Origin: an uncultured virus (IMG/VR IMGVR_UViG_3300043443_000226)
Lineage: Duplodnaviria > Heunggongvirae > Uroviricota > Caudoviricetes
DNA: 64,000 bases
IMG/VR virus record: IMGVR_UViG_3300043443_000226
Direction: 5' to 3' (one strand)
Both the position numbers and the translations under genes were made by a program. How positions within the stretch are numbered: the first letter of the stretch is position 1; each line of letters opens with the position of its first letter. Positions 1 to 64,000 of the stretch are shown here, piece by piece. The notes under the pieces are model-generated. The model saw nothing but the letters and a program-made list of their open reading frames with translations. It made no database searches and was not told where the DNA came from.

Positions 1-433
1 TCTTTTGTTTGACAATGATTTCACCGATACCAGTACCGTAGATCTCTGCTAAGGTCATGATCTGACCAATGTTCTTACGTACTTTATCTTTCTTGAAATC
101 TTCGGACAACAAAGACTTCATCTTTTCAACATCAGTTTTATCCTGATCGCTGATGTCATCGCTGATGTCAAAGAATACACCTTTAGCGAACACAGCTTCT
201 TCAAGATCAGCTTGTTTGTTATCTACTGCTTGCTGTAGGGCAGGGCTAATAAGCCTTGAACGCTCAGAATCCCTTGTTTTATCCTCATCAGCATAAAGAC
301 CTCGCCAGAGACGCTCATACTCGTCCCAGCGATCCATGTAGTTCTCGTCCCTATAGTTACGCCAGTCGTTACAACGATCCATGACGAAGGCTACTAAGGC
401 ATTCTGAGGTGTGATTTCAGATTCAAATTTCAT
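1..433 (-). CDS. Portal protein, phage A (5' part; runs off the left edge)
   Basis: Read manually: MKFESEITPQNALVAFVMDRCNDWRNYRDENY...ERSRLISPALQQAVD...AEIYGTGIGEII, open to the window edge; directly downstream of TerL. Confidence 0.85.
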   Translation of the reverse strand, partial: MKFESEITPQNALVAFVMDRCNDWRNYRDENYMDRWDEYERLWRGLYADEDKTRDSERSRLISPALQQAVDNKQADLEEAVFAKGVFFDISDDISDQDKTDVEKMKSLLSEDFKKDKVRKNIGQIMTLAEIYGTGIGEIIVKQK

Positions 434-435
434 TG

Positions 436-1689
436 TCACCAACCTATTGTTGTGTCTAGGACTTCGTACTCTTCTTCATTCAAGTTCTGATTCCAATCTG
501 CTACCTGTATTTGATCAATGTAACTAACAGCATCTATTAAGTCATCATGAGTCTTGCTATCAGGAAACTGCATCAGTTGGTCTATAAACTTGTTATTCCA
601 ATCAGCTTCTTTTAGTACAATCCTACCGTGTTCAAATCGTCCTTGTAGTGACCAAACAATCCTATCTGTCTTCTTCTTGTTACCGTGTGTTAACTCTTCA
701 ATACGAGGATAGTAATTCAACCTCCTCATCAGATCATTCATATAAGGCATTACTGCATTCTTCAGTGCACCTTTTTCAATCCCTACAGCATTGACTCTGT
801 AGTCCTTAGCAGCCTTTAATATCCTCACTGCTGTTTCTCGGACATCCCATCTACCATACTGTATATCAGCAACCCACCAGCCTTTAGTGTTAACCTTAAC
901 AATGGCTATCGCTGTTTCATCCAACTTAGAGTTTTTCGTCTTGTTCGCCTGAGATGAATCCGTAAAACCACATAGATCCACCGCAATGAAGTAGTTACCA
1001 TCTTCAGGTTCTTCGTCAGTAATCTTAATCCATTCATCTTTAAAGATCTCCGACTGTGCAGCCTCAAACGATGCCATAAACTCTTGTCTAAAAGCAAAGC
1101 TAGACATTGATCCTCTAGCAGCTTCAATCTCTTCAGGGTCTAACAATGGATTATCAAAGCTAGTGAAGTGCCATGCCTTGTAATGCTGATCCTTACCACT
1201 ATCACCTAGTTTATACAGTTCATAGAAATGATTTCTACCCATTGGTGTTCCGATGAACATTGCTCTACCCTTCTGATCCGCTAAAGCAGGTCTTAAGATC
1301 TGTTCGAACACCTGTGGCTTCATGTCTGCGTACTCATCCATCACTAAGTACTTTAAACTAACACCACGCATTGTCTCTGGTCTATCAGCACCCTTTAGCG
1401 ATATCATTGCACCATTCACTAAAGTAATCTGCATGTTATTCACATGACTGCCTTTAATGACTGTATGGCCTAGCTCTAACAGCGTAGTCCACATAATATC
1501 TCTAGCTTGTCCCTGCGTAGGTGCTACATACCAGACATGACCTTTCTCAGTCTGTAATGCCTCTATGATCAGTGTCCAAGCTGCTAATCTAGATTTACCT
1601 GTTCGTCTACCAGCAGCTATGATCTTAAACCTTGCTGGATCTTTAAAGACATCTTGTTGCCAAGGAAGAAGTTTAACTTGCAGATCCAT
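436..1689 (-). CDS. terL: Terminase large subunit, phage A
   Basis: Walker A AAGRRTGKS, Walker B LVMDE, GTPMG coupling motif, C-terminal HDDLIDA nuclease motif; start moved to the ATG with a GAGGA RBS. Confidence 0.95.
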   Translation of the reverse strand: MDLQVKLLPWQQDVFKDPARFKIIAAGRRTGKSRLAAWTLIIEALQTEKGHVWYVAPTQGQARDIMWTTLLELGHTVIKGSHVNNMQITLVNGAMISLKGADRPETMRGVSLKYLVMDEYADMKPQVFEQILRPALADQKGRAMFIGTPMGRNHFYELYKLGDSGKDQHYKAWHFTSFDNPLLDPEEIEAARGSMSSFAFRQEFMASFEAAQSEIFKDEWIKITDEEPEDGNYFIAVDLCGFTDSSQANKTKNSKLDETAIAIVKVNTKGWWVADIQYGRWDVRETAVRILKAAKDYRVNAVGIEKGALKNAVMPYMNDLMRRLNYYPRIEELTHGNKKKTDRIVWSLQGRFEHGRIVLKEADWNNKFIDQLMQFPDSKTHDDLIDAVSYIDQIQVADWNQNLNEEEYEVLDTTIGW

Positions 1690-2164
1690 CATCTTCCTCG
1701 TAATCAATCAAAGTAGTTTCTACGTCAACAGGTTCATGTTCAATCATTTCTACTGGGTTGTCATTCACTCCAGTAATGTTGATGGTAATGGCTCTAGAGC
1801 CTCCACCAGCACCTTTATCCTCAAAGTAACTTACTGGCAACATCCTATCAACACACAACTTCAATGCTGCCATCTGATCCTTATCCTCATCATTCAGAGC
1901 CTTATGTACTATCTTCCTGATGATAGCCTGTGAGTGTGTCAGCAACAGTGAAGCTGTTAGTTCTTTAATCCTTGCTGCTTCACCAGGAGGTCTACCTCTT
2001 TTAGGTCTCTTAATGTACTTCCGTACTTCTTCCTTCTTAGGTCTTCCTCTTTTCCTTTTTTTCGCAGGCACTTTCTTTTCTTCATTGACTGCCACGACAT
2101 CCTGGCTGACCGATGAAGGTAGCGAACAAAGATCAGATATAACTTCAGTTTTAATTTCGGACAT
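1673..2164 (-). CDS. Probable terminase small subunit with two RGRP (AT-hook-like) motifs
   Basis: Overlaps the terL start; KRKRGRPKK and KRGRPPG; DQMAALKLCVDRMLP and ITINITG C-terminal motifs typical of podoviral TerS. Confidence 0.7.
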   Translation of the reverse strand: MSEIKTEVISDLCSLPSSVSQDVVAVNEEKKVPAKKRKRGRPKKEEVRKYIKRPKRGRPPGEAARIKELTASLLLTHSQAIIRKIVHKALNDEDKDQMAALKLCVDRMLPVSYFEDKGAGGGSRAITINITGVNDNPVEMIEHEPVDVETTLIDYEEDDGSAS

Positions 2165-2317
2165 CACTACCTCTATATAGTTTCTCTGCCGGAAGGCAGG
2201 ACTGTAAGGTGTATATAATTTTATGTATCTACAATGTAGTGTATGACGATAAGTTATATGTCTACTATTATTTAGTTTTTATACGATGTTTTGTTCATAG
2301 CCTACATAGAAGTATCT

Positions 2318-2347
2318 ATTGTAGCATACAAATGATATTGTTGTAAA
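2318..2347 (-). promoter_or_regulatory. Sigma70-like late promoter for terS-terL-portal
   Basis: Minus strand TTTACA-N18-TACAAT with extended -10 TG. Confidence 0.65.
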
Positions 2348-2671
2348 GTGTCTTGACTACTACTGTAGGGTTATTGTCAGTGTAGACTGTGTTTTAACCA
2401 GTGCAGATTCAGTGCAGACTACACATCAATCAAGGCTATGGCGGGACTCCATTTACATGGTGTCAGAGGCTCCGCAGAGGCTTTATAGATAACTCATTGA
2501 TTCTTAAGAGATTTCTTAATAGTAATGAATTATCATTATCAAGTTACTTTTTAGCTTTTTTTGAGGCTAAATAGCTTTCCTATTTTGCTCTTTTTTGTGT
2601 CTAGGTAGCACCACAACAATCTACACCACTACTACACCCCTCCCCCTATGTCGTATACTGTATACAGAATA

Positions 2672-2780
2672 CAATAGAGATTGTCGCTAGGATGACAATT
2701 CAATATACAAAGTCATAGATTGTCACTACGACGACAATACATTATATGAAATCATAGATTGTCGTTAGGATGACAATTGA
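2672..2780. repeat. Three 39-bp tandem units, each with palindrome ATTGTC-N8-GACAAT
   Basis: Palindromes start at 2680, 2719 and 2758. Confidence 0.9.
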
Positions 2781-2853
2781 GATTGTGCAGGTAACTGTGC
2801 AGGTAAAGTGTGTGACTGTGTAGCACCATATAGATACACCTAAGCCAGTGCAG

Positions 2854-2869
2854 TGTTCCACGTGAAACG
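2854..2869. promoter_or_regulatory. parS-like palindrome
   Basis: TGTTCCACGTGAAACG, 15/16 match to the chromosomal parS consensus TGTTNCACGTGAAACA. Confidence 0.55.
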
Positions 2870-2937
2870 TTGTATTCGAACAACACTACCATTCATCCTG
2901 GATTATTGTCCGTTCATCGGATAGGCTTCAAAGTACC

Positions 2938-2966
2938 TTGACAAGGCAAAATCAGTTAGTTAGTAT
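2938..2966 (+). promoter_or_regulatory. Sigma70-like early promoter, phage A
   Basis: TTGACA-N17-TAGTAT upstream of the first early gene. Confidence 0.75.
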
Positions 2967-3015
2967 GAACACATCGACAAAGCAATTCCGCTAAGTCAAC
3001 TACGGAGAAACAATC

Positions 3016-3282
3016 ATGAGCAAAGCAACTTACAAAGTATTATCAATTGATGCTTGGGCGGACGGTGACGAGGGATGGACATGGAATGCTTGGTATAACG
3101 CAGGAAGCATAACCTTAGACATAGACTCAGAATACGATGATATCTTAAAAGTAATGGTTGATGAAGGTTACATCAAAAACCCATCATTAGGCGATATCGA
3201 AGATGATCAATACAATCTAGTCATTGTCGATAAGTTTACACGTGAGCCTATCTTCGCTATCGAGTACGGATCAACAATCTAA
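3016..3282 (+). CDS. Hypothetical early protein (88 aa)
   Basis: ORF with GGAG RBS; first gene after the early promoter. Confidence 0.8.
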   Translation: MSKATYKVLSIDAWADGDEGWTWNAWYNAGSITLDIDSEYDDILKVMVDEGYIKNPSLGDIEDDQYNLVIVDKFTREPIFAIEYGSTI

Positions 3283-3299
3283 TCATAGGATTAAATATC

Positions 3300-3527
3300 A
3301 TGAGCAAATCAACTTACAACGGCTGGACTAACTACGCTACTTGGAGAATCAATCTAGAGATCTTCGATGGTCTTGATCAGGTTTGGGACGCTGACGAAGC
3401 AAGACAATATGTTGAAGATTACATCCATGCTTCATCGTCAGGTCTTGCCCGTGATTATGCGCTAGCGTTTATCTCTGATGTAAACTGGCACGAGATCGCC
3501 TCACATTATCAGGAAGAAACAGTATGA
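3300..3527 (+). CDS. Conserved phage early protein with YNGWTNYATW motif
   Basis: AGGA RBS; YNGWTNYxTW...VNWxEIA motif familiar from small phage proteins. Confidence 0.8.
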   Translation: MSKSTYNGWTNYATWRINLEIFDGLDQVWDADEARQYVEDYIHASSSGLARDYALAFISDVNWHEIASHYQEETV

Positions 3528-3706
3528 ACTTAGACATAAAGACGAAAGACGGTGATAGAGTATGCTTAAGTCAGCATGAGGATGGACTGTGGTTGTCTAT
3601 CTGGTTGTTTAGGGGACATTCTAGCGTACCTATCTCGTTGGATGATGCTACTGAGCTTAGAGATGCTTTAAACATATTCTTGGAGGATGCTGATGATTAC
3701 GAATAA
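3524..3706 (+). CDS. Hypothetical protein (60 aa)
   Basis: ATGA overlap with the upstream gene. Confidence 0.7.
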   Translation: MNLDIKTKDGDRVCLSQHEDGLWLSIWLFRGHSSVPISLDDATELRDALNIFLEDADDYE

Positions 3707-3785
3707 ATCTAATGATCTTGTGTTGTATCTTGGTGGTAGTGCTTTCGGTGTATTGTTCGCTGTACTTATCTTTTTAGGGGTTTAA
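3693..3785 (+). CDS. 30-aa single-TM micro-protein
   Basis: MITNKSNDLVLYLGGSAFGVLFAVLIFLGV; GGAGG RBS; below the ORF-track cutoff. Confidence 0.6.
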   Translation: MITNKSNDLVLYLGGSAFGVLFAVLIFLGV

Positions 3786-3786
3786 C

Positions 3787-3918
3787 ATGAAAACAAATCA
3801 ACTAACTGGTGCTGCCCTTGATTGGGCAGTGGCGAAGTGTGAGGGTCGAAGTGAGCCGGAATTGGTGAATAATTTTCCCGTTGCTTGGTATACGTGGGGA
3901 AACACGCTAAGCAATTAG
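3787..3918 (+). CDS. Short DUF2591-like N-terminal fragment (43 aa)
   Basis: MKTNQLTGAALDWAVAKCEG motif followed by an early stop. Confidence 0.55.
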   Translation: MKTNQLTGAALDWAVAKCEGRSEPELVNNFPVAWYTWGNTLSN

Positions 3919-4019
3919 AGGCTCTACAAGGCGTTGAAGATGCTCTCATGTAGGTAGACACCACCTTAGCCTAGATAATCGCTTCTAGGCCTGTTTTAAT
4001 CGATTCTGGAGGGTATTCT

Positions 4020-4193
4020 ATGACTAAAGAGATGTTGGATGAGTTACTGTACTTAGTTGAACTTCAAATCAAGGCTAACATAGCCATTGCATTAGGCCAT
4101 GCTGATGCTGCTGATAAAGAAGCAGAAAGAGAGCATGTTCAGTACTATCGACTTGTTTCGTTGATTGACTCTATGAAGGATGATCTTAAATGA
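4020..4193 (+). CDS. Hypothetical protein (57 aa)
   Basis: MTKEMLDELLYLVELQIKANI...; GGAGG RBS; ATGA overlap with the next gene. Confidence 0.65.
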   Translation: MTKEMLDELLYLVELQIKANIAIALGHADAADKEAEREHVQYYRLVSLIDSMKDDLK

Positions 4194-4387
4194 GATGCAT
4201 TAGCTGCAATGAAGCCTTAAGTGACTACGAAGCCTCTAGGCGTAGTGTTCGAACACACCAGTATATTGACTTATGCAATGATTGTTTTCGTTATGTCCGA
4301 GATGATATCGCTGCTGTTGGTAATGTACGATTAATCAATGAAGGAGATGATGACATTGTAAGTAAACGTAACAGCACTGATGATTGA
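4190..4387 (+). CDS. Small Zn-binding protein
   Basis: CxxC...CxxC (MRCISCNEAL...DLCNDCF). Confidence 0.75.
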   Translation: MRCISCNEALSDYEASRRSVRTHQYIDLCNDCFRYVRDDIAAVGNVRLINEGDDDIVSKRNSTDD

Positions 4388-4388
4388 C

Positions 4389-4417
4389 TTGACAACTTTG
4401 TTTTTCTCTGATACCCT
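4389..4417 (+). promoter_or_regulatory. Sigma70-like promoter
   Basis: TTGACA-N17-TACCCT with extended TG. Confidence 0.55.
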
Positions 4418-4420
4418 AAA

Positions 4421-4525
4421 TCTATATAGGCTATGTAGGCTACTTAGGCTATGTATTACATATATACTATGTATAATATTTACTATATACTTAGTACTTA
4501 GACTATTTAGCCTATGTACAGTAGG
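4421..4525. repeat. AT-rich degenerate 9-bp tandem repeats (candidate origin, phage A)
   Basis: ctatatagg-ctatgtagg-ctacttagg-ctatgtatt... periodicity in an intergenic gap just after a promoter. Confidence 0.6.
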
Positions 4526-4548
4526 GCTTAACATAAGGATTGTTCGAA

Positions 4549-4740
4549 ATGTACCCTGATGATGAGTTTTTACCCGAAGAAGCCTTTGACTACACTAAAG
4601 GTGAGTATGAAGATATGCACGAAGATCACAAAATCAATGATGTGTTAAATCGTTTTGTTCGTTTATGTCAAGAGTATGGGTTTTACTTTATGATGAGGCA
4701 ATTAACTAAGGCTCTGAACGCTAAAGGGTTCAACGTATGA
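4549..4740 (+). CDS. Hypothetical protein
   Basis: AAGGA RBS; overlaps the next start. Confidence 0.7.
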   Translation: MYPDDEFLPEEAFDYTKGEYEDMHEDHKINDVLNRFVRLCQEYGFYFMMRQLTKALNAKGFNV

Positions 4741-5018
4741 AAAAGCGTATACAGCCACGCAAGCGTAAGGTTAACCCCTACATAGCCTACCTAGAGAATC
4801 ATGGCCGCTATGCCACCTTAGAAGACCTCCTAGAGGCATTTCCTAACAAGACCTCTAAGCAGATAAGAGACTCTATGTCAAAGTTAGTTGATAACTACAC
4901 TGTTGATAGGGATATTAGAAAGGATGATCATCAATACTTGATATCGTACTCACTAGGTGGATACAACACCATGGACAACACTGGTATTTGTTGGCATAAC
5001 CCTTTTAATCTGAGGTAA
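4737..5018 (+). CDS. Putative winged-HTH protein ending HNPFNLR
   Basis: Basic N-terminus, helix pattern ATLEDLLEAF...SKQIRDSMSKL, then beta hairpin. Confidence 0.55.
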   Translation: MKKRIQPRKRKVNPYIAYLENHGRYATLEDLLEAFPNKTSKQIRDSMSKLVDNYTVDRDIRKDDHQYLISYSLGGYNTMDNTGICWHNPFNLR

Positions 5019-5022
5019 CACT

Positions 5023-5268
5023 ATGAGTGGTGATCACAACATGTATCAAAAAACTAAGTCATACCTTGATGACTTTGAGTGTCCAAGGTGTGGGCATTGT
5101 TGCCAAGCACTGGAGACAGAGCGTGAATGGATCGGACTGACTGATGAAGAGATTCAGGACTTGAGTTATCTATCACAAAAAATTGATGCAAGTAACTCGG
5201 AGTGGTTTGATCGTTGGGGTTTTTCAAGAGCCATTGAAGCCAAGCTGCGGGAGAAGAATCATGGATAG
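5023..5268 (+). CDS. Mosaic small protein (CPRCGHCC / WIGLTDEEI / AIEAKLREKN modules)
   Basis: GAGG RBS; modules shared with 5261..5551 and 51132..51455. Confidence 0.8.
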   Translation: MSGDHNMYQKTKSYLDDFECPRCGHCCQALETEREWIGLTDEEIQDLSYLSQKIDASNSEWFDRWGFSRAIEAKLREKNHG

Positions 5269-5551
5269 AGAAGCTATGCAGATGGCGCTAGAGGCTTTGG
5301 TGGAAATCAACAAGTTGAGTATTGGTGAAAACGCCATCTGCCTGCCAGCGGAGATCGATGGTGCAATGGACGCCCTGCGCCAAGCACTGGATACAAAGCG
5401 TGAATGGGTGGGGCTGACGGCAGATGAAATCTGGAAATGCAACAAAGCAAAGAGTGGTGCTGTGGAGTTTCACATTTGCTCTGCACATCAGAACGTGGAG
5501 GATTTTGCGGAATCTATTGAAGCCAAGTTAAAGGAGAAGAACAAGTGGTAA
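5261..5551 (+). CDS. Mosaic small protein (MDREAMQMALEAL / WVGLT / IEAKLKEKN)
   Basis: Start at MDRE overlapping the previous stop, GGAG RBS. Confidence 0.8.
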   Translation: MDREAMQMALEALVEINKLSIGENAICLPAEIDGAMDALRQALDTKREWVGLTADEIWKCNKAKSGAVEFHICSAHQNVEDFAESIEAKLKEKNKW

Positions 5552-5593
5552 ATATCGTAGTAGGACTACGACTCAAGCTAAAGGAGAAAATCA

Positions 5594-7195
5594 GTGAACT
5601 ACTTAGCCACTCATGTTGGCTGTGATGATTGTGGATCTAGTGATGCGTTGTCCGTATCTGTTAACGATAAAGGAGAAACTTGGTCACACTGTTTTGCTTG
5701 TGGTACGAATACGAAAATAGATGTTGATAACTTCAGACAAAAGCATACAAAGCCTGCTAAGGTGATTCCAATGTTAGATGGTAAGTATCAGTCCATACCG
5801 CTAAGAAACCTATCCAGAGATGCATTAAAAGCCTTTGGTGTGATGATCACTGATGAGGGTGGTGTAGCTTTCCCCTACTGTGATGCTGATGGTAAGGTCA
5901 CTGCCTACAAGGTAAGACATGATGCAATGAAGACTGATTGCACCATCAAAGGTGATTGGTCTAAGGCAGGTTTATTTGGAGCGCAGTTATTCGCTAAAGG
6001 TGGTAAGAGCATCACTATCACTGAAGGTGAGTTTGATGCTGTTGCTGTCTATCAGATGAATGGTATGCGGTATCCGGTAGTAAGCATACGCAATGGGGCA
6101 CAATCAGCACTAAAGGACTGCAAGGACAACTATGAATATCTTGACTCTTTTGAAACCATTGTTATCAGCTTTGATGCTGATGAAGTTGGTAAGCAGGCTG
6201 CTACGAAGGTAGCTGATCTATTCGGTGCTAAGGCTAAGATAGTAAAGCACAGGCAACCACACAAGGATGCTAATGACTATCTCAAAGATGAGATGATCAA
6301 GGAGTATATCCAGGATTGGTTTGCTGCTGAAGTCTATGTACCTGATGGGATCATCGAAGGATCAAAGCTTTGGGAAGAGATCAACACACCAGCCATTAAA
6401 GCCTCTTGTGACTATCCATGGGTAGGTCTTAATGCGTTAACTTATGGTATCCGTAAGGGTGAGCTGGTGACGTTTACAGCAGGATCTGGACTGGGTAAAT
6501 CACAGGTACTGAGGGAGATTGTTTACCACATCCTATGTAAGACTGAGGATAACATTGGCTTGATGTTCCTGGAGGAGTCTACTGTTCGCACTGCCAAAGG
6601 TATCATGTCTATCCATGCTAACAAGCCACTGCATCTACCTGACACAGCGTACACTGATGAGGAGTTTAGAGATGCCTTCGAGCACACTCTTGGCACTAAT
6701 AGGGTTTATCTTTTTGATCATTTTGGGAGTACATCAATTGACAACATACTATCAAGAGTCAGATTCATGGCTAAAGGACTCGGATGTAGCTTTGTTGTGT
6801 TGGATCATATTAGTATTGTCGTCAGTTCTGGCGATGTTGGCGATGAACGTAAAGCATTAGATGAGATCATGACCAAGCTTAGGATGATTGTTCAGGAGAC
6901 AGGCATAGCACTGTTGATTGTCAGTCATCTAAAGAGACCTGATGGTAAAGGCCATGAAGAAGGAGCAGCTACTTCACTAGGTCAGCTTCGAGGATCTGGT
7001 AGCATTGCACAGTTGTCTGATATGGTGATCGGTATGGAAAGGAATGCACAGCATGATGATGAACGTGAACGCAATACCACCAGGATTAGGGTACTCAAGA
7101 ACCGTTTCAGCGGTGTCACAGGTCCAGCCTGTAACGTCTATTACAACCACTCAACAGGAAGGTTATCAGAGGTCACACAAGATGAAGACTTATGA
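5594..7195 (+). CDS. T7 gp4-like primase-helicase
   Basis: N-terminal CxxC..HCFAC Zn finger, TOPRIM ITEGEFDA and DAD, Walker A AGSGLGKS, LDHISI, LRGSGSIAQLSD, KNRFSG. Confidence 0.95.
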   Translation: MNYLATHVGCDDCGSSDALSVSVNDKGETWSHCFACGTNTKIDVDNFRQKHTKPAKVIPMLDGKYQSIPLRNLSRDALKAFGVMITDEGGVAFPYCDADGKVTAYKVRHDAMKTDCTIKGDWSKAGLFGAQLFAKGGKSITITEGEFDAVAVYQMNGMRYPVVSIRNGAQSALKDCKDNYEYLDSFETIVISFDADEVGKQAATKVADLFGAKAKIVKHRQPHKDANDYLKDEMIKEYIQDWFAAEVYVPDGIIEGSKLWEEINTPAIKASCDYPWVGLNALTYGIRKGELVTFTAGSGLGKSQVLREIVYHILCKTEDNIGLMFLEESTVRTAKGIMSIHANKPLHLPDTAYTDEEFRDAFEHTLGTNRVYLFDHFGSTSIDNILSRVRFMAKGLGCSFVVLDHISIVVSSGDVGDERKALDEIMTKLRMIVQETGIALLIVSHLKRPDGKGHEEGAATSLGQLRGSGSIAQLSDMVIGMERNAQHDDERERNTTRIRVLKNRFSGVTGPACNVYYNHSTGRLSEVTQDEDL

Positions 7196-7352
7196 AGATT
7201 TGAAAGAAGATACAAAACGATTTGCTTTACAGCAGATACGTACAGGGTCTACAATGGGTGAAGTAGTTTGTTCGTTCGAAGAGATCATCAATGAGATCAG
7301 AAAGACATCAGACTACGTAGAGGCTATGCAAGATGCTAATAGGAGACCATAA
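7182..7352 (+). CDS. Hypothetical protein (56 aa)
   Basis: MKTYEDLKED...; GAGG RBS. Confidence 0.6.
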   Translation: MKTYEDLKEDTKRFALQQIRTGSTMGEVVCSFEEIINEIRKTSDYVEAMQDANRRP

Positions 7353-7525
7353 TGGCTGAAGTAACGAACATTGAAGAGCATGAGGACGGTTCCGCTACAC
7401 TACATTTTGATCTTACTGATGAAGAAATAAAGGTACTAATTCAGTGGGGTATCAAAGAAGCAATAAAGCTTGCTTACCATAAAGCACAGAACTTTGATTG
7501 GAAAGACAGTGAACCAACGAATTAA
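7352..7525 (+). CDS. Hypothetical protein (57 aa)
   Basis: MAEVTNIEEHEDGSATLHFDLTDEE...; AGGAG RBS; TAATG coupling; not in the ORF track. Confidence 0.7.
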   Translation: MAEVTNIEEHEDGSATLHFDLTDEEIKVLIQWGIKEAIKLAYHKAQNFDWKDSEPTN

Positions 7526-7703
7526 AGCACTTGCTGAACAGGCTGGATTTCAATACATCAAAGATGAAGGTATCGGCTGGGCAGGGAATCATAATGCTAG
7601 TTTGCCAAAGTTTGCCGAGTTGCTTATTCGGGAATGTGCTGAGATTTGTTTAGAAGCAAATGACCATAAAAATATTTTACGACATTTCGGAGTTGAACAA
7701 TGA
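7509..7703 (+). CDS. Small phage protein, MNxRI...KFAELxxxEC...HFGVE family
   Basis: GTG start; paralog of 8315..8536. Confidence 0.75.
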   Translation: MNQRIKALAEQAGFQYIKDEGIGWAGNHNASLPKFAELLIRECAEICLEANDHKNILRHFGVEQ

Positions 7704-7891
7704 AGCAAACACTTAGAGATATGATGAGTCAATGCTGGAACAACCGTATGGATGGTGAACGTTTTGACTTTGAGAAATTTGCTGAGATGGTAGCCTTCCA
7801 AGCCAGTGAAGAAAGGTTAGATCGCTGTATTGAAGCTTTAGAGAGAAGAGGTTATGCTGATGCAGCAGACATCATCAGGGGTGAAGGATGA
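7700..7891 (+). CDS. Small phage protein, related family
   Basis: QCWNNRMDGERFDFEKFAE resembles QCWDQRLDGRYFDQEKFAE of 8315..8536. Confidence 0.75.
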   Translation: MKQTLRDMMSQCWNNRMDGERFDFEKFAEMVAFQASEERLDRCIEALERRGYADAADIIRGEG

Positions 7892-8133
7892 ACCGAGAAG
7901 AAATAATCCGCATGGCGCGGGAGGCTGGGTTCAAAGTTGATTGGCAACACGCAGACGTTGCTGAGATTAAAGCGAAAAGGTACGAATACTTCGCCGCCCT
8001 TGTCGCCGCTGCCGAGCGTGAGGAGTGCGCGAAGGTGTGTGATAACCGCATAACCAATGAAGCTGGAATGCAGCGTGAGGATTATGAGAACCGACAATGC
8101 GCCGCAGCCATCAGAGCAAGGGGTGAGAGATGA
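7888..8133 (+). CDS. Mosaic protein MNREEIIRMAREAG...EREECAKVC...AAAIRARGE
   Basis: Homolog of 51448..51822. Confidence 0.8.
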   Translation: MNREEIIRMAREAGFKVDWQHADVAEIKAKRYEYFAALVAAAEREECAKVCDNRITNEAGMQREDYENRQCAAAIRARGER

Positions 8134-8318
8134 GGACACCCATGGTCTATTCAGCGACGGACATCAAGTGTTGGGATGTTTCTAAGCAATTGAAAAATGG
8201 CTTGTGGGCGCCAGCCAGACCAGAAAGCTGGTCTGGGATCAACATCAAAAAGCGCGTTACGGCTGCGTGGATGGTGTTTACCGGAAAGGCGGACGTGCTT
8301 GTGTGGGGTGAGCAATGA
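8130..8318 (+). CDS. Small phage protein (WAPARP...AWMVFTGKAD)
   Basis: ATGA-coupled ORF. Confidence 0.75.
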   Translation: MRTPMVYSATDIKCWDVSKQLKNGLWAPARPESWSGINIKKRVTAAWMVFTGKADVLVWGEQ

Positions 8319-8536
8319 ACAAACGAATCCGAGAATTTGCTGAGCAATGTTGGGATCAGCGATTAGATGGTCGGTATTTCGATCAGGAAAAGTTCGCCGA
8401 GTTGATTGTAAAGGAATGTGCCGAAATTTCAGAACAAAGTCAATGGAGTGAAGCCAAGGGCGAATATTATGAAGGCTTTAATGAGGCTATGATTTATGTT
8501 TCCAATAAGATTAAAGAACATTTCGGAGTTGAATAA
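8315..8536 (+). CDS. Small phage protein, MNKRIREFAEQ...IKEHFGVE
   Basis: ATGA-coupled; paralog of 7509..7703. Confidence 0.8.
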   Translation: MNKRIREFAEQCWDQRLDGRYFDQEKFAELIVKECAEISEQSQWSEAKGEYYEGFNEAMIYVSNKIKEHFGVE

Positions 8537-8560
8537 TGAACGCAGAGCAAGGAGTGAACA

Positions 8561-8740
8561 ATGTGGGTAATGGATAGGCTGTTAGCTGACCATGCAGAGC
8601 TAAAGAAGAAGTATGATACACTGCTAGAAGACTATCAGAAACTGGTACACAAATATGAAGAGCTTAGTGCTGGACATCGAAACAGACATGAAGCAGACTG
8701 TTATCTTCTGCGTAGTCACGAAGGATCTGACAACAAGTGA
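8561..8740 (+). CDS. Coiled-coil micro-protein overlapping the pol start (59 aa)
   Basis: MWVMDRLLADHAELKKKYDTLLEDYQKL...; AAGGAG RBS. Confidence 0.55.
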   Translation: MWVMDRLLADHAELKKKYDTLLEDYQKLVHKYEELSAGHRNRHEADCYLLRSHEGSDNK

Positions 8741-10295
8741 GGTGGTATGTCATACTCATCCAAGTACACTAAAGCCTCTTATAGAGGATTACGACACAGT
8801 GATAGGACACAATCTAATCAGCTTCGACGGTTACCACCTTCGGAGATTGTGGAACATTACGATACCACTCAAGAAGGCCTCCGATACGCTCGTGCTGTCG
8901 AGGCTATGGAATCCCAGTATCGAAGGAGGACACAGTCTAGAAGCATGGGGGAAAAGATTAGGGAATCACAAGATTGAGTTCCAAGACTTCACTGCTTTGA
9001 CACAAGAGATGATTGATTATTGTATTCAAGATGTCAATCTTACTGGTGAACTTCACCGCAAACTATGCGTAGAATTGAAGGACTTTTCACCGCAAAGCAT
9101 TGACCTCGAACACAAGGTACAGTTTATCGTCGCACAGCAGGAAAGACATGGATTCAAACTAGACATCCCTTTATGTACTGAGTTTATCTCTCAGTTAACT
9201 ACGAAGTTATCAACCATTGAGGAGAATCTACAGACTATATTCCCACCAATTATCACTGAACGTGTTAGTGAGAAGACAGGTAAGAAACTAAAGGATCATG
9301 TTGAAGTGTTTAATCCAGGCTCCAGAGATCAGATAGGACGTAGACTGACATCGTTAGGTTGGAAGCCTGAGAAGTTCACTGAGACAGGTAAGCCAATGGT
9401 GGATGAAGTGATCCTGTCTAAGTTACCTTATCCAGAAGCTAAAGCAATGGCTGAGTATCTACTTATCCAGAAGCGTATAGCACAGTCCTCATCGTGGCTA
9501 GAGCACGTTGCTGCTGATGGTAGAGTACACGGTAAGGTCATCACTAACGGTGCTGTCACAGGTCGTATGACGCATCACAGCCCTAACATGGCACAGGTCC
9601 CTGCTGTCAATGCTGACTACGGTGAAACATGCAGACAAGTATGGACTGTAGATCCTGGTAATGTCTTAGTTGGTTGTGATGCTTCAGGGTTAGAACTACG
9701 TATGTTAGCTCATTACATGAAAGATGATGAGTACACAAAGGAGGTTATCAATGGGGATGTCCACACTAAAAACCAGCTCGCTGCTGGTCTTGAGAGTAGG
9801 GCGCAAGCAAAAACGTTCATCTATGCGTTTCTCTATGGAGCAGGGCCGGCTAAGATTGGATCAATTGTACAAGGGAGTGCCGAAGAGGGAAAAAGACTCA
9901 TTTCCAGCTTCCTTAAGAATACGCCAGCTCTCAAAACGCTTAAAGATAAAGTTAGCAAGTATGCAGAGAAAGGGTATTTACCTGCCCTTGACGGTCGTAG
10001 ATTATGGGTACGGTCGGAACACGCAGCACTTAACACGTTACTTCAAGGGGCTGGTGCGATCTCTATGAAGCAAGGTCTGATCCACCTACACGAGTCACTG
10101 AAGAAACATAAGATACCTGCACACTTTGTTGCTAATGTCCATGATGAATGGCAGATAGAATGTCCTAAGCAGTATGCTGATGATGTTGGTAAACTCGCTG
10201 TAGCAGCTATTGAGAAGGCTGGTGTTACCTTGGGTTTACGTTGTCCTCTAACTGGTGAATATAAGGTAGGAAACAACTGGAAGGAAACACACTGA
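8655..10295 (+). CDS. T7-like family A DNA polymerase
   Basis: Exo LDIETD and GHN; motif A DASGLELR, motif B KTFIYAFLYG, motif C VHDEWQ. Confidence 0.96.
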   Translation: MKSLVLDIETDMKQTVIFCVVTKDLTTSEVVCHTHPSTLKPLIEDYDTVIGHNLISFDGYHLRRLWNITIPLKKASDTLVLSRLWNPSIEGGHSLEAWGKRLGNHKIEFQDFTALTQEMIDYCIQDVNLTGELHRKLCVELKDFSPQSIDLEHKVQFIVAQQERHGFKLDIPLCTEFISQLTTKLSTIEENLQTIFPPIITERVSEKTGKKLKDHVEVFNPGSRDQIGRRLTSLGWKPEKFTETGKPMVDEVILSKLPYPEAKAMAEYLLIQKRIAQSSSWLEHVAADGRVHGKVITNGAVTGRMTHHSPNMAQVPAVNADYGETCRQVWTVDPGNVLVGCDASGLELRMLAHYMKDDEYTKEVINGDVHTKNQLAAGLESRAQAKTFIYAFLYGAGPAKIGSIVQGSAEEGKRLISSFLKNTPALKTLKDKVSKYAEKGYLPALDGRRLWVRSEHAALNTLLQGAGAISMKQGLIHLHESLKKHKIPAHFVANVHDEWQIECPKQYADDVGKLAVAAIEKAGVTLGLRCPLTGEYKVGNNWKETH

Positions 10296-10510
10296 TGATT
10301 ACCAACTTTGATGAGATTGATTCTCTTGTTGTAACTATTAAGATAGGAAAGGATGATGCTGGTTATGTAACGATGGATGTTCAGAGTGATAAGTTAGTAT
10401 CAAACCGTATGATGTTGGCGTTGCTACATTCTATTGCTGAATCAGCTACAGAATCAATGATGGCTGAGATACAAAGTAGAATATTGCTTGACAAATTTAA
10501 GATGAACTGA
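10295..10510 (+). CDS. Hypothetical protein (71 aa)
   Basis: TGATG coupling with pol. Confidence 0.7.
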   Translation: MITNFDEIDSLVVTIKIGKDDAGYVTMDVQSDKLVSNRMMLALLHSIAESATESMMAEIQSRILLDKFKMN

Positions 10511-10516
10511 TACACT
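10488..10516 (+). promoter_or_regulatory. Sigma70-like promoter for the SSB operon
   Basis: TTGACA-N17-TACACT with extended TG. Confidence 0.7.
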
Positions 10517-10545
10517 GTTATTGTATTTTCACTGAGGAAATTAAC

Positions 10546-10947
10546 ATGGAACAAAAACCTGTACGTATTGAAGCAACCTTGATGTGGCCTTTCCTTGATA
10601 AACCTAACGATATGTCTGGTAAGTATCAAGTAGATCTGACAAACCTGTCAGACAAGGCTGTTAAGGCTTTGGAAGATATGGGTATCTCTGTTCGCAACAA
10701 AGAAGGTAAAGGCTTTTACATTACCGCTAAGAGTAACCATGAGATCAAAGCATTAGATAAGAATGGTGAACAAGTGTTAGCACATATCGGTAACGGTACA
10801 AAGGCTGTCTGTGTTATGGGTTCATACTCATGGACGTTTAAGAACAAGAAAGGTGTATCACCTTCACTGAAGAAGCTAGTGATCACTGACTTGGTTACTT
10901 ACAGTGCACAGCCTAAGCAGGAAGAAGAAACAGAAGACGTACTGTAA
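10546..10947 (+). CDS. T7 gp2.5-like single-stranded DNA-binding protein
   Basis: WPFLDKPN..SGKYQVDL, IGNGT, acidic tail EEETEDVL; position between pol and exonuclease. Confidence 0.8.
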   Translation: MEQKPVRIEATLMWPFLDKPNDMSGKYQVDLTNLSDKAVKALEDMGISVRNKEGKGFYITAKSNHEIKALDKNGEQVLAHIGNGTKAVCVMGSYSWTFKNKKGVSPSLKKLVITDLVTYSAQPKQEEETEDVL

Positions 10948-11642
10948 TGAAGCTAATGCCAATCATTGATGGTGACATTCTTTGCTACCGTGTAGGCTTT
11001 GCCTGTAACGAGGAAACAGAGAAGGTTGCTATCAGAACGATGGCAGACATGTTAGAGGAGCTGATCTTTATTGAACTCTCTTCTAACATCCATGTCGGTT
11101 ACTTAACTGGTAAGGACAACTACAGGCATGACATCGCTAAGACACAACCCTACAAAGGAAACAGAAAAGATGCGCCTAGGCCCGTACATCTTCATAGCCT
11201 TCGTGAGTATCTTATTACTGCTTGGGACTTCAGAGTGGCTGATGGACAAGAGGCTGATGATGCTATTGGAATCCATGCCACGCTAACTAGAGATAGTTCA
11301 ATCATTGTATCCATCGACAAAGACTTAGACATGATCCCTGGACATCACTACAACCCTGTGAAGAAGGATCATTATTACGTGAATGACAAAGAAGCAATAA
11401 AGAACTTCTATCGTCAGATCCTTACTGGTGACAAGGTAGACAATGTACAGGGATTACGTGGTATTGGTCCTAAGAAGGCTGATAAGATATTAGGTGACTT
11501 TGATACTGACCTAGCTATGTATGAGGCTGTTCTTAAGGCTTATGATGGTGATGCTGAACGTGTGTTAGAGAATGGACAACTATTGTGGATTAGACGTAGG
11601 AAGGATGAAATATGGCAACCACCGACACCATCGTCTACCTAG
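10947..11642 (+). CDS. T7 gp6-like 5'-3' exonuclease
   Basis: IDGDIL, YKGNR, EADDAIG, IDKDL, GDKVDNVQGLRGIGPKKA. Confidence 0.92.
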   Translation: MKLMPIIDGDILCYRVGFACNEETEKVAIRTMADMLEELIFIELSSNIHVGYLTGKDNYRHDIAKTQPYKGNRKDAPRPVHLHSLREYLITAWDFRVADGQEADDAIGIHATLTRDSSIIVSIDKDLDMIPGHHYNPVKKDHYYVNDKEAIKNFYRQILTGDKVDNVQGLRGIGPKKADKILGDFDTDLAMYEAVLKAYDGDAERVLENGQLLWIRRRKDEIWQPPTPSST

Positions 11643-11929
11643 AATGGGTAGATGCTGTAGCCAGCTCAGGATGGCAAATAAAGGGTACTGGGGCTTTAGC
11701 AAAGTGTAAGTCTGTTGGTTTTTTGACATACGAAAATAATGATGAAGTACACTTAGCAGCGGCGATAGGAGAAAATGATTGCAATGCTGTCATGATCATC
11801 CCTAAGAGCTGGATAAGTAATTGGACGGAGATCGACATTGAAGCCTTCAAGCGCAAAAAACAAAGGAAGACTACTACAAAAGCTGGTGGTGCAAAAGCTA
11901 AGAGACACTTTCAACCTAAGCGAACATGA
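11612..11929 (+). CDS. Conserved phage hypothetical protein
   Basis: VYLEWVDA..SGW...CKSVGFL...MIIPKSWI motif. Confidence 0.7.
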   Translation: MATTDTIVYLEWVDAVASSGWQIKGTGALAKCKSVGFLTYENNDEVHLAAAIGENDCNAVMIIPKSWISNWTEIDIEAFKRKKQRKTTTKAGGAKAKRHFQPKRT

Positions 11930-12263
11930 TTGCAAAAGCACACCAATGGGTACACAGGGCGAGGATGTCTGGCTCTCGACGAATGCACTGGAACGATTTA
12001 GGTATGGTATTGAGTGCAAGAACAGAGCAAGAATCGCAGTCTACACAGACTATGAACAAGCAATACGGCACTGTGAAGGCAAAGACAAAGAACCCCTCTT
12101 AGTCATCAAGCAGAATAGATCTGATCCTTTAGCACTGGTTAGCCTTGATCACTTCATAGCAATAGTAGAGAAAGCTAAACTGTGGGAAATACATCAGAAG
12201 CAAAAGACTGTAGAGGAAAGTAAGCAAGCCACCAGGATGAGAAAGGTTTATGGCAAACATTAA
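11838..12263 (+). CDS. PD-(D/E)xK endonuclease, Holliday junction resolvase-like
   Basis: SAKNKGRLLQ...GEDV...IECKN. Confidence 0.8.
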   Translation: MKPSSAKNKGRLLQKLVVQKLRDTFNLSEHDCKSTPMGTQGEDVWLSTNALERFRYGIECKNRARIAVYTDYEQAIRHCEGKDKEPLLVIKQNRSDPLALVSLDHFIAIVEKAKLWEIHQKQKTVEESKQATRMRKVYGKH

Positions 12264-12954
12264 AGTAGACTACATCGAACACATGGGTAATGACTTAACG
12301 GTAGTCAATGCTGCTCGTGTTAGCTTTGATAAAGAGTCAGAGGCTGTTAGTTGGTATGACACAGAGCAAAGCAATCATTACTTTCCTTTACCTGTGTTAG
12401 ATCCGAAAGACACCAAGCTGATTAACTATCTAGCGAAACACAACCATTGGAGTCCCTTCAGTCATTGCTTTATTCAGTTTAGGATTAAAGCACCGATCTT
12501 CGTAGCTAGGCAGTTGATGAAGCATACAGTAGGACTAGCTTGGAATGAAGTAAGTAGACGTTATGTTGATACCTCACCAGAGTTCTATCAGCCTACGTAT
12601 TTCCGACGTAAAGCACCAAATGTCAAGCAAGGAAGTTCATCAGAACCGGTAAAAAGTCACACTGATTGGAACGCAACAGTTGACAAGTACACTGCTTACA
12701 TGGTAACATTGTATGAGCTGATGCTTAAGGAAGGTATTTGCCCTGAGCAAGCTAGGATGATACTCCCCCAATCCATGATGACTGAATGGTATTGGAGTGG
12801 GAGCCTTTACGCCTTTGCTAGAGTATGTCAATTAAGGTTAGCAAAGGAAGCCCAAGCAGAGACAAGGATCGTTGCAGAGAACATCTGCCGAGTCTGCTCT
12901 GAAATATTCCCTAATGCCTGGGATGCCCTAATGAATGGAGATGATGATGAGTGA
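12250..12954 (+). CDS. thyX: Flavin-dependent thymidylate synthase
   Basis: VNAARVSF, HWSPF, RQLMKH..WNEVSRRY, EQARMILP. Confidence 0.93.
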   Translation: MANIKVDYIEHMGNDLTVVNAARVSFDKESEAVSWYDTEQSNHYFPLPVLDPKDTKLINYLAKHNHWSPFSHCFIQFRIKAPIFVARQLMKHTVGLAWNEVSRRYVDTSPEFYQPTYFRRKAPNVKQGSSSEPVKSHTDWNATVDKYTAYMVTLYELMLKEGICPEQARMILPQSMMTEWYWSGSLYAFARVCQLRLAKEAQAETRIVAENICRVCSEIFPNAWDALMNGDDDE

Positions 12955-13267
12955 TAGCAGAATTAGTTTTCATGTAACAATAATGTCAGAACAAACCGAA
13001 AAAGAACAGAAATTCAATGTTGATTTTGGTTACCCGCTAGACTACATGGTTAAGATCAATGCTACCTACGATGATGGTATTGTATGGACTAAGTTGTTAG
13101 AAAGAGCATGTGAAGCTATCGGTGCTTACTACGGTTACGATATAAAAAAGAAAGTATTTGTTGAACAGTTCGGAAAGATCGTTAATATCTTCGGACACGA
13201 TGATCCGTCACACTATAGTACAGACTCAGACGCTGACTCAGACGCTGATGAGAATCCTGCTACTTGA
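12947..13267 (+). CDS. Hypothetical protein
   Basis: GGAG RBS; 12-bp tandem duplication near the 3' end (DSDADSDAD). Confidence 0.7.
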   Translation: MSDSRISFHVTIMSEQTEKEQKFNVDFGYPLDYMVKINATYDDGIVWTKLLERACEAIGAYYGYDIKKKVFVEQFGKIVNIFGHDDPSHYSTDSDADSDADENPAT

Positions 13268-13982
13268 TATCGAATCAGCACCTAACACTGCTTATGTCTG
13301 GGGTTTATTTCAACAGAACATCAGTATCAGTCAGATTGTAGACAGTAGTAGTGTTTTGTGTTGGTCCGCTAAGTGGTATCAAGGTGATCAGTTAATGTTC
13401 AGCAGTATCCTAAACGGTAAGAAGACTATGTTAAAGAAAATCCATAGTCTCTTGGACGAATGCGATGCTGTTGTACATTACAATGGAACTAGGTTTGACA
13501 TACCAACACTCAATAAAGAATTCCTTGAGGCTGGTATGTCTCCTCCAGCACCTTACCATCAAATTGACCTGTTAAAGACTGCTAGAAAGGAATTTAGGTT
13601 CCCTAGTAACAAGCTAGACTATGTAGCTAGAGCGTTAGGATTAGGTCAGAAGACTAAGCATGAAGGCTTTGAACTTTGGATCAAGTGTATGAACAAAGAC
13701 AAAGCAGCATGGGAAGTCATGGAGCAGTACAATAAACAGGATGTCATATTGCTGGAGAAGGTTTATGAGCGATTTCTTCCCTGGATTCGAACCCACCCTA
13801 ACGTCTCAGTCAACAAAGACCACCGAAGCTGTACACGATGCTCTAGTATCAATCTACAGAGACGAGGGTTTAGTACCTCACTCACAGGAAAGTATCAGCG
13901 TTACCAGTGCCAAGACTGCGGTGGATGGCAACAACAAAGAAGGAGCGAACCAATTGCTGCCGAAATACTCAAACCAAGCTAA
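13248..13982 (+). CDS. RNase H-fold / DEDD 3'-5' exonuclease with C-terminal Zn ribbon
   Basis: LLDIES, HYNGTRFDIP, YNKQDV; CxxC...CxxC. Confidence 0.85.
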   Translation: MRILLLDIESAPNTAYVWGLFQQNISISQIVDSSSVLCWSAKWYQGDQLMFSSILNGKKTMLKKIHSLLDECDAVVHYNGTRFDIPTLNKEFLEAGMSPPAPYHQIDLLKTARKEFRFPSNKLDYVARALGLGQKTKHEGFELWIKCMNKDKAAWEVMEQYNKQDVILLEKVYERFLPWIRTHPNVSVNKDHRSCTRCSSINLQRRGFSTSLTGKYQRYQCQDCGGWQQQRRSEPIAAEILKPS

Positions 13983-14196
13983 ACAGGTTGGTGGTGATCA
14001 TTACAAGCAGACAACACTACAGCCTTGGGATGTTATCTCAGCATGGTCTTTAGACCCTTGGTTAGCTAATGTTGTTAAGTATGTACAGAGACACCAACGA
14101 AAGAATGGTAGAGAAGATCTACTTAAAGCAGTACACTATCTGGAGTATGTGATTGAGAACTATGACTTAGTAAAGAGTAAGTATTATAAGGAGTGA
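13954..14196 (+). CDS. DUF3310 (SaV-like / T7 gp1.7-like) protein
   Basis: QVGGDHY...NVVKYVQR..RKNGREDLLKAVHYL; TTG start after AAGGAG. Confidence 0.85.
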   Translation: MLPKYSNQAKQVGGDHYKQTTLQPWDVISAWSLDPWLANVVKYVQRHQRKNGREDLLKAVHYLEYVIENYDLVKSKYYKE

Positions 14197-14198
14197 CT

Positions 14199-14375
14199 AT
14201 GGCTTTAACGATTCTGGACTTATTTGAAAAGCTTAAGAGACTGGATGAAATATCTCTACTTGAGATATTGAACATAACATCAGAAGAACTGGTAGACAGG
14301 TTTGAGGACAGAATCGAAGCCATGTTTGACCAACTTGTTGACGAAATAGATGACACCGAAGAGGACGAAGAATGA
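14199..14375 (+). CDS. Conserved small acidic protein
   Basis: DEISLLEILNITSEELVDRFEDRI; AAGGAG RBS. Confidence 0.75.
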   Translation: MALTILDLFEKLKRLDEISLLEILNITSEELVDRFEDRIEAMFDQLVDEIDDTEEDEE

Positions 14376-16270
14376 AGTTAAATAACTACTCAAGTTTTAT
14401 CCACAAAAGCCGCTACAGTCGTTTTATTGACGAACAAGGCAGACGTGAGAACTGGAGTGAAACAGTTGAACGCTACATGGGTTTCATGAAGAAACAACTG
14501 TTAGATAAACACAAGTATGAGATCCCACAACACATCTACAAGACAGTACATAAAGCAATCCTTAACATGGATGTCATGCCTTCGATGCGTTGTATGATGA
14601 CTGCTGGAGAGGCACTTGAGCGTCAGAACATTGCTGGTTATAACTGTAGTTATCTGCCTATCGACGACCCTAAGTCCTTTGATGAGGCTATGTACATCCT
14701 CTTATGCGGTACAGGTGTTGGATTCTCAGTAGAGGCTAAGTATGTTAATCAACTCCCTGAAGTCCCTGATCAGTTATTCGATAGTAAAACTACTATCGTG
14801 GTATCCGACAGCAAAGAGGGCTGGGCTAAAGCATTACGACAACTCATTGCTTTACTATACGCTGGAGAAATTGCAACCTGGGATGTATCCAAAGTTAGAC
14901 CTGCTGGCTCCAGACTTAAGACCTTTGGAGGCAGAGCTTCTGGTCCAGAACCCCTCGTTGAACTATTCAAATTTGTTATTAGGAAGTTCCAAGCGGCCAA
15001 AAATCGTCGTCTGTCGTCCCTTGAATGCCATGATATTTTGTGCAAGATCGGGGAGGTTGTTGTTGTGGGTGGTGTGCGGCGTTCTGCAATGATCTCTTTA
15101 AGCGATCTCAGTGATGATCGTATGGCACACGCTAAAGCAGGAGCGTGGTGGGAACAACAAGGACAGCGTAGCCTTGCTAATAACTCTGCTGTGTACGATG
15201 TAAAGCCTTCAGTAGGGCAGTTTATGCGTGAATGGTGTTCGATCTATGAGAGCCATTCAGGTGAACGTGGTATCTTTAACAGAGACGCATCGAAGAAGCA
15301 AGCAGCTGTCAATGGTCGTAGAGATCCTAACCATGACTTCGGTACGAATCCTTGCTCAGAGATTATCCTGCGTCCTTACCAGTTCTGTAACCTCACAGAG
15401 GTCATTGTTCGTGATACGGACACTCTACAAGACTTGATGTACAAAGTACGTGTAGCGGCTGTTCTAGGTACTTGGCAGAGCACGATGACTACCTTCCCAT
15501 ACCTACGTAAGATCTGGGAAAAGAACACCGCTGAAGAGCGTCTATTGGGTGTGTCGCTGACAGGTATCTATGATCATAAGCTACTGAATGATCCTGATGA
15601 TAAAGTGTTACCAGCAAGATTGGAGATGTTGAGAAATGAAGCAATCGTTGCTAACGAAGTTACAGCAGAAGCTCTTAATATTCCTGTCTCTGCTGCTATC
15701 ACTTGCGTTAAGCCTTCTGGTACTGTGTCTCAGCTTTGTGGCACTGCTTCTGGCATTCATCCTCAACATGCCCAGTATTACATTAGGCGTGTACGATCAG
15801 ATAAAAAAGATCCTCTCACGGCATTTATGATCGAACAAGGTATTCCCAGTGAACCTTGTGTGATGAGACCAGATAGCACTACCGTGTTCTCATTTCCTAT
15901 GAAGGCTCCTGAAGGTGCTATAACCAGGGATGATGTTGATGCTATAGCTCACCTTAACTTATGGCGTATCTATCAGCTTCATTGGTGCGAACATAAGCCT
16001 TCAGTGACTATCTCAGTTAATGAGAATGATTGGCCTACTGTAGGGGCTTGGGTGTATGACAACTTTGATATCTGCACTGGTGTATCATTCTTACCAATGG
16101 ATGGTGGTACTTATCGACAAGCACCTTATGAGACATGCAGTAAGGAAGACTATGAAGCCTTGTTAGCTAAGATGCCAGTAAATATCAACTGGGATATGCT
16201 TAAAGAGAATGATGATAACGTTGAAGGTGCACAGCAGCTTGCCTGTGTAGCCGGTGTGTGTGAAATCTAA
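14372..16270 (+). CDS. nrdJ: Class II (B12-dependent) ribonucleotide reductase
   Basis: NCS, GTGVGFS, TNPCSEI, CNLTE, TCVKPSGTVSQL, C-terminal CxxGxCE; no beta subunit gene nearby. Confidence 0.92.
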   Translation: MKLNNYSSFIHKSRYSRFIDEQGRRENWSETVERYMGFMKKQLLDKHKYEIPQHIYKTVHKAILNMDVMPSMRCMMTAGEALERQNIAGYNCSYLPIDDPKSFDEAMYILLCGTGVGFSVEAKYVNQLPEVPDQLFDSKTTIVVSDSKEGWAKALRQLIALLYAGEIATWDVSKVRPAGSRLKTFGGRASGPEPLVELFKFVIRKFQAAKNRRLSSLECHDILCKIGEVVVVGGVRRSAMISLSDLSDDRMAHAKAGAWWEQQGQRSLANNSAVYDVKPSVGQFMREWCSIYESHSGERGIFNRDASKKQAAVNGRRDPNHDFGTNPCSEIILRPYQFCNLTEVIVRDTDTLQDLMYKVRVAAVLGTWQSTMTTFPYLRKIWEKNTAEERLLGVSLTGIYDHKLLNDPDDKVLPARLEMLRNEAIVANEVTAEALNIPVSAAITCVKPSGTVSQLCGTASGIHPQHAQYYIRRVRSDKKDPLTAFMIEQGIPSEPCVMRPDSTTVFSFPMKAPEGAITRDDVDAIAHLNLWRIYQLHWCEHKPSVTISVNENDWPTVGAWVYDNFDICTGVSFLPMDGGTYRQAPYETCSKEDYEALLAKMPVNINWDMLKENDDNVEGAQQLACVAGVCEI

Positions 16271-16271
16271 A

Positions 16272-16299
16272 TAAAAAAAAGACCCCTGCAAAGGGGTCT
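16272..16299 (-). terminator. Intrinsic terminator of the late arm
   Basis: AGACCCC-TGCAAA-GGGGTCT hairpin with an A8 run on the left (U-tract on minus). Confidence 0.8.
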
Positions 16300-16321
16300 A
16301 TAAAGGTCACTAAGGAAAACT

Positions 16322-16495
16322 ATGCCGAATATATGGGGTTGGTCTTTTCTATCAGGGTTTATGTTAGGGATTTGTTACTCTGATGATTTTGTCGTAGCTG
16401 ACGAGGACGGATCTGAGGTTCTTTTGGAAGGGTTCTTTGTCTTCATCAACATTGCCATGTTCAGTTTTGTTGTTGGATGGGCTAAGGAGGAATAA
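16322..16495 (+). CDS. 57-aa hydrophobic protein antisense to the endolysin 3' end
   Basis: MPNIWGWSFLSGFMLGICYSDDFVV...FFVFINIAMFSFVVGWAKEE; TAAGGA RBS. Confidence 0.55.
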   Translation: MPNIWGWSFLSGFMLGICYSDDFVVADEDGSEVLLEGFFVFINIAMFSFVVGWAKEE

Positions 16496-16936
16496 TGTCG
16501 CCTCTGCTTCACGACGAAGAACAAGACCTCTGGTTACTTTACCTGCTGCAAGATTCCAACGCTTTAGTTCTTGAACAGCTTCCTCCCATCGTTCTTGGTT
16601 TATTCTTGTTCGCATCGTGGATGATCGGAGCCTAGCTGGTCCTAAGTTGTAAGTCCAGCTAACTATGGCAGCAGCTTTGTTAGGGTGTTTCGTCAACACT
16701 GGACAGGCTTTGTAGACTTGAAGTAGGAATCTCTCTGCATCAAGTTCAAACAATGCCTGTCCTCTTTCTTTTGAGATCTCAGGATCATCTAAGGTAACCC
16801 TATCACCGTTCTCATACATCGTAGATCCCCAACCTATGGTGGGGACGTTAGCACTGCATAGATAGGGTTTACTTCTCCAGCCTTCGAATCTCTTGATCAG
16901 TGGTTCAGCAATGGCGATTACTTCTTTGATTCCCAT
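16364..16936 (-). CDS. Endolysin, GH24 lysozyme
   Basis: FEG..PYLC...PTIGWG, YNLG, GLVLRREAE. Confidence 0.92.
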   Translation of the reverse strand: MGIKEVIAIAEPLIKRFEGWRSKPYLCSANVPTIGWGSTMYENGDRVTLDDPEISKERGQALFELDAERFLLQVYKACPVLTKHPNKAAAIVSWTYNLGPARLRSSTMRTRINQERWEEAVQELKRWNLAAGKVTRGLVLRREAEATLFLLSPSNNKTEHGNVDEDKEPFQKNLRSVLVSYDKIIRVTNP

Positions 16937-17382
16937 ACCCTACCAACAAACCAAAAAGTTAGAATCAATGACAACATACCTTCATCGTAGTCAGTCCATC
17001 CTGATAACAACACTGATGTCCATGAACCATCCTGAAGAAAAGCTAGATATAGTCCAGCAGCTTTGACAACTGAATAAAAGAATACAAACCAGTACGTCAC
17101 TGCTGGTCTAACCAAAGCAGATAGCGATGCTACCCACTTCCAAGCCTTGCTGTCAGACTCTGCTTGTTGTTTGAATGCTTCACCGATAGCATCTAACTCA
17201 TGCTCTTGTAGACGTTGATGTCCCTGCTGTAAAGCAAACTCTGCCTGCATCTTAGCAATGGAGACTTCAACATCTAACTTCTTTAGTTCATGCTCTCTTT
17301 CAAACTTCCTATCTAAGATCTTTAAGACTTCAGGAGCAAGACGAAAGACACCACCGATCAGAGCACCAATGAGTTCAAACAT
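16918..17382 (-). CDS. 3TM-holin-like membrane protein
   Basis: SALVRPAVTY...ILTFWFVGR; upstream of the endolysin; homolog at 57041..57520. Confidence 0.7.
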   Translation of the reverse strand: MFELIGALIGGVFRLAPEVLKILDRKFEREHELKKLDVEVSIAKMQAEFALQQGHQRLQEHELDAIGEAFKQQAESDSKAWKWVASLSALVRPAVTYWFVFFYSVVKAAGLYLAFLQDGSWTSVLLSGWTDYDEGMLSLILTFWFVGRVWESKK

Positions 17383-19591
17383 TAGCAAATTCTCCCATGA
17401 TCTGACGAACAATACTAGGGGACATAGAACTTACATTAATACCTCTTTTCTGTAGTTCTTGTTTTATCTCATCTAGAGATGGTCCTGGCTCTACAGGTGA
17501 GGTTGTAGGTAATTGTTGTATAGATTGATCTTCTGGTGTCTCTGGTGATATTTGAGGACCAGCACGAAGAGCCATAGCACCTGTATACTTACCAACAGCT
17601 TCAATACCACGCTGAATAACTTCTGCTTTTGGTTTCTTTCTTTGAGCTTCTTTTAACGCATTGTTTATGTTAGGATCAAAGAATACTTCAGACAAAGCCT
17701 TTGGAGAAGCAACATAGTCAGCTAAACCTTTAATACTGTCTGTTAAGATCTTAACTAAGTTACCAGACTGTGCTGTACCACCTAATGCCCTAGTAGTGGC
17801 GTAAGCCTCACCACCGGACATCATAGAAGGACCACCTGCTCTTCCTTCAGACTGTAAAGCCTTTTGCATAAAAGACATTGCTTTGATAGCATCTGCCTTG
17901 TCTGCTGCTGTTGGGAACAAGAAGTTAAAGTCACCAGACTGAATACCTTTTAGGGCTGCTTGGATGTTAAAGGTAGGTGTGTTCGCAGCAGCACCTTTGA
18001 TGTCTGCTTTGTTAAGTACATCTTGAAACAAGATACCACGTACTTGATTAGCTACATCAGGTGCTTGTTGACCTAGTGTGCTGAATACAATAGCTTGTTG
18101 TGATTTAGGAAGTGTTGATAACTTCATAGCAACATCTTCAGGAACTAAGTCAGTAACTCTTTCTACATCAAAAGTCTTAGTAATAGGATAGTTAGCAAAC
18201 TCCTCAATCTTGTCTATGTTTTTAGCAAAATTGTCTCTTGCTGCTTTCAAACGATCTGCTCCAGGAACACCTTGATCAATAGCTAAATCTAAAGCATCTT
18301 TGTAGGCTCTTAAAACCTGTCTAGCAAAGTTCTTTACCTGTCCTTGAGCAACACCAGCGAACATATCACTACCACCAACATCAGCTAAGGAGCCAGCACC
18401 TTTAAAGGCTGCTTCGCCCCATGCTGATATGTTCTTCTGTAAACGATCAATATCAATATTTCTTGCTCTATCAGGAACAGCAGGAACTACTGTAGTTGTC
18501 GCTGGTTGTCCACTAGGACCAAGAACTGTTGACTGAACAGTCTGTGCTGGTTGTCCAGGCTCTACAAACTCTTCTCTAATTTTTCTAAGAGCTGCAATAA
18601 AAGAAGAGTTCTGTGGTGTCTCTGGTCCTAACTGAGATAACTGTTGATCTACCATCTGCAATACAGGCGTAGTATCAACTAAACCACCAGCGTTCTTTGC
18701 AGCAGCAAAGTCTCTTTTAGCTTGTGACTTAAGTTGTCCTGATAAAGCAGATCCAAAGTTATTAAATGACGACCATACTTGGTTAGTCAACGCAACAGGA
18801 TCAACATTCATATCCCCTGCTCTGTTAAACAAACCAGTTAAGTAGTTACGGACATCAGAGGCTTGCTGTATGTCAAATTGTCTTGGGAGTTCTCCGCTTT
18901 CTGGTGCAGCACGAACACGTTCTTCCCTAGCCAGTTGTTGGCGATTACCTGTAAACTGTCCTGGTGTAAGTCTACCTACATCAAGGACACCAGTATCAGC
19001 CGGTGTTCGCATACCTTCAGGTTTTAACAACTGACTTCTACCAGCTCTTAAACCACTAGCAATAGCGTATGGAGAAGCCTGTAAAGCAAACTGTGCAGCA
19101 GGAGAATCAGGTGCTATTGTACTTGCAGCTACGCCTGTAGCACCGGCTACAGGAGCCTCTATAGCAGCAGCGCCCATACCAGCCCTGCCTGTAATACCAG
19201 GAAGACCAGCAGCAGTCAATGCAGCAGCGGGGGCAGCAGCAGCACCAAACTCATAAGCACCACGAAAACCTGGGATAGTGTTTAAGTCTACGCCGGATAG
19301 TTCTTTTACACCTTTAACCATACCTTGTGTTGAAAAGGCAGACGGGTCTTGCTTTTTCTTAAGGTAATCGTATAGGTTACCCCAACCACCAACAATGTCT
19401 AAAACACCTTTAGCACCACCTTTAACTAGAGATTCACCAAAGTCTCTTACGTTCTGTGTGAATGTCTTTTCTTGAGCTGGTTCAAACACAGATCTTTGGT
19501 TTTTTGCATCACCACCATAAGCGTTAGGATCAATTCCACGCCTACGCATTTCAGCTTCAATGGCTTGCATTTCCTCAAGGTTCATAGCCAT
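17375..19591 (-). CDS. Internal virion / ejection protein (738 aa)
   Basis: Ala/Gly/Gln-rich helical protein; third of three large genes after the tail genes. Confidence 0.6.
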   Translation of the reverse strand: MAMNLEEMQAIEAEMRRRGIDPNAYGGDAKNQRSVFEPAQEKTFTQNVRDFGESLVKGGAKGVLDIVGGWGNLYDYLKKKQDPSAFSTQGMVKGVKELSGVDLNTIPGFRGAYEFGAAAAPAAALTAAGLPGITGRAGMGAAAIEAPVAGATGVAASTIAPDSPAAQFALQASPYAIASGLRAGRSQLLKPEGMRTPADTGVLDVGRLTPGQFTGNRQQLAREERVRAAPESGELPRQFDIQQASDVRNYLTGLFNRAGDMNVDPVALTNQVWSSFNNFGSALSGQLKSQAKRDFAAAKNAGGLVDTTPVLQMVDQQLSQLGPETPQNSSFIAALRKIREEFVEPGQPAQTVQSTVLGPSGQPATTTVVPAVPDRARNIDIDRLQKNISAWGEAAFKGAGSLADVGGSDMFAGVAQGQVKNFARQVLRAYKDALDLAIDQGVPGADRLKAARDNFAKNIDKIEEFANYPITKTFDVERVTDLVPEDVAMKLSTLPKSQQAIVFSTLGQQAPDVANQVRGILFQDVLNKADIKGAAANTPTFNIQAALKGIQSGDFNFLFPTAADKADAIKAMSFMQKALQSEGRAGGPSMMSGGEAYATTRALGGTAQSGNLVKILTDSIKGLADYVASPKALSEVFFDPNINNALKEAQRKKPKAEVIQRGIEAVGKYTGAMALRAGPQISPETPEDQSIQQLPTTSPVEPGPSLDEIKQELQKRGINVSSMSPSIVRQIMGEFANV

Positions 19592-19593
19592 TA

Positions 19594-20883
19594 TTAACGC
19601 CTTCCGCTTTTGTAAGCATCAATGAGTTCTTGATCAGTCATATCAGACGCTTTCTTTGCTGTCTGTGGTGATATAGTCAAAGGTATTGTCGGTACATAGC
19701 CAGATAGTCCTTTATTTTGTCTTGCGTAACTTTCTAAAGAACTAGATTCTTTAATAACATCATTAGCACGTTTCTGTAGGTAAGAAATAAGCTCTGCTCT
19801 TGCCTGTGGACTATTCTCAAGTTGTGGAACAATACGAACGATAAACTCTCTATCAGCGTTAGATGGATTAGATCCAAGAGCTTTAATCTTTGCTAACACA
19901 AGATCACCAGCACTCTTTGAATAAGATTCAGAGTTAGCTAGTTTTTGAACATCATTAGCACCAAGTAAACCAATCGTATTAAAGAAGTTTGCTACACCAA
20001 CCCTACCAGAAGCAAACGTACCACTAGTGATGTTTTGCTGATTACGCCTAGCCATTTCATTTAAGCTATTCAGTTCACCAATAGCAGTTGTACGTAATTC
20101 CCTAGCTTTCACAACTGCGTTAGCGTCTTCTTTTCCTATTTGTTTTTGAAACTCAACTTCCTGTGGAGGTAAATTTGCACTAGCATTAACATTAACTCGT
20201 GAAGCTTTATCAATAGGAACCACTTCTTTTGTTTGTAAATTAAGCTGAACAAGTATTTGTTTACCATCAGCACCTGTTATTGGGTAAGGTTCAGAGAACT
20301 GGTCTTTTTTCTCCGGTCTAACCACAAGATCTCTAAAGTTACCTGTCTCACTAAATTGCTGTATACTTTCCGGAGTAAATTTATCAGGATCTACTTTTCC
20401 AATAGTCGTTGTTTTTTGTTCTCTCCTAGCTTTTTCAGCCAAGGCTTCCGCTTGTGTTTGTTGTGCACCTGTTTTACCAATCTGAGCCTCTAACAATCCA
20501 CGCTTAAGCTCACCCATCGTCTTAGACTCTTCAGCAGCCTTAACCTGTGCAGCAGCAGCGATAGCTTCCTGTGTTAGACCAAGCCTAGTAGCTTCTCTAG
20601 CCATGATCTTGTAAGCTTCAGCAGGATCTTGTCCATCCCATTGTGCTGAGATAGCATTCTTTAGTTCCTGTCTAGCTGATGCTTCCTTCAGCTTAGGGTC
20701 TTCCACACCGAACAACCCTGCAATAGATCTACCAGCCTGTGTACCTGCCATACCCATACCAGCTCTTATGCTTTGGTATGGTGTTAATCTAGCTTGAGCT
20801 ATTGCGTTTTCTCTGTCCTGCTGCATCTGTTGTTGTTGTACATCGTAGATGCTTGGACCAAATAGACTTTGTTGCTGTGCCAT
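19594..20883 (-). CDS. Internal virion / ejection protein (429 aa)
   Basis: Position and composition. Confidence 0.6.
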   Translation of the reverse strand: MAQQQSLFGPSIYDVQQQQMQQDRENAIAQARLTPYQSIRAGMGMAGTQAGRSIAGLFGVEDPKLKEASARQELKNAISAQWDGQDPAEAYKIMAREATRLGLTQEAIAAAAQVKAAEESKTMGELKRGLLEAQIGKTGAQQTQAEALAEKARREQKTTTIGKVDPDKFTPESIQQFSETGNFRDLVVRPEKKDQFSEPYPITGADGKQILVQLNLQTKEVVPIDKASRVNVNASANLPPQEVEFQKQIGKEDANAVVKARELRTTAIGELNSLNEMARRNQQNITSGTFASGRVGVANFFNTIGLLGANDVQKLANSESYSKSAGDLVLAKIKALGSNPSNADREFIVRIVPQLENSPQARAELISYLQKRANDVIKESSSLESYARQNKGLSGYVPTIPLTISPQTAKKASDMTDQELIDAYKSGRR

Positions 20884-20892
20884 TATTGTTCC

Positions 20893-23439
20893 TTAGAGTA
20901 CAAAACCACCATAACCAACACCAGCGCCGGACTGTCCTAATGCGTTTAGTGTTGCTTGATCGTATCCTGATGTTATGGATGGGTTTAACAAACCACCTAA
21001 TAAGTTACCAGCAAGACCGCCTAAAGCACCTTGGTTACCTAGTATCTGATTAGCTACATTCTGTCTAGATCCTAGCAAACCTGCTAAAGCCTCTTGTTGA
21101 GCTTGTAAGTTACCTGCTAGACCAAGACTACGTAGGTTACCTTGTGTATTCAAACCAGCTAACTGTGCTTGTAACTGTTGTTGTACACCAGCCTGTTGAG
21201 CATTAGCAGCTAACTGTTGACCTGCTAAGCCTGCCTGAGCCTGTGTCATGTAACCCTGTGCTGCTGGTTGAGCGAACAATCCTGCTGCACTGATCCTGCC
21301 TTGCTGTGCTAGCTGACCTAACTGACCAGATAACTGAGCCTGTGCCATCTGTTGCTGTGTTAACTGTTGTATAGGTGCTAGTGCAGCAGTGCCTTGGCTG
21401 AGAAGCGTACCACGTTCTCCTAAAGCAGCCTGCCTAGACTGTAGTTCTCTTTCTAGTTGCTGTCTAGCAATAGCTTGTTCCTGTGCTAACAGTTCTGGTG
21501 AAGAACCACCAAAAGCTGAACCACTTACACCCAATCTTCCTTGAGCACGTAACCTAGCCTCTGTAGCAAGGCGTTGACGCTCTATTTCAGGTGCAGACAA
21601 TGCAGCTAACTTGTTGTAGTAATCCTGGCTAAGCTGGTCTACGTTAGTCATGTTAGCAGCCTGTGCAGACTTCATAGCTGCTTGAGCAAATGGATTATAC
21701 ATTGCTCTTGCATCTTCTGTCAAGGCTGTGCTAACTTGTCCTGTCTTAGGATTATAGGTAGTACCAAACAAAGAACCAGTAACACCATAGGGTGTGAACT
21801 CACCAACCATATTAGCAGCAGTTTGACCTACATTCATCAAACCTTGCTGCGCTGTACTGCCTAATGTCTGTGTATAAGGAAGAATACCTTTAGCAATCTG
21901 TGTTTGACCTAACCTAGCTGCTTCACCTGCTAAAGTATACTGACTACCTAAAGTATTAGCTAGCTTTGTGTATTCTGTTTGAGTTAGTTGTCCTTGCTGA
22001 CGTAACTTATCAGCAGCATCCTGAACCATTGCTAAGTTAGCACCAGAACTAATCAAACCACCAAGAACATTCTGTGCGTTAGCGTTCGTTAATCCTTGTA
22101 GGACGGTGTTAGTTATAGTAGGTATTAAAGATGTTGGATTAAAAGGTAGTGGAGTAGGTGTAGGTGTTGGTATTGGCGTAGGCGTTGGAGTAGGTGTTGG
22201 AGTTGGTGTTGGTGTTGGCGTAGGTGTTGGAGTAGGCGTTGGTGTTGGTGTTGGCTCAGGTGTTATCGTTGTTGTTGGTGTTACTGTAGAAGGAGTAAGT
22301 AATGAAGTTGGAATACCTGCTGTGATTGAACCACCACCTCCAACAACTTCCCCCGTAGCAGTTACAACACCAGTAGCAGCACCTGCAGTTGCTGCACTAA
22401 CACCAGCAGCAACGGCATCAGCAACCGATAAACCAGCAGCTACATTACCAGAAGCAACATCAGCGGCAATAGCAGCTAAAGAAGTATTACCAGTAGCAGC
22501 TAGTGCATCAACAAATGCTGATGTAGCGGCTTGTGATGCTGCACCTTCGACACCAGCAACAGCTAAAGCAGAGTCACCTAGTACAGTAGCGCCAGTACTT
22601 GCACTAGCTCCAGCGCCGCCACCGCTAAACAAAGAACTTACTTCAGGTATACTACTTAAGCCAATAGCACCACCAACAATACCTAATGCTTGTAACCACC
22701 CAGCACCTTCAGAAGTGTTAGGACTAGCAAGCCTTGTTGTGGTTGGTTGTCCATAGGCATCGTACGCTTGCACAACAAGTTTATCGCCTTGCCGACCTAT
22801 TACTTGTTCAACCGTGACATCTTCACCTTTATCTAGCTGACGTATATTACCTTCAGTGCCAAAGGTTCTTCTAACATCACCAGTTAATATAGTACCTCTA
22901 GGTAAACCAGAATCTAAGAAGTATTGATGGATTTCTTCTTGCGGTAAACCACTAATAGAAGACAAATCATCAGCAGTTAAACCATAAGCCCTAGCAGTCT
23001 GAGCTACACTCTGTCCGTTAGTGTTTAGGTTATTGACTAAACTGTTAACAACAGAATCTAACGTATTTTCAGGAACCATGTAGCTATTCGTGCTAGCTTG
23101 TGTTGTTACTACTGACGATGGTGTTGCTGTAGCTGTACTTGTTGGTTGTACTGAAGCAGTAGAAGTTTTTTGTGGGGACGAACTTATAATGTTGTTTGCA
23201 GATTCACCAGAAAACAATCGTTGATTAACAATAAATCTAGGTAAACCAGTGACAGAAGCAACATAATTAATATCAGCTTCTGTTGGTGTTGTTGGTTGTG
23301 CTGTAGTAACAGGCACTATTGGCGAAGAATCTACAATACCAACGCTAGCAGCAAGCCTTGATCTCATGCTATCAGATAACCCTGATAAATAACCAGGGTC
23401 AAAACCTTTATCTAAAAGGGCTTGAAATGTAGTTGCCAT
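20893..23439 (-). CDS. Internal virion / ejection protein with (PT)n linker (848 aa)
   Basis: Q/A/G-rich C-terminus, hydrophobic Ala/Gly middle, PT repeat. Confidence 0.6.
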   Translation of the reverse strand: MATTFQALLDKGFDPGYLSGLSDSMRSRLAASVGIVDSSPIVPVTTAQPTTPTEADINYVASVTGLPRFIVNQRLFSGESANNIISSSPQKTSTASVQPTSTATATPSSVVTTQASTNSYMVPENTLDSVVNSLVNNLNTNGQSVAQTARAYGLTADDLSSISGLPQEEIHQYFLDSGLPRGTILTGDVRRTFGTEGNIRQLDKGEDVTVEQVIGRQGDKLVVQAYDAYGQPTTTRLASPNTSEGAGWLQALGIVGGAIGLSSIPEVSSLFSGGGAGASASTGATVLGDSALAVAGVEGAASQAATSAFVDALAATGNTSLAAIAADVASGNVAAGLSVADAVAAGVSAATAGAATGVVTATGEVVGGGGSITAGIPTSLLTPSTVTPTTTITPEPTPTPTPTPTPTPTPTPTPTPTPTPTPIPTPTPTPLPFNPTSLIPTITNTVLQGLTNANAQNVLGGLISSGANLAMVQDAADKLRQQGQLTQTEYTKLANTLGSQYTLAGEAARLGQTQIAKGILPYTQTLGSTAQQGLMNVGQTAANMVGEFTPYGVTGSLFGTTYNPKTGQVSTALTEDARAMYNPFAQAAMKSAQAANMTNVDQLSQDYYNKLAALSAPEIERQRLATEARLRAQGRLGVSGSAFGGSSPELLAQEQAIARQQLERELQSRQAALGERGTLLSQGTAALAPIQQLTQQQMAQAQLSGQLGQLAQQGRISAAGLFAQPAAQGYMTQAQAGLAGQQLAANAQQAGVQQQLQAQLAGLNTQGNLRSLGLAGNLQAQQEALAGLLGSRQNVANQILGNQGALGGLAGNLLGGLLNPSITSGYDQATLNALGQSGAGVGYGGFVL
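22150..22260 (-). repeat. Coding 6-bp repeat encoding (PT)n
   Basis: GGTGTT/GGCGTA/GGAGTA units on +. Confidence 0.9.
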
Positions 23440-23525
23440 GATTAGTAAGTCCCGTCAGTGTACACAACATTACTCGGTACGATAGTAATGATGTATTCAG
23501 TTTCTGTAAACATTATTCGTTGTCC

Positions 23526-25052
23526 TTAGGCGGTTCTACCAGTTTTGAAAAAGGCATCTATTTGTTGAATAGACAATACATCAGAACTAATGTTGGCTTC
23601 AATACCAATCTGAAACACTCTACCAGAACCGCTTACTTGTTGTCTTAGTTGATTGATGATTGTTCCTGAATTGTACTCAGCTATGTTATACTCAGATACG
23701 TTGTATTCTGCTCTTGGTTGTCTTGCTTGTAAAGCTATTTGGGCTGTTGAATAATTACCTGAGTAGTCTACACCCCAATTTAAAAAGATCTCAGTGTTAG
23801 GTCCACCAATAACAAGCATAGAAAACTTCTTTAAGATCTTTATGATAGAGGCATTACCAGCATCAATGTGTGATGTGTAATAAGCAAACCTGAATGAACT
23901 GCCATTGTCAGAGTACATAGCACCATATTCACCGATATAGCCTACACGGCTGATGTATAGTTTCCTGTCTCTGGTGGACAATAACGACTTAGGAGCTATA
24001 GTCCAAGTAGTTGCTTTACAGCTATTATCTTGTAGTCGTTGTTTTAGATCAAAACAATAGGTGTAGATCCTTGTAGGTAAACTAAGTAGATAGAATCCGT
24101 TACGTTCATCGAACACAGATTTAATATCATCAGTAGTTGTGTTAGCGGCTACATCAGCAATCAAGTCATCACGGACATTCCTTGATACATCGAACAATGG
24201 TCCTGATTTCTCTTGAATAGTTCTACCTAGACTACGTACACCTGTATCAGACAAGAAGAAGATATCACTACCTACATCTTGTACAGAATCTCTAGCAATA
24301 CACCCTACACCATCAATAACCTCTACTAACTGAAGGCTTGTTGTAGGATCACTTTCAGCACCAGAATAGATGATAGTGCTCTTCTTACAGAATATGATTA
24401 ACAAGCCATTAAAGGCTGCTAAAGCTGTGATACTATCAGAGCCATTAGTTAAGACAGTTTCAATGCTGATAGATCCATGAGTACCACCATTCCATTTGTA
24501 ACCAATCAATGAATCTGACCAAGTAACTGTCTTCTTATCTGTGGTGGTGTCCGCAACCCATAGACGACCGTAAGCTGCTAACACTTCATTGGCTAATGGT
24601 ACAGTACCTGAATAAGAAGCATGTGCTGACATCTTCTGCCATACGTTACCGACATGATCATACAACAGTGGATCATGACCACGTTGAAAGAAGTAAGTAT
24701 GACTATTAAAGTTTACTGCTTTCCAGTTCTGTGCTGTCCAGGTAGCATCAGAGTAAACCTGAGTAAGTGTTGTCGTACCAGTGAAGATCTTCTTATCACC
24801 GATAGAACCAATAACTGTAGTACCATCAGCCTTAACGATCTCAAAGATCAATGATGGTTCTTCACCGTTAAAACCTGATGTAGTGTTAACATTATCCCAA
24901 CCTTTTCTAGCTGCAATACGACCGTATTGGTCAATAACAGCATTCTCCGCACGAAGTGCAAACTCTTTAGGTAAAGCTACAGAAGAGTCTTGAGTATTGA
25001 GACCAGCAAATCCTGGTGCAACAATACTTACTGACCTTAGCTCAGCAGCCAT
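23526..25052 (-). CDS. Tail nozzle / stabilisation protein (tail tubular B-like)
   Basis: APGFAGLNTQDS, GRLWVA, GVGCIARDSVQ, FFLSDTGVRSL; follows the adaptor gene. Confidence 0.75.
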   Translation of the reverse strand: MAAELRSVSIVAPGFAGLNTQDSSVALPKEFALRAENAVIDQYGRIAARKGWDNVNTTSGFNGEEPSLIFEIVKADGTTVIGSIGDKKIFTGTTTLTQVYSDATWTAQNWKAVNFNSHTYFFQRGHDPLLYDHVGNVWQKMSAHASYSGTVPLANEVLAAYGRLWVADTTTDKKTVTWSDSLIGYKWNGGTHGSISIETVLTNGSDSITALAAFNGLLIIFCKKSTIIYSGAESDPTTSLQLVEVIDGVGCIARDSVQDVGSDIFFLSDTGVRSLGRTIQEKSGPLFDVSRNVRDDLIADVAANTTTDDIKSVFDERNGFYLLSLPTRIYTYCFDLKQRLQDNSCKATTWTIAPKSLLSTRDRKLYISRVGYIGEYGAMYSDNGSSFRFAYYTSHIDAGNASIIKILKKFSMLVIGGPNTEIFLNWGVDYSGNYSTAQIALQARQPRAEYNVSEYNIAEYNSGTIINQLRQQVSGSGRVFQIGIEANISSDVLSIQQIDAFFKTGRTA

Positions 25053-25705
25053 TATGACCACTCCCAGGTTGTTTCATCACCGTAACGCTCTGCTTCAATA
25101 GAGATGTAAGAAGCCACTGCTTTACGATATAAATCCGCTTGTTGTTCGCTTAAACGTCCACCATCTTCACCACGTTCGTTGATAGCACGAAGATAAGCAC
25201 CTTGGATAACTAACTCTGAAGGAACATAAACAACATCTGTACCAGCGGACAAATCAGCCTGTGGTATAACACAGTCTACCTTTACAGTCAGCACTGACGA
25301 TGGGATAGGCCATAAATCAAGAGTAATAACACCAGTAGATGATGTGCTGTTACCAATAGAAAAATAAAAAGAATCTCCATTCACTGAGCCTTGAAGGTTA
25401 TTCCACTCATGCATTTGATTCTGTGTAGCTTGTTGAAGATCTCTCTTCAGCGATGGTACATAAACCACTAACAACCTTGATCTAGGATTAGTGTTAGGTA
25501 TTTCGTAGTTCTGTGTGCCGCTAACAGTGGTGATTGTTTTTGTTGTTCGAAGCACAGACCAATTCCAAGCATCTTCAACTTCTCTCTTAGCTTCATTAAC
25601 AAAATCACCAATTAACTTAACATAGGCTGTATCAGTTGGCGTGATAGCCTCTGTCTCTCGTATACGGCGTAGAACACCATTGATGCAGTCTAAAAATGTA
25701 GCCAT
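25052..25705 (-). CDS. Head-tail adaptor (tail tubular A-like)
   Basis: INGVLRRIRE...VNEAKREVEDAWNW...LWPIP...ERGEDGG. Confidence 0.75.
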   Translation of the reverse strand: MATFLDCINGVLRRIRETEAITPTDTAYVKLIGDFVNEAKREVEDAWNWSVLRTTKTITTVSGTQNYEIPNTNPRSRLLVVYVPSLKRDLQQATQNQMHEWNNLQGSVNGDSFYFSIGNSTSSTGVITLDLWPIPSSVLTVKVDCVIPQADLSAGTDVVYVPSELVIQGAYLRAINERGEDGGRLSEQQADLYRKAVASYISIEAERYGDETTWEWS

Positions 25706-25965
25706 TACCATTTCACCTTATCAGCCCAGTACGCAGCAGACATTTTACCTTTAGAAATGTTCTTAGCGTGGCGAGCCTTGAATGATTTATTTCTAGCAGA
25801 ACCTTCTGGAGAACCTGAAACACCTTGTTGACCAAACCGAATCGTCTTAACTTGATCACCGTCCTTTGCTACAACAATGTGAGATTTAGTAGGATGTGTT
25901 GGGGTTTTTTTAGGGCGATTATATCCAGACACTCCTGCTCTTTCCAGCCTAGAATCCTTTTTCAT
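25705..25965 (-). CDS. Basic small late protein (86 aa)
   Basis: K/R-rich; IRFGQQG...SFKARH...AAYWADKVKW. Confidence 0.8.
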   Translation of the reverse strand: MKKDSRLERAGVSGYNRPKKTPTHPTKSHIVVAKDGDQVKTIRFGQQGVSGSPEGSARNKSFKARHAKNISKGKMSAAYWADKVKW

Positions 25966-26108
25966 TTCTTCTTAGCAGTTTTTGCTGCCTCCTTAAATGC
26001 TTTTGCTGTAGGAGCACCTTTAGTGCCAGGTTTTCTCATCTTCTCTCCAGAGCCTTCAGCGATTCGCTTACGCTTGGCTTGGATGTTAGCGTATAGTCCT
26101 TCTTTCAC
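25962..26108 (-). CDS. 48-aa basic micro-protein
   Basis: MKEGLYANIQAKRKRIAEGSGEKMRKPGTKGAPTAKAFKEAAKTAKKK; homolog at 56173..56328. Confidence 0.8.
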   Translation of the reverse strand: MKEGLYANIQAKRKRIAEGSGEKMRKPGTKGAPTAKAFKEAAKTAKKK

Positions 26109-26257
26109 GATGGATAACCCATCTTCTTCTCTTTAGCCTTCATAGCCTTAGATTCTTTCTTCTCATGCATCTTCTTTGCTTTCTTTGATGCATACTCTTC
26201 AGCAGCTTTTTTACCTTTAGCTGTGTAAGGAAACTTCTTATTCGCTACCATCGGCAT
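26105..26257 (-). CDS. 50-aa Lys-rich micro-protein
   Basis: MPMVANKKFPYTAKGKKAAEEY...; AAGGGG RBS. Confidence 0.7.
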   Translation of the reverse strand: MPMVANKKFPYTAKGKKAAEEYASKKAKKMHEKKESKAMKAKEKKMGYPS

Positions 26258-26444
26258 TTTTATTCCCCTTCTTACGTCTAAATATACATTGAACTGTATC
26301 CGTTTCCCAGATACGAATAGCTGTCCATATAATAGTAAGTATGGCAGCTACAGCGGGTAATAATTCAGCCAATGTACCTACCACTGTAATAATAGATATG
26401 GCATCACCTAATGTTTTTACTTGTTCATCAGCTTGCAATGCCAT
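26238..26444 (-). CDS. Small membrane protein (holin-like)
   Basis: Hydrophobic segment, WTAIRIWETDTVQ, basic tail. Confidence 0.65.
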   Translation of the reverse strand: MALQADEQVKTLGDAISIITVVGTLAELLPAVAAILTIIWTAIRIWETDTVQCIFRRKKGNKNADGSE

Positions 26445-26445
26445 A

Positions 26446-26619
26446 CTATTTACCTTTCTCTATTTCATTAACATGTTTCCAAAGTTCAGTGATTTGTTTA
26501 TCATAGCCCTTCTCTAGATAATCGACACGAACTTTAATAGTTACTGCATACGCTGCAATAGCGACTACTGCAGCACCCAAGTACCACAATTTCGAGACAG
26601 CCTCGGTGATCGCTTCCAC
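26446..26619 (-). CDS. 57-aa single-TM / coiled-coil protein
   Basis: MEAITEAVSKLWYLGAAVVAIAAYAVTIKVRVDYLEK... Confidence 0.6.
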   Translation of the reverse strand: MEAITEAVSKLWYLGAAVVAIAAYAVTIKVRVDYLEKGYDKQITELWKHVNEIEKGK

Positions 26620-26620
26620 G

Positions 26621-26785
26621 TCAATGCAGCTTTAGCACCAGGTTAAGCAGTAGCAGGATAATTGCACCGCCAGCACCAAGCAGAATCTGCTCCAAGCGTT
26701 TCAATCGAGCGTTAATCTGAGCATATTGCAAGGCACATAAAGCCTCGTGCTTTTCTATTGCTGCAAGTGCTTCATCCCTCGACAT
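26621..26785 (-). CDS. 54-aa coiled-coil protein with C-terminal TM
   Basis: MSRDEALAAIEKHEALCALQYAQINARLKRLEQILLGAGGAIILLLL; GAGG RBS. Confidence 0.7.
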   Translation of the reverse strand: MSRDEALAAIEKHEALCALQYAQINARLKRLEQILLGAGGAIILLLLNLVLKLH

Positions 26786-26933
26786 CACCAGCCTCTCTTG
26801 TAAGTTGCGTCTCAGCCTCAGATTTTAATCGCATCCAAAGAGGAAAGGCATTAGAACTTGTTGGCATCTGACCAACTAGGTTCAGGATGACTGCTGCCTC
26901 TTGCTCAGTAAGGGTCCAGGTGATTGTTTTCAT
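26772..26933 (-). CDS. Small fibre-associated protein (53 aa)
   Basis: MKTITWTLTEQEAAVILNLVGQMP...; internal ATG of the 80-aa ORF. Confidence 0.65.
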   Translation of the reverse strand: MKTITWTLTEQEAAVILNLVGQMPTSSNAFPLWMRLKSEAETQLTREAGDVEG

Positions 26934-26935
26934 CT

Positions 26936-27253
26936 TTAAGCTGCCCAAGGAAGTGGTGTGTTTTGCGGGGAAACGGGAGGCGAAATCAAGCTGTCGATCT
27001 GGCCTTGCACACACGCCTGTGCGCTGTCAATCTGGCTTTGTGGAATCCAGCCAAGCACAATCTCTGGCGTGAGGCTTGCATAGGGTATGAATGGCCCTTG
27101 CTGGTCAGCGGAGTTGAATGTCGTATTGCCGCCGATGGATGCGGTGTATTGACCGTCTACTCCTTGTACTTCCCAAAGGACGTTGACAACGTATCCGAAA
27201 TCAGGAGTGTCTAAGGTGTACATCGACTGAATGGTGGTGGTGAATTGGGTCAT
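26936..27253 (-). CDS. Fibre-associated protein (105 aa)
   Basis: FIPYASLTPEIVLGW...PLPW; directly after the tail fibre gene. Confidence 0.75.
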   Translation of the reverse strand: MTQFTTTIQSMYTLDTPDFGYVVNVLWEVQGVDGQYTASIGGNTTFNSADQQGPFIPYASLTPEIVLGWIPQSQIDSAQACVQGQIDSLISPPVSPQNTPLPWAA

Positions 27254-27254
27254 T

Positions 27255-28640
27255 TCAGTTTCCTTTCAATTGAGATTTGAGGCTTTCCACTTCCGCTGAG
27301 AGTTGTTTAACAGCATTGATAAGATGCCACACAAGAGGATCGGTGCTAACCGACAAAACGCCTGTGCTGTTCTCCGTGACGCACTCCGGCAGGACTTGTT
27401 GAATTTCCTGCGCGATAACACCTAACTGCACACCGTCCTTGTTAATTGCGGCGTGATCCGGCAACTCTGTGATTTCTTCCGGCTTACGATACTCAAAATT
27501 GCGAATGCGGATTTGTTTGATTTTCTCAAGGCCCACCGTGTTATCCACGATGTTTTTCTTAATGCGTTCGTCAGAAGTCGTTTCCCAAGTGGTGACGTTC
27601 TTTTCGTTGTATGCGCCGTTAGTGCCGCCAATAAAAGCAGTATCGTCGCCCTTGCCGGTCAAGCCCTGACCTACAACAGTTTGATCATTTCCGTTGTTTG
27701 CAGAGGGGTCAGATCCATCTCCGATGATTGTGTTTCTTGCGCCAGTTGTGATGACATCGCCAGCCTGATACCCCACAGCCGTGTTGTTGGAGGCGGTGGT
27801 GTTTGCATACAAAGCGTCCGCACCTACAGCCGTATTGGAGCTACCTGAACCATTAAAAGTTAAGGCCGCATTCCCAATACCTGTGTTGTTACTCCCAGTT
27901 GAGCTGTATAAGGCCCCATAACCAAGGGCAGAGTTGTTTGCTCCAGTTTGGTTTGTGATAAAGCTCAGAGCGCCAACGGCTGTGTTTTGGGAGCCACTCG
28001 TATTCGCCGCCAACGCACTCGCACCCACCGCAGTGTTGGTGGACACAGCGCCTGCGCCACGGCCTACGGTAAGACCATTAACGGAAGCATCTGCGCTGGT
28101 AGAAAATGTCGTGCCGTTATAAGTGACCGCACTCCCGCTCGTCGCTACCTTGGAGCCGTTGAGGTACAGGACTCCGTTGGCAGTGCCGCCGGAGAGGGTG
28201 ACGTTGCCTGATGCGGTTAGGGTGGTAAAAGCACCTGTAGTAGGTGTTGTAGCGCCTACAGTACCGTTAATATTAATAGAGGCAGTACCAGTAAGGTTGG
28301 TTACAGTACCGCTAGAAGGTGTACCTAAAGCACCGCCATTGACTACAGGAGCACCTGCGGAGCCTACATTGATTGCTAGAGCCGTTGCAACACCAGTTCC
28401 TAGGCCGGACACACCAGTGGAGATAGGAAGTCCTGTAGCATTAGTCAACACTGCTGCTGATGGTGTACCTAAGTTAGGTGTAACCAATGTAGGTGAGTTT
28501 AGATCTGCTTTAGTAGCAATAGCTGTAGCTATGTTATCAAACTCTGTGTTAAGCTCAGTGCCTTTTACAACCTTATTTGCATTACCACTTGGTAAGGAGT
28601 CTTTAGCAGCAAAGTTAGTGCTTTTGGTATAGTTAGACAC
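27255..28640 (-). CDS. Tail fibre/spike with C-terminal peptidase S74 intramolecular chaperone
   Basis: SNYTKSTNF anchor, GTPS repeats, NTAVG..AL repeats, SDERIKKNI...GVIAQE...coiled coil. Confidence 0.85.
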   Translation of the reverse strand: MSNYTKSTNFAAKDSLPSGNANKVVKGTELNTEFDNIATAIATKADLNSPTLVTPNLGTPSAAVLTNATGLPISTGVSGLGTGVATALAINVGSAGAPVVNGGALGTPSSGTVTNLTGTASININGTVGATTPTTGAFTTLTASGNVTLSGGTANGVLYLNGSKVATSGSAVTYNGTTFSTSADASVNGLTVGRGAGAVSTNTAVGASALAANTSGSQNTAVGALSFITNQTGANNSALGYGALYSSTGSNNTGIGNAALTFNGSGSSNTAVGADALYANTTASNNTAVGYQAGDVITTGARNTIIGDGSDPSANNGNDQTVVGQGLTGKGDDTAFIGGTNGAYNEKNVTTWETTSDERIKKNIVDNTVGLEKIKQIRIRNFEYRKPEEITELPDHAAINKDGVQLGVIAQEIQQVLPECVTENSTGVLSVSTDPLVWHLINAVKQLSAEVESLKSQLKGN

Positions 28641-28642
28641 AA

Positions 28643-28804
28643 TCAATCCTCTTTAGTTGACTTTGTGACCTTAACTTTACTTTCTTGTTTCTTATCTTCT
28701 TCTTTTACTTCTTCATAGTCTGGATGCCTACGCATCTGTTCAATGTCGTATTCGTATTCAACATTCATTAAGTTGTTTGACCATTTGCATCTAAAAGTGA
28801 CCAT
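28643..28804 (-). CDS. 53-aa hypothetical protein
   Basis: MVTFRCKWSNN...DIEQMRRHPDYEEV; GAGG RBS. Confidence 0.7.
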   Translation of the reverse strand: MVTFRCKWSNNLMNVEYEYDIEQMRRHPDYEEVKEEDKKQESKVKVTKSTKED

Positions 28805-28821
28805 AGTAACCTCTTTATATG

Positions 28822-28849
28822 AAAGAGGCTGCCGAAGCAGCCCCTCTTT
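28822..28849 (-). terminator. Terminator after the major capsid gene
   Basis: Minus strand AAAGAGGGGCTGC-TTCG-GCAGCCTCTTT, cUUCGg loop. Confidence 0.75.
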
Positions 28850-28857
28850 AGCTTTTA

Positions 28858-29832
28858 TTAGCTAGGGATGATCAAAGCAATACCAGCATCGTTACGAAGC
28901 TCTGCAACACCGTACAGCGTGTCAGCAGTGTACAGCGTAGCAAGATACTCTTGCTTGTACTGAGCCTGTGAGCGAACAGCCATTTGTTCTGCAAGAACCA
29001 TTGCATCCTTGTGGAACATCAAGCAAGCACGAGGAGCAGTACCGGAAGAAGCATAAGCAGTGTCAGCGTTGCTGCTAACAAACACTTTAACACCGTACAC
29101 ATCACCGATCTGACCGTTACGGATGGTGTTGTTACCACCTTGCTCACCAACAAAGGCTTGTTCAGTGAAACGAGCAAGACCCATGAGGGTATTACGAGCA
29201 ACAGGAGGAATAACCAAGTAACGACCATCTTGAGGTACGTTAGCATCATCAAGACGCTGAATGGTACGACGAATAGCAGCATCAGTTAGTGCAGTTGCGT
29301 TACCAGCACCAGCACCACCAACGAAGGCTGTAGTACCATCACCACCGATGTAGGCAGTGGTTGTACCGGACACACTGTAGTCACCGGTAGCGCCAGCGGC
29401 ATGAGAGCCGTTGAAGAGACGACCGATCTGGATTAGATCAGAGTCAACCTGCGTAGCCAATGCATAACCAGCATCTTCAGTGTAGAAACGACGAAGAGAA
29501 GCAAGTGCTTGAACTTCGACGATATCCTCAATCAAACGTGAGTATTCGTAGTGCTTGTTAATAGTAACTTGCACTTCAGACTCAACGTTCGCCTGAATCG
29601 TAACAGCAGTGTTAGCTGCTTTAGCGAATGCTGCACCACGAGTGGGGCTAGGAATATGAAGCGTATCACCTTTCTTACCACGCATCGTCATCTTGTTGAC
29701 GAGGTTCGCCATAACAAGTGATTTCTTGTAAGAAGCGATGATTTCATCAGACCAAATCTCAGGTACAAATTTATCTGCGTTGGTCTTGTTTACAATGGAG
29801 GAACTACCTCCAGGATAAGCTGCTGAAGCCAT
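28858..29832 (-). CDS. Major capsid protein, phage A
   Basis: FVPEIWSDEI, KGDTLHIP, LDDANVPQDGR, DTLYG; follows the scaffold gene. Confidence 0.9.
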   Translation of the reverse strand: MASAAYPGGSSSIVNKTNADKFVPEIWSDEIIASYKKSLVMANLVNKMTMRGKKGDTLHIPSPTRGAAFAKAANTAVTIQANVESEVQVTINKHYEYSRLIEDIVEVQALASLRRFYTEDAGYALATQVDSDLIQIGRLFNGSHAAGATGDYSVSGTTTAYIGGDGTTAFVGGAGAGNATALTDAAIRRTIQRLDDANVPQDGRYLVIPPVARNTLMGLARFTEQAFVGEQGGNNTIRNGQIGDVYGVKVFVSSNADTAYASSGTAPRACLMFHKDAMVLAEQMAVRSQAQYKQEYLATLYTADTLYGVAELRNDAGIALIIPS

Positions 29833-29855
29833 TTTAATGTCCTTTAAATTTTAGG

Positions 29856-30638
29856 TTATCGGACCCTACCATCGCTATAAGCTGACATGATGTCATCTTG
29901 TAATGCCATATAACGTTCAGGGTCAGTCATTTGAAGTCGAATAAGATCTGCTCGACGATAAATTTTCTTGCTCGTCTCACCAGTAGCGCCATCAACTGCT
30001 ACAGTAGCTGCTTTGAGTGTTTGATTACGTTGTTCCTGAAGTTGTTGTGCTGCTTGCTGAACAGTGTCCTGTTTAGCTTTCTTCAATGCTTTGAAGTTAG
30101 ACAACAACTCATTAGCGGAATCGAAATCAAACTGTTTGTCTGCTGCTACGTACAATCTTTGACGTACAGGTGACTCATTTACCCATGAAGCAAACTCAGG
30201 ATCAGCAATGACTTGAGTATAATCAGGGTGTGATTGAGCTAGCCTGTTTGCTGTTTGCATCCTAGCCATCTGTGTTGCAGCCTGTTGAGCCTGAACAACT
30301 GCTGGATGGGATTCAACTGCTTTATTAACTGCCTTAACAGGATCGGCAAAAAAGTCAGTATCATCTTCGATAGCTTTAGCAGGTTGATCCTGCGGTGTGA
30401 TTTGCCTTTTGATGAGTTCATCAGCTAACTTACGAACTTCTCCAACTTCTTGTGCTTGACGACCAATTAGCTTTTCAGCTTCTTGATGCATCCTTATGAT
30501 GTCATCTAACGATTTACCCTTATACTTCTCAGGGATCGTAGGTTCTTCCTGAGTTGGTGCTGCTTCAGCTTTAGCCTCTACAGCTTGAAATTCATCGTTA
30601 CCTACTTCATCATCTAGAGATTCTACAAATTCAGCCAT
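29856..30638 (-). CDS. Capsid scaffolding protein, phage A
   Basis: PEKYKGKS...HQEAEKLIGRQ; C-terminal AYSDGRVR. Confidence 0.85.
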   Translation of the reverse strand: MAEFVESLDDEVGNDEFQAVEAKAEAAPTQEEPTIPEKYKGKSLDDIIRMHQEAEKLIGRQAQEVGEVRKLADELIKRQITPQDQPAKAIEDDTDFFADPVKAVNKAVESHPAVVQAQQAATQMARMQTANRLAQSHPDYTQVIADPEFASWVNESPVRQRLYVAADKQFDFDSANELLSNFKALKKAKQDTVQQAAQQLQEQRNQTLKAATVAVDGATGETSKKIYRRADLIRLQMTDPERYMALQDDIMSAYSDGRVR

Positions 30639-30693
30639 CTGCTTCTCCTAGTCGGGTATAACCCAATTGTTAGGAATTAAAAAGAAATCTAAG

Positions 30694-30933
30694 TTATCCC
30701 TCATAATAGGACTTAGACTTTGCTACGTTTACTGCTTGTTCATGCATCGTTGCCCATCGATCAGAAGCTGTTGGAAAAGCACCAGTGATGCCTTCTAGTT
30801 TGCTTCTAGGAGATGCTAATTGTCTTTGTGCTAACAAGTCACAGTGTGGGCATTGTATTTCTTTAACATAGTGATCTGTGTATCTTTCAGTAACATGTCC
30901 GTTAGCACACTCAAAATCATTCAGTATCCTCAT
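30694..30933 (-). CDS. FmdB-like Zn-ribbon protein
   Basis: DFECANGH...CPHC. Confidence 0.75.
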   Translation of the reverse strand: MRILNDFECANGHVTERYTDHYVKEIQCPHCDLLAQRQLASPRSKLEGITGAFPTASDRWATMHEQAVNVAKSKSYYEG

Positions 30934-31162
30934 TCGTTAAATCCTCATAGGCTTTTTCCCAAACAGTATGCATCGTTAGGAGCCAATCTAAAGCTTTTAG
31001 TTGACCTTTACGTTCTTGTAGTTCTTCTCCACTAGAGATAGTGGTTATGTCCGCTACTGCGTCTCTGTACTCTTTAGCGTCTTCCAGCAGGGTTTTCCAT
31101 CCTGGGTGACTCATAAGGTCGAAACGCTCTTCATAGTACTTTAGTAACTTAGTAGTATCCAT
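30917..31162 (-). CDS. Conserved head-module protein (81 aa)
   Basis: YYEERFDLMSHPGWKTL...RKGQL. Confidence 0.8.
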   Translation of the reverse strand: MDTTKLLKYYEERFDLMSHPGWKTLLEDAKEYRDAVADITTISSGEELQERKGQLKALDWLLTMHTVWEKAYEDLTNEDTE

Positions 31163-31169
31163 TGTTGTT

Positions 31170-31199
31170 ATTTTACCACAGTAAAAATATTGTTGTAAA
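31170..31199 (-). promoter_or_regulatory. Late promoter for the head operon (probably leaderless)
   Basis: TTTACA-N18-TAAAAT with TG; ATG 7 nt after the -10 box. Confidence 0.65.
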
Positions 31200-31204
31200 G
31201 AGCC

Positions 31205-31233
31205 TTGACTACGTAAGTAAAACGTGTTACAAT
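31205..31233 (+). promoter_or_regulatory. Promoter of the endonuclease gene
   Basis: TTGACT-N17-TACAAT with extended TG. Confidence 0.7.
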
Positions 31234-31252
31234 AACCCTTTCGGGAGACTCT

Positions 31253-31831
31253 ATGAAATCAATGCACTTTGCTAAAAGTAAACTAACACCAGAGGAAAGA
31301 CTAGATCTTGTTTGTCGTTTAGTTCTTCTAGGTAAACAAACTGATGAAATCAGGGTTGATTTAGGTAATGTCAGTCGTCAACGAGTACATCAGTTATTTA
31401 ACAAGTTAGTGTCTTTAGGTAGGCTTACGTACGAACAATTACCTAGGCAGGCTACGTTACTGAAGAGACGATCTAGTTACAAACAAAAGTGGGGACATTT
31501 CCCTGAAGAATCTTATGTTCGTGCCGATGAGTTCTACCAGATCATTAGAGAGAAGTTCAGACGTAAGAAAGCATCTAACTACAAACATGATTGGGATATA
31601 GAGTTCAATGACCTAACATTTCCTACCCATTGTCCGATATTAGGTATTGAGTTAGACTACTTAGCTAATTTCCGTTCAGACAACTCTCCAAGTTTTGATA
31701 GGATTGATTCCTCTAAAGGATACGTCAAAGGAAACGTAGTTATCTTATCCTGGAGAGCTAACCGTATTAAGAATGACGGTACTGCTGAAGAACATCAAAA
31801 GATAGCAGACTTTATGCGATCTGTGATGTAG
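31253..31831 (+). CDS. HTH + His-Me-finger (HNH-like) endonuclease, free-standing
   Basis: GNVSRQRVHQL HTH; CPILG...SPSFDRIDSSKGYVKGNVVILSWRANRIKND. Confidence 0.8.
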   Translation: MKSMHFAKSKLTPEERLDLVCRLVLLGKQTDEIRVDLGNVSRQRVHQLFNKLVSLGRLTYEQLPRQATLLKRRSSYKQKWGHFPEESYVRADEFYQIIREKFRRKKASNYKHDWDIEFNDLTFPTHCPILGIELDYLANFRSDNSPSFDRIDSSKGYVKGNVVILSWRANRIKNDGTAEEHQKIADFMRSVM

Positions 31832-32120
31832 TAAACATAGTTACCTGATCTGTAGTCAGTATTGTAGGTAGATCTATAGGCTCTATAGTCTCTACATTAC
31901 CCCAAACACTCTCTACCCAAGACCTGTCTGCATGGTTCCAGTTCCACTGCCATCCTACCCTGTCTGCTGGCTTAGGGTCACGTATCAGCCATTCCCAGTT
32001 TAGCCATACCAGTTCTTTACCATCAGGGATGTCTGTCGGAGGCGAAGGAGCCGGTTGCCAGCCTTCAGTACCATCAGTTTCAGTGCTTGGGATAGACCCG
32101 TTCTTTGTCCAGTATTGCAT
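31812..32120 (-). CDS. Trp/Pro-rich small protein (102 aa)
   Basis: AGGA RBS; follows the lectin gene; overlaps the endonuclease 3' end by 20 bp. Confidence 0.7.
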   Translation of the reverse strand: MQYWTKNGSIPSTETDGTEGWQPAPSPPTDIPDGKELVWLNWEWLIRDPKPADRVGWQWNWNHADRSWVESVWGNVETIEPIDLPTILTTDQVTMFTTSQIA

Positions 32121-32129
32121 GGTCTAGTC

Positions 32130-34115
32130 CTATAGGGTTGGGAAGGCTGCTGTTGGCGCAGTGAAGTTAGCTGTGTAGCGAGCGTAGTTAGTCACCCTAA
32201 CATCCTGCATATACGCATTAGCAGCACTTCCACCTGTTCTATCTGCACCAACGTACATTGAATTGGTTTGATTAAAGTCTGTGCTTACCGTACCTGTCCC
32301 GTCATTGGTTCCGTTGATGTAAATCTTCGTCTGATTGGTGCTTGTACCTTCCCTCACCACAGCAATATGCGTCCACGTTGTTGCGGACACCGTACCTGTA
32401 GATGTAATCGTAGAAGAACCGTAAGTAAATACAACCTGATTACTACTGTTTAGCGATAAAAGCCATCCCGTTGTTCCTGTACCTTTGCCGATAAGGCCAT
32501 AGGTTCCTGATGAGTTTCTGTATACCCACCCTTCAACCGTAAAGTTTCCTGTACCTATACGCTGTATTGGTTGATCTGGAATAAGCAGCCAATCCCCCGT
32601 CCCATCAAAGTACATAGAGCTACCACCCCACTTGCTCTGCGCCGTACTTATCTGAGCATTGCCCACCGTCTCCAAGTCATTCTTAGACGTAGCGTCATAG
32701 ATACCGGCGTTGGTGAAGTTGAGGAGGAGGCTAGTGTTGGTTGTGTTTGTGGGTGGTGCTGTTGGAATTGTGATTGAAGTTGACGCAGGGTCATAAACAG
32801 CTGTGCCTTTAACCATCTTAAATCCGCTGACGTAGCCGTTCCAATCCGAATCACCAGATAAATTACTTCGGCCAAGATTAAATACTTCGGACGTGCCGCC
32901 ATCCACAGCCGATGAGTTGCTAGCGATATACGCTTCTCTTGTGCCATTGACCCACAACGCCCATGCGTTACCAGATCGGGCAATGGCAACGTGCATCCAT
33001 TGGTTGTTGTTGAACGTGCTAGTTGATACCAGCATATCGCCGCCGTAATTATTTGTTGCCAACACAAACTTGTTTACGTTTGCCGGTACAGACGTTGCCA
33101 TGATCCAACGATTTGCCGCCCATGATCCTCCTGTTCCATTTCCGGCTAATCGCGTTCCCGTTCCATTTGCACCGGAATACAACCACATCTCAATCGTAAA
33201 GTTCCCAGAGCCAAGCGCAAATGCAGCGTTACTAGCAGTAGCAAGGTAATCCCCATTCCCATCAAAATACCCACTCCCACCATAAGTCGCAGCACTCCAG
33301 CTTGCAGTGGGGTTGAATGGGGAGAAGGCGACTACGGAAGGCGTTCCAGTTATCGTTAAAGCAAGTCCGTTGACGCCTTGATCTAAAAACCTATTTGTGT
33401 TCCCAAGTAAAAATACTGTGTTCGCGTCTTGGGTATATGCGCTTGTCGGCGTAGAAGAAATTGTTCTTGCTACATTTGAAACGCGCAAATTAGATATATA
33501 ACCATCAGCCCAACTAGTCCCTGATGTTGCGTTTCTTCCTGCTATTAGTTGAAAAGCAGAATAATTTGTTGAGCTTGCTGTTGTGCTTCCTACCGCAGAT
33601 CCATTCAAATAAAATGTCAAAGACCCGCCGCTTCTTACCAATGCGATATAAAGCCAAGTGTTTTTGCTTATAGTTGTTGTTCTGGTTATTCCTGATGTCC
33701 CATCGTAAAAACCAATGGTTGTGGCATTTACGTACAAATTGAAATTGTTACTAGACGAACCTGTTATTTGAAATTCCGAAGATGATCCTGACCAATAAAT
33801 CTGAGCTTCAATAGTGTAGTTGCCTGTACCAAAAGCAAAACCAGAGGAGCTTGCAGAAGTAATTGCATCCGTTCCTGTCTTAAAATAATTCCCCCACCCA
33901 GTCTGTGAGAACGGGCTAAACGTACCCTGTGTCGTGTTTCCGTTGCGGGTGATGGTGAAGTTATTGGTAGAACCGTCTAAGAACGTATTGTTCTGTGCGC
34001 CATTCGTACCGTTGCCAGGAAGCAGTAGCGTGGTGTATTCAAAGTAGTCGTCGGTGACCACTGCGGCGCCACCAGAGAACGCCGCTGCAATTGCCGCTGT
34101 AAGTGCGCCAGCCAT
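32130..34115 (-). CDS. Virion protein with three LamG/ConA-like lectin domains
   Basis: Three repeats of G..(N/Y)(F/Y)TIE.W...W.H.A..R......Y.NG...GY....R. Confidence 0.85.
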   Translation of the reverse strand: MAGALTAAIAAAFSGGAAVVTDDYFEYTTLLLPGNGTNGAQNNTFLDGSTNNFTITRNGNTTQGTFSPFSQTGWGNYFKTGTDAITSASSSGFAFGTGNYTIEAQIYWSGSSSEFQITGSSSNNFNLYVNATTIGFYDGTSGITRTTTISKNTWLYIALVRSGGSLTFYLNGSAVGSTTASSTNYSAFQLIAGRNATSGTSWADGYISNLRVSNVARTISSTPTSAYTQDANTVFLLGNTNRFLDQGVNGLALTITGTPSVVAFSPFNPTASWSAATYGGSGYFDGNGDYLATASNAAFALGSGNFTIEMWLYSGANGTGTRLAGNGTGGSWAANRWIMATSVPANVNKFVLATNNYGGDMLVSTSTFNNNQWMHVAIARSGNAWALWVNGTREAYIASNSSAVDGGTSEVFNLGRSNLSGDSDWNGYVSGFKMVKGTAVYDPASTSITIPTAPPTNTTNTSLLLNFTNAGIYDATSKNDLETVGNAQISTAQSKWGGSSMYFDGTGDWLLIPDQPIQRIGTGNFTVEGWVYRNSSGTYGLIGKGTGTTGWLLSLNSSNQVVFTYGSSTITSTGTVSATTWTHIAVVREGTSTNQTKIYINGTNDGTGTVSTDFNQTNSMYVGADRTGGSAANAYMQDVRVTNYARYTANFTAPTAAFPTL

Positions 34116-34783
34116 TAGGTTACCCCCGCTCCAGAAACATACCAAGTATCGGTTGCAACCTTTAACATCGTCGCCATCCCTTTTGTCGCCACCGTCCTGT
34201 TACCTGTTGTACCGTTAGCTAACTGAAACGTCACGCCAGCACCAGAGATCGTTAGGTTTCCAGAGTTGTTATTGACCACAAGAATCACTGTCCCTACGTC
34301 AATAGCAGTTGTCGAGTTAGTGTTTACTGTAAGCGTTGCAGTCGAACCACCCGTGAAGTAAATGTGCTTGCCTGCGTCACTTGCCGCTACGGTCGTGTTC
34401 GTGCTTTGTGGCGCACCAATGTAGCCAACCTTGTTTGTACCATCTACCGTACAACTAGAAAGCGTCCCAGAAGATGGTGTACCTAAAGCACCATTAAGCG
34501 GCACTGCACCGATGGTGTTGTAGCTAATTGTTCTGGCCGCAGACCCGTTAAACGTCGTTCCTGATGCGTCACCAGAACCACCGTTGTTCATGGTCAACGC
34601 ATTGCTTGTCGTACCGCCTACCGTGGCAAAACTAAGCGTCCCTGAACCATCAGTAACTAATCCTTGCCCGTTCGTTCCATCCGTACCAGGAAGCGTGAAC
34701 GTCGTGTTAGAAGATGTGTTGGCAGACTGAAACGTTGTCGTCCCAGTGCCACTTGCATTACCTTGGAATTTGATCTTACTCAT
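34115..34783 (-). CDS. Fibre-related structural protein (222 aa)
   Basis: TFTLPGTDGTNGQGLVTDGSGTLSF and GALGTPSSGTL motifs. Confidence 0.7.
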   Translation of the reverse strand: MSKIKFQGNASGTGTTTFQSANTSSNTTFTLPGTDGTNGQGLVTDGSGTLSFATVGGTTSNALTMNNGGSGDASGTTFNGSAARTISYNTIGAVPLNGALGTPSSGTLSSCTVDGTNKVGYIGAPQSTNTTVAASDAGKHIYFTGGSTATLTVNTNSTTAIDVGTVILVVNNNSGNLTISGAGVTFQLANGTTGNRTVATKGMATMLKVATDTWYVSGAGVT

Positions 34784-34792
34784 CTCGCTTCC

Positions 34793-37369
34793 TTAACCTA
34801 AAATCATCCAGGCTTGGCCCGTACCAACAGTAACCGAATATCCTGCCGCTACTGTTACAGGTGACACTGATAATCCATTTGTATTACTTGTGAATGTGTA
34901 GTTCTGGCTAATCACAATCTGTGACTCAAGAACCGGCCCACCAGAGCCCCCACCCCCGCCAGCAGCCCATGTAAGCGCACCAGCACCATCGCTTTGCAAG
35001 AAGTAACCAGCAGAGCCATAGTCCGTTGGGAATGTGTAAGTCTGAGTTGACGTTGTGGCAGCGTTACTTGGCTGAATGCGTAGCGTCTTTGTGCCAGACC
35101 CAGCATCGTTACTTTGCAGCTCTAAGTAACCTGACGTACCAGCACCTGTATTGGCCGTAACCTGCGCATAGCCAACAAACGATGCCTGACCAAGGTCGGT
35201 AATTGTTGCACTAGAGTTCTGCAACAACTTACCGGTCGTCGAATCAAATCGAGCAATTGCATTATCTGTCGAACTTGCAGGCCCGTTCACATCACCCGCT
35301 GTCAGCGTTGCAAACTCAAGCGCACTACCGCCGCTATTGACCTTAAGGTACTGATTAGCCGTACCTATAGCAGTCAACCCTGTACCACCGTTCGCAACAC
35401 CTAACGTTCCTGTGATTCCTGTCGATAACGGAAGTCCAGTTGCGTTAGTAAGGTTTAGCGCAGATGGCGTACCAGCATCGCCGTCATAAGTAACGACACC
35501 GCCCGTTGTGCCAGCAGTCAGCCCTAGTGCCGTTGCGACACCCGTGCCTAAACCAGATACGCCAGTACTGATTGGCAAGCCAGTAGCATTGGTGAGCGTA
35601 CCGCTTGATGGTGTACCTAATGCGCCGTTAAATAGAACCGGCGCACCAGCAGTGCCTACGGATTGTCCCAACGCAGTTGCAATGCCAGTGCCAAGGCCAG
35701 AAACACCGGTTGAGATTGGCAGACCCGTTGTATTAGTCAACGTACCCGACGAAGGCGTACCAAGCGCACCACCTGGTGCGACGTAATCAGTGCCAGCAAC
35801 AGCAGCGGCAATAACACCGCTTGTTGCCTTTACCATGCCTGTCGTTGTGGCCGCTTGGATTAGCTTACCAGTCGTGCCACTGTATAAAGCAATTTGAGCA
35901 TTGACTGAGGACGCTGGGCCTACGACATCGCCGACACCAACAGGAGAACCATACTCAAGAGCGGTTCCTCCTGAATTAACTTGCAAGACTTGACCAGCGG
36001 TTCCTAACGCTGTAAGCCCCGTTCCGCCAGAAGTAATAGGAATAGCGGTGCCGGAATAGCTAAGCGTAATATTTCCAGAACTGGTAACTGGAGAACCTGC
36101 CGTCAAGAATGCTGGCGGAGATATTCCAACTGATGTTACTGTGCCAGCACCCGAAGAAGTAAACCATTTAACGCCTTCAGTCGTGCTTGAATCAGCAACC
36201 AGTATTTGACCGTCTGTGCCAACAGGTAAACGAACATTGTCCGTACCTGTGTAGACAATCATGTCACCCTTGGTTGTATTTGGAGCTAGCGCATCAAAGG
36301 CTGATGTTTTGTCGCTTTGACCCGTACCGCCATTAGCAATAGGCAATGTGCCAGTGATCTTGGTTGCGGCAATTGATGTAATCCATGCAGGATTTGCATA
36401 ACTGCCTGTCGTATAGACGCCGTTAGTTACAGTGCCTGCATTACCAAGAACATCAATATTCCATGTTCCGGTGGCACCTGTACCTCCTGTAGGAACAAAA
36501 GCACCGCTTGCTCCAATAGCAGTTTGTAAGGCAGTAAGTACGCCAGTACCGAGTCCGGTAATACTTCCAGAAGGAAGGTTAGTACAGTTTGATAGATCGC
36601 CAGAAGATGGTGTGCCAAGTGCGCCGCCAGGAACAAGATAATCAGTGCCTCCAGTAGCAGCCGACAATACACCGGAGGTTGCTTTTAATATACCCGTCGT
36701 TGTCGCACGTTTGATGACTTTGCCTGTGGTGCTTGAGTAAAGCGCGATCTCATCATCAACCGATGCAGCAGGGCCATTCACATCGCCAGCGCCAATCGTG
36801 ACTCGTATGCCAGCAGCCGTAGTTGCACCCGTACCACCATTGGCAATCGGCAACGGTGTGCCCGAATAACTTACCGCTAAGGTTCCAGAAGTTGTGATTG
36901 GTGAACCAGATACCGACAAAAATGCAGGCACTGACATAGCAACGGAGGAAACGCTACCCCCGCCGCCGCCACCACCTGCCGCATTCTTAACAGACAGCAA
37001 CTGAAAGCTAGAGCCGTCATACATGAGCGAGCAAATAGCGCCAACCACAATAGCATTAGCGGACAATGTGCTGCCATCAGGGTAAATGATGTTCTTTGCA
37101 CCCTGACCATTGACGTTTAAGGTGCAAGGCCCGGTATTTGCACTTGTTGCTTGGAACTGAATGGCAAGACCAGCCTGGTACGTTGTTGATAGACCGGAAA
37201 GCGAAACAACGTAGGCATTCGTCGTACCTGAATCTAAAGCATAGTTGCTATAGGTCGATGCGTCATTAAGCGCTGTTGCAACCGTAGAAAAATCAGCATC
37301 CAGGTTAGCAAGCGGGATGGATGTCGTTGCGGTGGCAAATGTATTCGGAATTGTTACTGGCTTTGCCAT
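34793..37369 (-). CDS. Tail fibre, phage B (858 aa)
   Basis: G/T-rich repeats: LPIANGGTG, GDVxGPASS, GTPSSGTLTNATGLP. Confidence 0.85.
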   Translation of the reverse strand: MAKPVTIPNTFATATTSIPLANLDADFSTVATALNDASTYSNYALDSGTTNAYVVSLSGLSTTYQAGLAIQFQATSANTGPCTLNVNGQGAKNIIYPDGSTLSANAIVVGAICSLMYDGSSFQLLSVKNAAGGGGGGGSVSSVAMSVPAFLSVSGSPITTSGTLAVSYSGTPLPIANGGTGATTAAGIRVTIGAGDVNGPAASVDDEIALYSSTTGKVIKRATTTGILKATSGVLSAATGGTDYLVPGGALGTPSSGDLSNCTNLPSGSITGLGTGVLTALQTAIGASGAFVPTGGTGATGTWNIDVLGNAGTVTNGVYTTGSYANPAWITSIAATKITGTLPIANGGTGQSDKTSAFDALAPNTTKGDMIVYTGTDNVRLPVGTDGQILVADSSTTEGVKWFTSSGAGTVTSVGISPPAFLTAGSPVTSSGNITLSYSGTAIPITSGGTGLTALGTAGQVLQVNSGGTALEYGSPVGVGDVVGPASSVNAQIALYSGTTGKLIQAATTTGMVKATSGVIAAAVAGTDYVAPGGALGTPSSGTLTNTTGLPISTGVSGLGTGIATALGQSVGTAGAPVLFNGALGTPSSGTLTNATGLPISTGVSGLGTGVATALGLTAGTTGGVVTYDGDAGTPSALNLTNATGLPLSTGITGTLGVANGGTGLTAIGTANQYLKVNSGGSALEFATLTAGDVNGPASSTDNAIARFDSTTGKLLQNSSATITDLGQASFVGYAQVTANTGAGTSGYLELQSNDAGSGTKTLRIQPSNAATTSTQTYTFPTDYGSAGYFLQSDGAGALTWAAGGGGGSGGPVLESQIVISQNYTFTSNTNGLSVSPVTVAAGYSVTVGTGQAWMILG

Positions 37370-39108
37370 CAGAACCTCGCTCTTAGTTCATGTTCAAGCT
37401 GGAAGCCGTTGAAGGTAAATGCTGGTGCCGTGGATGTTACCGTCATGCCAAGGTATTTGCCATACATTTGGGCATCGTACTTAAGCAGTTTGTACCCTTC
37501 GGTCAACTGGTAACCAGACGAAATCCATTGCAAGGTGCTTCCAGCATTGTTTGTCCATGCAATGTTGTTAAAACTATTGTTTTGCCATGCAACCGCATTG
37601 CCAAGCGCAATCGATGTTGATGCGCGAGACTCGCTATCAATCGAAATATTCAATGAACCAGCAACCGTAACAGGAAATGTTGCTTCAACCCCAAGTTTGA
37701 GCGCTTGCTTGTCTCTAATCGGGTCTTTTAAGTCCCATAGCGCTGTAACAACCTCTGTTGAAATGTTAGCTGTCTGGTCTTCGTACATTCTGAAGAACGC
37801 ACCACCTGATTCGACGCCATAGGAGTTAATTAAACCATTTACAGGCGATGAATTGATGTGCGTTAGGTTGCCTTGATAGCTAATAAACCACTTGCGATCA
37901 AAGAAAACCAGTTGCACACGCCGGTAAGTGCCATTGTCGTTGTATCTGACGTTCCATGCGGACACCAAAATGTTGTAAATCAGTGTCTGGCAACCCGTTA
38001 CCGTTGAACTAAAGTCAATATTAGGGAAAATGCCGTCAAGTGCATCACTAATCTTGGTTGTTGTAGCGCCAACTAGCGCATAAACACCATACCGATTAAT
38101 AAATAAGATGCTTCTAAAGTAGGCAAAAACACCTAAAAACAGTTCTGTACCAATAGAAGCGCTGATATTGGTGTTAGTAAAGAGCGTTTCGCCAAGCGTA
38201 TTGACGCGAACATCCGAAAAAACATTGATCGACGATTCGCCAAAGATGTAAAGAAAGTTGTTAGCAGCGATGATTTGCGTGATGTCACCGTACAAAGTGC
38301 CATCGACCAACGTAATGTTTCCAGCAGAAATGCTTGTGAAGTCGTTGTAGCTGTCCGCTGCTGTGTAGTAGATGGTTCTGCCGTCCGCAATCCATACACG
38401 ACCAGAGAAGGACTGTATGCAAGTGCCAGGTTGGTTGATTGCCGTAGCCGTAGCTGATGCTGCGCCGCTAGAAAAAGTTATAGTTGGTGCTGACGTATAA
38501 CCTGTACCTGGCTCAGTAATCGTGATGGCAGTTACAACCCCGCCGCTTATTGTTGCGGTTGCAGTTGCTTGAACGCCTCCAACTTCATTAGGGGCGCTAA
38601 TCGTTACGGTTGGGGCCGCTGAGTATGCAGACCCTCCTGATGTAATCGTAATGGTGCCGACCGAACCGACCCGAACGAGATTCGTCCCGTCAAACGTAGC
38701 GTATCCATAAGTTGTGTCAATGATGAGCACTCGCTCATTCTTCCATTGACTAATCTGAGTACGGGTTCCGCTGAACGTGCCTGAGTTAGCCAGGGTGATC
38801 GGTGCGGTAGGGGTTTCCAAGCTGACATACTGCGCACCTCCATTGGTGAAGAACGCAAACATGTAAGCGACACCGCCAATATTGGCTGGTGCCATGTAAT
38901 GCACCGTGCCGCCCCAACTGAAATTTGTACTGCTGTAAGTAACGCGCTTTTCTTTGGGTATGACCTTCAGGTTCGAGTACCCAATAGGCATCACATTCTC
39001 TATCCAGGCAAACTCATTTTCCTGAATAGCTGTGCGATTGGCTTTGGTGTTAAGCCCTTTGAAATCCTTGGTAACGTGGTAGGACTTCTTTTGCTCAACT
39101 GCGGCCAT
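37369..39108 (-). CDS. Tail nozzle / stabilisation protein, phage B
   Basis: FKGLNT N-terminus, FSGRVWIA; follows the adaptor gene; inserted GGSAYSAAPTVTI repeat domain. Confidence 0.7.
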   Translation of the reverse strand: MAAVEQKKSYHVTKDFKGLNTKANRTAIQENEFAWIENVMPIGYSNLKVIPKEKRVTYSSTNFSWGGTVHYMAPANIGGVAYMFAFFTNGGAQYVSLETPTAPITLANSGTFSGTRTQISQWKNERVLIIDTTYGYATFDGTNLVRVGSVGTITITSGGSAYSAAPTVTISAPNEVGGVQATATATISGGVVTAITITEPGTGYTSAPTITFSSGAASATATAINQPGTCIQSFSGRVWIADGRTIYYTAADSYNDFTSISAGNITLVDGTLYGDITQIIAANNFLYIFGESSINVFSDVRVNTLGETLFTNTNISASIGTELFLGVFAYFRSILFINRYGVYALVGATTTKISDALDGIFPNIDFSSTVTGCQTLIYNILVSAWNVRYNDNGTYRRVQLVFFDRKWFISYQGNLTHINSSPVNGLINSYGVESGGAFFRMYEDQTANISTEVVTALWDLKDPIRDKQALKLGVEATFPVTVAGSLNISIDSESRASTSIALGNAVAWQNNSFNNIAWTNNAGSTLQWISSGYQLTEGYKLLKYDAQMYGKYLGMTVTSTAPAFTFNGFQLEHELRARF

Positions 39109-39110
39109 GA

Positions 39111-39752
39111 TTACTGAACCGAGTAAGGCGTTGGTAAACGACGCGTGAAGCTCGAATTAATCGCTGCCAGCAACTGCTTTTTGTACTCGGCATTGAAGAT
39201 TTCTGCTTCACCGTAAGATTGCTCTTTGTATTTGGCTTTGTAGGCCGCATAAAACGCTACAGGCGACGTGTAAGGCTCTAAGATCACCTCAGTCTGCGAG
39301 TCTGATGTAAGCGGAACAGGCAAGAGGATGGTATCAACCTCAATCACATAGACCTGATCAGGTACCGGGCCAAAATAAATTTGATTCTGCCCGTAACGTG
39401 TAAACGCAATGGGTCTGCCCGTGTAGTTCTGCCAAAACCGCAACTCAGCGTTGAATTGCGTCCATGACATGTATCGCAATGGTATGCGTGTGTTACCCCA
39501 GTACAGATTGATGTTAAGCACATCAAGAATTTGTTCTGCCCACGAAGGCAATGTAAGAGTTGATATATTAAAAACTTCAACCGAGGTGGTCGTAGCACCA
39601 GTCAGGATATTGCGCAGGCAACCCGTGTCACGCACGACACGATGCCGAGCACCATTGATGTAATCGGTTAGCTCGGTATCAGTCCAGAAGTTGCCAGCAG
39701 CATCATGCAGCAGTCTTCTAACTTCTGCGATATACCCTGAGTAGGTTGCCAT
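39111..39752 (-). CDS. Head-tail adaptor, phage B
   Basis: VRRLLHD...FWTDTELTDYINGA...YFGPVPDQ. Confidence 0.75.
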   Translation of the reverse strand: MATYSGYIAEVRRLLHDAAGNFWTDTELTDYINGARHRVVRDTGCLRNILTGATTTSVEVFNISTLTLPSWAEQILDVLNINLYWGNTRIPLRYMSWTQFNAELRFWQNYTGRPIAFTRYGQNQIYFGPVPDQVYVIEVDTILLPVPLTSDSQTEVILEPYTSPVAFYAAYKAKYKEQSYGEAEIFNAEYKKQLLAAINSSFTRRLPTPYSVQ

Positions 39753-40097
39753 TTATGCCTCATCGCTTGTCTGGGGCTGGACTTTGACCCCAGCTCGCCC
39801 ACGCGGAGCGGGAGGGGCTACTCGTTCCACCAACACGGCTGATTGTTGGTCGGGTTTTACTGGAGCGTCCGTAAAGGTGAACTCAGCAAGGCGAGCCATC
39901 GCTTTATCGTGGTCGGTGTTCATTTTTAACCAACCTAAACGCACCAAGTATTGGTACTTATTGTCGTCGCCATACCCAAAGATATGTCGCGCAACATGAG
40001 GTTCGATTTGTACGCTTTTGTTTGGCGGAAACTCAAACCACTGATCGACGTACTTGGCGACCAGTGGCTGAGAACCTTTGTTTGTAACAAAGATCAT
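39753..40097 (-). CDS. Hypothetical protein (114 aa)
   Basis: Coupled ORF in the late operon. Confidence 0.7.
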   Translation of the reverse strand: MIFVTNKGSQPLVAKYVDQWFEFPPNKSVQIEPHVARHIFGYGDDNKYQYLVRLGWLKMNTDHDKAMARLAEFTFTDAPVKPDQQSAVLVERVAPPAPRGRAGVKVQPQTSDEA

Positions 40098-40513
40098 GCT
40101 TCTAAAATGTCCCCATAAACATATACATCCGCTGTTGCTGCAGCACCTTGAGCGGTGGTGAGCGATAAGTATAAGTTGGGAATGCTTGATTTCACTGTAG
40201 TGCTTGCACTGCTTGTCGTACTAAGCGTGAGATCAAGGAAAAGCGCTGACGTTGTAAGCGAGGAGTAAGCCTGGGCCGCTGCAACAACCGCTGTACCACC
40301 TTTGCTAGCAGCGGTATAAACGCCGCCAGCAGCCGTGGTCAAAGAGATTGAAGCATTCGTCACCACAATGCGCCGAAGAATGAACTTCGACGGATTGCTA
40401 AAGATGGTGATTTGCTGATCGGCGGTGGAATTCATGTTCGCGCCGATTAACTTCCCAAGCAGGATGCCTCCAAACTGCTGCGGCAATAGACTACCGACTT
40501 TGTTTGCATCCAT
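40094..40513 (-). CDS. Putative structural protein (139 aa)
   Basis: Beta-rich, A/T-rich; downstream of the capsid gene. Confidence 0.65.
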   Translation of the reverse strand: MDANKVGSLLPQQFGGILLGKLIGANMNSTADQQITIFSNPSKFILRRIVVTNASISLTTAAGGVYTAASKGGTAVVAAAQAYSSLTTSALFLDLTLSTTSSASTTVKSSIPNLYLSLTTAQGAAATADVYVYGDILEA

Positions 40514-40525
40514 GCTTTACTCCAA

Positions 40526-40849
40526 TTACGAGTTGTAGGTGCCAGAAGCAGCCTGACCGCCATTAACCGTGAGGTAAAGAGCGGTTACGGTGCCTGATGC
40601 GCTAACCCATTTCAGGTTTTGACCATCAGAAACGATGGTTGCTCCTGTATTGGCTGCAATCAGCGTCGCCCACGATGTGCCGTTATAGGCTTGCACCGAT
40701 AGGTTTGCTACTGGATAGAGCAAATACAGACCTGCTGGAATAGTGACATCGGTACCGGCTGTAACTGCCTGAGTACCATAGTCAAAATAAGCGCCGTCAG
40801 CATCACTGCTTAAGCCACTAACGATGATTTTATTAAGTGCCAATGCCAT
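40526..40849 (-). CDS. Putative capsid decoration protein (107 aa)
   Basis: AGGAG RBS; immediately after the capsid gene. Confidence 0.6.
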   Translation of the reverse strand: MALALNKIIVSGLSSDADGAYFDYGTQAVTAGTDVTIPAGLYLLYPVANLSVQAYNGTSWATLIAANTGATIVSDGQNLKWVSASGTVTALYLTVNGGQAASGTYNS

Positions 40850-40859
40850 GATCGACTCC

Positions 40860-41861
40860 TTACAGCGTGAGTGAGTTAAGGCCGGTCACTTTGGTCATGC
40901 TCTTGGGCTTGGTGCTTACCATTTCAGCAATGGTCAACACTGCGCCAACATAACCAATCTGCCAGTTAGGCAGCGTGGACTCAAAGCCAGTAAACGCAAA
41001 CTCAGCCTGATCGTGGATGTACATGCTGAGATAGTTTGAGTTCAGCAAGTACAAAGTGCCTTCTGGGCAATAGGGATCAGGATAAATCGGCACACCTGCA
41101 ACCATGAGCGCACGGAAACCGGACGTTGGGCCTTCTTCACCGCTAGCAAAGTTGCTACCAGGGGTGATCATGTAGGTTTCTTGACCTACAAAGTCTTGCG
41201 CCAACAATGTCCAAGTGCCAAAGCCGCAAACGCCAAAGGAAGGAACCTCAGCACCGTTTTTCACCGTTCCAGAGATGTACTGGAGGATGTTTTGACGGGT
41301 TGGGTTAACGCTACCTGCGGCATACTCTTTGGAACCCCACCATGTGTATGTCGAACGGCTAAGTCCACCATAGGTGCCTGCCGAATCAACAGCAATGGGC
41401 AATCCAGTGAATTGCTGGCTGTTACTGGTGTTGTTGTACAGCGCTGTTGCCATTGCATCCATCATGACGTTGGTCGCATCGTTCATGCGAGCCTCAATCA
41501 AAGGAATCACAGCATAGTCTTGCTGTACAGCACCTTCCATACCGAGGAAGGGAACTGGAGCGATCATCAACTTAAGGTTGAATTCAGCGTTGTAAGCACC
41601 CTGCATGACGCTAGGCTGTGCAAACGAACCGCTGTAGTCCGACCATTGTGCGTTGACAAACTGAGAACCCTGAACAGGCACGGTTACCGATGACACACCG
41701 CCTGAAGCGGTCTGAGAATTGGCAAGCAATGCGGCAAGCAGGGGGGTTGAGTTGTAAAGCTGGACAACCAGTTTCGGAATGAAAGCCCTACGGGTAACGT
41801 AGGTCAGTTCATTGTACTGACTGGTGCCTGCTGTTGGGATAATACCGCCACCAATAGGCAT
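40860..41861 (-). CDS. Major capsid protein, phage B
   Basis: 333 aa; TRRAFIPKLVVQ.YNSTPLL, GVPIYPDPYCP; between scaffold and decoration genes. Confidence 0.8.
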   Translation of the reverse strand: MPIGGGIIPTAGTSQYNELTYVTRRAFIPKLVVQLYNSTPLLAALLANSQTASGGVSSVTVPVQGSQFVNAQWSDYSGSFAQPSVMQGAYNAEFNLKLMIAPVPFLGMEGAVQQDYAVIPLIEARMNDATNVMMDAMATALYNNTSNSQQFTGLPIAVDSAGTYGGLSRSTYTWWGSKEYAAGSVNPTRQNILQYISGTVKNGAEVPSFGVCGFGTWTLLAQDFVGQETYMITPGSNFASGEEGPTSGFRALMVAGVPIYPDPYCPEGTLYLLNSNYLSMYIHDQAEFAFTGFESTLPNWQIGYVGAVLTIAEMVSTKPKSMTKVTGLNSLTL

Positions 41862-41890
41862 GATAGGTTCCTTTTAAGAAACAGACCTAA

Positions 41891-42433
41891 TTAACGAAGT
41901 CCAATCGGGCGAGACTGGTTTCCCTGTCTTAGCTCGTTGAGTGCACTCGCCGCTGCTTCCCTGGCCGCTGCTGCAGGATTCTTCAAATACTTCTGAAAGT
42001 CATTGACCTTCGAGGTAATTGGCGAATTACTGAATGCAGGGGTGGGCTTATCAGCCTGGCGCATCCAGTTGTAATACTCAGCAGCCGATTCGTGATTGCT
42101 AATGCCTTTTTCAATCATCAATTTCTCGATGGCTTTGACATCATCATCCGATTCAGCAAGACGTTTCTCCTTCAACGTATTTCTACGCTTTTCTAACTCG
42201 GTTCGAGCGTCCTTTTCTTTCAATCGTGCTTCCAACTCGGCAATCTTTTGCTGCTGTGCAGAAATAGCCTGGTTGGTTCGCTCTTCAATCTCAAGTTCAG
42301 GAACTGGAAGGTCGGGATGCGCTTGCCTTGTCAGTTTCAGAAACTCCTTTCGGGTTTTCGGATTCTCAGCCAAGGCTTTCGCCAAGGCGGCAAGCTCATC
42401 ACGGGCGTCTGGGGTAAGGTTTTCTAGCGACAT
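41891..42433 (-). CDS. Probable scaffolding protein, phage B
   Basis: Coiled-coil, charged; precedes the capsid gene. Confidence 0.6.
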   Translation of the reverse strand: MSLENLTPDARDELAALAKALAENPKTRKEFLKLTRQAHPDLPVPELEIEERTNQAISAQQQKIAELEARLKEKDARTELEKRRNTLKEKRLAESDDDVKAIEKLMIEKGISNHESAAEYYNWMRQADKPTPAFSNSPITSKVNDFQKYLKNPAAAAREAAASALNELRQGNQSRPIGLR

Positions 42434-42461
42434 TGTTTTTTCAGCCGTTCAAAACAATTAG

Positions 42462-42641
42462 TTAAATGACACGCTTGGTGTCACCGGGTTTGGAAAGCGT
42501 CATCTGGTTTTTAGTAACCTTATTCGCTCCACTCAAGCCACCAAACGGCTCATACCGAGGTGGGTTGTAAATCTGACCATTCTTTTGCTGGTTATCCGTC
42601 GGGCGACGAATCGTTCCAGCGCGGGGTTTGAACAATTCCAT
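42462..42641 (-). CDS. Hypothetical protein (59 aa)
   Basis: GGAG RBS. Confidence 0.65.
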   Translation of the reverse strand: MELFKPRAGTIRRPTDNQQKNGQIYNPPRYEPFGGLSGANKVTKNQMTLSKPGDTKRVI

Positions 42642-42650
42642 CACTATCTC

Positions 42651-43127
42651 CTAGATAGGTAAGGGTGGGTTTTGAGTCCCAGGGGTTGGTGCCGCAGCCA
42701 TTGCTCGCATCTCGGCAGACGCGCCACCAGCTTGAGGCAAAGTCTGAATCATTTGCATGATTTCAGATGGTACTAACTCTTTGGCTTTGTAATCCATCTC
42801 ACCAAAGGCCGATCCAATTTTTCCTATGGCATCTTTCAGCGCTTTTTGCTCAGGCGAGCCATCAGGAAACTTCTGCATGGCACCCATCAACATGCCCATA
42901 CCAAGCTGCACATCAATGCGGCCTTGCATTTCCTCACCCTTTTTGGGTTCCGGCGTAGACATAGGGGAAGACATGGGAGGTGACGAAGCGCCAGACAGTG
43001 CCGGTTTCTTTTCTTCACCTTCTTCGCCTTCAGTGCCTTCCTCTTCAACCTCGATTTCCATCGAAGCCTTACCGTCTTTGGCACCGCCACGAATCAATTT
43101 CATCAATTCTTCTGCGCTAACAGCCAT
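42651..43127 (-). CDS. Hypothetical head-module protein (158 aa)
   Basis: AAGGA RBS; M/P/E-rich. Confidence 0.7.
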   Translation of the reverse strand: MAVSAEELMKLIRGGAKDGKASMEIEVEEEGTEGEEGEEKKPALSGASSPPMSSPMSTPEPKKGEEMQGRIDVQLGMGMLMGAMQKFPDGSPEQKALKDAIGKIGSAFGEMDYKAKELVPSEIMQMIQTLPQAGGASAEMRAMAAAPTPGTQNPPLPI

Positions 43128-43147
43128 ATTGAGTCCTTTCAGGGCGG

Positions 43148-43176
43148 TTTGTAACCACTTACCGACCGTCTGTCAA
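43148..43176 (-). promoter_or_regulatory. Promoter for the phage B head operon
   Basis: TTGACA-N17-TACAAA. Confidence 0.6.
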
Positions 43177-43224
43177 GCGATTAACGGCGAGATGGCCGTG
43201 CGTAACGTAGCATTTTGCGTTGCA

Positions 43225-43425
43225 TCATGAGAAACGACCTCCTGCGCGTTGATAACCCGTGCGATTCATCGTCGCACGACCATAATTCAGTTGCGGAGTG
43301 CGATAAATCTGTTTTAACTCGGATTTACCGGTTCTTGGCTGGTCATTTTGGAAGGAATAGCGGTCAGAACCACCACTTGAGCCTCCAGAACCGCCATTCA
43401 TGTTGGAATTACCGTTTGTCAGCAT
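43225..43425 (-). CDS. Small G/R-rich protein (66 aa)
   Basis: GAGG RBS right after the portal gene. Confidence 0.6.
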   Translation of the reverse strand: MLTNGNSNMNGGSGGSSGGSDRYSFQNDQPRTGKSELKQIYRTPQLNYGRATMNRTGYQRAGGRFS

Positions 43426-43433
43426 AAAAACCT

Positions 43434-45062
43434 CTACATAGCGGGTGGTGCAGCGCCTTCAGGCGTTGGTTGCTGCTGTTTTTGCATTTCTTGCGCTGCT
43501 TGTTGAGCCTGTTCCATCTTTCGGAGGTCTTCTTTGAGCAATTGCTTCATCGGAGGCTCCAAAATGTCAATCAAACGCTCTTTGGTGATGGCACCACGGT
43601 CTGCAAGTGCAAATGCAAGGCTTCTAAGGTCTTCCGTGAAGATGGGTGAGTTGGAATGAGCATCCACTTTCACTACAAAGTCCTTCGTGAACTGGTTTGC
43701 AATGAACTTATCACCCTGGTCATCGGTGTAAATGCGGTCAGAATAGGTTTGCATGGCCTTTAAGTACAGCGTTGCCATCTTTTCTAAGGCATCTTCAATG
43801 ATTAATGCACGTTTTTTAGCCCTCGAAGACCCCAAACGCGCTAATTGCGAAGCGTGACCGGCACTTCGAACGCCTGATTCACCCCTGCCCTGCAACACAT
43901 TGACAATGCCAGAGGCTTCTTCAAACATTTGATCAATCTCTGCAATTTCTCTAAAGAGATCATTGGGGATAGATGGTGCCATTTGCTCAACCTTGGCATT
44001 TGGCATGTCCGTAGAAAGCAAGCCACCAACGCGGTTAAGCGCAAAGTTCTTCTCATCAAGCAAACCCGTAAAGCCAATAAGCGCTGTAGGCGGTGATACT
44101 TGCTTCGATAAAAGATCAAGAATCTCTTGCATCCGCTTATTGCGCATGTCTTGCAAGAAAACAAGCCTTGCAACTTCAGAGATACCCCAGTAGTAATCGT
44201 ATTGCGGGGTTGGGCAGAGCTGAATAAAGGGTAATTCACCCTTTAGGAACATGCTTTCACCTGAGCGGTCATAGATGATGACGTTCGGGTCAGCAATGGT
44301 GACGCACTGATAGTCCTCAGTCATGTCATTCCAGACCCATAACTCAGTCATCTTGATCGTGTCTTCAGCAACCCGTGCCTTGTATTGCTGCATACCAGCA
44401 ATATTGAGGTTCACATTGCCGTACATCGTTGGGTCAGTAGCCGATAGGATCAAACGCTGAATGCCATCAGGCACTTGGTTCTCTTGGCTTTGCCCCATTT
44501 GCAAGCGAGCAAGCAGTGCCTCACGTTGCGGATGCGAGTAAAGCCTAGCGTATAACTCAGAGCGTGTGATGTAGTAAATCTGAATCAACGCTTCTTGGCG
44601 ATCTGTGTGCGGCGTATCTTCTCGATACACGCCAATACACCGCGGATCAACCATGTAAGGGTGCAAGCCATTCTTTTGAATGAGCTTAATGAAGGTCGAG
44701 TTGTAGCAAAGCGCCCAGTTCAGCGCCTGGGCAAAGACCTGATCAGCGTTGCTATTGAGCCAATCGTCATTCAAAGCGCCTGTAAGCGAAGGAATCTTGG
44801 TTTGTTCGTGCTTATTAACCGAGGCGCCGAGCGAAATCGTAAAGCGTGTGGTTTCTGCTGAGTAGAGGAAGGAGGAGAGTTGGTCAATGTGCGGGTAAAT
44901 CTTGTTGTAGTACGCAGGCGGTGCATCCAATCCCGCACCAAAGAGATAGTAAGAGCGCAGCGAGTCATAAGTACCCGTGCGCTCCTGAATGCTGACGGAG
45001 CACTTATCTACCAAGTCATTGTAGAAATACTCTCTCTGGATGGGATCGTCAGGAATTCTCAT
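43434..45062 (-). CDS. Portal protein, phage B
   Basis: 542 aa; YNKIYPHID, LPFIQ..P....YWGISE, GRGESGVRS, Q-rich tail; downstream of terL. Confidence 0.85.
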   Translation of the reverse strand: MRIPDDPIQREYFYNDLVDKCSVSIQERTGTYDSLRSYYLFGAGLDAPPAYYNKIYPHIDQLSSFLYSAETTRFTISLGASVNKHEQTKIPSLTGALNDDWLNSNADQVFAQALNWALCYNSTFIKLIQKNGLHPYMVDPRCIGVYREDTPHTDRQEALIQIYYITRSELYARLYSHPQREALLARLQMGQSQENQVPDGIQRLILSATDPTMYGNVNLNIAGMQQYKARVAEDTIKMTELWVWNDMTEDYQCVTIADPNVIIYDRSGESMFLKGELPFIQLCPTPQYDYYWGISEVARLVFLQDMRNKRMQEILDLLSKQVSPPTALIGFTGLLDEKNFALNRVGGLLSTDMPNAKVEQMAPSIPNDLFREIAEIDQMFEEASGIVNVLQGRGESGVRSAGHASQLARLGSSRAKKRALIIEDALEKMATLYLKAMQTYSDRIYTDDQGDKFIANQFTKDFVVKVDAHSNSPIFTEDLRSLAFALADRGAITKERLIDILEPPMKQLLKEDLRKMEQAQQAAQEMQKQQQPTPEGAAPPAM

Positions 45063-45496
45063 ATAGGCAACTTTAAGTTCTCATGATCACGAATGACCAC
45101 TGAAGGCGTTGGTTTGCGCAATGCTATACCACTTTCTTTGACAGCAGACAAGCCCCCAACGGTTTCTCCGCGTATCGAATTCAGATTGTAGTTGCCTAAT
45201 TGTTTGGGGTTACCCCACTGCACAGCAAAGGGATTCTGTGGTTGCGAGGCTTGTTTATTGCCTAGAAGGGCATGTTGCTGGTGATCACCTTCACGCGACG
45301 ACTTAATGTCACTCATGCCGTAATCTTTGGCTAATTCCCTGAGCGTGGTGTCAGCATGTTTGGTGGAATCTGACTTCATACCCACGGCTTGCAAAAATAC
45401 CATTTGTACATCGGATGTACATCCATGCGGACACACAGGCTCTCTACTTTCAAAAAAGCCATGTGCTGGACATTTGTAATCATGAACGACTGCCAT
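45059..45496 (-). CDS. Zn-ribbon (FmdB-like) protein
   Basis: HDYKCPAHG...CPHGC. Confidence 0.7.
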   Translation of the reverse strand: MAVVHDYKCPAHGFFESREPVCPHGCTSDVQMVFLQAVGMKSDSTKHADTTLRELAKDYGMSDIKSSREGDHQQHALLGNKQASQPQNPFAVQWGNPKQLGNYNLNSIRGETVGGLSAVKESGIALRKPTPSVVIRDHENLKLPI

Positions 45497-45890
45497 AGTT
45501 TCTCCTTAGTTGCTGGTCAAGATCAGGACGTTGATAGTCTTGGGATTTAGGTCGAATACCAAGATCAAGTTTGAATCCGCTGCCATCGTAGGTAACGAGC
45601 CTGCGCCTTACCATTTGCGGCTTGGGTTGCTTGCGAAACTCCACATACTTCTTACCCGACTTCACCATGACGGCGACTTCGCCATTGACCCAATGCTCAT
45701 AAGCGCGGTTCACACGGGTCTGTACAAGTTCTGTGAGTGGGTATTTCCCATTGAGAAACACATCTCTTAGGTGCAAGGGGTCAAGGCCGCATAACTCGGC
45801 AAACAAAGCAATGGAAATGCCGCGTTTCTTGTCACGCATAAACGCAGGAATCACTTCCATCATTTGACGCTTACTGAGGCCCAACGCCAA
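45480..45890 (-). CDS. Putative HTH DNA-binding protein
   Basis: GISIALFAELCGLDPLHLRDVF resembles an XRE-type HTH. Confidence 0.5.
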   Translation of the reverse strand: MALGLSKRQMMEVIPAFMRDKKRGISIALFAELCGLDPLHLRDVFLNGKYPLTELVQTRVNRAYEHWVNGEVAVMVKSGKKYVEFRKQPKPQMVRRRLVTYDGSGFKLDLGIRPKSQDYQRPDLDQQLRRNYGSRS

Positions 45891-47631
45891 TAGCCTTTAA
45901 GTAGTTGTTGATCTGCTTATCTACGACCGGCACTTGCACGGGCGTTATGGCTTCTTCTTTGCGATCACGCGTCATACGCATCTGTAAAAGTCTTGGCATG
46001 AGCTGTTCAGCAAAGGCAACGCAAGCAAGGGCTGTTGCAATGACACGATCATCTTTGTTGCGCCCATAAGCGGCAATAGAACCTTGGTCACGTACGACAG
46101 ACTTCATCTCTTCAAGTAAATCCATCGAGTAGACATTCATCATCCCGCGCTCGAAATAGTCCTTGAAGTAATTCAGCATCCGTTCTTTCGATGAATGCGT
46201 GGTCAGGTAACCCAGCGAGTTCGAGACACCGCCTAGTGAGTCATTACGCCGCCACAGGTAGTGCTGCATGTGCGATAGGACATCCATTAAGCCTCTAGCC
46301 TTGCGCGGCTCCATCGTCTGAGCCTGGCGTTTAAGGTTGCGCATCTCATTGATGACAGCTTGTCCAGGGCCATTGACTTCTAGGTTGAGGGTGGAGTTCT
46401 TATAAGCCCCTGCCAAGTAACAAACCACCCAGGCAAACTGGTAGGTGTTGAGTTCAGAGGTAGCGAATTCCGCAACCTGATCAAGTCCATCTGCATAGCA
46501 GCGGTAGATTTGGATGCAGAAACGATCAGCCCAGTCGCTGCTTCCATATGCTGGATCAGCACCGATGACGTAGTAGGCGTTTTCAATCGGCTCCTCCCAT
46601 ACTTTTAACGTTGCCATGCGCTCTGTTGAATTAATTAACTCAGTGTCCTCAAAGTATTGTCCCATTGAGAAGCGGTAGAACCGAGGTAATAACTGCTTAG
46701 CAACCTTGGCTTGATCAGTACAACGGGCGTGTGAGAAGAAACTCGAACCCGTCATGATGAAGGCATAGTCCTCCGTGGGAGGAAACTCCTGGTACATGAG
46801 GGCTTCATCCTTAATACCCTCATTCATCTTCCATCGCCACCAGGCAATCTGCCTTGAATTGATCTCTACCTGGTAGAGCTTCTTAATCTCTCTTGTCCAT
46901 TCCTTTTCTTCAGGACTTAACTTGCCATCCCAGTACACCTTATAGACGTCAGATTTGGCATCAGCACTGTAGAGTTCATTGCGCCACCAACCGCAGAAAA
47001 TAGCCTTCTGGGTTCTTGCACGTTTGGCTACCGACCACATGTCATGCCACATGTTGAAACCACGCGCTGTGCTCTCAAAAAGGTAGAGCCTATTGGGATT
47101 CTTTTCTGCAAGCGATGCCAGCAATGAAGCCAATCCTTCTTCATCACCCCAAGACGATGTTTCTGTGCCATGCAGGTAGGTAATACCTTTACCACGCCCT
47201 AAAGAACCCTTGGCTCGCAAGCCTGCCACCTGGTAAAAGAGTCTTGATCGGTTCTTTAAGACCATTTGATTCCTGTTATGCGTCATCAAAGGAATCTTGT
47301 ACTCCGGTGGCAAACCATCCATGTACATGGCAAGTGTGGTTCTGAACTGGTCTCGGTTCTCTTCAGTATCGGTAGTAAGCGTTCCTTGAAACCCAGGGTT
47401 CTTAAAGTGCCAGTAAAGGTCAAGGGCAAGCGATATGGTTGTAATCCCAAGCTGTCTCCCCTTGAGAATCACAAAAAAGTGGATGTCATTGTTCAGACCC
47501 TTGGCGATCTCTTCCATCACATAGGTCTGGCTTCCAAGCAAACGATTACCTAAGCGTTGAATGCCTAGCTCTTTGGTTTCAACCTTCAGTTCCTTGCAGA
47601 ACTTGTAGAAGTGATTAAGGTCAAACTTCAT
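45871..47631 (-). CDS. terL: Terminase large subunit, phage B
   Basis: ILKGRQLGITT Walker A, ESTARG motif, IGADPAYG, DDRVIATALA. Confidence 0.9.
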   Translation of the reverse strand: MKFDLNHFYKFCKELKVETKELGIQRLGNRLLGSQTYVMEEIAKGLNNDIHFFVILKGRQLGITTISLALDLYWHFKNPGFQGTLTTDTEENRDQFRTTLAMYMDGLPPEYKIPLMTHNRNQMVLKNRSRLFYQVAGLRAKGSLGRGKGITYLHGTETSSWGDEEGLASLLASLAEKNPNRLYLFESTARGFNMWHDMWSVAKRARTQKAIFCGWWRNELYSADAKSDVYKVYWDGKLSPEEKEWTREIKKLYQVEINSRQIAWWRWKMNEGIKDEALMYQEFPPTEDYAFIMTGSSFFSHARCTDQAKVAKQLLPRFYRFSMGQYFEDTELINSTERMATLKVWEEPIENAYYVIGADPAYGSSDWADRFCIQIYRCYADGLDQVAEFATSELNTYQFAWVVCYLAGAYKNSTLNLEVNGPGQAVINEMRNLKRQAQTMEPRKARGLMDVLSHMQHYLWRRNDSLGGVSNSLGYLTTHSSKERMLNYFKDYFERGMMNVYSMDLLEEMKSVVRDQGSIAAYGRNKDDRVIATALACVAFAEQLMPRLLQMRMTRDRKEEAITPVQVPVVDKQINNYLKAIGVGPQ

Positions 47632-47786
47632 TCAATGCCTGGTTCATATTCGTAATAGGTGCAAACCTTCTCTGCCAGCAAGCCATCTCGGATGCAGATC
47701 AAAACCACTTCCTTACCGTCATGGCTTTCCTTTAGTCCAATTTCTTGGCTGTAGTGGCAGTTTCTGCAATCGGGCTTCAATTCCAT
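47628..47786 (-). CDS. 52-aa Cys4 micro-protein
   Basis: MELKPDCRNC...LICIRDG...VCTYYE; AAGGA RBS; ATGA overlap with terL. Confidence 0.65.
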   Translation of the reverse strand: MELKPDCRNCHYSQEIGLKESHDGKEVVLICIRDGLLAEKVCTYYEYEPGIE

Positions 47787-47940
47787 AGTTTTCCTTTAAC
47801 CACAACACCGTCTTTTGCTCATCAGCACTCAAAGGACGTTTCTTTCTCTCTTCCTCATACCACTTCATCGCCAGATACGGATAGCTTGGATCACCCTCTG
47901 CATACTTCGTAATCCATCTCACCGCATCATCATGCTTCAC
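47719..47940 (-). CDS. Hypothetical protein (73 aa)
   Basis: GGAGG RBS, GTGA coupling. Confidence 0.6.
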   Translation of the reverse strand: MKHDDAVRWITKYAEGDPSYPYLAMKWYEEERKKRPLSADEQKTVLWLKENYGIEARLQKLPLQPRNWTKGKP

Positions 47941-48163
47941 TCAATCCTCCACACCCTTACACCATTCTCCACCTTCCTCGCTGTGAACTTCTTTCCTGTT
48001 CTTCTCCACTCTCTATAGTTAGCATTACATAGCTTAGATAGATCACCACCTTCAAGGTAGAAACTATCTCCTAGCTCTAACTGGTCGTAAGGGTATTTAG
48101 GCCCTGTCTTCCTCTCCGGTATATCTAAACCTCTCTCTAACGTAAACATCTCGTACATCTCCA
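47937..48163 (-). CDS. Small DNA-binding-like protein
   Basis: KYPYDQLELGDSF...KKFTARKVENGVRVWRIE; the real start is an internal ATG of the 128-aa ORF. Confidence 0.75.
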
Positions 48164-48665
48164 TGTTGTCGATGTACTCATCATACACAAATAGATATTT
48201 AAGGTAGGCAGGAAAACAGAAAATTCCTTGGGGCGGGGATGGTAGTGGTGCACCCAAATCCAGACCCCCCGTCCCATTCGCATTGCCAGACAACGATCGA
48301 TCTGCGCGACTGGTTGCGGCCAATTGCTACCCGATTGGACTTGAGCAGAGTGATGAGTAGGCATGTCATGACGGGTAAAGGCTCACCGTCCGTCCCTTGT
48401 GCCCCATTGTCAATTGATGCAGGGAGCGTATAGATAACAATCATCTTATGTCCCTGATACATCAATGATAGGACTAACCATATATATATCTATAGATAGA
48501 ACCCTATATCCCTATATATAGTTTTTAAGATTCTAAGAGTACATCTCTAGCATGGAATATATCTTAGAGTGTATTTGTGTGTATTTGATACCAAAGTATA
48601 TAGAGCATGTTCACAAAGCATGTGATTATTCTCTTGTAGTTCTTAACCAATAGGAGATAGACATC

Positions 48666-49343
48666 ATGGCAATGCAATCAGCTGAATACAACAAACCACA
48701 AGTAAAGCTCAGCGTTACCAGTAAGCTCGACGGCATTAGATCATGGAGCTTGCAAGCTCTCGAAACATGCCCGGGTTCCATAGCATCAAACGGCGAGCTT
48801 GTTGATGCTTGCAAGGGATGTTATGCAACGCAAGGCAATTATCGCTATCCCAACGTGAAAGCTCCACGCCTATTTAATCGCGATGACTGGCAGCGCGATG
48901 AGTGGGTGTTTGAGATGGTGCAGTCACTAGACAATGATCGATACTTTCGTTGGTTCGATAGCGGTGACATGTATTCGATAGATCTAGCTAGAAAAATCTA
49001 CATGGTCATGCAAGCTACACCACATGTTAAGCACTGGCTGCCGACTCGTATGCATAAGTTTCCAAAGTTTCAGGCAATCATTGAGCTTATGCGCGAGCTT
49101 CCCAACGTAGTAGTCCGCGCAAGCTCCGATAGTGTCACCGGTGACGTGTTAACCGATCAATCCCACTCGAGCACGATTGCAAGCTCATTCGATGACTCAT
49201 CGATTAGCGTCTGTAAAGCTTATGAGCACGGCGGGAAATGTTCTGGCTGTAGAGCTTGTTGGGATAAATCCGTGCCAGTTATTGGCTATGTGGCACATGG
49301 GAAAAGCATGGCTAAGGTAATCAAGCTTAAGGTGACAGCATGA
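48666..49343 (+). CDS. GP88-like (radical-SAM-related) Fe-S protein
   Basis: TSKL...SWSL..TCPGS...CKGCYA..GNY, YFRWFDSGD, HWLPTR, CSGCRACW. Confidence 0.8.
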   Translation: MAMQSAEYNKPQVKLSVTSKLDGIRSWSLQALETCPGSIASNGELVDACKGCYATQGNYRYPNVKAPRLFNRDDWQRDEWVFEMVQSLDNDRYFRWFDSGDMYSIDLARKIYMVMQATPHVKHWLPTRMHKFPKFQAIIELMRELPNVVVRASSDSVTGDVLTDQSHSSTIASSFDDSSISVCKAYEHGGKCSGCRACWDKSVPVIGYVAHGKSMAKVIKLKVTA

Positions 49344-49417
49344 AAACCTTGATCGACTGGTTTGTTGCCACCCTTTTCGGGGTGGCTTTTGCTCTCGCCG
49401 TTTTCTTCAACTTATAG
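49340..49417 (+). CDS. 25-aa single-TM micro-protein
   Basis: MKTLIDWFVATLFGVAFALAVFFNL; ATGA coupling, AAGGTG RBS. Confidence 0.6.
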   Translation: MKTLIDWFVATLFGVAFALAVFFNL

Positions 49418-49426
49418 GGGTAAATC

Positions 49427-49618
49427 ATGGAAGATCATTTATTTGTCGATACCAATGACAACATGGCATGTCACGTTTATTACGTTTCAGGCCGTCTGCC
49501 TTGGGCCGTCCGTTTGATCGATACCGATAGCGATAACACGGTCACCATTCGCCGTTTCATCGATATCGAACATGCTCATGCATTCGTCCGTGAATGCCTG
49601 CCAGATATAACCGTTTAA
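49427..49618 (+). CDS. Hypothetical early protein (63 aa)
   Basis: AGGGG RBS. Confidence 0.7.
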   Translation: MEDHLFVDTNDNMACHVYYVSGRLPWAVRLIDTDSDNTVTIRRFIDIEHAHAFVRECLPDITV

Positions 49619-49630
49619 CCCGCTAGCAAT

Positions 49631-49668
49631 GCCCTTAGAAGCCCTTAAACGGGCTTTTACGGGCTTTT
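49631..49668 (+). terminator. Hairpin (terminator or RNase III site) in the early operon
   Basis: GCCCTTAGAAGCCC-TTAAAC-GGGCTTTTACGGGC then TTTT. Confidence 0.6.
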
Positions 49669-49693
49669 CTCTACCTAATTGGAGTCAACCTAC

Positions 49694-49891
49694 ATGGAAG
49701 ATAGACAAGTCCCTTCATGGATCGATTTAATCGATCATCAAATTCAACCCGATAAATGGTTCCGACCCGTTGATCAGGTCTGGCGTGAGCATGGCTGGAA
49801 ACCACCATCGACTGAGTGCCTTGAGACGATGAGAAAGCACAAGGCATTCCGCACCTGGTCACACTATTCACCCGCTCGGGAGTCCCAATGA
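49694..49891 (+). CDS. Hypothetical protein
   Basis: GGAG RBS; VWREHGWKPPS motif. Confidence 0.7.
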   Translation: MEDRQVPSWIDLIDHQIQPDKWFRPVDQVWREHGWKPPSTECLETMRKHKAFRTWSHYSPARESQ

Positions 49892-50124
49892 AGATTGACC
49901 AACAAAACCCAGAGAACTTGCAGAGCAGCTTGTTAGTTGCAGCGCACATGATTAGAAGTGCAGCGGGCTTAATCAAAGAACAACAAGCATTGATTGATGA
50001 ACTGGTTGAGGCCTTGTGGGGCATGGTTACCAGTTATCACGCAGTCGAATACATGGAAGACCATATGAAACAGTCATCAGCAAAGGCAAGAGCTGCCATT
50101 GAGAAAGCAAAGGGTAAACCATGA
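49888..50124 (+). CDS. Hypothetical protein ending ARAAIEKAKG
   Basis: ELVEAL...ARAAIEKA motif of small phage proteins. Confidence 0.75.
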   Translation: MKIDQQNPENLQSSLLVAAHMIRSAAGLIKEQQALIDELVEALWGMVTSYHAVEYMEDHMKQSSAKARAAIEKAKGKP

Positions 50125-50936
50125 GTGACCCATTCAAGATTAAAGAGCCGACTTGCATTAGCTTCAGCGGCGGGAGGACATCAGCTTATATGCTGTGGCG
50201 TGTCCTTCAATCCAATGGTGGGTTACCCGATGAAGCCATCGTGTGCTTTGCTAACACGGGCAAAGAAGAAGAAGCAACACTCAGGTTTATTCAAGATTGC
50301 TCGGAACATTGGCATGTAGACATTCACTGGCTCGAATACATGTCAGAAAATCCCATGTTTAAACGTGTTGACTTCAGATCGGCAGCACGAGAAGGTGAAC
50401 CTTACGAAGCCTTAATCAGAAAGCGTCAATATCTTCCTAATGCGGTGACTAGGTTTTGCACAACAGAACTCAAGATCAGGACAATCCACAAGTACTTAAA
50501 GTCGCTTGGTTGGGATCACAACGAAACGTCTGACTGGGTTGGAATCAGAGCAGATGAAATGAGAAGGGCGGCAAAGATTGACCGCTCCAGAACACCACTT
50601 GTGAGTGCTGGCGTTGATATTTATAAGGTCGATCAGTTCTGGACTGATCAGCCATTCAATCTTGACCTTCCAACTTACAACGGCAGAACGCTTGCAGGTA
50701 ATTGCGACCTTTGTTTCTTAAAGCCAGCTAACCAAATTTTTACGCTTATCAAAGAAAAGCCAGAACGAGCAATCTGGTGGGCAAGGATGGAGGCATTGGC
50801 ATTGGCATCTAAGCCGAGCGGAGCAAGGTTTAGAAAAGATCGCGCTGGATACGCAGAAATGCTTAAGTTCAGCGAGCAACAAACCGACATGTTTAGCGAT
50901 GATGAAGAAGCTATGGCTTGCTTTTGTGGAGACTAA
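50121..50936 (+). CDS. PAPS-reductase-family (PP-loop) protein
   Basis: ISFSGGRTS PP-loop, FANTGKE, RFCTTELK, VGIRADE, GNCDLCFLK. Confidence 0.85.
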   Translation: MSDPFKIKEPTCISFSGGRTSAYMLWRVLQSNGGLPDEAIVCFANTGKEEEATLRFIQDCSEHWHVDIHWLEYMSENPMFKRVDFRSAAREGEPYEALIRKRQYLPNAVTRFCTTELKIRTIHKYLKSLGWDHNETSDWVGIRADEMRRAAKIDRSRTPLVSAGVDIYKVDQFWTDQPFNLDLPTYNGRTLAGNCDLCFLKPANQIFTLIKEKPERAIWWARMEALALASKPSGARFRKDRAGYAEMLKFSEQQTDMFSDDEEAMACFCGD

Positions 50937-50937
50937 A

Positions 50938-51135
50938 TTGAAAAAGAAAAGACTATTAAGAGACGTAGAGCAAGAGTCTTTAGCTATGGTTGAGAGATGG
51001 CAGGAAGAGCTAGCAAGGCATGTCGCTTACCTTCCAATCCTATGCGAGCAGGCAGGGGTTGATGAGCATGAGTTACATCGAGCTATTGAGATTCACTTCT
51101 ATGTTCGTTCTATGTCAAAAGGGGCTATGCAATGA
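50938..51135 (+). CDS. Hypothetical protein
   Basis: TTG start after GGAG. Confidence 0.6.
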   Translation: MKKKRLLRDVEQESLAMVERWQEELARHVAYLPILCEQAGVDEHELHRAIEIHFYVRSMSKGAMQ

Positions 51136-51455
51136 ATCAAGACTTTGAGTGTCCACGTTGTGGGCATTGCTGTCCGCAGCAGACAGAGCAAGAGCCGGTG
51201 GCGTGGATTACCGATGGGGGCAAGGGGGAACTTTGGTGGTATCAATCATCAAAATTTGACGAAGAAGGCAACCTGATCGGCCCCAATCCAGATGACATAC
51301 CACTCTACACCGCACCACCGCAGCGCGAGTGGGTTGGGCTGACGGATGAGGAAATAAACAGCGTGCGTTATAACCGAGATTGGACTGCGCCTTGGACTGA
51401 TACGACTTTTGCAAGAGCCATCGAAGCCAAGCTAAAGGAAAAAAATCATGGATAG
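51132..51455 (+). CDS. Mosaic small protein (CPRCGHCC / QEPVAW / PLYTAPPQREWVGLTDEEI / AIEAKLKEKN)
   Basis: Shares modules with 5023..5268. Confidence 0.8.
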   Translation: MNQDFECPRCGHCCPQQTEQEPVAWITDGGKGELWWYQSSKFDEEGNLIGPNPDDIPLYTAPPQREWVGLTDEEINSVRYNRDWTAPWTDTTFARAIEAKLKEKNHG

Positions 51456-51822
51456 AGAAGACATCATCAAGCTAGCGCGGGAGGCTGGATTGGCTTACGG
51501 ATCTGACGAAAAGCCATTAGGGTCTGTAACACGCTTCGCTGCCCTAGTCGCCGCTGCCGAGCGAAACAAGCTGGCCGCTTGGATGATGCGACAAGGCTAT
51601 GCCACAGGACACGGCGACACCGTGGAAGACCTGCTGCAAGAGCTTGATTGGCAGATTCGGGAGCAAGAACGTGAGGCGTGTGCGAAGGTGTGTGAGGATG
51701 AAGCCTCAAGAGCGAAATGGAACTGGGGCAACGACCTGCCGCAAAACCAGCCATTCTGGAACGGCGGCGAACAATTGGCATCAAGTTGCGCCGCAGCCAT
51801 CAGAGCAAGGGGTGAGCAGTGA
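51448..51822 (+). CDS. Mosaic protein MDREDIIKLAREAG...AAAIRARGEQ
   Basis: Homolog of 7888..8133 with an extra GYATGHGDTVEDLL module. Confidence 0.8.
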   Translation: MDREDIIKLAREAGLAYGSDEKPLGSVTRFAALVAAAERNKLAAWMMRQGYATGHGDTVEDLLQELDWQIREQEREACAKVCEDEASRAKWNWGNDLPQNQPFWNGGEQLASSCAAAIRARGEQ

Positions 51823-52067
51823 GTGGCAACCACAACATGAAACTCATTGCTAGCCTGGCGCAGGTCAATGACTTTGTAATGGTGCATGGCAATGAACTGC
51901 AAGCAATCCTGGACTATGTTCAGGATATGGAGCAAAGGATCAGCATTGTGCGTGAGCAACTACAGTATTTAGTTGCAGAATCTGTAGAACCTGATGCAGA
52001 ACTTGATTGCCCACCATGTAATCAGGACTGTAATCAAGGCAGAGACTGCCCTTCAAGGAAGGGCTAA
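51819..52067 (+). CDS. Small protein with C-terminal CPPCNQDCNQGRDCP
   Basis: GTGA coupling; N-terminal MSGNHNM matches MSGDHNM of 5023. Confidence 0.75.
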   Translation: MSGNHNMKLIASLAQVNDFVMVHGNELQAILDYVQDMEQRISIVREQLQYLVAESVEPDAELDCPPCNQDCNQGRDCPSRKG

Positions 52068-52405
52068 CCCCTCTTTCCTCCCAAAGACCCCCCTACCCCA
52101 AACAAGAACGGGGTAGAGAGGGGAGGTTCCTCCGCTGCAAGCAGCATCTCGATGTCAGTCTCCTGACCCCTCGGCTTCGAGATAAGACCAGCCGACCGGA
52201 TTCTTCGGGAACTGCCCCCTAGCCTTACGGCATACCGGCTATCCGCTTTCACTCCACGCAGCCACGGGTAAGGCTCTTGCTATCGTGCGGAGTACGGTCT
52301 GGTCAGAAACAAAAAAGCCGTTAAGGATGCCCCCTGGTGGTGATCCCTCTGGGGTAAGTAGAGGGCAGGGAACATGCTTAACGGCTCAATCTGCACCACA
52401 CAGAC
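52065..52405 (-). ncRNA. Putative structured antisense RNA (c4-like attenuator plus ~240 nt structured domain)
   Basis: Own promoter; 10-bp stem 52316-25/52377-86 with U-tract; further stems 52221-28/52268-75, 52146-52/52177-83, 52154-67 (GAGA loop), 52093-99/52110-16. Confidence 0.55.
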
Positions 52406-52411
52406 AACCTG

Positions 52412-52440
52412 ATCTTAATGGCAAACACCTTTTGATGCAA
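52412..52440 (-). promoter_or_regulatory. Sigma70-like promoter of the antisense RNA
   Basis: TTGCAT-N17-TAAGAT. Confidence 0.65.
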
Positions 52441-52497
52441 GCGGCAAAAACACGGCTAAAAAGCGGCAAATCTGGCAAACATGGCAAACCATTTGCC
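52420..52497. repeat. GGCAAA iteron-like cluster
   Basis: Copies at 52420, 52443, 52454 (GGCTAA), 52465, 52474, 52483 and inverted at 52492. Confidence 0.75.
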
Positions 52498-52542
52498 AAC
52501 CCGACGAACGGTAGATTACTAGCTATATACATATGTTCCTAG

Positions 52543-52552
52543 TGTGTATAAT
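52543..52552 (+). promoter_or_regulatory. Extended -10 promoter for the recombination operon
   Basis: TGTGTATAAT. Confidence 0.55.
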
Positions 52553-52584
52553 CACCAGTGTTGTACTTAACCAAAGGGGTAATC

Positions 52585-52833
52585 ATGAAACATTTGAAGT
52601 TAATCGAGTCCGATCTGTATGACATCAGGCTTAAGACCGTTCACATTATTGAGGGCTGCGCCAACATTCATCGAGTGCTTGCAAGTGATTGGGACTTTAT
52701 GTCTGAGTATCAGGTCAAGGTCATTGAACGCTTGATCGGTGAAGTTGAAGAACTGAAGCACATGCTCAACCACATTAAGAACCGTGATGCTCGCAAAGAC
52801 ATAAGCACTTGCTTTGATGAGGAGGCAGCATGA
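52585..52833 (+). CDS. Hypothetical protein
   Basis: AAGGGG RBS before MKHLKL. Confidence 0.7.
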   Translation: MKHLKLIESDLYDIRLKTVHIIEGCANIHRVLASDWDFMSEYQVKVIERLIGEVEELKHMLNHIKNRDARKDISTCFDEEAA

Positions 52834-53720
52834 CTAGCTTTGACACTGAGTCACGTAGGAAGGCTATCTGGGCCACCGACGCTCGCAAGATTGTTGATGG
52901 CCGTGCTGCTGATGTTTATTTGGAAAAGATAGGCCAGACAGAGCGTGAAGACATAAGCCACATTGAAGCAGTGCAATGGGGTTTGAAGTTGCAGGACGTC
53001 ATTGGCAGAGAAGCTAGTGCTCGCTTGCAGATGGAGCTCAAAGAAGCTGACTATGAGTTGTATCACCCTGAGCATTCATGGATGGCTAGTCACTTTGACT
53101 TCATTAGTGCTGATGGCACGACACTAGTCGAGGTGAAGAATTACAACCAATCTAAGAGGAATCAATATGATGCAGACACTGCACTTATGCCTGCGGCCGA
53201 CTCAGCGCAATGTGTTCATGAAGCTACGGTACATCGGGTACAGCGTATCGTACTTGCGGTGCTCTTTGGGGGACAAGAACTGGTACTTATCAACAAGGAA
53301 GTATCAGACGCTGAGAAAGACTCGCTCATACAACTGGAAGCTGAGCTATGGGGCGCAATACAGGCCAAGCAGCCTCCAAGCGCGACTACGGTGGATGCAG
53401 CGAGGAAACTCTTCCCCGTATCCACATCGGCTGGGGTTCTAGCTAATGCTCAGTTAGAACAAGCCTGCCAGCAATTAAAGGCGATCAAGAACCAGATTAA
53501 GCAGTTCGAGGAGGCTGAAGAGAAGCTACAAGGTTTCATCCAAGGGCAGATGAAAGAAGCAGGCTCACTCATCACCTTTGACGGCAAGGTGCTTGCAACA
53601 TGGAACAGTGCCAAAGGTTCTAAACGCTTTGATCCAAAGCTACTGCAAGCAGAGATGCCTGAAGTCTATGAGCGTTACATCGTTGAACAACCTGGCTCAC
53701 GGAGGTTTTTAGTCAAATGA
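52830..53720 (+). CDS. YqaJ-like viral recombination exonuclease
   Basis: RRKAIWATD, WMASHFD...LVEVKN, Q..H, LAVLFGG; C-terminal RFD...SRRF. Confidence 0.85.
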   Translation: MTSFDTESRRKAIWATDARKIVDGRAADVYLEKIGQTEREDISHIEAVQWGLKLQDVIGREASARLQMELKEADYELYHPEHSWMASHFDFISADGTTLVEVKNYNQSKRNQYDADTALMPAADSAQCVHEATVHRVQRIVLAVLFGGQELVLINKEVSDAEKDSLIQLEAELWGAIQAKQPPSATTVDAARKLFPVSTSAGVLANAQLEQACQQLKAIKNQIKQFEEAEEKLQGFIQGQMKEAGSLITFDGKVLATWNSAKGSKRFDPKLLQAEMPEVYERYIVEQPGSRRFLVK

Positions 53721-54565
53721 GCAATCTAGTCGATCCAACAAAACTTGATCAGTCGATCATTGATTCAATCGTACTTAGAGGAGACTTGAGTGGTCTTAAA
53801 GAAGAACAGCTTACCGGCTACTATAACTACCGCTGCCAACAAGTCGGACTCGATCCTTCTGCAAAGCCGTTCGATCTTCTTGTGCTCAGTGGGAAGAAAG
53901 TACTGTACGCGAACGCAGGGGCCACACAACAGCTCTGCAATCTGCACGGACTGTCCACTCAGATCACTAACCGTGAACGAGTTGAGGACGTGTATTTGGT
54001 ATCTGTACGATGCACTGGAAAGGATGGAAGAGCATCTGAAAACCAGGGAGCAGTCGATATTAAAGGACTCTCCGGTGAACGTCTTGCCAACGCGCTCATG
54101 AAGGCTACAACAAAGGCTATTCGTCGAACCGTACTCGCTCACGTCGGACTGGGGATGCTTGATGAAACTGAACTCGACACTATCCCGACTAATCAATATC
54201 AGAAGGTCGATATGCCGGTTGCTACGCCTCTACAACCGCTTGCTGAGGTCATTGAAGGTAAGTACAAGGTATTAGTTCCAGAGGGCGATAAGAGCAAGGT
54301 TTACAGCTCTCACCAGGATGAAATGCAGTGGCAGGATAACTTCTTTGGTTTGATTGGCAAGATCGCTGACTCGAAGAAGATGACAACCGAGGAGAAGAAC
54401 GCCAAATTGGCGTCACTCTTTCGGGTCAACCACGAAACCATCGATAACTTTGGCGGGGTTGCAGCCATTGCATTCAAGAAGCGCTGTCACGATCATGCGG
54501 TCGAGAATTTTGTCGCAAAAAAGGTAGTGACTCTGGAGGCGGAGGAAGAGGTAGTGTTCGATTGA
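53717..54565 (+). CDS. Single-strand annealing protein (RecT/Rad52 superfamily-like)
   Basis: GLDP..KP, ALMKATTKAIRRTVL...GLG; paired with the YqaJ nuclease. Confidence 0.7.
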   Translation: MSNLVDPTKLDQSIIDSIVLRGDLSGLKEEQLTGYYNYRCQQVGLDPSAKPFDLLVLSGKKVLYANAGATQQLCNLHGLSTQITNRERVEDVYLVSVRCTGKDGRASENQGAVDIKGLSGERLANALMKATTKAIRRTVLAHVGLGMLDETELDTIPTNQYQKVDMPVATPLQPLAEVIEGKYKVLVPEGDKSKVYSSHQDEMQWQDNFFGLIGKIADSKKMTTEEKNAKLASLFRVNHETIDNFGGVAAIAFKKRCHDHAVENFVAKKVVTLEAEEEVVFD

Positions 54566-54756
54566 CGCAGACGCAGGCAGTGCTTGAGCGTTTGCAACAA
54601 GGAACGCTCACGCAACTGCAGGCTTACGCAGAGATTGGTTCAACAAGACTTGCAGCCAGAGTCGAAGAACTAAGAAAGCAAGGTCACACCATCGTGACAC
54701 ACACAATCAACCGTAATGGCAAATCCTTTGCCGAATATCAACTAGTGAGGAAATAA
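54562..54756 (+). CDS. Winged-HTH protein
   Basis: LTQLQA....GSTRLAARVEELRKQGH.I. Confidence 0.8.
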   Translation: MTQTQAVLERLQQGTLTQLQAYAEIGSTRLAARVEELRKQGHTIVTHTINRNGKSFAEYQLVRK

Positions 54757-55016
54757 TGGCTTACGAACAGCAACAAGGCAGTGGCGTACTTTTCACCGTT
54801 AAAGAGAAGAAGTCTGACAAGGCACCAGACTGGTCAGGCAGTTTCACCTGCGATCAGGCTTACAAGCCTGGTGATGTGATCAAACTGTCAGCATGGACAA
54901 AGCGTAGTGCTTATGGCGATCTGATCTCGATTAGGGTAAATAACTTCGTACCAGGTCAGCCTGCAAAGCAAGGCCGTGAGGTGAGCTTTCAAGACGATGA
55001 CAGTGTGCCGTTCTGA
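54756..55016 (+). CDS. SSB-like protein with bacterial-type acidic tail
   Basis: SGVLF...KAPDWSG...LSAW; ends DDDSVPF. Confidence 0.7.
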   Translation: MAYEQQQGSGVLFTVKEKKSDKAPDWSGSFTCDQAYKPGDVIKLSAWTKRSAYGDLISIRVNNFVPGQPAKQGREVSFQDDDSVPF

Positions 55017-55225
55017 TGTTATGCCCTAAGTGCGCCGAGCGTGGTGAGCACAACGATACGATCATCCTAGAGACTCGCAGGTATGGCGGTAAGAAGCCTG
55101 CGAACTCTTGGGTGACACGCAGGCGACGCTGTGTCGCTTGCTTGCATCGATTCACCACCACAGAAGTCATTAAAGGCGCTAATGACAAGGTATGGGACGC
55201 TGCATTGCGGGAGGATATGGCATGA
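55016..55225 (+). CDS. NrdR-N-like Zn-ribbon protein
   Basis: CPKC...ETR...RRRRCVAC.HRFTT.E. Confidence 0.75.
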   Translation: MLCPKCAERGEHNDTIILETRRYGGKKPANSWVTRRRRCVACLHRFTTTEVIKGANDKVWDAALREDMA

Positions 55226-55542
55226 CAAAACTGACAGAATCCCACATGAAGGTGCTTAAGTATCTTTCTAAGCGAAAGACTGAAGCCACATTCAAAGACA
55301 TTCAACTGCAAACCAGGCTTGGCATTCCGACAACCAAGTACGTTATTCGCGCACTGCTTCATGATGGATACATCAAGAAACGATCAGAGAGGATTAATCG
55401 CATAACGGAACGGTTTTATACCTTTGCAAGCTGGGAGCCAGTACCGAAAGAACCTGTTAAGAACCCTATCAAGTTCACCAAGACGCGTATTACGATAGAA
55501 CCCAAGTTCTTCAACAATCCGTTTAATGTAGGTGCTTCATGA
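55222..55542 (+). CDS. Winged-HTH protein ending NNPFNV
   Basis: KVLKYL...TFKDIQLQTRLGIPTTKYVIRALLHDGYI; GGAGG RBS. Confidence 0.7.
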   Translation: MTKLTESHMKVLKYLSKRKTEATFKDIQLQTRLGIPTTKYVIRALLHDGYIKKRSERINRITERFYTFASWEPVPKEPVKNPIKFTKTRITIEPKFFNNPFNVGAS

Positions 55543-55754
55543 GTGAGATGACCAGGGAAGAGATGCAGGCCAAGATGGAGACGCTCTATGCGCTTACCAG
55601 AGAGCTACGAGCCATGCTGGCAAGAACTGATCACAAACTCAAAGTCAGGGAAATGTTCATTCATGCCTTGCTCGACCCTGATGCTTTTGGCTATGCCGTA
55701 GAGAATACCGTCAGGGAAGAAGCCTGGAAAATCCTACAAGGAGAGCGCGATTGA
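55539..55754 (+). CDS. Hypothetical protein (71 aa)
   Basis: LLDPDAFGYAV..VR motif; coupled ORF. Confidence 0.7.
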   Translation: MSEMTREEMQAKMETLYALTRELRAMLARTDHKLKVREMFIHALLDPDAFGYAVENTVREEAWKILQGERD

Positions 55755-56065
55755 GCAAGCTAGGTAAAGACCGAGGTGCTAGTTATGAGCGCGAGGTCTG
55801 TAACGCGCTTACAGAGCGTTTAGGAACCAAGGTGACGCGTGTACTAGGGCAAGCAAGAGATGGCGGCTCAGACATCGATCTAGGCCCGTTTATGATCGAA
55901 TGCAAACGTCGTAGGAAGATAGCGCTCTATGAATGGATGGAACAGGCCAAAGTCTCATCCAAAGGTGAGAAGGTGCCTGTCGTGATTTGCAGGGCTGATG
56001 GCAAAGAGAGCCTGGTGATCTTTAGGCTTGACGATGCGATCACGCTCATGCAGAATGAATTGTGA
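55751..56065 (+). CDS. Holliday junction resolvase-like PD-(D/E)xK nuclease
   Basis: RGASYERE...GGSDI....IECKRR...PVVICRADG. Confidence 0.8.
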   Translation: MSKLGKDRGASYEREVCNALTERLGTKVTRVLGQARDGGSDIDLGPFMIECKRRRKIALYEWMEQAKVSSKGEKVPVVICRADGKESLVIFRLDDAITLMQNEL

Positions 56066-56163
56066 CTCCGCTGAATCTGCCAGTAGGTTAAGCGCTTGAG
56101 GCAAGCGAGCAGATAGCCTCACCTGTTGTCTCCTTTGAGTTTAGCTCTTCCCGACGAGCTTTT

Positions 56164-56193
56164 ACCCCGTCATCACCGACGGGGTTTTCTTTT
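56164..56193 (+). terminator. Terminator of the phage B early arm
   Basis: ACCCCGTC-ATCACC-GACGGGGT then TTTCTTTT. Confidence 0.8.
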
Positions 56194-56328
56194 GGCAGTC
56201 TTTGCGGATTCTCGAAAATTCTTGGCGGTGGGGGAGCCTTTACTACCTGGCTTTCTCATTCTCTCGCCAGAACCTGCTGCAATGCGAGCACGTTTAGCAT
56301 GAATGTTTGCGTATAAACCTTGTTTCAT
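56173..56328 (-). CDS. 51-aa basic micro-protein
   Basis: MKQGLYANIHAKRARIAAGSGERMRKPGSKGSPTAKNFRESAKTAKRKPRR; homolog of 25962..26108. Confidence 0.8.
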   Translation of the reverse strand: MKQGLYANIHAKRARIAAGSGERMRKPGSKGSPTAKNFRESAKTAKRKPRR

Positions 56329-56574
56329 CTAACACCTCCAGCGTCTTCTAGCGGCTTTACCTCTTGGGCCAGACCATGATCTTGACCTTGCACAGAAACT
56401 CTTCTTCCTAGCCTTTTCTCTTGGCGTTGAAGGGTTAGGTGCAGGCGCTTGCAGATTGGAGCCTGTAGCCCTGTTGTAAGCCTTCCTACCGGCCTCTGTC
56501 ATGCCACCACCTTCAGCCACTGACTGAAAGTGTCTACCCTTACCACGCGTTGTCTTTGCAATCGGGTTTGCCAT
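56329..56574 (-). CDS. Basic small late protein (81 aa)
   Basis: GGGMTEAGRKAYNR...RKKSFCAR...ARRRWRC. Confidence 0.8.
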   Translation of the reverse strand: MANPIAKTTRGKGRHFQSVAEGGGMTEAGRKAYNRATGSNLQAPAPNPSTPREKARKKSFCARSRSWSGPRGKAARRRWRC

Positions 56575-56576
56575 GC

Positions 56577-57044
56577 TTACCTCATCATCAATGCTTCAGC
56601 TTCTCGACGCTTAGTCAGCCCTGGTAGCACCCTGCCTGCAGCCTTGTTCCATTTGCGGCACTCCACTGCTGCGCCTTCCCAGTCATTGGCATCGATACGT
56701 TTCTTGAAGGTCGAGATTCTGTAGTTGCCTAAGCCACAGTTATACGCCCAACTGATGACTGCAGCAATACGTCTAGGGCTTGCAGAAACAAGCCGTGGTG
56801 AGAGTTTTACCAGCCCGGAAACGAAGTGCCTGACATGTTCCTGAAGGGCACTCTCAGCTTGTTCTTTTGTCCAGACAGTGTATTGCCTAATATCACGACC
56901 AGTAGCACCATAACCAATAGTCCAAGGGTCGCCACCAGTACCGGGGTCAGGATAAGCACAGCAATCGCCGTTAGGAAGACGTTTAGCATAGCCTTCAAAG
57001 GGCTTGATGAGTACGTTGATGGCAAGCTCAATCGCTTCATTCAC
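56577..57044 (-). CDS. Endolysin, GH24 lysozyme, phage B
   Basis: FEG...AYPDPG....WTIGYG, YNCG, GLTKRREAE. Confidence 0.92.
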   Translation of the reverse strand: MNEAIELAINVLIKPFEGYAKRLPNGDCCAYPDPGTGGDPWTIGYGATGRDIRQYTVWTKEQAESALQEHVRHFVSGLVKLSPRLVSASPRRIAAVISWAYNCGLGNYRISTFKKRIDANDWEGAAVECRKWNKAAGRVLPGLTKRREAEALMMR

Positions 57045-57520
57045 TTGTACTTCTCTATGCTGCGACCAACAAACCAAAACGTGAGAATCATGGTGAAGAG
57101 TCCAAAGTCATCTTCATCCCAACACTTCACGATTACTTCATGCCACGGTGCATTGCTTTGAAACGCAAGAACAAGCGAAGCCGCCTTGACTGCCGCATAC
57201 ATAGCAAAGATAGCCCAAGTAATGCCCGGACGAACCAGCGCTGAGATGCCAGCCACAAACCAACCTGCTGCTTGAGCCGTTTGACTCTGTTCTTCAAAGG
57301 CCGCTTTAATGGTGTCGAGTTGCTGAGCACTGTAGTCAACATACTTTTCCTCCATCTTAAAAGTGCCACGCATCTTCTCAAGATCGGTCTGCAACTGAAA
57401 CATGTTCAGCTCATGCTGGCGTTCGTTCTTCTTATCGAGGAACTTCAGAACCTCTGGAGCCAGTCGAAACAAACCACCAAAGATACTGCCAAGCAAACCA
57501 CCTGAAAGCAGGTCAAACAT
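57041..57520 (-). CDS. 3TM-holin-like membrane protein, phage B
   Basis: FRLAPEVLK...SALVRPGITW...ILTFWFVGR; homolog of 16918..17382. Confidence 0.7.
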   Translation of the reverse strand: MFDLLSGGLLGSIFGGLFRLAPEVLKFLDKKNERQHELNMFQLQTDLEKMRGTFKMEEKYVDYSAQQLDTIKAAFEEQSQTAQAAGWFVAGISALVRPGITWAIFAMYAAVKAASLVLAFQSNAPWHEVIVKCWDEDDFGLFTMILTFWFVGRSIEKYK

Positions 57521-57693
57521 TACTTGTTCAGAATCTGATCAATGCGTGTATGCGCTTTATCGGCTGTCATGTGCAAGTGCTCAACCTTAGCCTTGAGCTC
57601 TGCTAAGTCTGAACGAATAGCCACATAAGCACCAAACGCTCCAGCAGCAGCACCAATTAGGGCTTGTATGACTACTGACATCGACACTTCCAT
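57520..57693 (-). CDS. 57-aa TM / coiled-coil protein
   Basis: MEVSMSVVIQALIGAAAGAFGAYVAIRSDLAEL...AHTRID. Confidence 0.7.
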   Translation of the reverse strand: MEVSMSVVIQALIGAAAGAFGAYVAIRSDLAELKAKVEHLHMTADKAHTRIDQILNK

Positions 57694-58035
57694 TTAGGAC
57701 ATTCCTTCGCCTGGTGTGATGTACAGGTTGTGCGTACCCGTATCAACGATGGCAGCAAAGTAAACCGGATTAGTTCCATTGGCCTGGCCGTTGGTAATCA
57801 CAATTCTACTGTTGGGGGGAACGACAAATCCATACTCACCAGTACCAGACGTTGGTATCACCGCTGTAGTTCCGCTACTTGCACCTGTCTTTACAAAGAT
57901 TTCATGGTTGCCATCGTTGTAAAGCGCAAACTGGTTAGCAGGCGTATCAGCGTAGACAGCAACATTCGCAGATGTTGTCGTTACGCTTAAAAGGTAGGTC
58001 TTGCCAGTAGCAAGAAACGCAATATTATTTGCCAC
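57694..58035 (-). CDS. Putative structural protein (113 aa)
   Basis: Beta-rich, ends LYITPGEG. Confidence 0.7.
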   Translation of the reverse strand: MANNIAFLATGKTYLLSVTTTSANVAVYADTPANQFALYNDGNHEIFVKTGASSGTTAVIPTSGTGEYGFVVPPNSRIVITNGQANGTNPVYFAAIVDTGTHNLYITPGEGMS

Positions 58036-58189
58036 CTTTGTTCCCCCATTGCTGCGCTGCAGTCATGGTGCCATAGCATGGCGCACCATTGGTGAACTTA
58101 GGCTGGAAGTTAGGGTTGACCTGCTTGGTCGTGCCTTGGCTAGGCTTTAGCACCACCTGTTTGCTCACTACTTTCGTCATCGTCATCAT
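58025..58189 (-). CDS. 54-aa hypothetical protein
   Basis: AAGGA RBS; fills the gap between neighbouring genes. Confidence 0.5.
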   Translation of the reverse strand: MMTMTKVVSKQVVLKPSQGTTKQVNPNFQPKFTNGAPCYGTMTAAQQWGNKGGK

Positions 58190-58388
58190 GCTTTGTTTCC
58201 TTCATCAAGGATGGTAAAAACACTGTGATGGCAAAGATAAGCAATGCGGCGATCCGCTCATAACTCGGCCCCCACATTGTCCAGCAAGCTAAGGCAAAAG
58301 TCATCGACAACGCCAAGATTGTCAACACCCTCGCCACCACTAACTTCAAACTAATGCGTACTACCTTCAACAGAAGATTAGAATCCAT
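58140..58388 (-). CDS. Two-TM membrane protein
   Basis: Two hydrophobic segments, acidic tail; GAGG RBS. Confidence 0.65.
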   Translation of the reverse strand: MDSNLLLKVVRISLKLVVARVLTILALSMTFALACWTMWGPSYERIAALLIFAITVFLPSLMKETKHDDDDESSEQTGGAKA

Positions 58389-58428
58389 GTTCAGCCTCAT
58401 GGGGTTAATTAAGGTTATCTAGTCTACC

Positions 58429-58638
58429 TTAACTATCTTCATCTTCGTCTTCATCCATGAAGCCTCTACCCCAGTCAGCATCACTCGCTTTCAGGCGTAT
58501 GGCTTCTAACTTCAATGCTCGATCAATAATCTTCGACTTATCGGTAAGGCTTGCTTCCGGGTCTGCCATGACTTCAGCCAAGAGTTTGCTTATCGCAGCC
58601 TCTAAGTCAGGGTTTATGCCCGACTGCTTACGCTTCAC
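58429..58638 (-). CDS. Helical 69-aa protein with acidic tail
   Basis: Coupled ORF. Confidence 0.7.
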   Translation of the reverse strand: MKRKQSGINPDLEAAISKLLAEVMADPEASLTDKSKIIDRALKLEAIRLKASDADWGRGFMDEDEDEDS

Positions 58639-58814
58639 CGCATCATTCGGCGCTTGGGCTGGCGCTCAGGCATCTTGTTCATAGGCTGGCGACCTAATGC
58701 ACGTTGCGCTGCAAGCGAGCCTGCAACTTCATTGCGACCCGCCTCTGCTGCCTGCGCTTCCTGGCGCTTCATTTCTTTATTACCTTCTGCCTTCATCATG
58801 CCATCGTAGTTCAT
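58635..58814 (-). CDS. 59-aa M/R-rich protein
   Basis: MNYDGMMKAEG...PKRRMMR; GAGG RBS. Confidence 0.6.
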   Translation of the reverse strand: MNYDGMMKAEGNKEMKRQEAQAAEAGRNEVAGSLAAQRALGRQPMNKMPERQPKRRMMR

Positions 58815-58993
58815 CGCATACCTCTCTTGGTTTTACGCGCTGTGGAATAGGCTATGGCCGCAGCCTGCTTGACTGCAGCTCTCTTACTGGCAGGTCGGCT
58901 TGTACCAATCTTGCCACTTTCTTTGAACTTCCGCACCATCTCACCGATGTTGCTAGAAATAGTCTTTTGACTACTACCTTTTTTAAGGGGCAT
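58811..58993 (-). CDS. 60-aa basic protein
   Basis: MPLKKGSSQKTISSNI...KQAAAIAYS. Confidence 0.8.
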   Translation of the reverse strand: MPLKKGSSQKTISSNIGEMVRKFKESGKIGTSRPASKRAAVKQAAAIAYSTARKTKRGMR

Positions 58994-60610
58994 TTATTTC
59001 TCCTGAGCACGATTTACTGCGCCAGCAGCAACACCAACAGGGCTTACACGAGTCTGGCGTAAACGAGAAGCCACATCTTCCGGCCTTAAATACAACTCAG
59101 CCATTCTTTTTGCGGCGGGAGGCGCCGCCATAATTGCAGCGCCAGCAGCAGGAAGGTAAGGAATATCTCCGGCAAAACCACCGCCCATCAAACTTAAGCC
59201 TGTTCCTGCTCTAAGTAATCCACCTAGCGTTGTTGCTTCAGTTTGAGGAATTCTTGGTCTAGTAAAAATGTTATAGGTTTGCCCTGACTCTGCCAACGGA
59301 ACGTATGCACCGCCTCGCCCACGCTCTCTTCCATACAAAACATTAGTTGGCTCTACAGCAGCATACTGTTGCGCAAACTTATTGATGTCCACATCGCCAG
59401 CACGAATGATTGCCGGGTTTCTTGCGTAAGCATCTTCAAATGCTTTAAGAGCTGCGTACTGTTTATCAATACCTCTAAGAGCCTCGTAATCATCTTTGCC
59501 AAGACTGCGCTTTGCAATGTCATCAAACTGCTGAAGCACTTTTATGCCAACTTGTTTTGGCGCCCCTTCTAGTCCATAAACATATTGAGCTACTTCTGAA
59601 CGAACCTCTTTCCATAAAGGCGCAGGTATTTGCTGACGAGCTTGCAACGCCTCGGCAAAGGCAGAAACACGAGGGCTTCCAACCCTAAACTCATTTAAGG
59701 TTGTGTTCTTATTAAAAGCATCAACTAGTTGATTCCTTGCTGCGTTATCTACATTGATTTCTTTACCTGAAAGCAACGTGTTGTATTGGTTTGCTAGAGC
59801 GTCATCAGCGTCACGCATAGCTCTTGGAACTAATGTCGGCTCAACGCCGCCAAACGCTTTAGCTACAGCACGATTTGCCGCAGCTTGATTCTCTCTGCCA
59901 AACTTAATGAACTCTTCACGAGAACCAGGTACTAGTTGCATAACGCGTTCAGTTGCAGACAACGCTCTTGATTCTTTAATCTGACTAGGAAGCGGCTGCA
60001 TACCTGTTTGCAATGCCTGACTAAGAACACGCTGCTTTTCTTCAGAACGAATGTTTTCTGGAATCGTATACATGCGTTCACGCACACTCTCAGCAACTGG
60101 AGCCAATGCTCTTCGTGCAGCCGTGCGAACCATTGAAGGGCCAACCTCCCCAGCAACCCTTGCAGTTTCTGCAATAGGTTCAGGCGCTCCAGCTTCTCTT
60201 GCTTTTGTCGCGACATATTCGCCACCAGCACCTGCTGCACCTGCTCCAGCCGTCATACCTGCGAGCTGCTTTCCAGTTTGAGGAAACATGGCTTGAGCAA
60301 ATCCTCTTGCGCTACGTTCAATAGCTCCTACTGCCTGCGGAGCTTTGCCAGCGAGCTTTAACGCACTTCCTGCAGCTAAACCAAGCGGCCCTACTGCTGT
60401 CGCATATTCACCAGCTTTTTCAACCATTCTGCCAAATGTGCTTTTTTCTTGTGCGGCTCCACTAGACGGGCCAGTTACAGCAGGCGTTGGTATTTTGGCA
60501 ACAACATCTTCTGTTGATTCTCCAAGGTGTTTTTGAATACGAGCTTTAGCCGCTGTTGGATCAGTTTCCGACAACTCGTAACTTTTACCTTTGTACTCGT
60601 ATACAGGCAT
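58994..60610 (-). CDS. Internal virion / ejection protein (538 aa)
   Basis: Position and Ala-rich helical composition. Confidence 0.6.
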   Translation of the reverse strand: MPVYEYKGKSYELSETDPTAAKARIQKHLGESTEDVVAKIPTPAVTGPSSGAAQEKSTFGRMVEKAGEYATAVGPLGLAAGSALKLAGKAPQAVGAIERSARGFAQAMFPQTGKQLAGMTAGAGAAGAGGEYVATKAREAGAPEPIAETARVAGEVGPSMVRTAARRALAPVAESVRERMYTIPENIRSEEKQRVLSQALQTGMQPLPSQIKESRALSATERVMQLVPGSREEFIKFGRENQAAANRAVAKAFGGVEPTLVPRAMRDADDALANQYNTLLSGKEINVDNAARNQLVDAFNKNTTLNEFRVGSPRVSAFAEALQARQQIPAPLWKEVRSEVAQYVYGLEGAPKQVGIKVLQQFDDIAKRSLGKDDYEALRGIDKQYAALKAFEDAYARNPAIIRAGDVDINKFAQQYAAVEPTNVLYGRERGRGGAYVPLAESGQTYNIFTRPRIPQTEATTLGGLLRAGTGLSLMGGGFAGDIPYLPAAGAAIMAAPPAAKRMAELYLRPEDVASRLRQTRVSPVGVAAGAVNRAQEK

Positions 60611-60618
60611 AAATCACC

Positions 60619-62022
60619 TCAATCAAGTTTGATTGGATTGCCAGGCGTTCCATCACCTTGCGGCTTAACAGTAGTCTGCAAAGTTGGCCCTAAATAAGCA
60701 TCAAGCGTTTGTTGATTTATTCCTAACGAACCGCCAATTTGCCGCTGTCGATTAGCAGCGTTGTTGATGATTTCAAGTTGCCTATCAAAGTACATTTTTG
60801 CGTTATCAGCGCTTGTTGTTGGATTGATTGTGAACTGGTCAAAAGATCGTTCTTCCGCTTTTGTAAGCGTCTGTCCAAATAACGTATTTCTGACCTTTGC
60901 TACAAACTCGCGATAGTCTTTCCACCAATTAACAGTGTCATTAGTTACTGGAGGAAGTTTTGTGCCAAATGCACCTGCCACTTGGCTAGCAATTTGCCCA
61001 ACCGGCAAACCTCTATCAACAAGGGTTAGGAATGTTTCAGCAATTTCTTTCTGAGGAAACAATCCAAAGTATTCTGGTTTCCCTGAAGAAGAAATACGTC
61101 CAAGACTATCTTTAACAGAACCAAGATTCTCCAAACGTTTTTCTACAGGCCCAGGAAGCGATTGAATTTTTCCTTCTTGCTTCATCTGCGCTATTTCACG
61201 CTGGAACGCCATACGATCTTGTGCAAGTTCACGCTGCAACTGCATACGCTCTCTTGCCATTTCAGCCTGTTGCTTCAGTTGAAGCATCGTCTGTGTAGCG
61301 CGATCAGAGCCTTCTACTGCTTTGTTAAGCGCTTCGCTAGCTTGCTTGTACATGCCTTGGCGCATAGCGGCAGCAGCAACACTGTTTTGCGTTTCTGCTT
61401 CCAGTATCTTTAACTCACCTTCAGCGGCTTTGCGATCTGTCTGCAATAGGTTCATAGCCCTATTGAATCGATCAAGCGTTTGTCGATTGTTTTCCTTGAT
61501 AGCTTCTACATTCTTTGTGAAGACATCAAGTTCACGTTTATAAACGTCTTGCCTGCCTTGCCTAAATCCTTCTACAGCGCCGTTAAGAGCTGCCATAGCA
61601 GCCATCCCTGACCGCTTGCTAGCACCACCAGTAAGGAAGCCAGCAACAATGCTAAGGCCAAGTACGTTTCGGATGTCTTCCAAGTTTGCAGAACTTGGCT
61701 CAAATGCTGGAATCTCTTTTTGACGATACTCAGGTGACTCGACAAGCTGTCGTTCTTGCGCAGCAAAGACATCACCAATCTCTTTACCACGCGTAGCCAT
61801 ACCCGTGCGCTTTGCAGCAATGTCCGCTTGCGACGTTTCAGCTTCTGCACGTTGAGCCTCCATCAATCCAGGAAGTTGCTCTTCAGCAATCGTGCCACGC
61901 GCTATCCTGCTTTGCATACCTTGTTCCGGCGTCTGAGCTTCAGCAGGCTTTCGGCCATACACAGCGCCCATAGCCCGTGAGATTGGGTCGCCAGTCGTAC
62001 CAAGTGCGTCTTGCAGTGCCAT
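60619..62022 (-). CDS. Internal virion / ejection protein (467 aa)
   Basis: Coiled-coil; RNTLFGQTLT..E. Confidence 0.6.
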   Translation of the reverse strand: MALQDALGTTGDPISRAMGAVYGRKPAEAQTPEQGMQSRIARGTIAEEQLPGLMEAQRAEAETSQADIAAKRTGMATRGKEIGDVFAAQERQLVESPEYRQKEIPAFEPSSANLEDIRNVLGLSIVAGFLTGGASKRSGMAAMAALNGAVEGFRQGRQDVYKRELDVFTKNVEAIKENNRQTLDRFNRAMNLLQTDRKAAEGELKILEAETQNSVAAAAMRQGMYKQASEALNKAVEGSDRATQTMLQLKQQAEMARERMQLQRELAQDRMAFQREIAQMKQEGKIQSLPGPVEKRLENLGSVKDSLGRISSSGKPEYFGLFPQKEIAETFLTLVDRGLPVGQIASQVAGAFGTKLPPVTNDTVNWWKDYREFVAKVRNTLFGQTLTKAEERSFDQFTINPTTSADNAKMYFDRQLEIINNAANRQRQIGGSLGINQQTLDAYLGPTLQTTVKPQGDGTPGNPIKLD

Positions 62023-62024
62023 GA

Positions 62025-63047
62025 TTAACCTCTCGGTGGCGGCGTCTTAGAAGTTGTTTCCGGCGTTGCTACATTGCCGTAGATAGTGCGGTATAGATTG
62101 GTCAATGTCGTATTGAGCATGTCACGCGTAGCTTGATCAGCAGCGTAACCAGCACGAATAGCGGCAGCCTGGTACTGATCACCAATGCCAGCAATCTTGA
62201 TACCTTGGTCAATCAAGTCTTGAGCACCACGCTGTTGCATCTCTTGCATACGCGCTTGCTGTTGTTGCTGTGCAGTACCGCTAGTCAAGCCTCGTTGTGC
62301 AAGTTGTTGCTTTTGCCTTGCATCAAGCGCCGCCATTTGCTGCATTTGCACTGGAGTCAACTCACCACGCTGACCGCGAGCAATCATCTCTTGACCAAGT
62401 GCGCGATTAGGTGCGCCTATCTGAGATAACTCTTGCTGCATTCTGCGAGCCTGTTGCCCAGCTTGCCGTGCTTGATAGATAGATGCTAGCGTTCCAAGCC
62501 CAGCCAACCCTTCTCTAGTACCAAGCACTTGTTTAGCCCCAGTTTTAAGCATGTCTTCAAAACTACGGCCAGGAGCAGCACCTTGATCTATCGCTTCTTG
62601 TTTGAAGTCTCGAACCTGCTGCGGCCCAACAAACTCATTAGGCATTTGTGGCAACTGAGGCGTAAACGATCTAGTCATTGCTGGTTCAAACTGTGGTTGA
62701 GTTTGCGCTGGCTCCATCGTATCGGCAGGCGCTGAATAAATAAATGCGTTACTCATATCAATGGGTTGAGATACAGTTCCCGGCGAAAAGACCTGGTTAT
62801 CAAACCCTTGCTGTTCAGCAGGAACTATATCTTCATAACTGCCAAGAAATCCGCCATCTTCAAACTCAGGCAATCCCGTTGCAGGATTCATAGTGCCAGC
62901 ACCACCTCTAGACTTTAGTAGTGCAGCCTCTTGCGGTGTGATGTGCGCCAAGATAGTATCTTGTCCACGGCCCTGCCTGCGTAGCATCTCTGCTAAGGCT
63001 TTGAGATCGAGGCCACCACCGAGAAGTGCGGCAAGTTGTTTAGCCAT
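62025..63047 (-). CDS. Internal virion protein (340 aa)
   Basis: GRGQDTILAHITPQEAALLK.RGGAGT.NP.TGLPEF motif; Q-rich. Confidence 0.7.
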   Translation of the reverse strand: MAKQLAALLGGGLDLKALAEMLRRQGRGQDTILAHITPQEAALLKSRGGAGTMNPATGLPEFEDGGFLGSYEDIVPAEQQGFDNQVFSPGTVSQPIDMSNAFIYSAPADTMEPAQTQPQFEPAMTRSFTPQLPQMPNEFVGPQQVRDFKQEAIDQGAAPGRSFEDMLKTGAKQVLGTREGLAGLGTLASIYQARQAGQQARRMQQELSQIGAPNRALGQEMIARGQRGELTPVQMQQMAALDARQKQQLAQRGLTSGTAQQQQQARMQEMQQRGAQDLIDQGIKIAGIGDQYQAAAIRAGYAADQATRDMLNTTLTNLYRTIYGNVATPETTSKTPPPRG

Positions 63048-63049
63048 GA

Positions 63050-64000
63050 TTAGATTCCTAACAATCGACGTAATTTCAACGATCTAACGTTCCAGACGGG
63101 CTCCTGCTTTTCTTCAGGCGTACCCTCTATATCACCTAGATAGCCTTCTGACAAGCCCGGTCTGATAGGTAGTATCTGAGCAGATTCCTCCACCCTGCTG
63201 CCAGGAGGAACCGGCGGCACCGTTCTTGGGTTAACGGTCAATGTTTGTTCAACTGTTATAGGCGGTGTTTCTACAATTGATTCTGGCGGTGTAAATGGTG
63301 GCTCGATAGGAGGAGGAGGTGGCGTTTCAGGCACAGTTGGCTTCTCTAACTCTTTAATGATTTGTTGCAGCAATTGATCTTCAGGCGTGAGATCAGTAGG
63401 CGGCGAGATCAAGTCTTCTGGCTGCGTAGGTTCAGGCTCTTCTGTGTTGATCTGCGGCGTAGGTTCAGGCGTAGTCTGTATAACTGTTTCAGGCTGAGTC
63501 TGAGTTACAGTCTCTGGTTGTGTTTGAGTCTGAGTTTGTGTTTGAGTTTGCGTCTGTGTTTCTGGTTGCGTCTGCGTGACAGTTTCTGGCTGAGTTTGAG
63601 TTTGTGTTTGGGTTTCAGGTTGCGTCTGAGTCTGTGTAACGGTTTCGGGCTGAACTTGTGTGGCTGTATCTGTAGCTGTTTGCGTACCGGTTTGCGTTGC
63701 AGTATCTGCGGCGGTTGTTGTTGATGTTGCCGTATTGTTAACCGTATCAACAGTTACGTTAGTGCCTGGTGTTAAAACAGTCCCTGCTGTATCGACTGAT
63801 GGAACATTGGTAGCCCCACCATCTTGGGTTAATACAAGTGACGTTCCATCACCATTGTCTTGCAAGACAACGCCTGTTGTTGCATTTGTTGCTGGCGATG
63901 TAGGTTGCGCGACAGAAGGGGCCTGAGCTACATCTGCGGTTACGGTTGGAGTAACTGTAGGTTGTGTAGCAACTTCAGGCTGAACTTGCGTTGCATTATC
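63050..64000 (-). CDS. T/Q/P-rich virion protein, 3' part (starts beyond the right edge)
   Basis: Frame stays open from 63865 to 64000 (DNATQVQPEVATQPT...). Confidence 0.75.
   Translation of the reverse strand, partial: DNATQVQPEVATQPTVTPTVTADVAQAPSVAQPTSPATNATTGVVLQDNGDGTSLVLTQDGGATNVPSVDTAGTVLTPGTNVTVDTVNNTATSTTTAADTATQTGTQTATDTATQVQPETVTQTQTQPETQTQTQTQPETVTQTQPETQTQTQTQTQTQTQPETVTQTQPETVIQTTPEPTPQINTEEPEPTQPEDLISPPTDLTPEDQLLQQIIKELEKPTVPETPPPPPIEPPFTPPESIVETPPITVEQTLTVNPRTVPPVPPGSRVEESAQILPIRPGLSEGYLGDIEGTPEEKQEPVWNVRSLKLRRLLGI
63480..63680 (-). repeat. Coding repeats (TQ)n / QPETVTQ
   Basis: Seen in the translation and as gtttg/gtctg units on +. Confidence 0.85.

Follow-up and report, generated by a model that had tools for sequence, protein, structure and literature searches.

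That phage genes are shuffled at short conserved sequences has long been proposed. Shuffling within genes is, to our knowledge, well documented in few cases, which come mainly from tail-fibre adhesins. In the pilE/pilS system of Neisseria, short conserved stretches that direct recombination lie between variable minicassettes, and one expression locus is accompanied by silent donor copies in a single bacterial genome. T-even gp38 adhesins carry hypervariable segments between conserved glycine-rich motifs (Trojet et al. 2011, PMC3157838). Arbiol et al. 2010 (PMC2839356) describe PeSLs, which are mobile cassettes of regulatory sequence found in T4-type hyperplastic regions. In the sections of De Paepe et al. 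2014 (PMC3945230) on temperate phages, mosaicism arises by relaxed homologous recombination, small gene fragments are swapped more often than whole modules, and phage recombinases, among them the single-strand-annealing ones, accept and exchange short, diverged homologies, with a minimum of about 30 bp for Red-beta.

We analyzed a stretch of 64,000 nucleotides from an uncultured virus (IMG/VR IMGVR_UViG_3300043443_000226), below called the window, which itself abuts two phage genomes, A and B, near 31.85 kb. An intragenic shuffling design of this sort appears here in very small early genes, whose family has no Pfam, PHROG or NCBIfam match. As in gp38, in the portrayal of PMC3157838, a small protein uses conserved motifs as its structural core and hypervariable segments as loops. 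The likeness is one of design principle only: gp38 is described there as a receptor binder of the tail-fibre locus, whereas the present genes form tandem arrays in the early/replication region, upstream of a primase. Sequence relation is absent (no Pfam match), the linkers EQEPVAW, PLYTAPPKREWVGLTDEE and AIEAKLKEKN are not glycine-rich, and one linker doubles as the ribosome-binding site (RBS) of the next gene. As with PeSLs in the cited passages (PMC2839356), early ORFs that are small and non-essential come, go or are replaced through recombination at short conserved regulatory borders, the border element here being the conserved Shine-Dalgarno-spacer-start tail found in 81/93 genes. PeSLs as described there are sigma-70 promoters and stem-loop terminators between genes, whereas most junctions here lie in frame inside coding sequence; a scan of 3500–9000 gave 8 promoter-like sites vs 12.1 expected and 8 terminator-like sites, none of them within 5000–5600. 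As in relaxed recombination in the sections cited (PMC3945230), recent tracts are flanked by lower-identity homology, for example the swap in locus L011 bounded by linkers L2 and tail. The flanking homologies of temperate phages are incidental in that description and vary by case, whereas here one set of three or four linkers is found again and again across thousands of genes, with conservation at synonymous sites. Unlike pilE/pilS, all copies look expressed (coupled starts) and donors are spread over many phage genomes. The locus also differs from a diversity-generating retroelement, with no reverse transcriptase among the 53 ORFs scanned and discrete cassettes instead of point-mutated copies, and from an integron or shufflon, with no integrase or invertase among these ORFs and with direct, in-frame linkers of fold z -0.13 to +1.0.

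The genes occupy slot A1 of phage A, upstream of the primase, and slot B of phage B:

4737..5018, forward strand: conserved 93-aa gene, left flank of hypervariable slot A1; 91–92% nt identity to loci L011, L073 and L079
5023..5268, forward strand: gA, 81 aa (ORF with shared blocks); start linker MSGDHNM 5023–5043, CPRCGHCC block 5071–5103, fused L1/L2 linker QALETEREWIGLTDEEI 5104–5154, C cassette 5155–5220, tail linker FSRAIEAKLREKNHG and stop 5221–5268
5261..5551, forward strand: gB, 96 aa, start overlapping the gA stop (ATGGATAG); start/N linker MDREAMQMALEAL 5261–5299, N cassette 5300–5368, linker DALRQALDTKREWVGLTADEI 5369–5431, C cassette 5432–5503, tail FAESIEAKLKEKNKW and stop 5504–5551
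5552..5596, forward strand: spacer and relic second tail linker (AAGCTAAAGGAGAAAATCAGTG, 5574–5596), which gives the primase RBS and GTG start
5594..7195, forward strand: primase/helicase (phrog_239, E 4e-175), right flank of slot A1
50899..51135, forward strand: conserved 78-aa gene, left flank of slot B; 83–89% nt identity over 50998–51135 in five loci
51132..51455, forward strand: gC, 107 aa (ORF with shared blocks); CPRCGHCC block 51141–51173, L1 TEQEPVAW 51183–51206, M1 cassette 51207–51299, L2 PLYTAPPQREWVGLTDEEI 51300–51356, C1 cassette 51357–51407, tail FARAIEAKLKEKNHG and stop 51408–51455
51448..51822, forward strand: gD, 124 aa, family 2 (MDREDIIKLAREAG .. FAALVAAAER .. EREACAKVC .. 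AAIRARGEQ), start overlapping the gC stop
51819..52067, forward strand: gF, 82 aa, right flank of slot B, GTG start overlapping the gD stop

The first-pass annotation had described near-identical blocks recurring at these places. Searching the window with the quoted patterns and with blastn at word size 7 we found all four, but "near-identical" proved too strong for identities of 81–91%. Block 1 (ATGAGTGGTGATCACAACATG at 5023, GTGAGTGGCAACCACAACATG at 51819) is not significant alone in blastn (5024–5043 vs 51820–51839, 85% over 20 nt, E 0.073); its MSGDHN start was seen again in further loci, and gA and gF have an xSG(D/N)HNM start linker in common. The pattern of block 2, GACTTTGAGTGTCCA.G.TGTGGGCATTG, occurs at 5071 and 51141 (5071–5102 vs 51141–51172, 90.6% over 32 nt, E 1.5e-7), that of block 3, GCCAAGCACTGGA.ACA.AGCGTGAATGG, at 5102 and 5379 (5102–5153 vs 5379–5430, 80.8% over 52 nt, E 1.3e-10). 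Block 4 gave no match to its quoted pattern because the real gap is 10 nt, not 3; its halves lie at 5228/51415 and 5257/51444, one base off the places given earlier, and the region aligns at 87.0% over 54 nt (5220–5273 vs 51407–51460, E 3.6e-14). The genes that follow block 4 are unrelated, as had been claimed, gB and gD sharing only an MDRE start. All blocks lie in frame within gA, gB, gC, gD and gF. Where the same residue is encoded by degenerate codons, these are identical in 8/11 cases in block 2, 7/11 in block 3 and 11/15 in block 4, and in only 2/9 for REWVGLTDEE of gA vs gC. Much of the block identity within the window is protein-level. No long near-identical tract connects phages A and B within 5023–5596, the longest A-B match being 54 nt at 87%; this and the 2/9 L2 codons of gA and gC therefore give no sign of a recent exchange of this gene between A and B. 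Recent exchange partners are other contigs (L011, L013). Megablast of 4000–9000 and 49500–54000 against 50,697 GenBank phage records gave no match.

gA, gB and gC are members of one very large, unnamed phage protein family of the early/replication region. By similarity to gC, 4501 of 8000 scored candidates matched at E<=1e-3, with no Pfam domain among the 120 gC matches listed, and a family profile matched 21,764 representatives at 50% identity at E<=1e-3 (4,894 at E<=1e-10). gA to gF had no Pfam-A match below E 0.01 and none at the gathering cut-off, and no match in PHROGs v4 at E<=0.01 (with a relaxed threshold, phrog_60 came first, E 0.024, for gC); NCBIfam 20, searched with gA to gE only, gave none. 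Three of the 50,697 GenBank phage records carry the family, all of them uncultured and with the site unannotated. Members follow the plan N-module, EQEPVAW, variable cassette, PLYTAPPKREWVGLTDEE, variable cassette, AIEAKLKEKN, and these motifs were kept across 149 new diverse 50%-identity representatives inspected. The core consists of two hairpins, one helical (..ALEALE.. / ..ALRQALETEQ) and one of two strands (EPVAW / PLYTAPP), and of a helix-loop-helix at the C-terminus (REWVGLTDEEI / FARAIEAKLKEKN); between these elements lie three loops, which are discrete and unalignable cassettes. The model of P0157 (pLDDT 81.4) predicts helices at 3–17, 26–37, 85–92 and 102–118 and strands at 45–48 (PVAW) and 68–71 (PLYT), and so places the linkers on helices and strands and the cassettes on loops. 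The gC model has confident C-terminal helices at 72–80 and 90–105. The blocks, which had been taken for interchangeable DNA modules, thus code for the core secondary structure of a single protein family, and the last of them is an RBS plus the start of the next gene. pN/pS of 0.17–0.22 for cassettes M1, C1 and C6 was counted toward real genes, and the 0.74 of class C2 probably stems from an indel in the ungapped comparison. Foldseek against the PDB with the gC model gave nothing at E<=0.001, and a wide VIA-align search with the P0157 model gave generic helical hairpins only (best Z 4.4). BFVD gave only uncharacterised proteins of uncultured phages at 20–50% sequence identity, the ESM Atlas only unnamed viral clusters (0.86–0.87). 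Literature on the family motifs, small-gene mosaicism and combinatorial cassettes, with subscription journals outside coverage, yielded no description, and matches to the motif strings, among the matches listed, all concerned an insulin measure abbreviated AIRarg.

We grouped 217 unique proteins into 110 N, 27 M and 78 C clusters, which occur in 163 combinations. Four-gamete quartets numbered 87 for N-C, 16 for M-C and 4 for N-M; the 99 locus-derived genes alone gave 3, 6 and 1, respectively. M1 and C1 cassettes are over-represented because 120 proteins were chosen by likeness to gC. Across family members, near-identical cassettes were found beside unrelated ones. The first-pass annotation expected breakpoints to cluster at the blocks, which agrees with the ends of HSPs (at least 75 nt, at least 88% identity): 80.3% of 417 unique internal ends lie in linker windows vs 43.2% under a positional null (sd 2.4, maximum 50.6%, 1000 draws), a clustering that is to some extent inherent, since conservation is what defines the linkers. 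In four runs from four studies, contigs show 12 joints inside 5000–5600, with 24/24 ends at linker places. The gene in L011 is gA-like over nt 1–84 (80/84), gC-like over L2 and cassette C1 (60/66 vs gC, 44/66 vs gA), and gA-like again in its tail and the start of the next gene (46/46). By these matches, it is a phage-A gene carrying phage B's cassette, exchanged between two linkers, L2 and tail. Quartets, breakpoints, L011 and alternative slot contents all agree with the earlier description of the blocks as junctions of differently combined pieces.

Natural variants of slot A1 come from phage-A-type loci (L011, L073, L079, L050), whose flanks are 91–98% identical and which have different cassette genes between 5018 and 5574. 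L011, L073 and L079 diverge from the window after about 5015–5018, and contig joints or loose ends start from 5014/5015; from 5574 on, identity to all four is 92–95%. The gA N-module is paired with other cassettes in P0045, L011 and P0142, and gA is absent from some contigs of runs X3 and X9, in which 5014/5015 is joined to 5267. The gB region 5220–5573 has 94% nt identity to L002, and the gB C cassette is replaced via contig joints from 5380–5431 to 5514–5522. The gA-gB arrangement of the window was confirmed by a 605-nt contig from another study. In slot B, the loci that match 50998–51135 (L013, L018, L021, L022, L052) differ in content beyond it and have different cassette genes between 51135 and 51820; gF is conserved at 85–88% nt identity in L018, L022 and L052. 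Family-2 ORFs have the linker/cassette layout of the gA-type family, and at least one of three family-2 motifs was found in 44 ORFs of the 80 loci and the window, a few of them out-of-frame or chance matches. A second slot of phage A lies behind the primase:

7509..8536, forward strand: slot A2, the second variable one, flanked by the primase and the DNA polymerase and containing shared blocks
7509–7703 (start inferred), 7700–7891 and 8315–8536: family-3 genes with motifs KFAEL..ECAEI and HFGVE
7888–8133: gE, family-2 gene
8130–8318: further ORF

Regions 7888–8133 and 51448–51822 share four blocks (92% over 37, 93% over 30, 90% over 29 and 75% over 44 nt), and ORFs 7470–7703, 7700–7891 and 8315–8536 have blocks in common with one another. 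Locus L050 matches 5574–7509, 7698–7881 and 8560–8943 and is without the remainder of the slot A2 region. In L013, whose backbone is phage-B-type, gE-type DNA recurs at 99% identity over 107 nt. Together with L011 and the slot variants, this upholds the proposal of a module pool common to different phage backbones.

The tail linker AAGGAGAAGAAY-nn-ATG consists of a Shine-Dalgarno sequence, a spacer and the overlapping start of whatever gene comes next, and overlap with the next ORF was found in 81/93 short-tail genes. Any family gene can therefore precede any neighbor and still be translationally coupled. Joints and HSP ends occur at tails, and syntenic loci retain reading frames and coupled starts. 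Within the tail the mid-tract Leu codon is free (CTA 35, CTG 27, TTG 13, TTA 11 of 97), and AAG GAG AAG is fixed. In 101 unique L2 linkers, G is GGG in 87/101, L is CTG in 93/101, D is GAT in 70/71 and Y is TAC in 47/48. Taking one gene per contig from 47 distant contigs, GGG was found in 44/47 and CTG in 45/47; binomial P values for this bias ignore relatedness. GGG makes up 20% of Gly codons in the family's cassettes vs 85/99 in L2, and the conserved linker-edge residues E+7 and I+8 use codons at background frequency. pS was 0.375 in the L2 core, 0.939 at the L2 edge and 0.746 in cassette C6. As judged from codon bias and the pS of the L2 core, synonymous sites inside the blocks are not saturated, in line with the first-pass expectation. 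Mean pairwise identity of the 33-nt L2 core over all loci is 74%, so efficient exchange is to be expected only within subgroups. L2 linkers from one contig do not resemble each other more than L2 linkers from separate contigs do (0.758 vs 0.738, permutation P 0.10), nor do tail linkers (0.709 vs 0.706, P 0.42); these comparisons thus lend no support to local gene conversion among tandem paralogues. An RNA element behind linker conservation likewise found no support, with folding z between -0.13 and +1.0 and no Rfam family in the window.

We consider it probable that this family with its conserved core and loop cassettes is shuffled by recombination in 25–55 nt linkers among freshwater phages. 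The core-encoding linkers would be the only homology common to genes with different cassettes, and homologous (homeologous) recombination within them would swap cassettes, add or delete whole genes in tandem arrays and carry cassettes between phage backbones co-occurring in freshwater, giving rise to many combinations. Freshwater Burkholderiales are the likely hosts of relatives, with MAG bins pointing to Limnohabitans, Polynucleobacter, Rhodoferax and Polaromonas. The exchange enzymes may be phage exonuclease/annealing functions or those of the host. Candidate genes are:

52830..53720, forward strand: phage B exonuclease (YqaJ / lambda-exonuclease / RecE-like); phrog_434 E 1.7e-42, PF09588 E 2.6e-8
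53717..54565, forward strand: 282-aa ORF adjoining the exonuclease, where an annealase would be expected

Of the exonuclease-annealase pair earlier assigned to phage B, the exonuclease stands as a member of the YqaJ / lambda-exonuclease family (TIGR03033 E 5e-9, below its cut-off), but searches of Pfam, PHROG (best E 0.1), NCBIfam and PDB sequences with the adjacent 282-aa ORF found no match. In phage A, RusA and a 5'-3' exonuclease were recognized, but no annealase. Shuffling had also been called microhomology-driven. The blocks are homeologous stretches of 25–55 nt, and the exchange is therefore better termed short-homology exchange.

Could the blocks simply be the conserved motifs of an ordinary protein family, whose variable regions changed in place through mutations and indels? 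The chance-level synonymous identity of REWVGLTDEE within the window (2/9) and the persistence of the motifs across the 149 representatives would fit, but 87 N-C quartets, near-identical cassettes adjoining unrelated ones, the double crossover in L011, slot replacement in 91–98% identical backbones and the clustering of HSP ends at linkers make shuffling-free divergence very improbable. Assemblers might also have joined different phages at repeated linkers and created false combinations: all data are metagenomic, the window joins two phage genomes, and the linker repeats are roughly of k-mer size. Exact identity between linkers is, however, mostly below 30 nt, combinations recur in independent assemblies (P0058 on 41 contigs, P0061 on 16), the 605-nt contig spans the gA-gB arrangement, and frames and coupled starts are kept in syntenic loci, so that an artefact of this kind is extremely unlikely. 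We attach equally little credence to a dedicated diversifier acting at the linkers, i.e. a site-specific recombinase, homing nuclease or diversity-generating retroelement. Linker DNA conserved beyond the needs of the protein and the HNH endonuclease gene at 31253–31831 would suit it; against it, the 53 larger ORFs scanned include no reverse transcriptase, integrase or invertase, whole cassettes are replaced with no point substitution pattern, and the linkers are direct repeats, in frame and with no inverted-repeat structure.

The conservation of the linkers themselves can be read in different ways. Since linkers are structural core and RBS, selection at the protein or translational level explains part of it without any role of recombination. 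A passive reading extends this to all of it: exchange is real, linkers are kept for fold and RBS, recombination is incidental and codon bias reflects translational or mutational constraint. The coincidence of linkers with modelled helices and strands, the Shine-Dalgarno sequence and start in the tail, and the absence of excess similarity between same-contig linkers agree with it, as does the free Leu codon beside fixed AAG GAG AAG, which resembles selection on particular bases and not homogenised tracts. L1 and L2, however, have no RBS and yet near-fixed minority codons (GGG as above), and neither linker folding nor Rfam makes a nucleic-acid function apparent; we regard the passive reading as rather unlikely. 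It is possible, though doubtful, that selection preserves similarity of the linker DNA itself because linkers serve as recombination handles; freshwater phage populations would then maintain a shared, self-renewing combinatorial library of three-loop binders, with loops taken from a common pool of cassettes and a universal "plug" (the Shine-Dalgarno-spacer-ATG tail) by which any member could be placed ahead of any gene. As a guess, the proteins might be variable-loop binders acting on host or defence targets; the host-interaction role named in the first-pass annotation is likewise a guess.

The synonymous-site constraint on linkers and the use of one linker as universal translational-coupling plug stand out, as do the alternative junctions exactly at linkers in the populations of many freshwater studies. 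The shuffled family offers a testable system for how phages diversify accessory proteins and whether recombination substrates themselves face selection. If the linkers do act as recombination handles, the library would let host-takeover or counter-defence proteins be retargeted quickly and would be comparable to an immune repertoire at the level of the population, carried by a phage protein family that is among the largest without annotation. For annotation, tools based on whole-gene homology will split or mis-cluster these genes.

Before the primase, the window has about 50 extra nt compared with L011 and L073, in which a family gene ending in ...AAGGAGAAGAATCAGTGA sits directly on the primase GTG; both tail copies are present in the window (5524–5543 vs 5574–5593, 85% over 20 nt). 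For the L1 DNA (..GCCGGTGG..) a Chi-like reading was considered, and L2 contains out-of-frame TGA codons.

Two similarly laid-out phage genomes make up the window and abut near 31.85 kb: phage A (about 1-31.8 kb; GC 0.40-0.47 per 2-kb window, mostly 0.41-0.44) and phage B (about 32-64 kb; GC 0.46-0.52). The genomes share one gene order and meet without a spacer (join region 30600-32200), where GC rises from roughly 0.41 to roughly 0.48; the junction may be a physical link, a concatenation or a mis-join. Each half appears circularly permuted, with a terminase at 436-1707 and 45871-47631. The two are only distant kin (endolysins 34% identical) and neither showed a megablast-level match to GenBank phages; the closest relative of the primase is that of Pelagibacter phage HTVC115P (54% identical). 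The phage A region was found in 24 metagenome runs (20 studies) covering freshwater, drinking water and estuaries. Phage A also encodes a terminase and a ribonucleotide reductase, and its minus strand bears the lysis and structural genes. In phage B, the major head protein, portal and terminase are followed by a plus-strand early region with a PAPS-reductase-like gene (phrog_424, E 1e-43) and a YqaJ/RecE-like exonuclease. In both phages a phrog_6637 protein is encoded on the minus strand, immediately upstream of the endolysin (16918-17412; 57041-57520). The features discussed below are:

5023-5268, small early gene gA, phage A
5261-5551, small early gene gB, phage A
5594-7195, T7-type primase/helicase, phage A
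8655-10295, DNA polymerase, phage A
48666-49343, GP88-family protein (PF17338, E 1e-29), shortly upstream of phage B's variable slot
50121-50936, PAPS-reductase-like protein, just upstream of the same slot
51132-51455, small early gene gC, phage B
51448-51822, small early gene gD, phage B
51819-52067, small early gene gF, phage B

Every repeated block quoted in the first-pass annotation was found in the window, although block 4 has a gap of 10 nt instead of 3 and lies one base off. Described there as near-identical, the blocks match at 81-91% identity across 20-54 nt; taken singly, three of the four are significant (E 1e-7 to 4e-14). They sit in frame inside the five small genes, which overlap at their stop and start codons. 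Identity within the window is mostly at the protein level: among degenerate codons for the same residue, 8/11 are identical in block 2, 7/11 in block 3 and 11/15 in block 4, and 2/9 in the REWVGLTDEE stretch of gA versus gC. We replace the term microhomology by short homeologous linkers.

From N to C terminus the family consists of an N-module, linker L1, a middle cassette, linker L2, a C cassette and a tail. N-modules are of several unrelated types (CPRCGHCC, MSREAMKQALEALE.., MSTLPKALRLADALD.., MSDSYDDYE..); L1 reads (ALRQAL)ETEQEPVAW, L2 PLYTAPP(K/Q)REW(V/Q)GLTDEEI and the tail (F)ARAIEAKLKEKN, followed by 0-3 further residues. Some members, gA and gB among them, lack the middle unit, and others repeat it. 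A model of a typical member, P0157 (42-sequence alignment, pLDDT 81.4, pTM 0.44), has helices at 3-17, 26-37, 85-92 and 102-118 and strands at 45-48 (PVAW) and 68-71 (PLYT); it puts the linkers on secondary-structure elements and the cassettes on loops. In the model of gC only the two C-terminal helices are confident, and no model matched a solved fold. Cassettes are evolving as proteins: pN/pS is 0.17-0.22 in three classes, and the 0.74 of a fourth is probably an alignment artefact.

The linkers are conserved at the DNA level. In 101 unique L2 sequences codons are far from background (GGG 87/101, CTG 93/101, ACG 77/99, GAT 70/71, TAC 47/48, CCA 49/59), whereas at the 3' edge, where residues are as conserved (E+7, I+8), they occur at background frequency. 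This bias holds against cassette codon usage of the same family and with one gene per contig from 47 distant contigs, with P values that ignore relatedness. The L2 core has a pS of 0.375, compared with 0.939 for the edge of the linker and 0.746 for cassette C6 in these genes. L1 is similarly biased (GTG 27/29, GCG 26/27), as are the linkers of a second family comprising gD and gE. Neither an RNA family nor an unusual fold was found to account for this conservation. Linkers on one contig are no more alike than others and the 33-nt L2 core averages only 74% identity across all loci; it follows that the constraint acts across the whole family and that exchange can be efficient within subgroups only. 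The preferred L2 codons CTG ACG GAT GAG place a TGA stop in each of the two other frames, while GAA TGG gives an out-of-frame ATG (51318-51345 in the window, all L2). The L1 consensus GAGCCGGTGGCGTGG includes GCCGGTGG, one base different from the E. coli Chi sequence.

In 81 of 93 short-tail genes the start codon of the next ORF overlaps the stop, 5-8 nt past AAGGAG. Judged by its sequence, the tail is a translational-coupling signal, which accounts for block 4 and for the near-fixed tail codons (AAG 75/78, GAG 79/93, AAG 79/95). The residues past KEKN follow from the stop/start overlap: HG-stop with ATGGATAG (MDRE..), T-stop with ATGA and Q-stop with the primase GTGA. The second family ends in ..AIRARG.., coded GCA AGG (29/30 and 28/30), likewise a ribosome-binding site. 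A relic second tail lies upstream of the primase (5574-5596), and on two related contigs (L011, L073) a family gene terminates right on the primase start. Some members (L008, L020, L023, P0127, P0132) extend beyond KEKN with GGEYRN(G/K)ATTERTKL(S/N)QENT and finish with a second KxxxQENT-like tail, as though a tail junction had lost its stop. Between 3500 and 9000 we counted 8 terminator-like hairpins versus 2.8 expected from shuffles, and three on the plus strand (3580-3990) lie upstream of the small-gene array.

The genes occupy hypervariable slots. The window, L011, L073 and L079 each carry different family genes in the interval that runs from the conserved gene 4737-5018 to the primase. Comparison with L050 defined a second phage A slot (7509-8560), and the contents of the phage B slot (51135-51820) differ in L013, L018, L021, L022 and L052. 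L013 has a backbone of the phage B type (98% identity over 50000-50126), yet a 107-nt stretch of its DNA is 99% identical to gE of phage A. A single ORF, L006:2799-3203, combines a gE-type N-part, a gD-type middle insert and a gB-type C-part (REWVGLT..AIEAKLKEKNKW), which means that cassettes move from one of the two families to the other. The phage-A-type contig L011 (flanks 92-95% identical) carries a gene that is gA-like over its initial 84 nt (80/84), gC-like over L2 and the C cassette (60/66 versus gC, 44/66 versus gA) and gA-like again thereafter (46/46): a cassette has been swapped, with a linker at either end of the swap.

Across 217 unique proteins we counted 163 N-M-C combinations and four-gamete quartets of 87 (N-C), 16 (M-C) and 4 (N-M); cassette classes M1 and C1 are over-represented in this set because 120 database proteins were picked by likeness to gC. 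The 99 locus-derived genes alone gave 3, 6 and 1 quartets, respectively. When family genes were compared with one another, 80.3% of the 417 unique internal ends of long HSPs fell in linker windows, versus 43.2% (sd 2.4) for random positions; some of this clustering is to be expected, because conservation lies in the linkers. Within 5000-5600, contigs from 4 runs of 4 studies contain 12 joints, all 24 ends of which lie at linker places (e.g. 5014/5015 to 5267, without gA; 5224 to 5531; 5418-5431 to 5514-5519), as do loose ends; coming from contigs at ≥88% likeness, they show alternative neighbours, not events. The window's own arrangement is spanned by one 605-nt contig with 7 differences.

The evidence best supports a scaffold-and-loop family in which the DNA for the protein core also provides short homology for recombination. 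On this reading, cassettes and entire genes of the tandem arrays would be traded inside a phage lineage and across lineages that occur together. The enzymes of exchange are inferred: of the exonuclease-annealase pair previously ascribed to phage B, the lambda-type exonuclease is encoded, the presumed annealase partner had no match in Pfam, PHROG, NCBIfam or PDB sequences, and phage A has a 5'-3' exonuclease and RusA only. Early position and loop hypervariability suggest that the proteins may bind host or defence targets. The design resembles that of gp38 adhesins, where conserved motifs serve as core and exchange points between hypervariable loops (PMC3157838), and the way in which PeSLs mediate the shuffling of small early ORFs (PMC2839356); relaxed homologous recombination is a compatible mechanism (PMC3945230). 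On the features that define them, the family was not placed in any of these three systems.

No match to gA, gB or gC was found in Pfam, PHROG or NCBIfam, nor a description of the family in the literature searched. Still, gC was matched by 4501 of 8000 scored candidates at E≤1e-3, and a profile search at E≤1e-3 returned 21,764 sequences, each representing one 50%-identity cluster (4,894 at E≤1e-10). The family occurs in 3 of 50,697 GenBank phage records, all of them uncultured and lacking annotation there, and at 37 loci among 185,579 species genomes, almost all metagenome bins and chiefly freshwater Betaproteobacteria. Since some distant members (P0137, P0164) carry a tail variant ..FxRA(I/V)E(R/A)AHGI.. 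in place of AIEAKLKEKN, the family may reach proteins without a Shine-Dalgarno-encoding tail. A third modular small-gene family at 7509-8536 comprises three paralogues with pairwise shared blocks, an MN(Q/K)RI..AEQ start, a KFAEL(I/L)..ECAEI core and an HFGVE tail; the GTG start at 7509 was assigned by alignment with the ATG at 8315.

Follow-up and report, generated by a model that had tools for sequence, protein, structure and literature searches.

A two-part structured RNA, absent from Rfam 15, is encoded by many uncultured phages

In the stretch of viral DNA that we analyzed (64,000 nucleotides; the window), positions 52069-52414 of the minus strand are a stand-alone non-coding RNA gene, which belongs to a large family that is absent from Rfam 15. 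The RNA is about 350 nt long and has two parts: a 5' leader domain of 110 nt (52305-52414) and a core of about 240 nt (52069-52308). We are nearly certain that this region encodes a real structured RNA on the minus strand. The family is carried by many uncultured freshwater-type phages. Its signature strand, the invariant 19-mer CTAGGGGGCAGTTCCCGAA (52204-52222, minus strand), has one site in the window, and in an exact-match scan it was found in at least 120 viral contigs and in 3 genome contigs. The matches listed yielded 118 unique extracts, or 101 clusters at 90% identity. In all five complete genomes, the RNA is present as a single copy.

The RNA lies in a gap of about 500 bp, as a first-pass annotation of this DNA had claimed; the gap (52068-52585) separates two sets of plus-strand genes. 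The neighboring genes in the window's phage (phage B) converge on the RNA, and no gene follows it there. The annotation had also called the RNA antisense. Since the RNA is intergenic, this label does not suit it: the sole contact is at the 3' tail (52075-52081, minus strand), which abuts the stop codon of the convergent gene (52065-52067). A rightward early promoter with the extended -10 element TGTGTATAAT (52543-52552, plus strand) was read from the sequence and is kept in the alignment of relatives; it provides a divergent context and lies outside the RNA. A BLAST search of 52040-52600 against phage and E. coli collections gave no match, and the exonuclease that adjoins the RNA locus has no relatives in genome contigs. 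For the neighboring 282-aa protein, the ESM Atlas gave only a lead: Rad52_Rad22 was present in 20% of the nearest cluster, and RecT was at rank 8.

To describe the core, we rely on its alignment in 80 relatives (alignment A1). The core has about 13 helices, including three pseudoknots, all on the minus strand. H0 (52296-94/52286-84) forms a pseudoknot with H1 (52293-87/52257-51); the loop of H2 (52275-72/52263-60) forms another (52267-64 with 52246-43); and S1 (52194-90/52176-72) forms the third with S2 (52183-77/52152-46). The other helices are H3 (52239-35/52199-95), the GNRA hairpin H4 (52231-22), H8 (52167-54), H9 (52145-34), H11 (52121-10/52099-88), and the tail helix (52126-22/52081-77).

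Covariation among homologs is strong in both the core and the leader. The core helices are 90.3% paired in the 80 relatives, compared to 41-50% for slid controls, and 34 of the 69 pairs change on both sides, with 657 such cells compared to 212 in shuffles. G-U pairs far outnumber A-C pairs in the RNA's helices (694 versus 126), so the minus strand is the RNA strand. There are 58 invariant columns in the core alignment, of which 19 were forced by the search word and 39 were not. Together with one in the leader, the three core pseudoknots bring those backed by covariation to four. The core also has conserved G-rich strands, and the G-rich 3' end that had been noticed on the RNA strand is indeed present. 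The first-pass annotation had named six pairings. Four of them (ACTCC/GGAGT, ATCTCGA/TCGAGAT, GTCAG/CTGAC, and CTACCCC/GGGGTAG) are kept by covariation, but AGCCTTAC/GTAAGGCT and the supposed long-range closure GACCAG/CTGGTC fail: they are 47% paired in the 80 relatives, which is the same as in the shuffled or slid controls. As for the GTCAG-GAGA-CTGAC hairpin, its stem covaries, but the GAGA loop is limited to the window's close kin and the hairpin varies elsewhere.

The leader has a small 5' hairpin, P1 (52404-52390), which is followed by a long hairpin. The outer stem of the long hairpin is P2 (52385-52377 with 52325-52317), and P3 (52373-52366 with 52336-52329) and P4 (52365-52360 with 52350-52345) lie further in. 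The P1 loop (52399-52394) forms a pseudoknot with a strand at 52342-52337, and a U6 tract (52316-52311) directly follows the long hairpin; all of these are on the minus strand. In 21 sequences, 98.4% of the cells in leader pairs are paired, compared to 34-49% for slid controls, the pseudoknot is 96.8% paired, and 22 of the 33 pairs show compensatory change. The leader model (R1) scores 119 bits in the window, and it also detects the domain immediately 5' of the core in 60 of 77 other loci. The P1 loop and its partner strand match over at least 6 nt in 38 of 47 distinct sequences. The 7-nt sequence of this pseudoknot varies between close relatives, as a specificity code might.

The earlier description of an attenuator-like leader is borne out by the hairpin and U6 tract at 52311-52385. 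In most of the 70 leaders that we folded, the U tract directly adjoins the outer stem, which is 100% paired in alignment A3. Like intrinsic terminators and attenuators, the leader has a G+C-rich stem that runs straight into 5-9 U, and going by its sequence, it is a putative intrinsic terminator. Unlike in intrinsic terminators, the stem encloses a branched insert (about 60 nt) and is tied to the upstream hairpin by the pseudoknot. The leader hairpin was not listed by the tool's terminator scan.

At the other end of the RNA, folds and word sharing point to a switch-like 3' module (52075-52133, minus strand). The motif GGAGGAA occurs as an internal copy (52133-52127) and as the identical 3' tail (52081-52075), on either side of CCUCC (52126-52122) and H11, and each copy can pair with the same C-rich strand. 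In 57 of the 80 minimum-energy folds, the strand immediately 5' of H11 is paired with the tail. For 62 of 67 distinct sequences, the internal copy has a word of at least 6 nt in common with its own tail; the mean length of the shared word is 6.99, compared to 5.13 for the tails of other sequences. By eye, we saw no partner for the repeated tail motif in the 5' leader.

The DNA past the tail is not conserved across relatives. The first 15 nt are 65% A+T, compared to 50% for the loci. In many relatives, an ORF with a ribosome-binding site begins within about 50-100 nt of the tail on the same strand, and by eye, about 8-11 loci have a hairpin with a U run and a promoter-like motif (TGTTAGACT) between the RNA and the next gene. 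Simple scans do not support a second promoter or terminator past the tail as a rule for the family: the promoter scan gave a mean of 7.0 versus 6.7 of 12 and no match of 10 or more, from scans that demand perfect stems and 16-18-nt spacers and may miss real sites.

Upstream of the RNA, a promoter-like site (52412-52440, minus strand) comprises TTGCAT (52440-52435), a 17-base spacer, and TAAGAT (52417-52412). Both boxes and the spacer of the leftward promoter that had been proposed are therefore present, but the site is weak (7/12 of the consensus) and was absent from the promoter scan. Relatives, however, usually have a sigma-70-like promoter at this position: of 58 distinct upstream stretches, 34 have a best match of at least 9/12, compared to 1 of 55 control stretches taken 300 nt further upstream. 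The iteron-like repeats are also real. Six GGCAAA/TTTGCC sites, without a strand and spaced by 9-23 bp, fall within 52420-52497; counting both strands, the whole 64 kb window has 52. The six are placed between the divergent promoters, with an overlap onto the promoter of the RNA, and the last two form the palindrome GGCAAA-N3-TTTGCC (52483-52497). At this position, relatives have a different 10-bp repeat, of the TTAGCGAGCC type. We looked for a protein that reads the GGCAAA repeats among the plus-strand ORFs within 4 kb, but no ORF co-segregates with the type of repeat: for every cluster of these ORFs, identity between repeat types reaches 93-100%.

Scanned with Rfam 15, 52065-52585 gave no match at an E of up to 1. 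In 8 + 10 further relatives, no family matched the core or the leader; the only match in the core region was to tRNA, in the insertion of locus L066. A check for a tRNA cloverleaf or tmRNA, by ARAGORN or the Rfam tRNA model, gave none in the window and, apart from the Rfam tRNA match to the insertion of L066, none over the RNA in 14 insertion-bearing loci. Rfam's RNAI and C4 families do not match the window's RNA region. Because there is no match in Rfam, the suggestion of an undescribed phage ncRNA holds: it is a promoter-driven, densely folded, non-coding RNA from the minus strand. The IMG/VR catalogue of candidate RNAs has models of 29-151 nt and, going by the accessible part of its description, may contain numbered pieces of the window's RNA (PMC10690425). 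The RNA libraries of four studies contain the stretch, as contigs only and with DNA carry-over possible. In one freshwater metatranscriptome, exact contigs span 51974-52395 and none span 52458-53400; these contigs show neither strand, ends, nor level, and the parts that they leave uncovered do not count as evidence.

The family varies in two ways. First, hairpin H4 carries an optional insertion (about 150 nt) in 14 of 94 cores. One of the 14 insertions, from L066, scores as an Rfam tRNA (33.7 bits), and in two of the 14 loci scanned (L065 and L076), tRNA genes lie just upstream of the RNA. Second, the core can be replaced. In 32 of 32 related loci, the slot behind the leader holds a non-coding filler and it is never empty: 24 fillers are of the window's type and 8 are of four other types, for five types of cargo. 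We confirmed the leader in all eight of the alternative-cargo loci tested. The neighboring exonuclease gene is 69-98% identical among phages with the five unrelated fillers. One of the alternative cargos holds Rfam RF02932 (Betaproteobacteria-1; 82 bits; loci L032 and L021). In bacteria, RF02932 is sporadic (8 of 151 genomes of one family), and its neighbors in seven bacterial loci include the transposon genes tniB/tniQ (3 loci), the PADLOC defense candidate PDC-S06 (1 locus), and HipA or IrrE/HTH. We considered a fixed link between Betaproteobacteria-1 and PDC-S06, but it was seen in just one of the seven bacterial loci. As read from the sequences, the promoter, the pseudoknot-locked terminator, and the exchangeable structured RNA would form a reusable natural cassette, and looking behind the leader is a direct route to further unknown phage RNAs.

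Our best reading, which we hold tentatively, is that the core is a trans-acting phage RNA that is made through the leader-terminator. A sigma-70-type promoter drives the 110-nt leader, whose long hairpin runs into a U tract in the manner of an intrinsic terminator and is locked by a pseudoknot of 6-7 bp to the loop of the small 5' hairpin. Transcripts that pass this hairpin carry the 240-nt core and then the 3' tail. The leader may be an attenuator that meters the amount of core. We predict that the core binds a conserved host or defense factor in trans, early in infection, for takeover or counter-defense, rather than serving as the leader of a gene. If so, this adds an RNA player to host takeover or counter-defense.

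Several observations favor a trans-acting RNA. It stands alone in the window's phage, where the next genes converge, and its structure, strand, spread, and position-conserved promoter are consistent with this reading, as is the leader directly upstream of the core in those 60 other loci. Near-identical phages swap the core for other structured RNAs, and one of these cargos (RF02932) is also found on bacterial transposons and defense-type islands. The optional H4 insertion, tRNA-like in L066, the tRNA genes by L065 and L076, and the presence of the stretch in RNA libraries, where DNA carry-over is possible, fit as well. On the other hand, the basis of this reading is context alone. The RNA is within a replication/recombination module in 44 of the 49 representative loci that have full 3-kb flanks, and it is co-oriented with replication genes in 21 of them. 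The ORFs with ribosome-binding sites past the tail in many loci would fit a leader or an origin equally well. Accessory anti-defense slots are often empty, but this slot was filled in 32 of 32 loci; and the RNA is single-copy in the complete genomes. Also, the bacterial contexts are for another type of cargo, not the window's core, and come from seven loci, and only one of the 14 insertions scores as a tRNA.

We consider it unlikely that the RNA is an RNA-primed or transcription-activated replication origin that works without a phage initiator, as with ColE1 RNA II or the c2-type PE1 transcript. The promoter may fire through the locus, and the folded G-rich RNA may hybridize persistently to its template or recruit a host loader. 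The 3' end of the RNA may prime host DNA synthesis, with the leader-terminator and the tail switch setting the timing or the copy number. There is likewise a small chance that this is a protein-independent, transcription-primed origin of a kind that is undescribed in Gram-negative phages: the knotted RNA would recruit host machinery or form a priming hybrid, the pseudoknot-locked terminator and the 3' strand-exchange switch would gate firing, and whole modules would be swapped as alternative origins. Such an origin would explain how DNA synthesis starts in small phages that lack replication genes.

The origin of lactococcal Ceduovirus (c2-type) phages is a real precedent. According to the accessible text of PMC7150918, this non-coding origin separates divergent blocks of genes and follows the first early promoter; it requires its transcript; three unrelated types of origin are found in phages that are conserved in other respects; and plasmids can replicate from it when no phage proteins are present. 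Also in favor of an origin, family searches (including Pfam and PHROGs) found no recognizable initiator, primase, helicase, or polymerase among the ORFs tested in 32-64 kb of the window, as had been claimed. (The SSB-like protein that was claimed for the early arm is not supported by Pfam or PHROGs.) A family A polymerase is missing from all five complete genomes, each with its one copy of the RNA. The slot is never empty, with five unrelated fillers in phages with similar exonuclease genes, and the RNA adjoins replication genes and is co-oriented with them; for instance, in the Variovorax locus L175, a DnaD_N/HTH_36 gene is beside the RNA. An origin would also fit the repeats with 9-11-bp spacing beside the promoter, the G-rich 3' end of the RNA strand, and the A+T-rich 15 nt past the tail, and the competition of two copies for a single strand is reminiscent of how ColE1 RNA II folds in alternative ways.

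Against an origin, the RNA in 21 of the 49 representative loci is next to an initiator-like gene, a primase/helicase gene, or a toprim primase gene, which shares its strand in every case. The proposal that the RNA substitutes for an initiator gene therefore does not hold as a rule across the family, and the mutual exclusion that it implied fails when tested, as these 21 loci carry both. The G runs are taken up in an RNA helix (helices 14 and 15), where C-G to U-G changes preserve the pairing, and the DNA past the tail is not conserved. The 58 invariant columns, with 19 forced by the search, and the four pseudoknots exceed the known needs of a primer. The alternative filler RF02932 is found in bacterial transposons and islands that need no origin; with transposon or defense genes beside it, this is no place for a phage origin. 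Finally, neither RNAI nor any other Rfam family matches.

It is improbable that the RNA is a regulatory leader or an immunity-type RNA, in which early leftward transcription would be attenuated at the pseudoknotted terminator. The core and the tail switch may then control the following genes, or act on sister transcripts in trans (compare put, P4 CI, and the countertranscripts of plasmids). Transcription from the early promoter, which overlaps operator-like repeats, meets this RNA before anything else, and a hairpin and U tract come right past the start. In many relatives, a same-strand ORF follows within about 50-100 nt of the tail, and these include initiator-like genes. The two-state pairing of the internal copy and the tail is conserved, and the code-like variation of the 7-nt pseudoknot also favors this reading. 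But the window and its 23 closest type-A relatives have no following gene, as the neighbors converge, and by eye, a hairpin/U run and TGTTAGACT part the RNA from the next gene in about 8-11 loci, which the scan did not confirm. The core comes after its own terminator in the transcript, which means that it cannot act in cis on that terminator. In phage B, family searches (including Pfam and PHROGs) showed neither an integrase nor a repressor, and there was no match to C4 or another Rfam family.

A ribozyme or self-processing RNA is quite improbable; its active site would be built from the conserved unpaired strands and the pseudoknots, with the optional tRNA-like arm as a handle for processing. 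Conserved strands, pseudoknots, and insertion-tolerant hairpins are typical of large ribozymes, and this RNA has 39 invariant columns that were not forced by the search (of 58), at least three pseudoknots in 240 nt, and a peripheral hairpin that tolerates a 150-nt insertion. Against this, it matches no ribozyme family in Rfam 15, it has no flanking exons or mobile-element ends, and the RNA-library contigs, which cannot show ends, gave no cleavage site, joint, or circular form.

We dismiss protein coding, whether by the 62-aa minus-strand ORF that overlaps the core (52064-52252), which had been raised as a possible cause of the conservation, or by another small ORF: of 97 relatives, 38 do have a stop-free stretch of at least 80 codons over the 19-mer in sense frame 0 and 40 have one in an antisense frame, and such ORFs were at first grouped by clustering in 41 and 34 loci, but the spacing of conserved anchors shows no preference for a codon phase (39/31/27 and 42/33/22 of 97 in the three phases), so the 62-aa ORF is not conserved and not a gene, it has a 1-nt indel among close relatives and no match in Pfam or PHROGs, a relative's translated ORF reads like low-complexity text, base-pair changes are compensatory throughout, and the 19-mer is identical at all positions over 101 clusters, unlike synonymous drift.

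Whatever its role, this is a compact RNA with four covariation-backed pseudoknots and long invariant strands, and it is present in well over 100 uncultured phage genomes, yet it is not in Rfam. RNAs of this kind have in the past proved to be ribozymes, riboswitches, or RNA machines.

Among known systems, ColE1 RNA II shares several traits with the window's RNA: each is untranslated, folded, and driven by a promoter, and each has G-rich parts and pairings that exclude one another. In the window's family, the promoter is conserved in position and there is no conserved reading frame. The window's RNA differs in that its G runs are paired within the RNA, it is from a phage and not a plasmid, and it has no match in Rfam. 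As far as the accessible account of the Ceduovirus PE1 transcript goes (PMC7150918), the window's RNA resembles it in being non-coding, behind an early promoter, and between divergent gene blocks (given the plus-strand promoter at 52543-52552), in having unrelated types in one slot of near-identical phages (here, five in 32 loci), and in belonging to a phage with few or no replication genes. A counterpart to the second early promoter of that system was seen by eye in about 8-11 relatives but was not enriched in the scan, and the window's genes converge. Also, no likeness in sequence to the Ceduovirus transcript is expected, the Ceduovirus hosts are Gram-positive, and the c2 origin was shown by plasmid assays, while the window's RNA is only a candidate origin; and the window's core is kept across very diverse phages, often beside initiator or primase genes.

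According to the part of PMC5737381 that is accessible, GOLLD and ROOL are phage- or prophage-borne RNAs of unknown function with multistem junctions and pseudoknots, often near tRNA genes. Similarly, the window's family has pseudoknots, tRNA genes adjoin it in two loci, and a tRNA-like arm is nested in one. However, at about 350 nt, the window's RNA is shorter than GOLLD and ROOL (580-800 nt), its host range differs, and it has a fixed leader-terminator in front; the GOLLD and ROOL models had no match in the Rfam scans of the window and its relatives. RF02932 occupies the same slot behind the same leader in L032 and L021, and it is also an orphan structured RNA, of Betaproteobacteria. It does not resemble the window's core in sequence or structure, and while RF02932 is in bacterial mobile elements, the window's core is found almost only in viral contigs (at least 120, versus 3 genome contigs).

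A gap at 52068-52585 separates two plus-strand gene sets in the window (TAA stop of the upstream gene, 52065-52067; start of the downstream gene, 52586). Within this gap, the minus strand encodes a structured RNA (52069-52414), which consists of a 110-nt 5' leader and a core of ~240 nt. The element matched nothing in the phage and E. coli collections. Using the neighboring exonuclease as the query, we found 54 loci in viral contigs, many of which are 77-99% identical to the window in the gap. Aligning these sequences revealed an invariant 19-mer and plainly visible compensatory changes. The 19-mer alone matches at least 120 viral contigs and three genome contigs, from a Variovorax genome, a Burkholderiales MAG, and a cyanobacterial MAG. 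(The cyanobacterial match does not align past the 19-mer, and we consider it to be chance.) The 151 matches gave 140 full extracts, and the 118 unique extracts formed 101 clusters at 90% identity, which makes this a large, diverse family. A single exact word was used to collect it, and this forces 19 of its 58 invariant columns. Each of five complete genomes of ~60 kb carries exactly one copy of the RNA, and none of the five has a family A polymerase. The copy in the Variovorax genome is located beside a Tn3 insertion, with an IrrE-like peptidase and a DnaD_N/HTH_36 gene nearby.

We cut 94 cores from the 101 representatives (80 of 215-254 nt and 14 of 352-418 nt) and aligned the 80 short ones. 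The core structure, which we drew by eye from covariation and wrote onto the window sequence, has 13 helices and 69 pairs. Three helices cross others: H0 with H1, the H2 loop with the strand 3' of H1, and S1 with S2. Covariation among homologs was clear, with standard pairs in 90.3% of 5,425 cells, versus 41-50% if the partners are slid by 1-3 columns and 78% if columns are shuffled. Both sides change in 34 pairs (657 such cells, versus 212 in shuffles), and none of 500 shuffles matched the observed paired cells, cells with both-sided change, or covariation score. Helices 1, 3-6, 8, and 9 (H0, H2, the H2-loop pseudoknot, H3, H4, S1, and S2) are 96.6-100% paired with compensatory changes. The two outer pairs of H1 (which are window-specific), H8, and the tail helix are less well backed; in these parts, MAFFT misaligned the variable hairpins. 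The GGGGG/UUCCC helix is invariant and so is uninformative about pairing either way.

G-U cells outnumber A-C cells in the core alignment (694 versus 126), and pairing in the core structure is 90.3% for the window's minus strand but would be 79.9% for the other, so the minus strand is the folded one. Four of the helices drawn in the first-pass annotation correspond to H1, S2, H8, and H11 and are supported. Its AGCCTTAC/GTAAGGCT and GACCAG/CTGGTC pairings do not hold up: they are 47% paired, no better than controls. Instead, AGCC pairs locally in H2, and GCC-GUAA-GGC forms a separate hairpin, H4.

The leader lies between the promoter and the core. It forms a small hairpin (P1) and a long hairpin (P2-P3-P4), whose outer stem is directly followed by U6, and the P1 loop pairs with an unpaired strand within the long hairpin to form a pseudoknot. 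In an alignment of 21 leaders, pairing is 98.4% for the structure as a whole (versus 34-49% if slid) and 96.8% for the pseudoknot, and compensatory change is seen at 22 of 33 pairs. The P1 loop matches its partner strand over at least 6 nt in 38 of 47 distinct sequences, and the mean match is 5.85, versus 3.39 with partners swapped between sequences. The words themselves are highly varied (GUAGAAG/CUUCUAC, GUCGAAG/CUUCGAC, GUGGAAA/UUUCCAC, and others). Our covariance model of the leader (R1) matches the window once (52305-52414, 119 bits). It also detects the leader on the core's strand, immediately upstream of the core, in 60 of 77 other loci. The leader hairpin is absent from the terminator scan's listing because that scan has a loop limit of 8.

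The leftward promoter that had been proposed, TTGCAT-N17-TAAGAT, is present but weak (7 of 12 matches) and was not listed by the promoter scan. Relatives have much better sites at the equivalent position, often with TTGACA. Over a 57-nt stretch made up of 45 nt upstream of the leader and its first 12 nt, the relatives' mean best match was 8.9 of 12; matches of at least 9 occurred in 34/58 relatives versus 1/55 controls, and matches of at least 10 in 23/58 versus 0/55.

Beside the promoter, six GGCAAA/TTTGCC sites fall within 52420-52497, versus 52 on both strands of the whole window, and the periods given by Tandem Repeats Finder (TRF) are 9 and 11. A palindrome, GGCAAA-N3-TTTGCC (52483-52497), is made up of the last two sites. 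A second copy of the palindrome, at the end of a 64-aa winged-helix gene (54718-54732), is possibly a second operator for the factor that reads the first. Relatives carry a different 10-bp repeat at the equivalent place, and no plus-strand protein within 4 kb tracks the repeat type. The repeats look like putative operator or iteron sites.

The leader also precedes other non-coding sequences. All 32 exonuclease-family loci with a located leader have a non-coding filler past the U tract: 24 have the window's type and 8 have one of four other types. R1 confirmed the leader in all eight alternative-cargo loci that we tested (87-123 bits). The type C filler, behind which lies an HNH-type ORF, contains Rfam's RF02932 (Betaproteobacteria-1; 82 bits, E = 1e-13). 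Type E and the window's core have the first pseudoknot module (H0-H2) in common and differ beyond it. Types B (L001, L033, L039, L041), D (L016, L018, L019), and E (L010, L029) are GC-rich, span 300-400 nt just past the leader's U tract, and contain no ORF of at least 100 aa and no Rfam match; they are likely to be further undescribed structured RNAs. Types B and C have their first ~80 nt in common.

RF02932 itself is sporadic in bacteria. It was present in 1/151 genomes of an order-wide sample and 8/151 of one family, and a class-wide sample centered on the positive genome from the order-wide sample contained no other carrier (1/151). The neighbors at seven bacterial loci (L179 and L187-L192) include tniB/tniQ (3 loci, one of which also has an adjoining HipA/HTH gene), a PADLOC PDC-S06 candidate (1), IrrE/HTH (1), and RdgC (1). 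The loci that we inspected are mobile-element cargo regions. In L179, RF02932 (8010-8132, minus strand) is directly upstream of an 88-aa ORF and the 735-aa PDC-S06 gene, a candidate defense gene with AAA_13 that is distantly PrrC-like and adjoins a gene for a HAD "Swiss Army Knife" RNA-repair domain.

At the 3' end of the core, the tail reads GGGUGAA in most members and GGAGGAA in the window. In 57 of 80 minimum-energy folds, the tail pairs with a C-rich strand immediately 5' of H11. A word identical to the tail lies just upstream of that strand. The tail and this internal copy co-vary between lineages: in 62 of 67 cases they have a common word of at least 6 nt, and the mean is 6.99, versus 5.13 with partners swapped. 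Two equal strands that compete for one partner are the signature of a conformational switch. Also, 14 of the 94 cores lack the GNRA hairpin H4 and have ~150 nt on a long stem in its place. One such insert (L066) scores as a tRNA (33.7 bits; Rfam's threshold is 29), the other 13 have no Rfam tRNA match at E ≤ 1, and ARAGORN called no tRNA in the inserts. L065 and L076 have tRNA genes just upstream of the RNA.

The window contains two different phage genomes or genome parts. Phage A (~1-31 kb) encodes a primase/helicase (5594-7195) and a family A polymerase (8655-10295), and also an exonuclease subunit, thymidylate synthase, and ribonucleotide reductase; phage B (~32-64 kb) lacks them all. Both have a similar pair of endolysin and phrog_6637 genes (16364-17412 and 56577-57520). 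The RNA is in phage B, whose structural and lysis genes lie on the minus strand and whose 7.4-kb early region is on the plus strand. Recognizable early proteins are a GP88-family protein, a PAPS-reductase-like protein, a YqaJ/RecE-like exonuclease, and a RusA-like resolvase, along with small HTH and zinc-ribbon proteins; for a 282-aa early protein, the nearest named Atlas clusters, Rad52_Rad22 and RecT, are a lead only. As the first-pass annotation stated, phage B has no recognizable replication initiator (no initiator, primase, helicase, or polymerase family matched), but the SSB-like protein it reported in the early arm was not found. The PAPS-reductase-like gene (50121-50936, plus strand; phrog_424, 1.1e-43) adjoins the GP88/DUF7227 protein and may function in DNA modification or as an auxiliary gene. 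Where the rightward early operon ends (56119-56192, plus strand), a UGUCUCC motif, a hairpin, and a U run have sub-threshold Rfam matches to Betaproteobacteria_toxic_sRNA (25.9 bits) and anti-hemB (22.5 bits). L001, L010, L016, and L039 have the same weak matches at the equivalent place, and this is probably a conserved terminator module or small RNA.

We clustered and annotated the ORFs within 3 kb of the RNA in 98 representative loci. (ORF clusters that overlie the RNA, in 41 and 34 loci, were read as a by-product of nucleotide conservation.) Replication genes are present in 29 loci (initiator-like in 12, primase/helicase in 9, toprim primase in 8), always on the RNA's strand. Exonuclease or annealase genes are in 47 loci, mostly divergent from the RNA, and resolvases are in 25. 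Full flanks are available for 49 loci; at least one replication or recombination gene occurs in 44 of these and a replication protein in 21. Thus, the RNA is part of a replication/recombination early module, and the first-pass annotation's test of mutual exclusion with initiators fails.

In the window and its kin, the genes beyond the tail converge on the RNA. In other relatives, a short hairpin and then a ribosome-binding site and ORF lie downstream of the tail. By eye, ~8-11 loci have a hairpin with a U run and then a promoter motif of the TGTTAGACT type. Simple scans failed to establish a second promoter or terminator past the tail as a general feature. In L056, L058, L060, L065, L089, L091, L111, L142, L144, L145, and L153, an AAAC(C/Y)NCGTGTTAGACT motif occurs 60-100 nt past the tail, and a ribosome-binding site and ATGGACAA come 20-30 nt after it. 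This looks like an extended -10 promoter of the next gene in one subfamily.

Twenty public runs contain part of the gap stretch, and 7 are on record as RNA; we looked at four RNA libraries from four studies. A freshwater metatranscriptome has window-identical contigs over 51974-52159 and 52140-52395 and none over 52458-53400. These contigs reveal neither strand nor ends nor level, and some DNA could be present; they are a weak hint that the leader and core are on one RNA.

Weighing this evidence across the origin and cis-leader readings, we therefore favor a diffusible, folded RNA that would be made early in infection through an attenuating leader, at somewhat below an even chance. The existence of the RNA is established, and its role is inferred. 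An RNA-primed replication origin, as first proposed, ranks second and seems unlikely. The Ceduovirus origin is a precedent (in the accessible text of PMC7150918), the slot is always filled while the type of filler varies, and the RNA is single-copy, sits among replication genes, has a G-rich 3' part and a switch-like module, and belongs to a phage without a recognizable initiator. However, initiators and primases often co-occur with it, its G runs are locked in an RNA helix, the DNA beyond the tail is unconserved, the conserved architecture far exceeds the known need of a primer, and an alternative filler (RF02932) lives in transposons. A regulatory or immunity role is third and more doubtful; ORFs close behind the tail in many relatives would suit a cis-acting leader, but the window's lineage has no following gene. 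A ribozyme comes fourth and is improbable. Conservation through coding is very improbable: the 62-aa ORF has no family match, a 1-nt indel within it separates close relatives, and distances from the 5' anchor to the 19-mer (42/33/22 of 97) and from the 19-mer to the 3' G-run anchor (39/31/27 of 97) fall in all three phases.

The RNA matched no Rfam 15 family, in agreement with the earlier suggestion that it is undescribed. The accessible portions of PMC5737381, PMC10690425, bioRxiv 10.64898/2026.09.22.753630, and PMC7150918 do not describe it. In its accessible portion, the IMG/VR catalogue of candidate RNAs (PMC10690425) has models of 29-151 nt, and it may list pieces of this RNA without a name.
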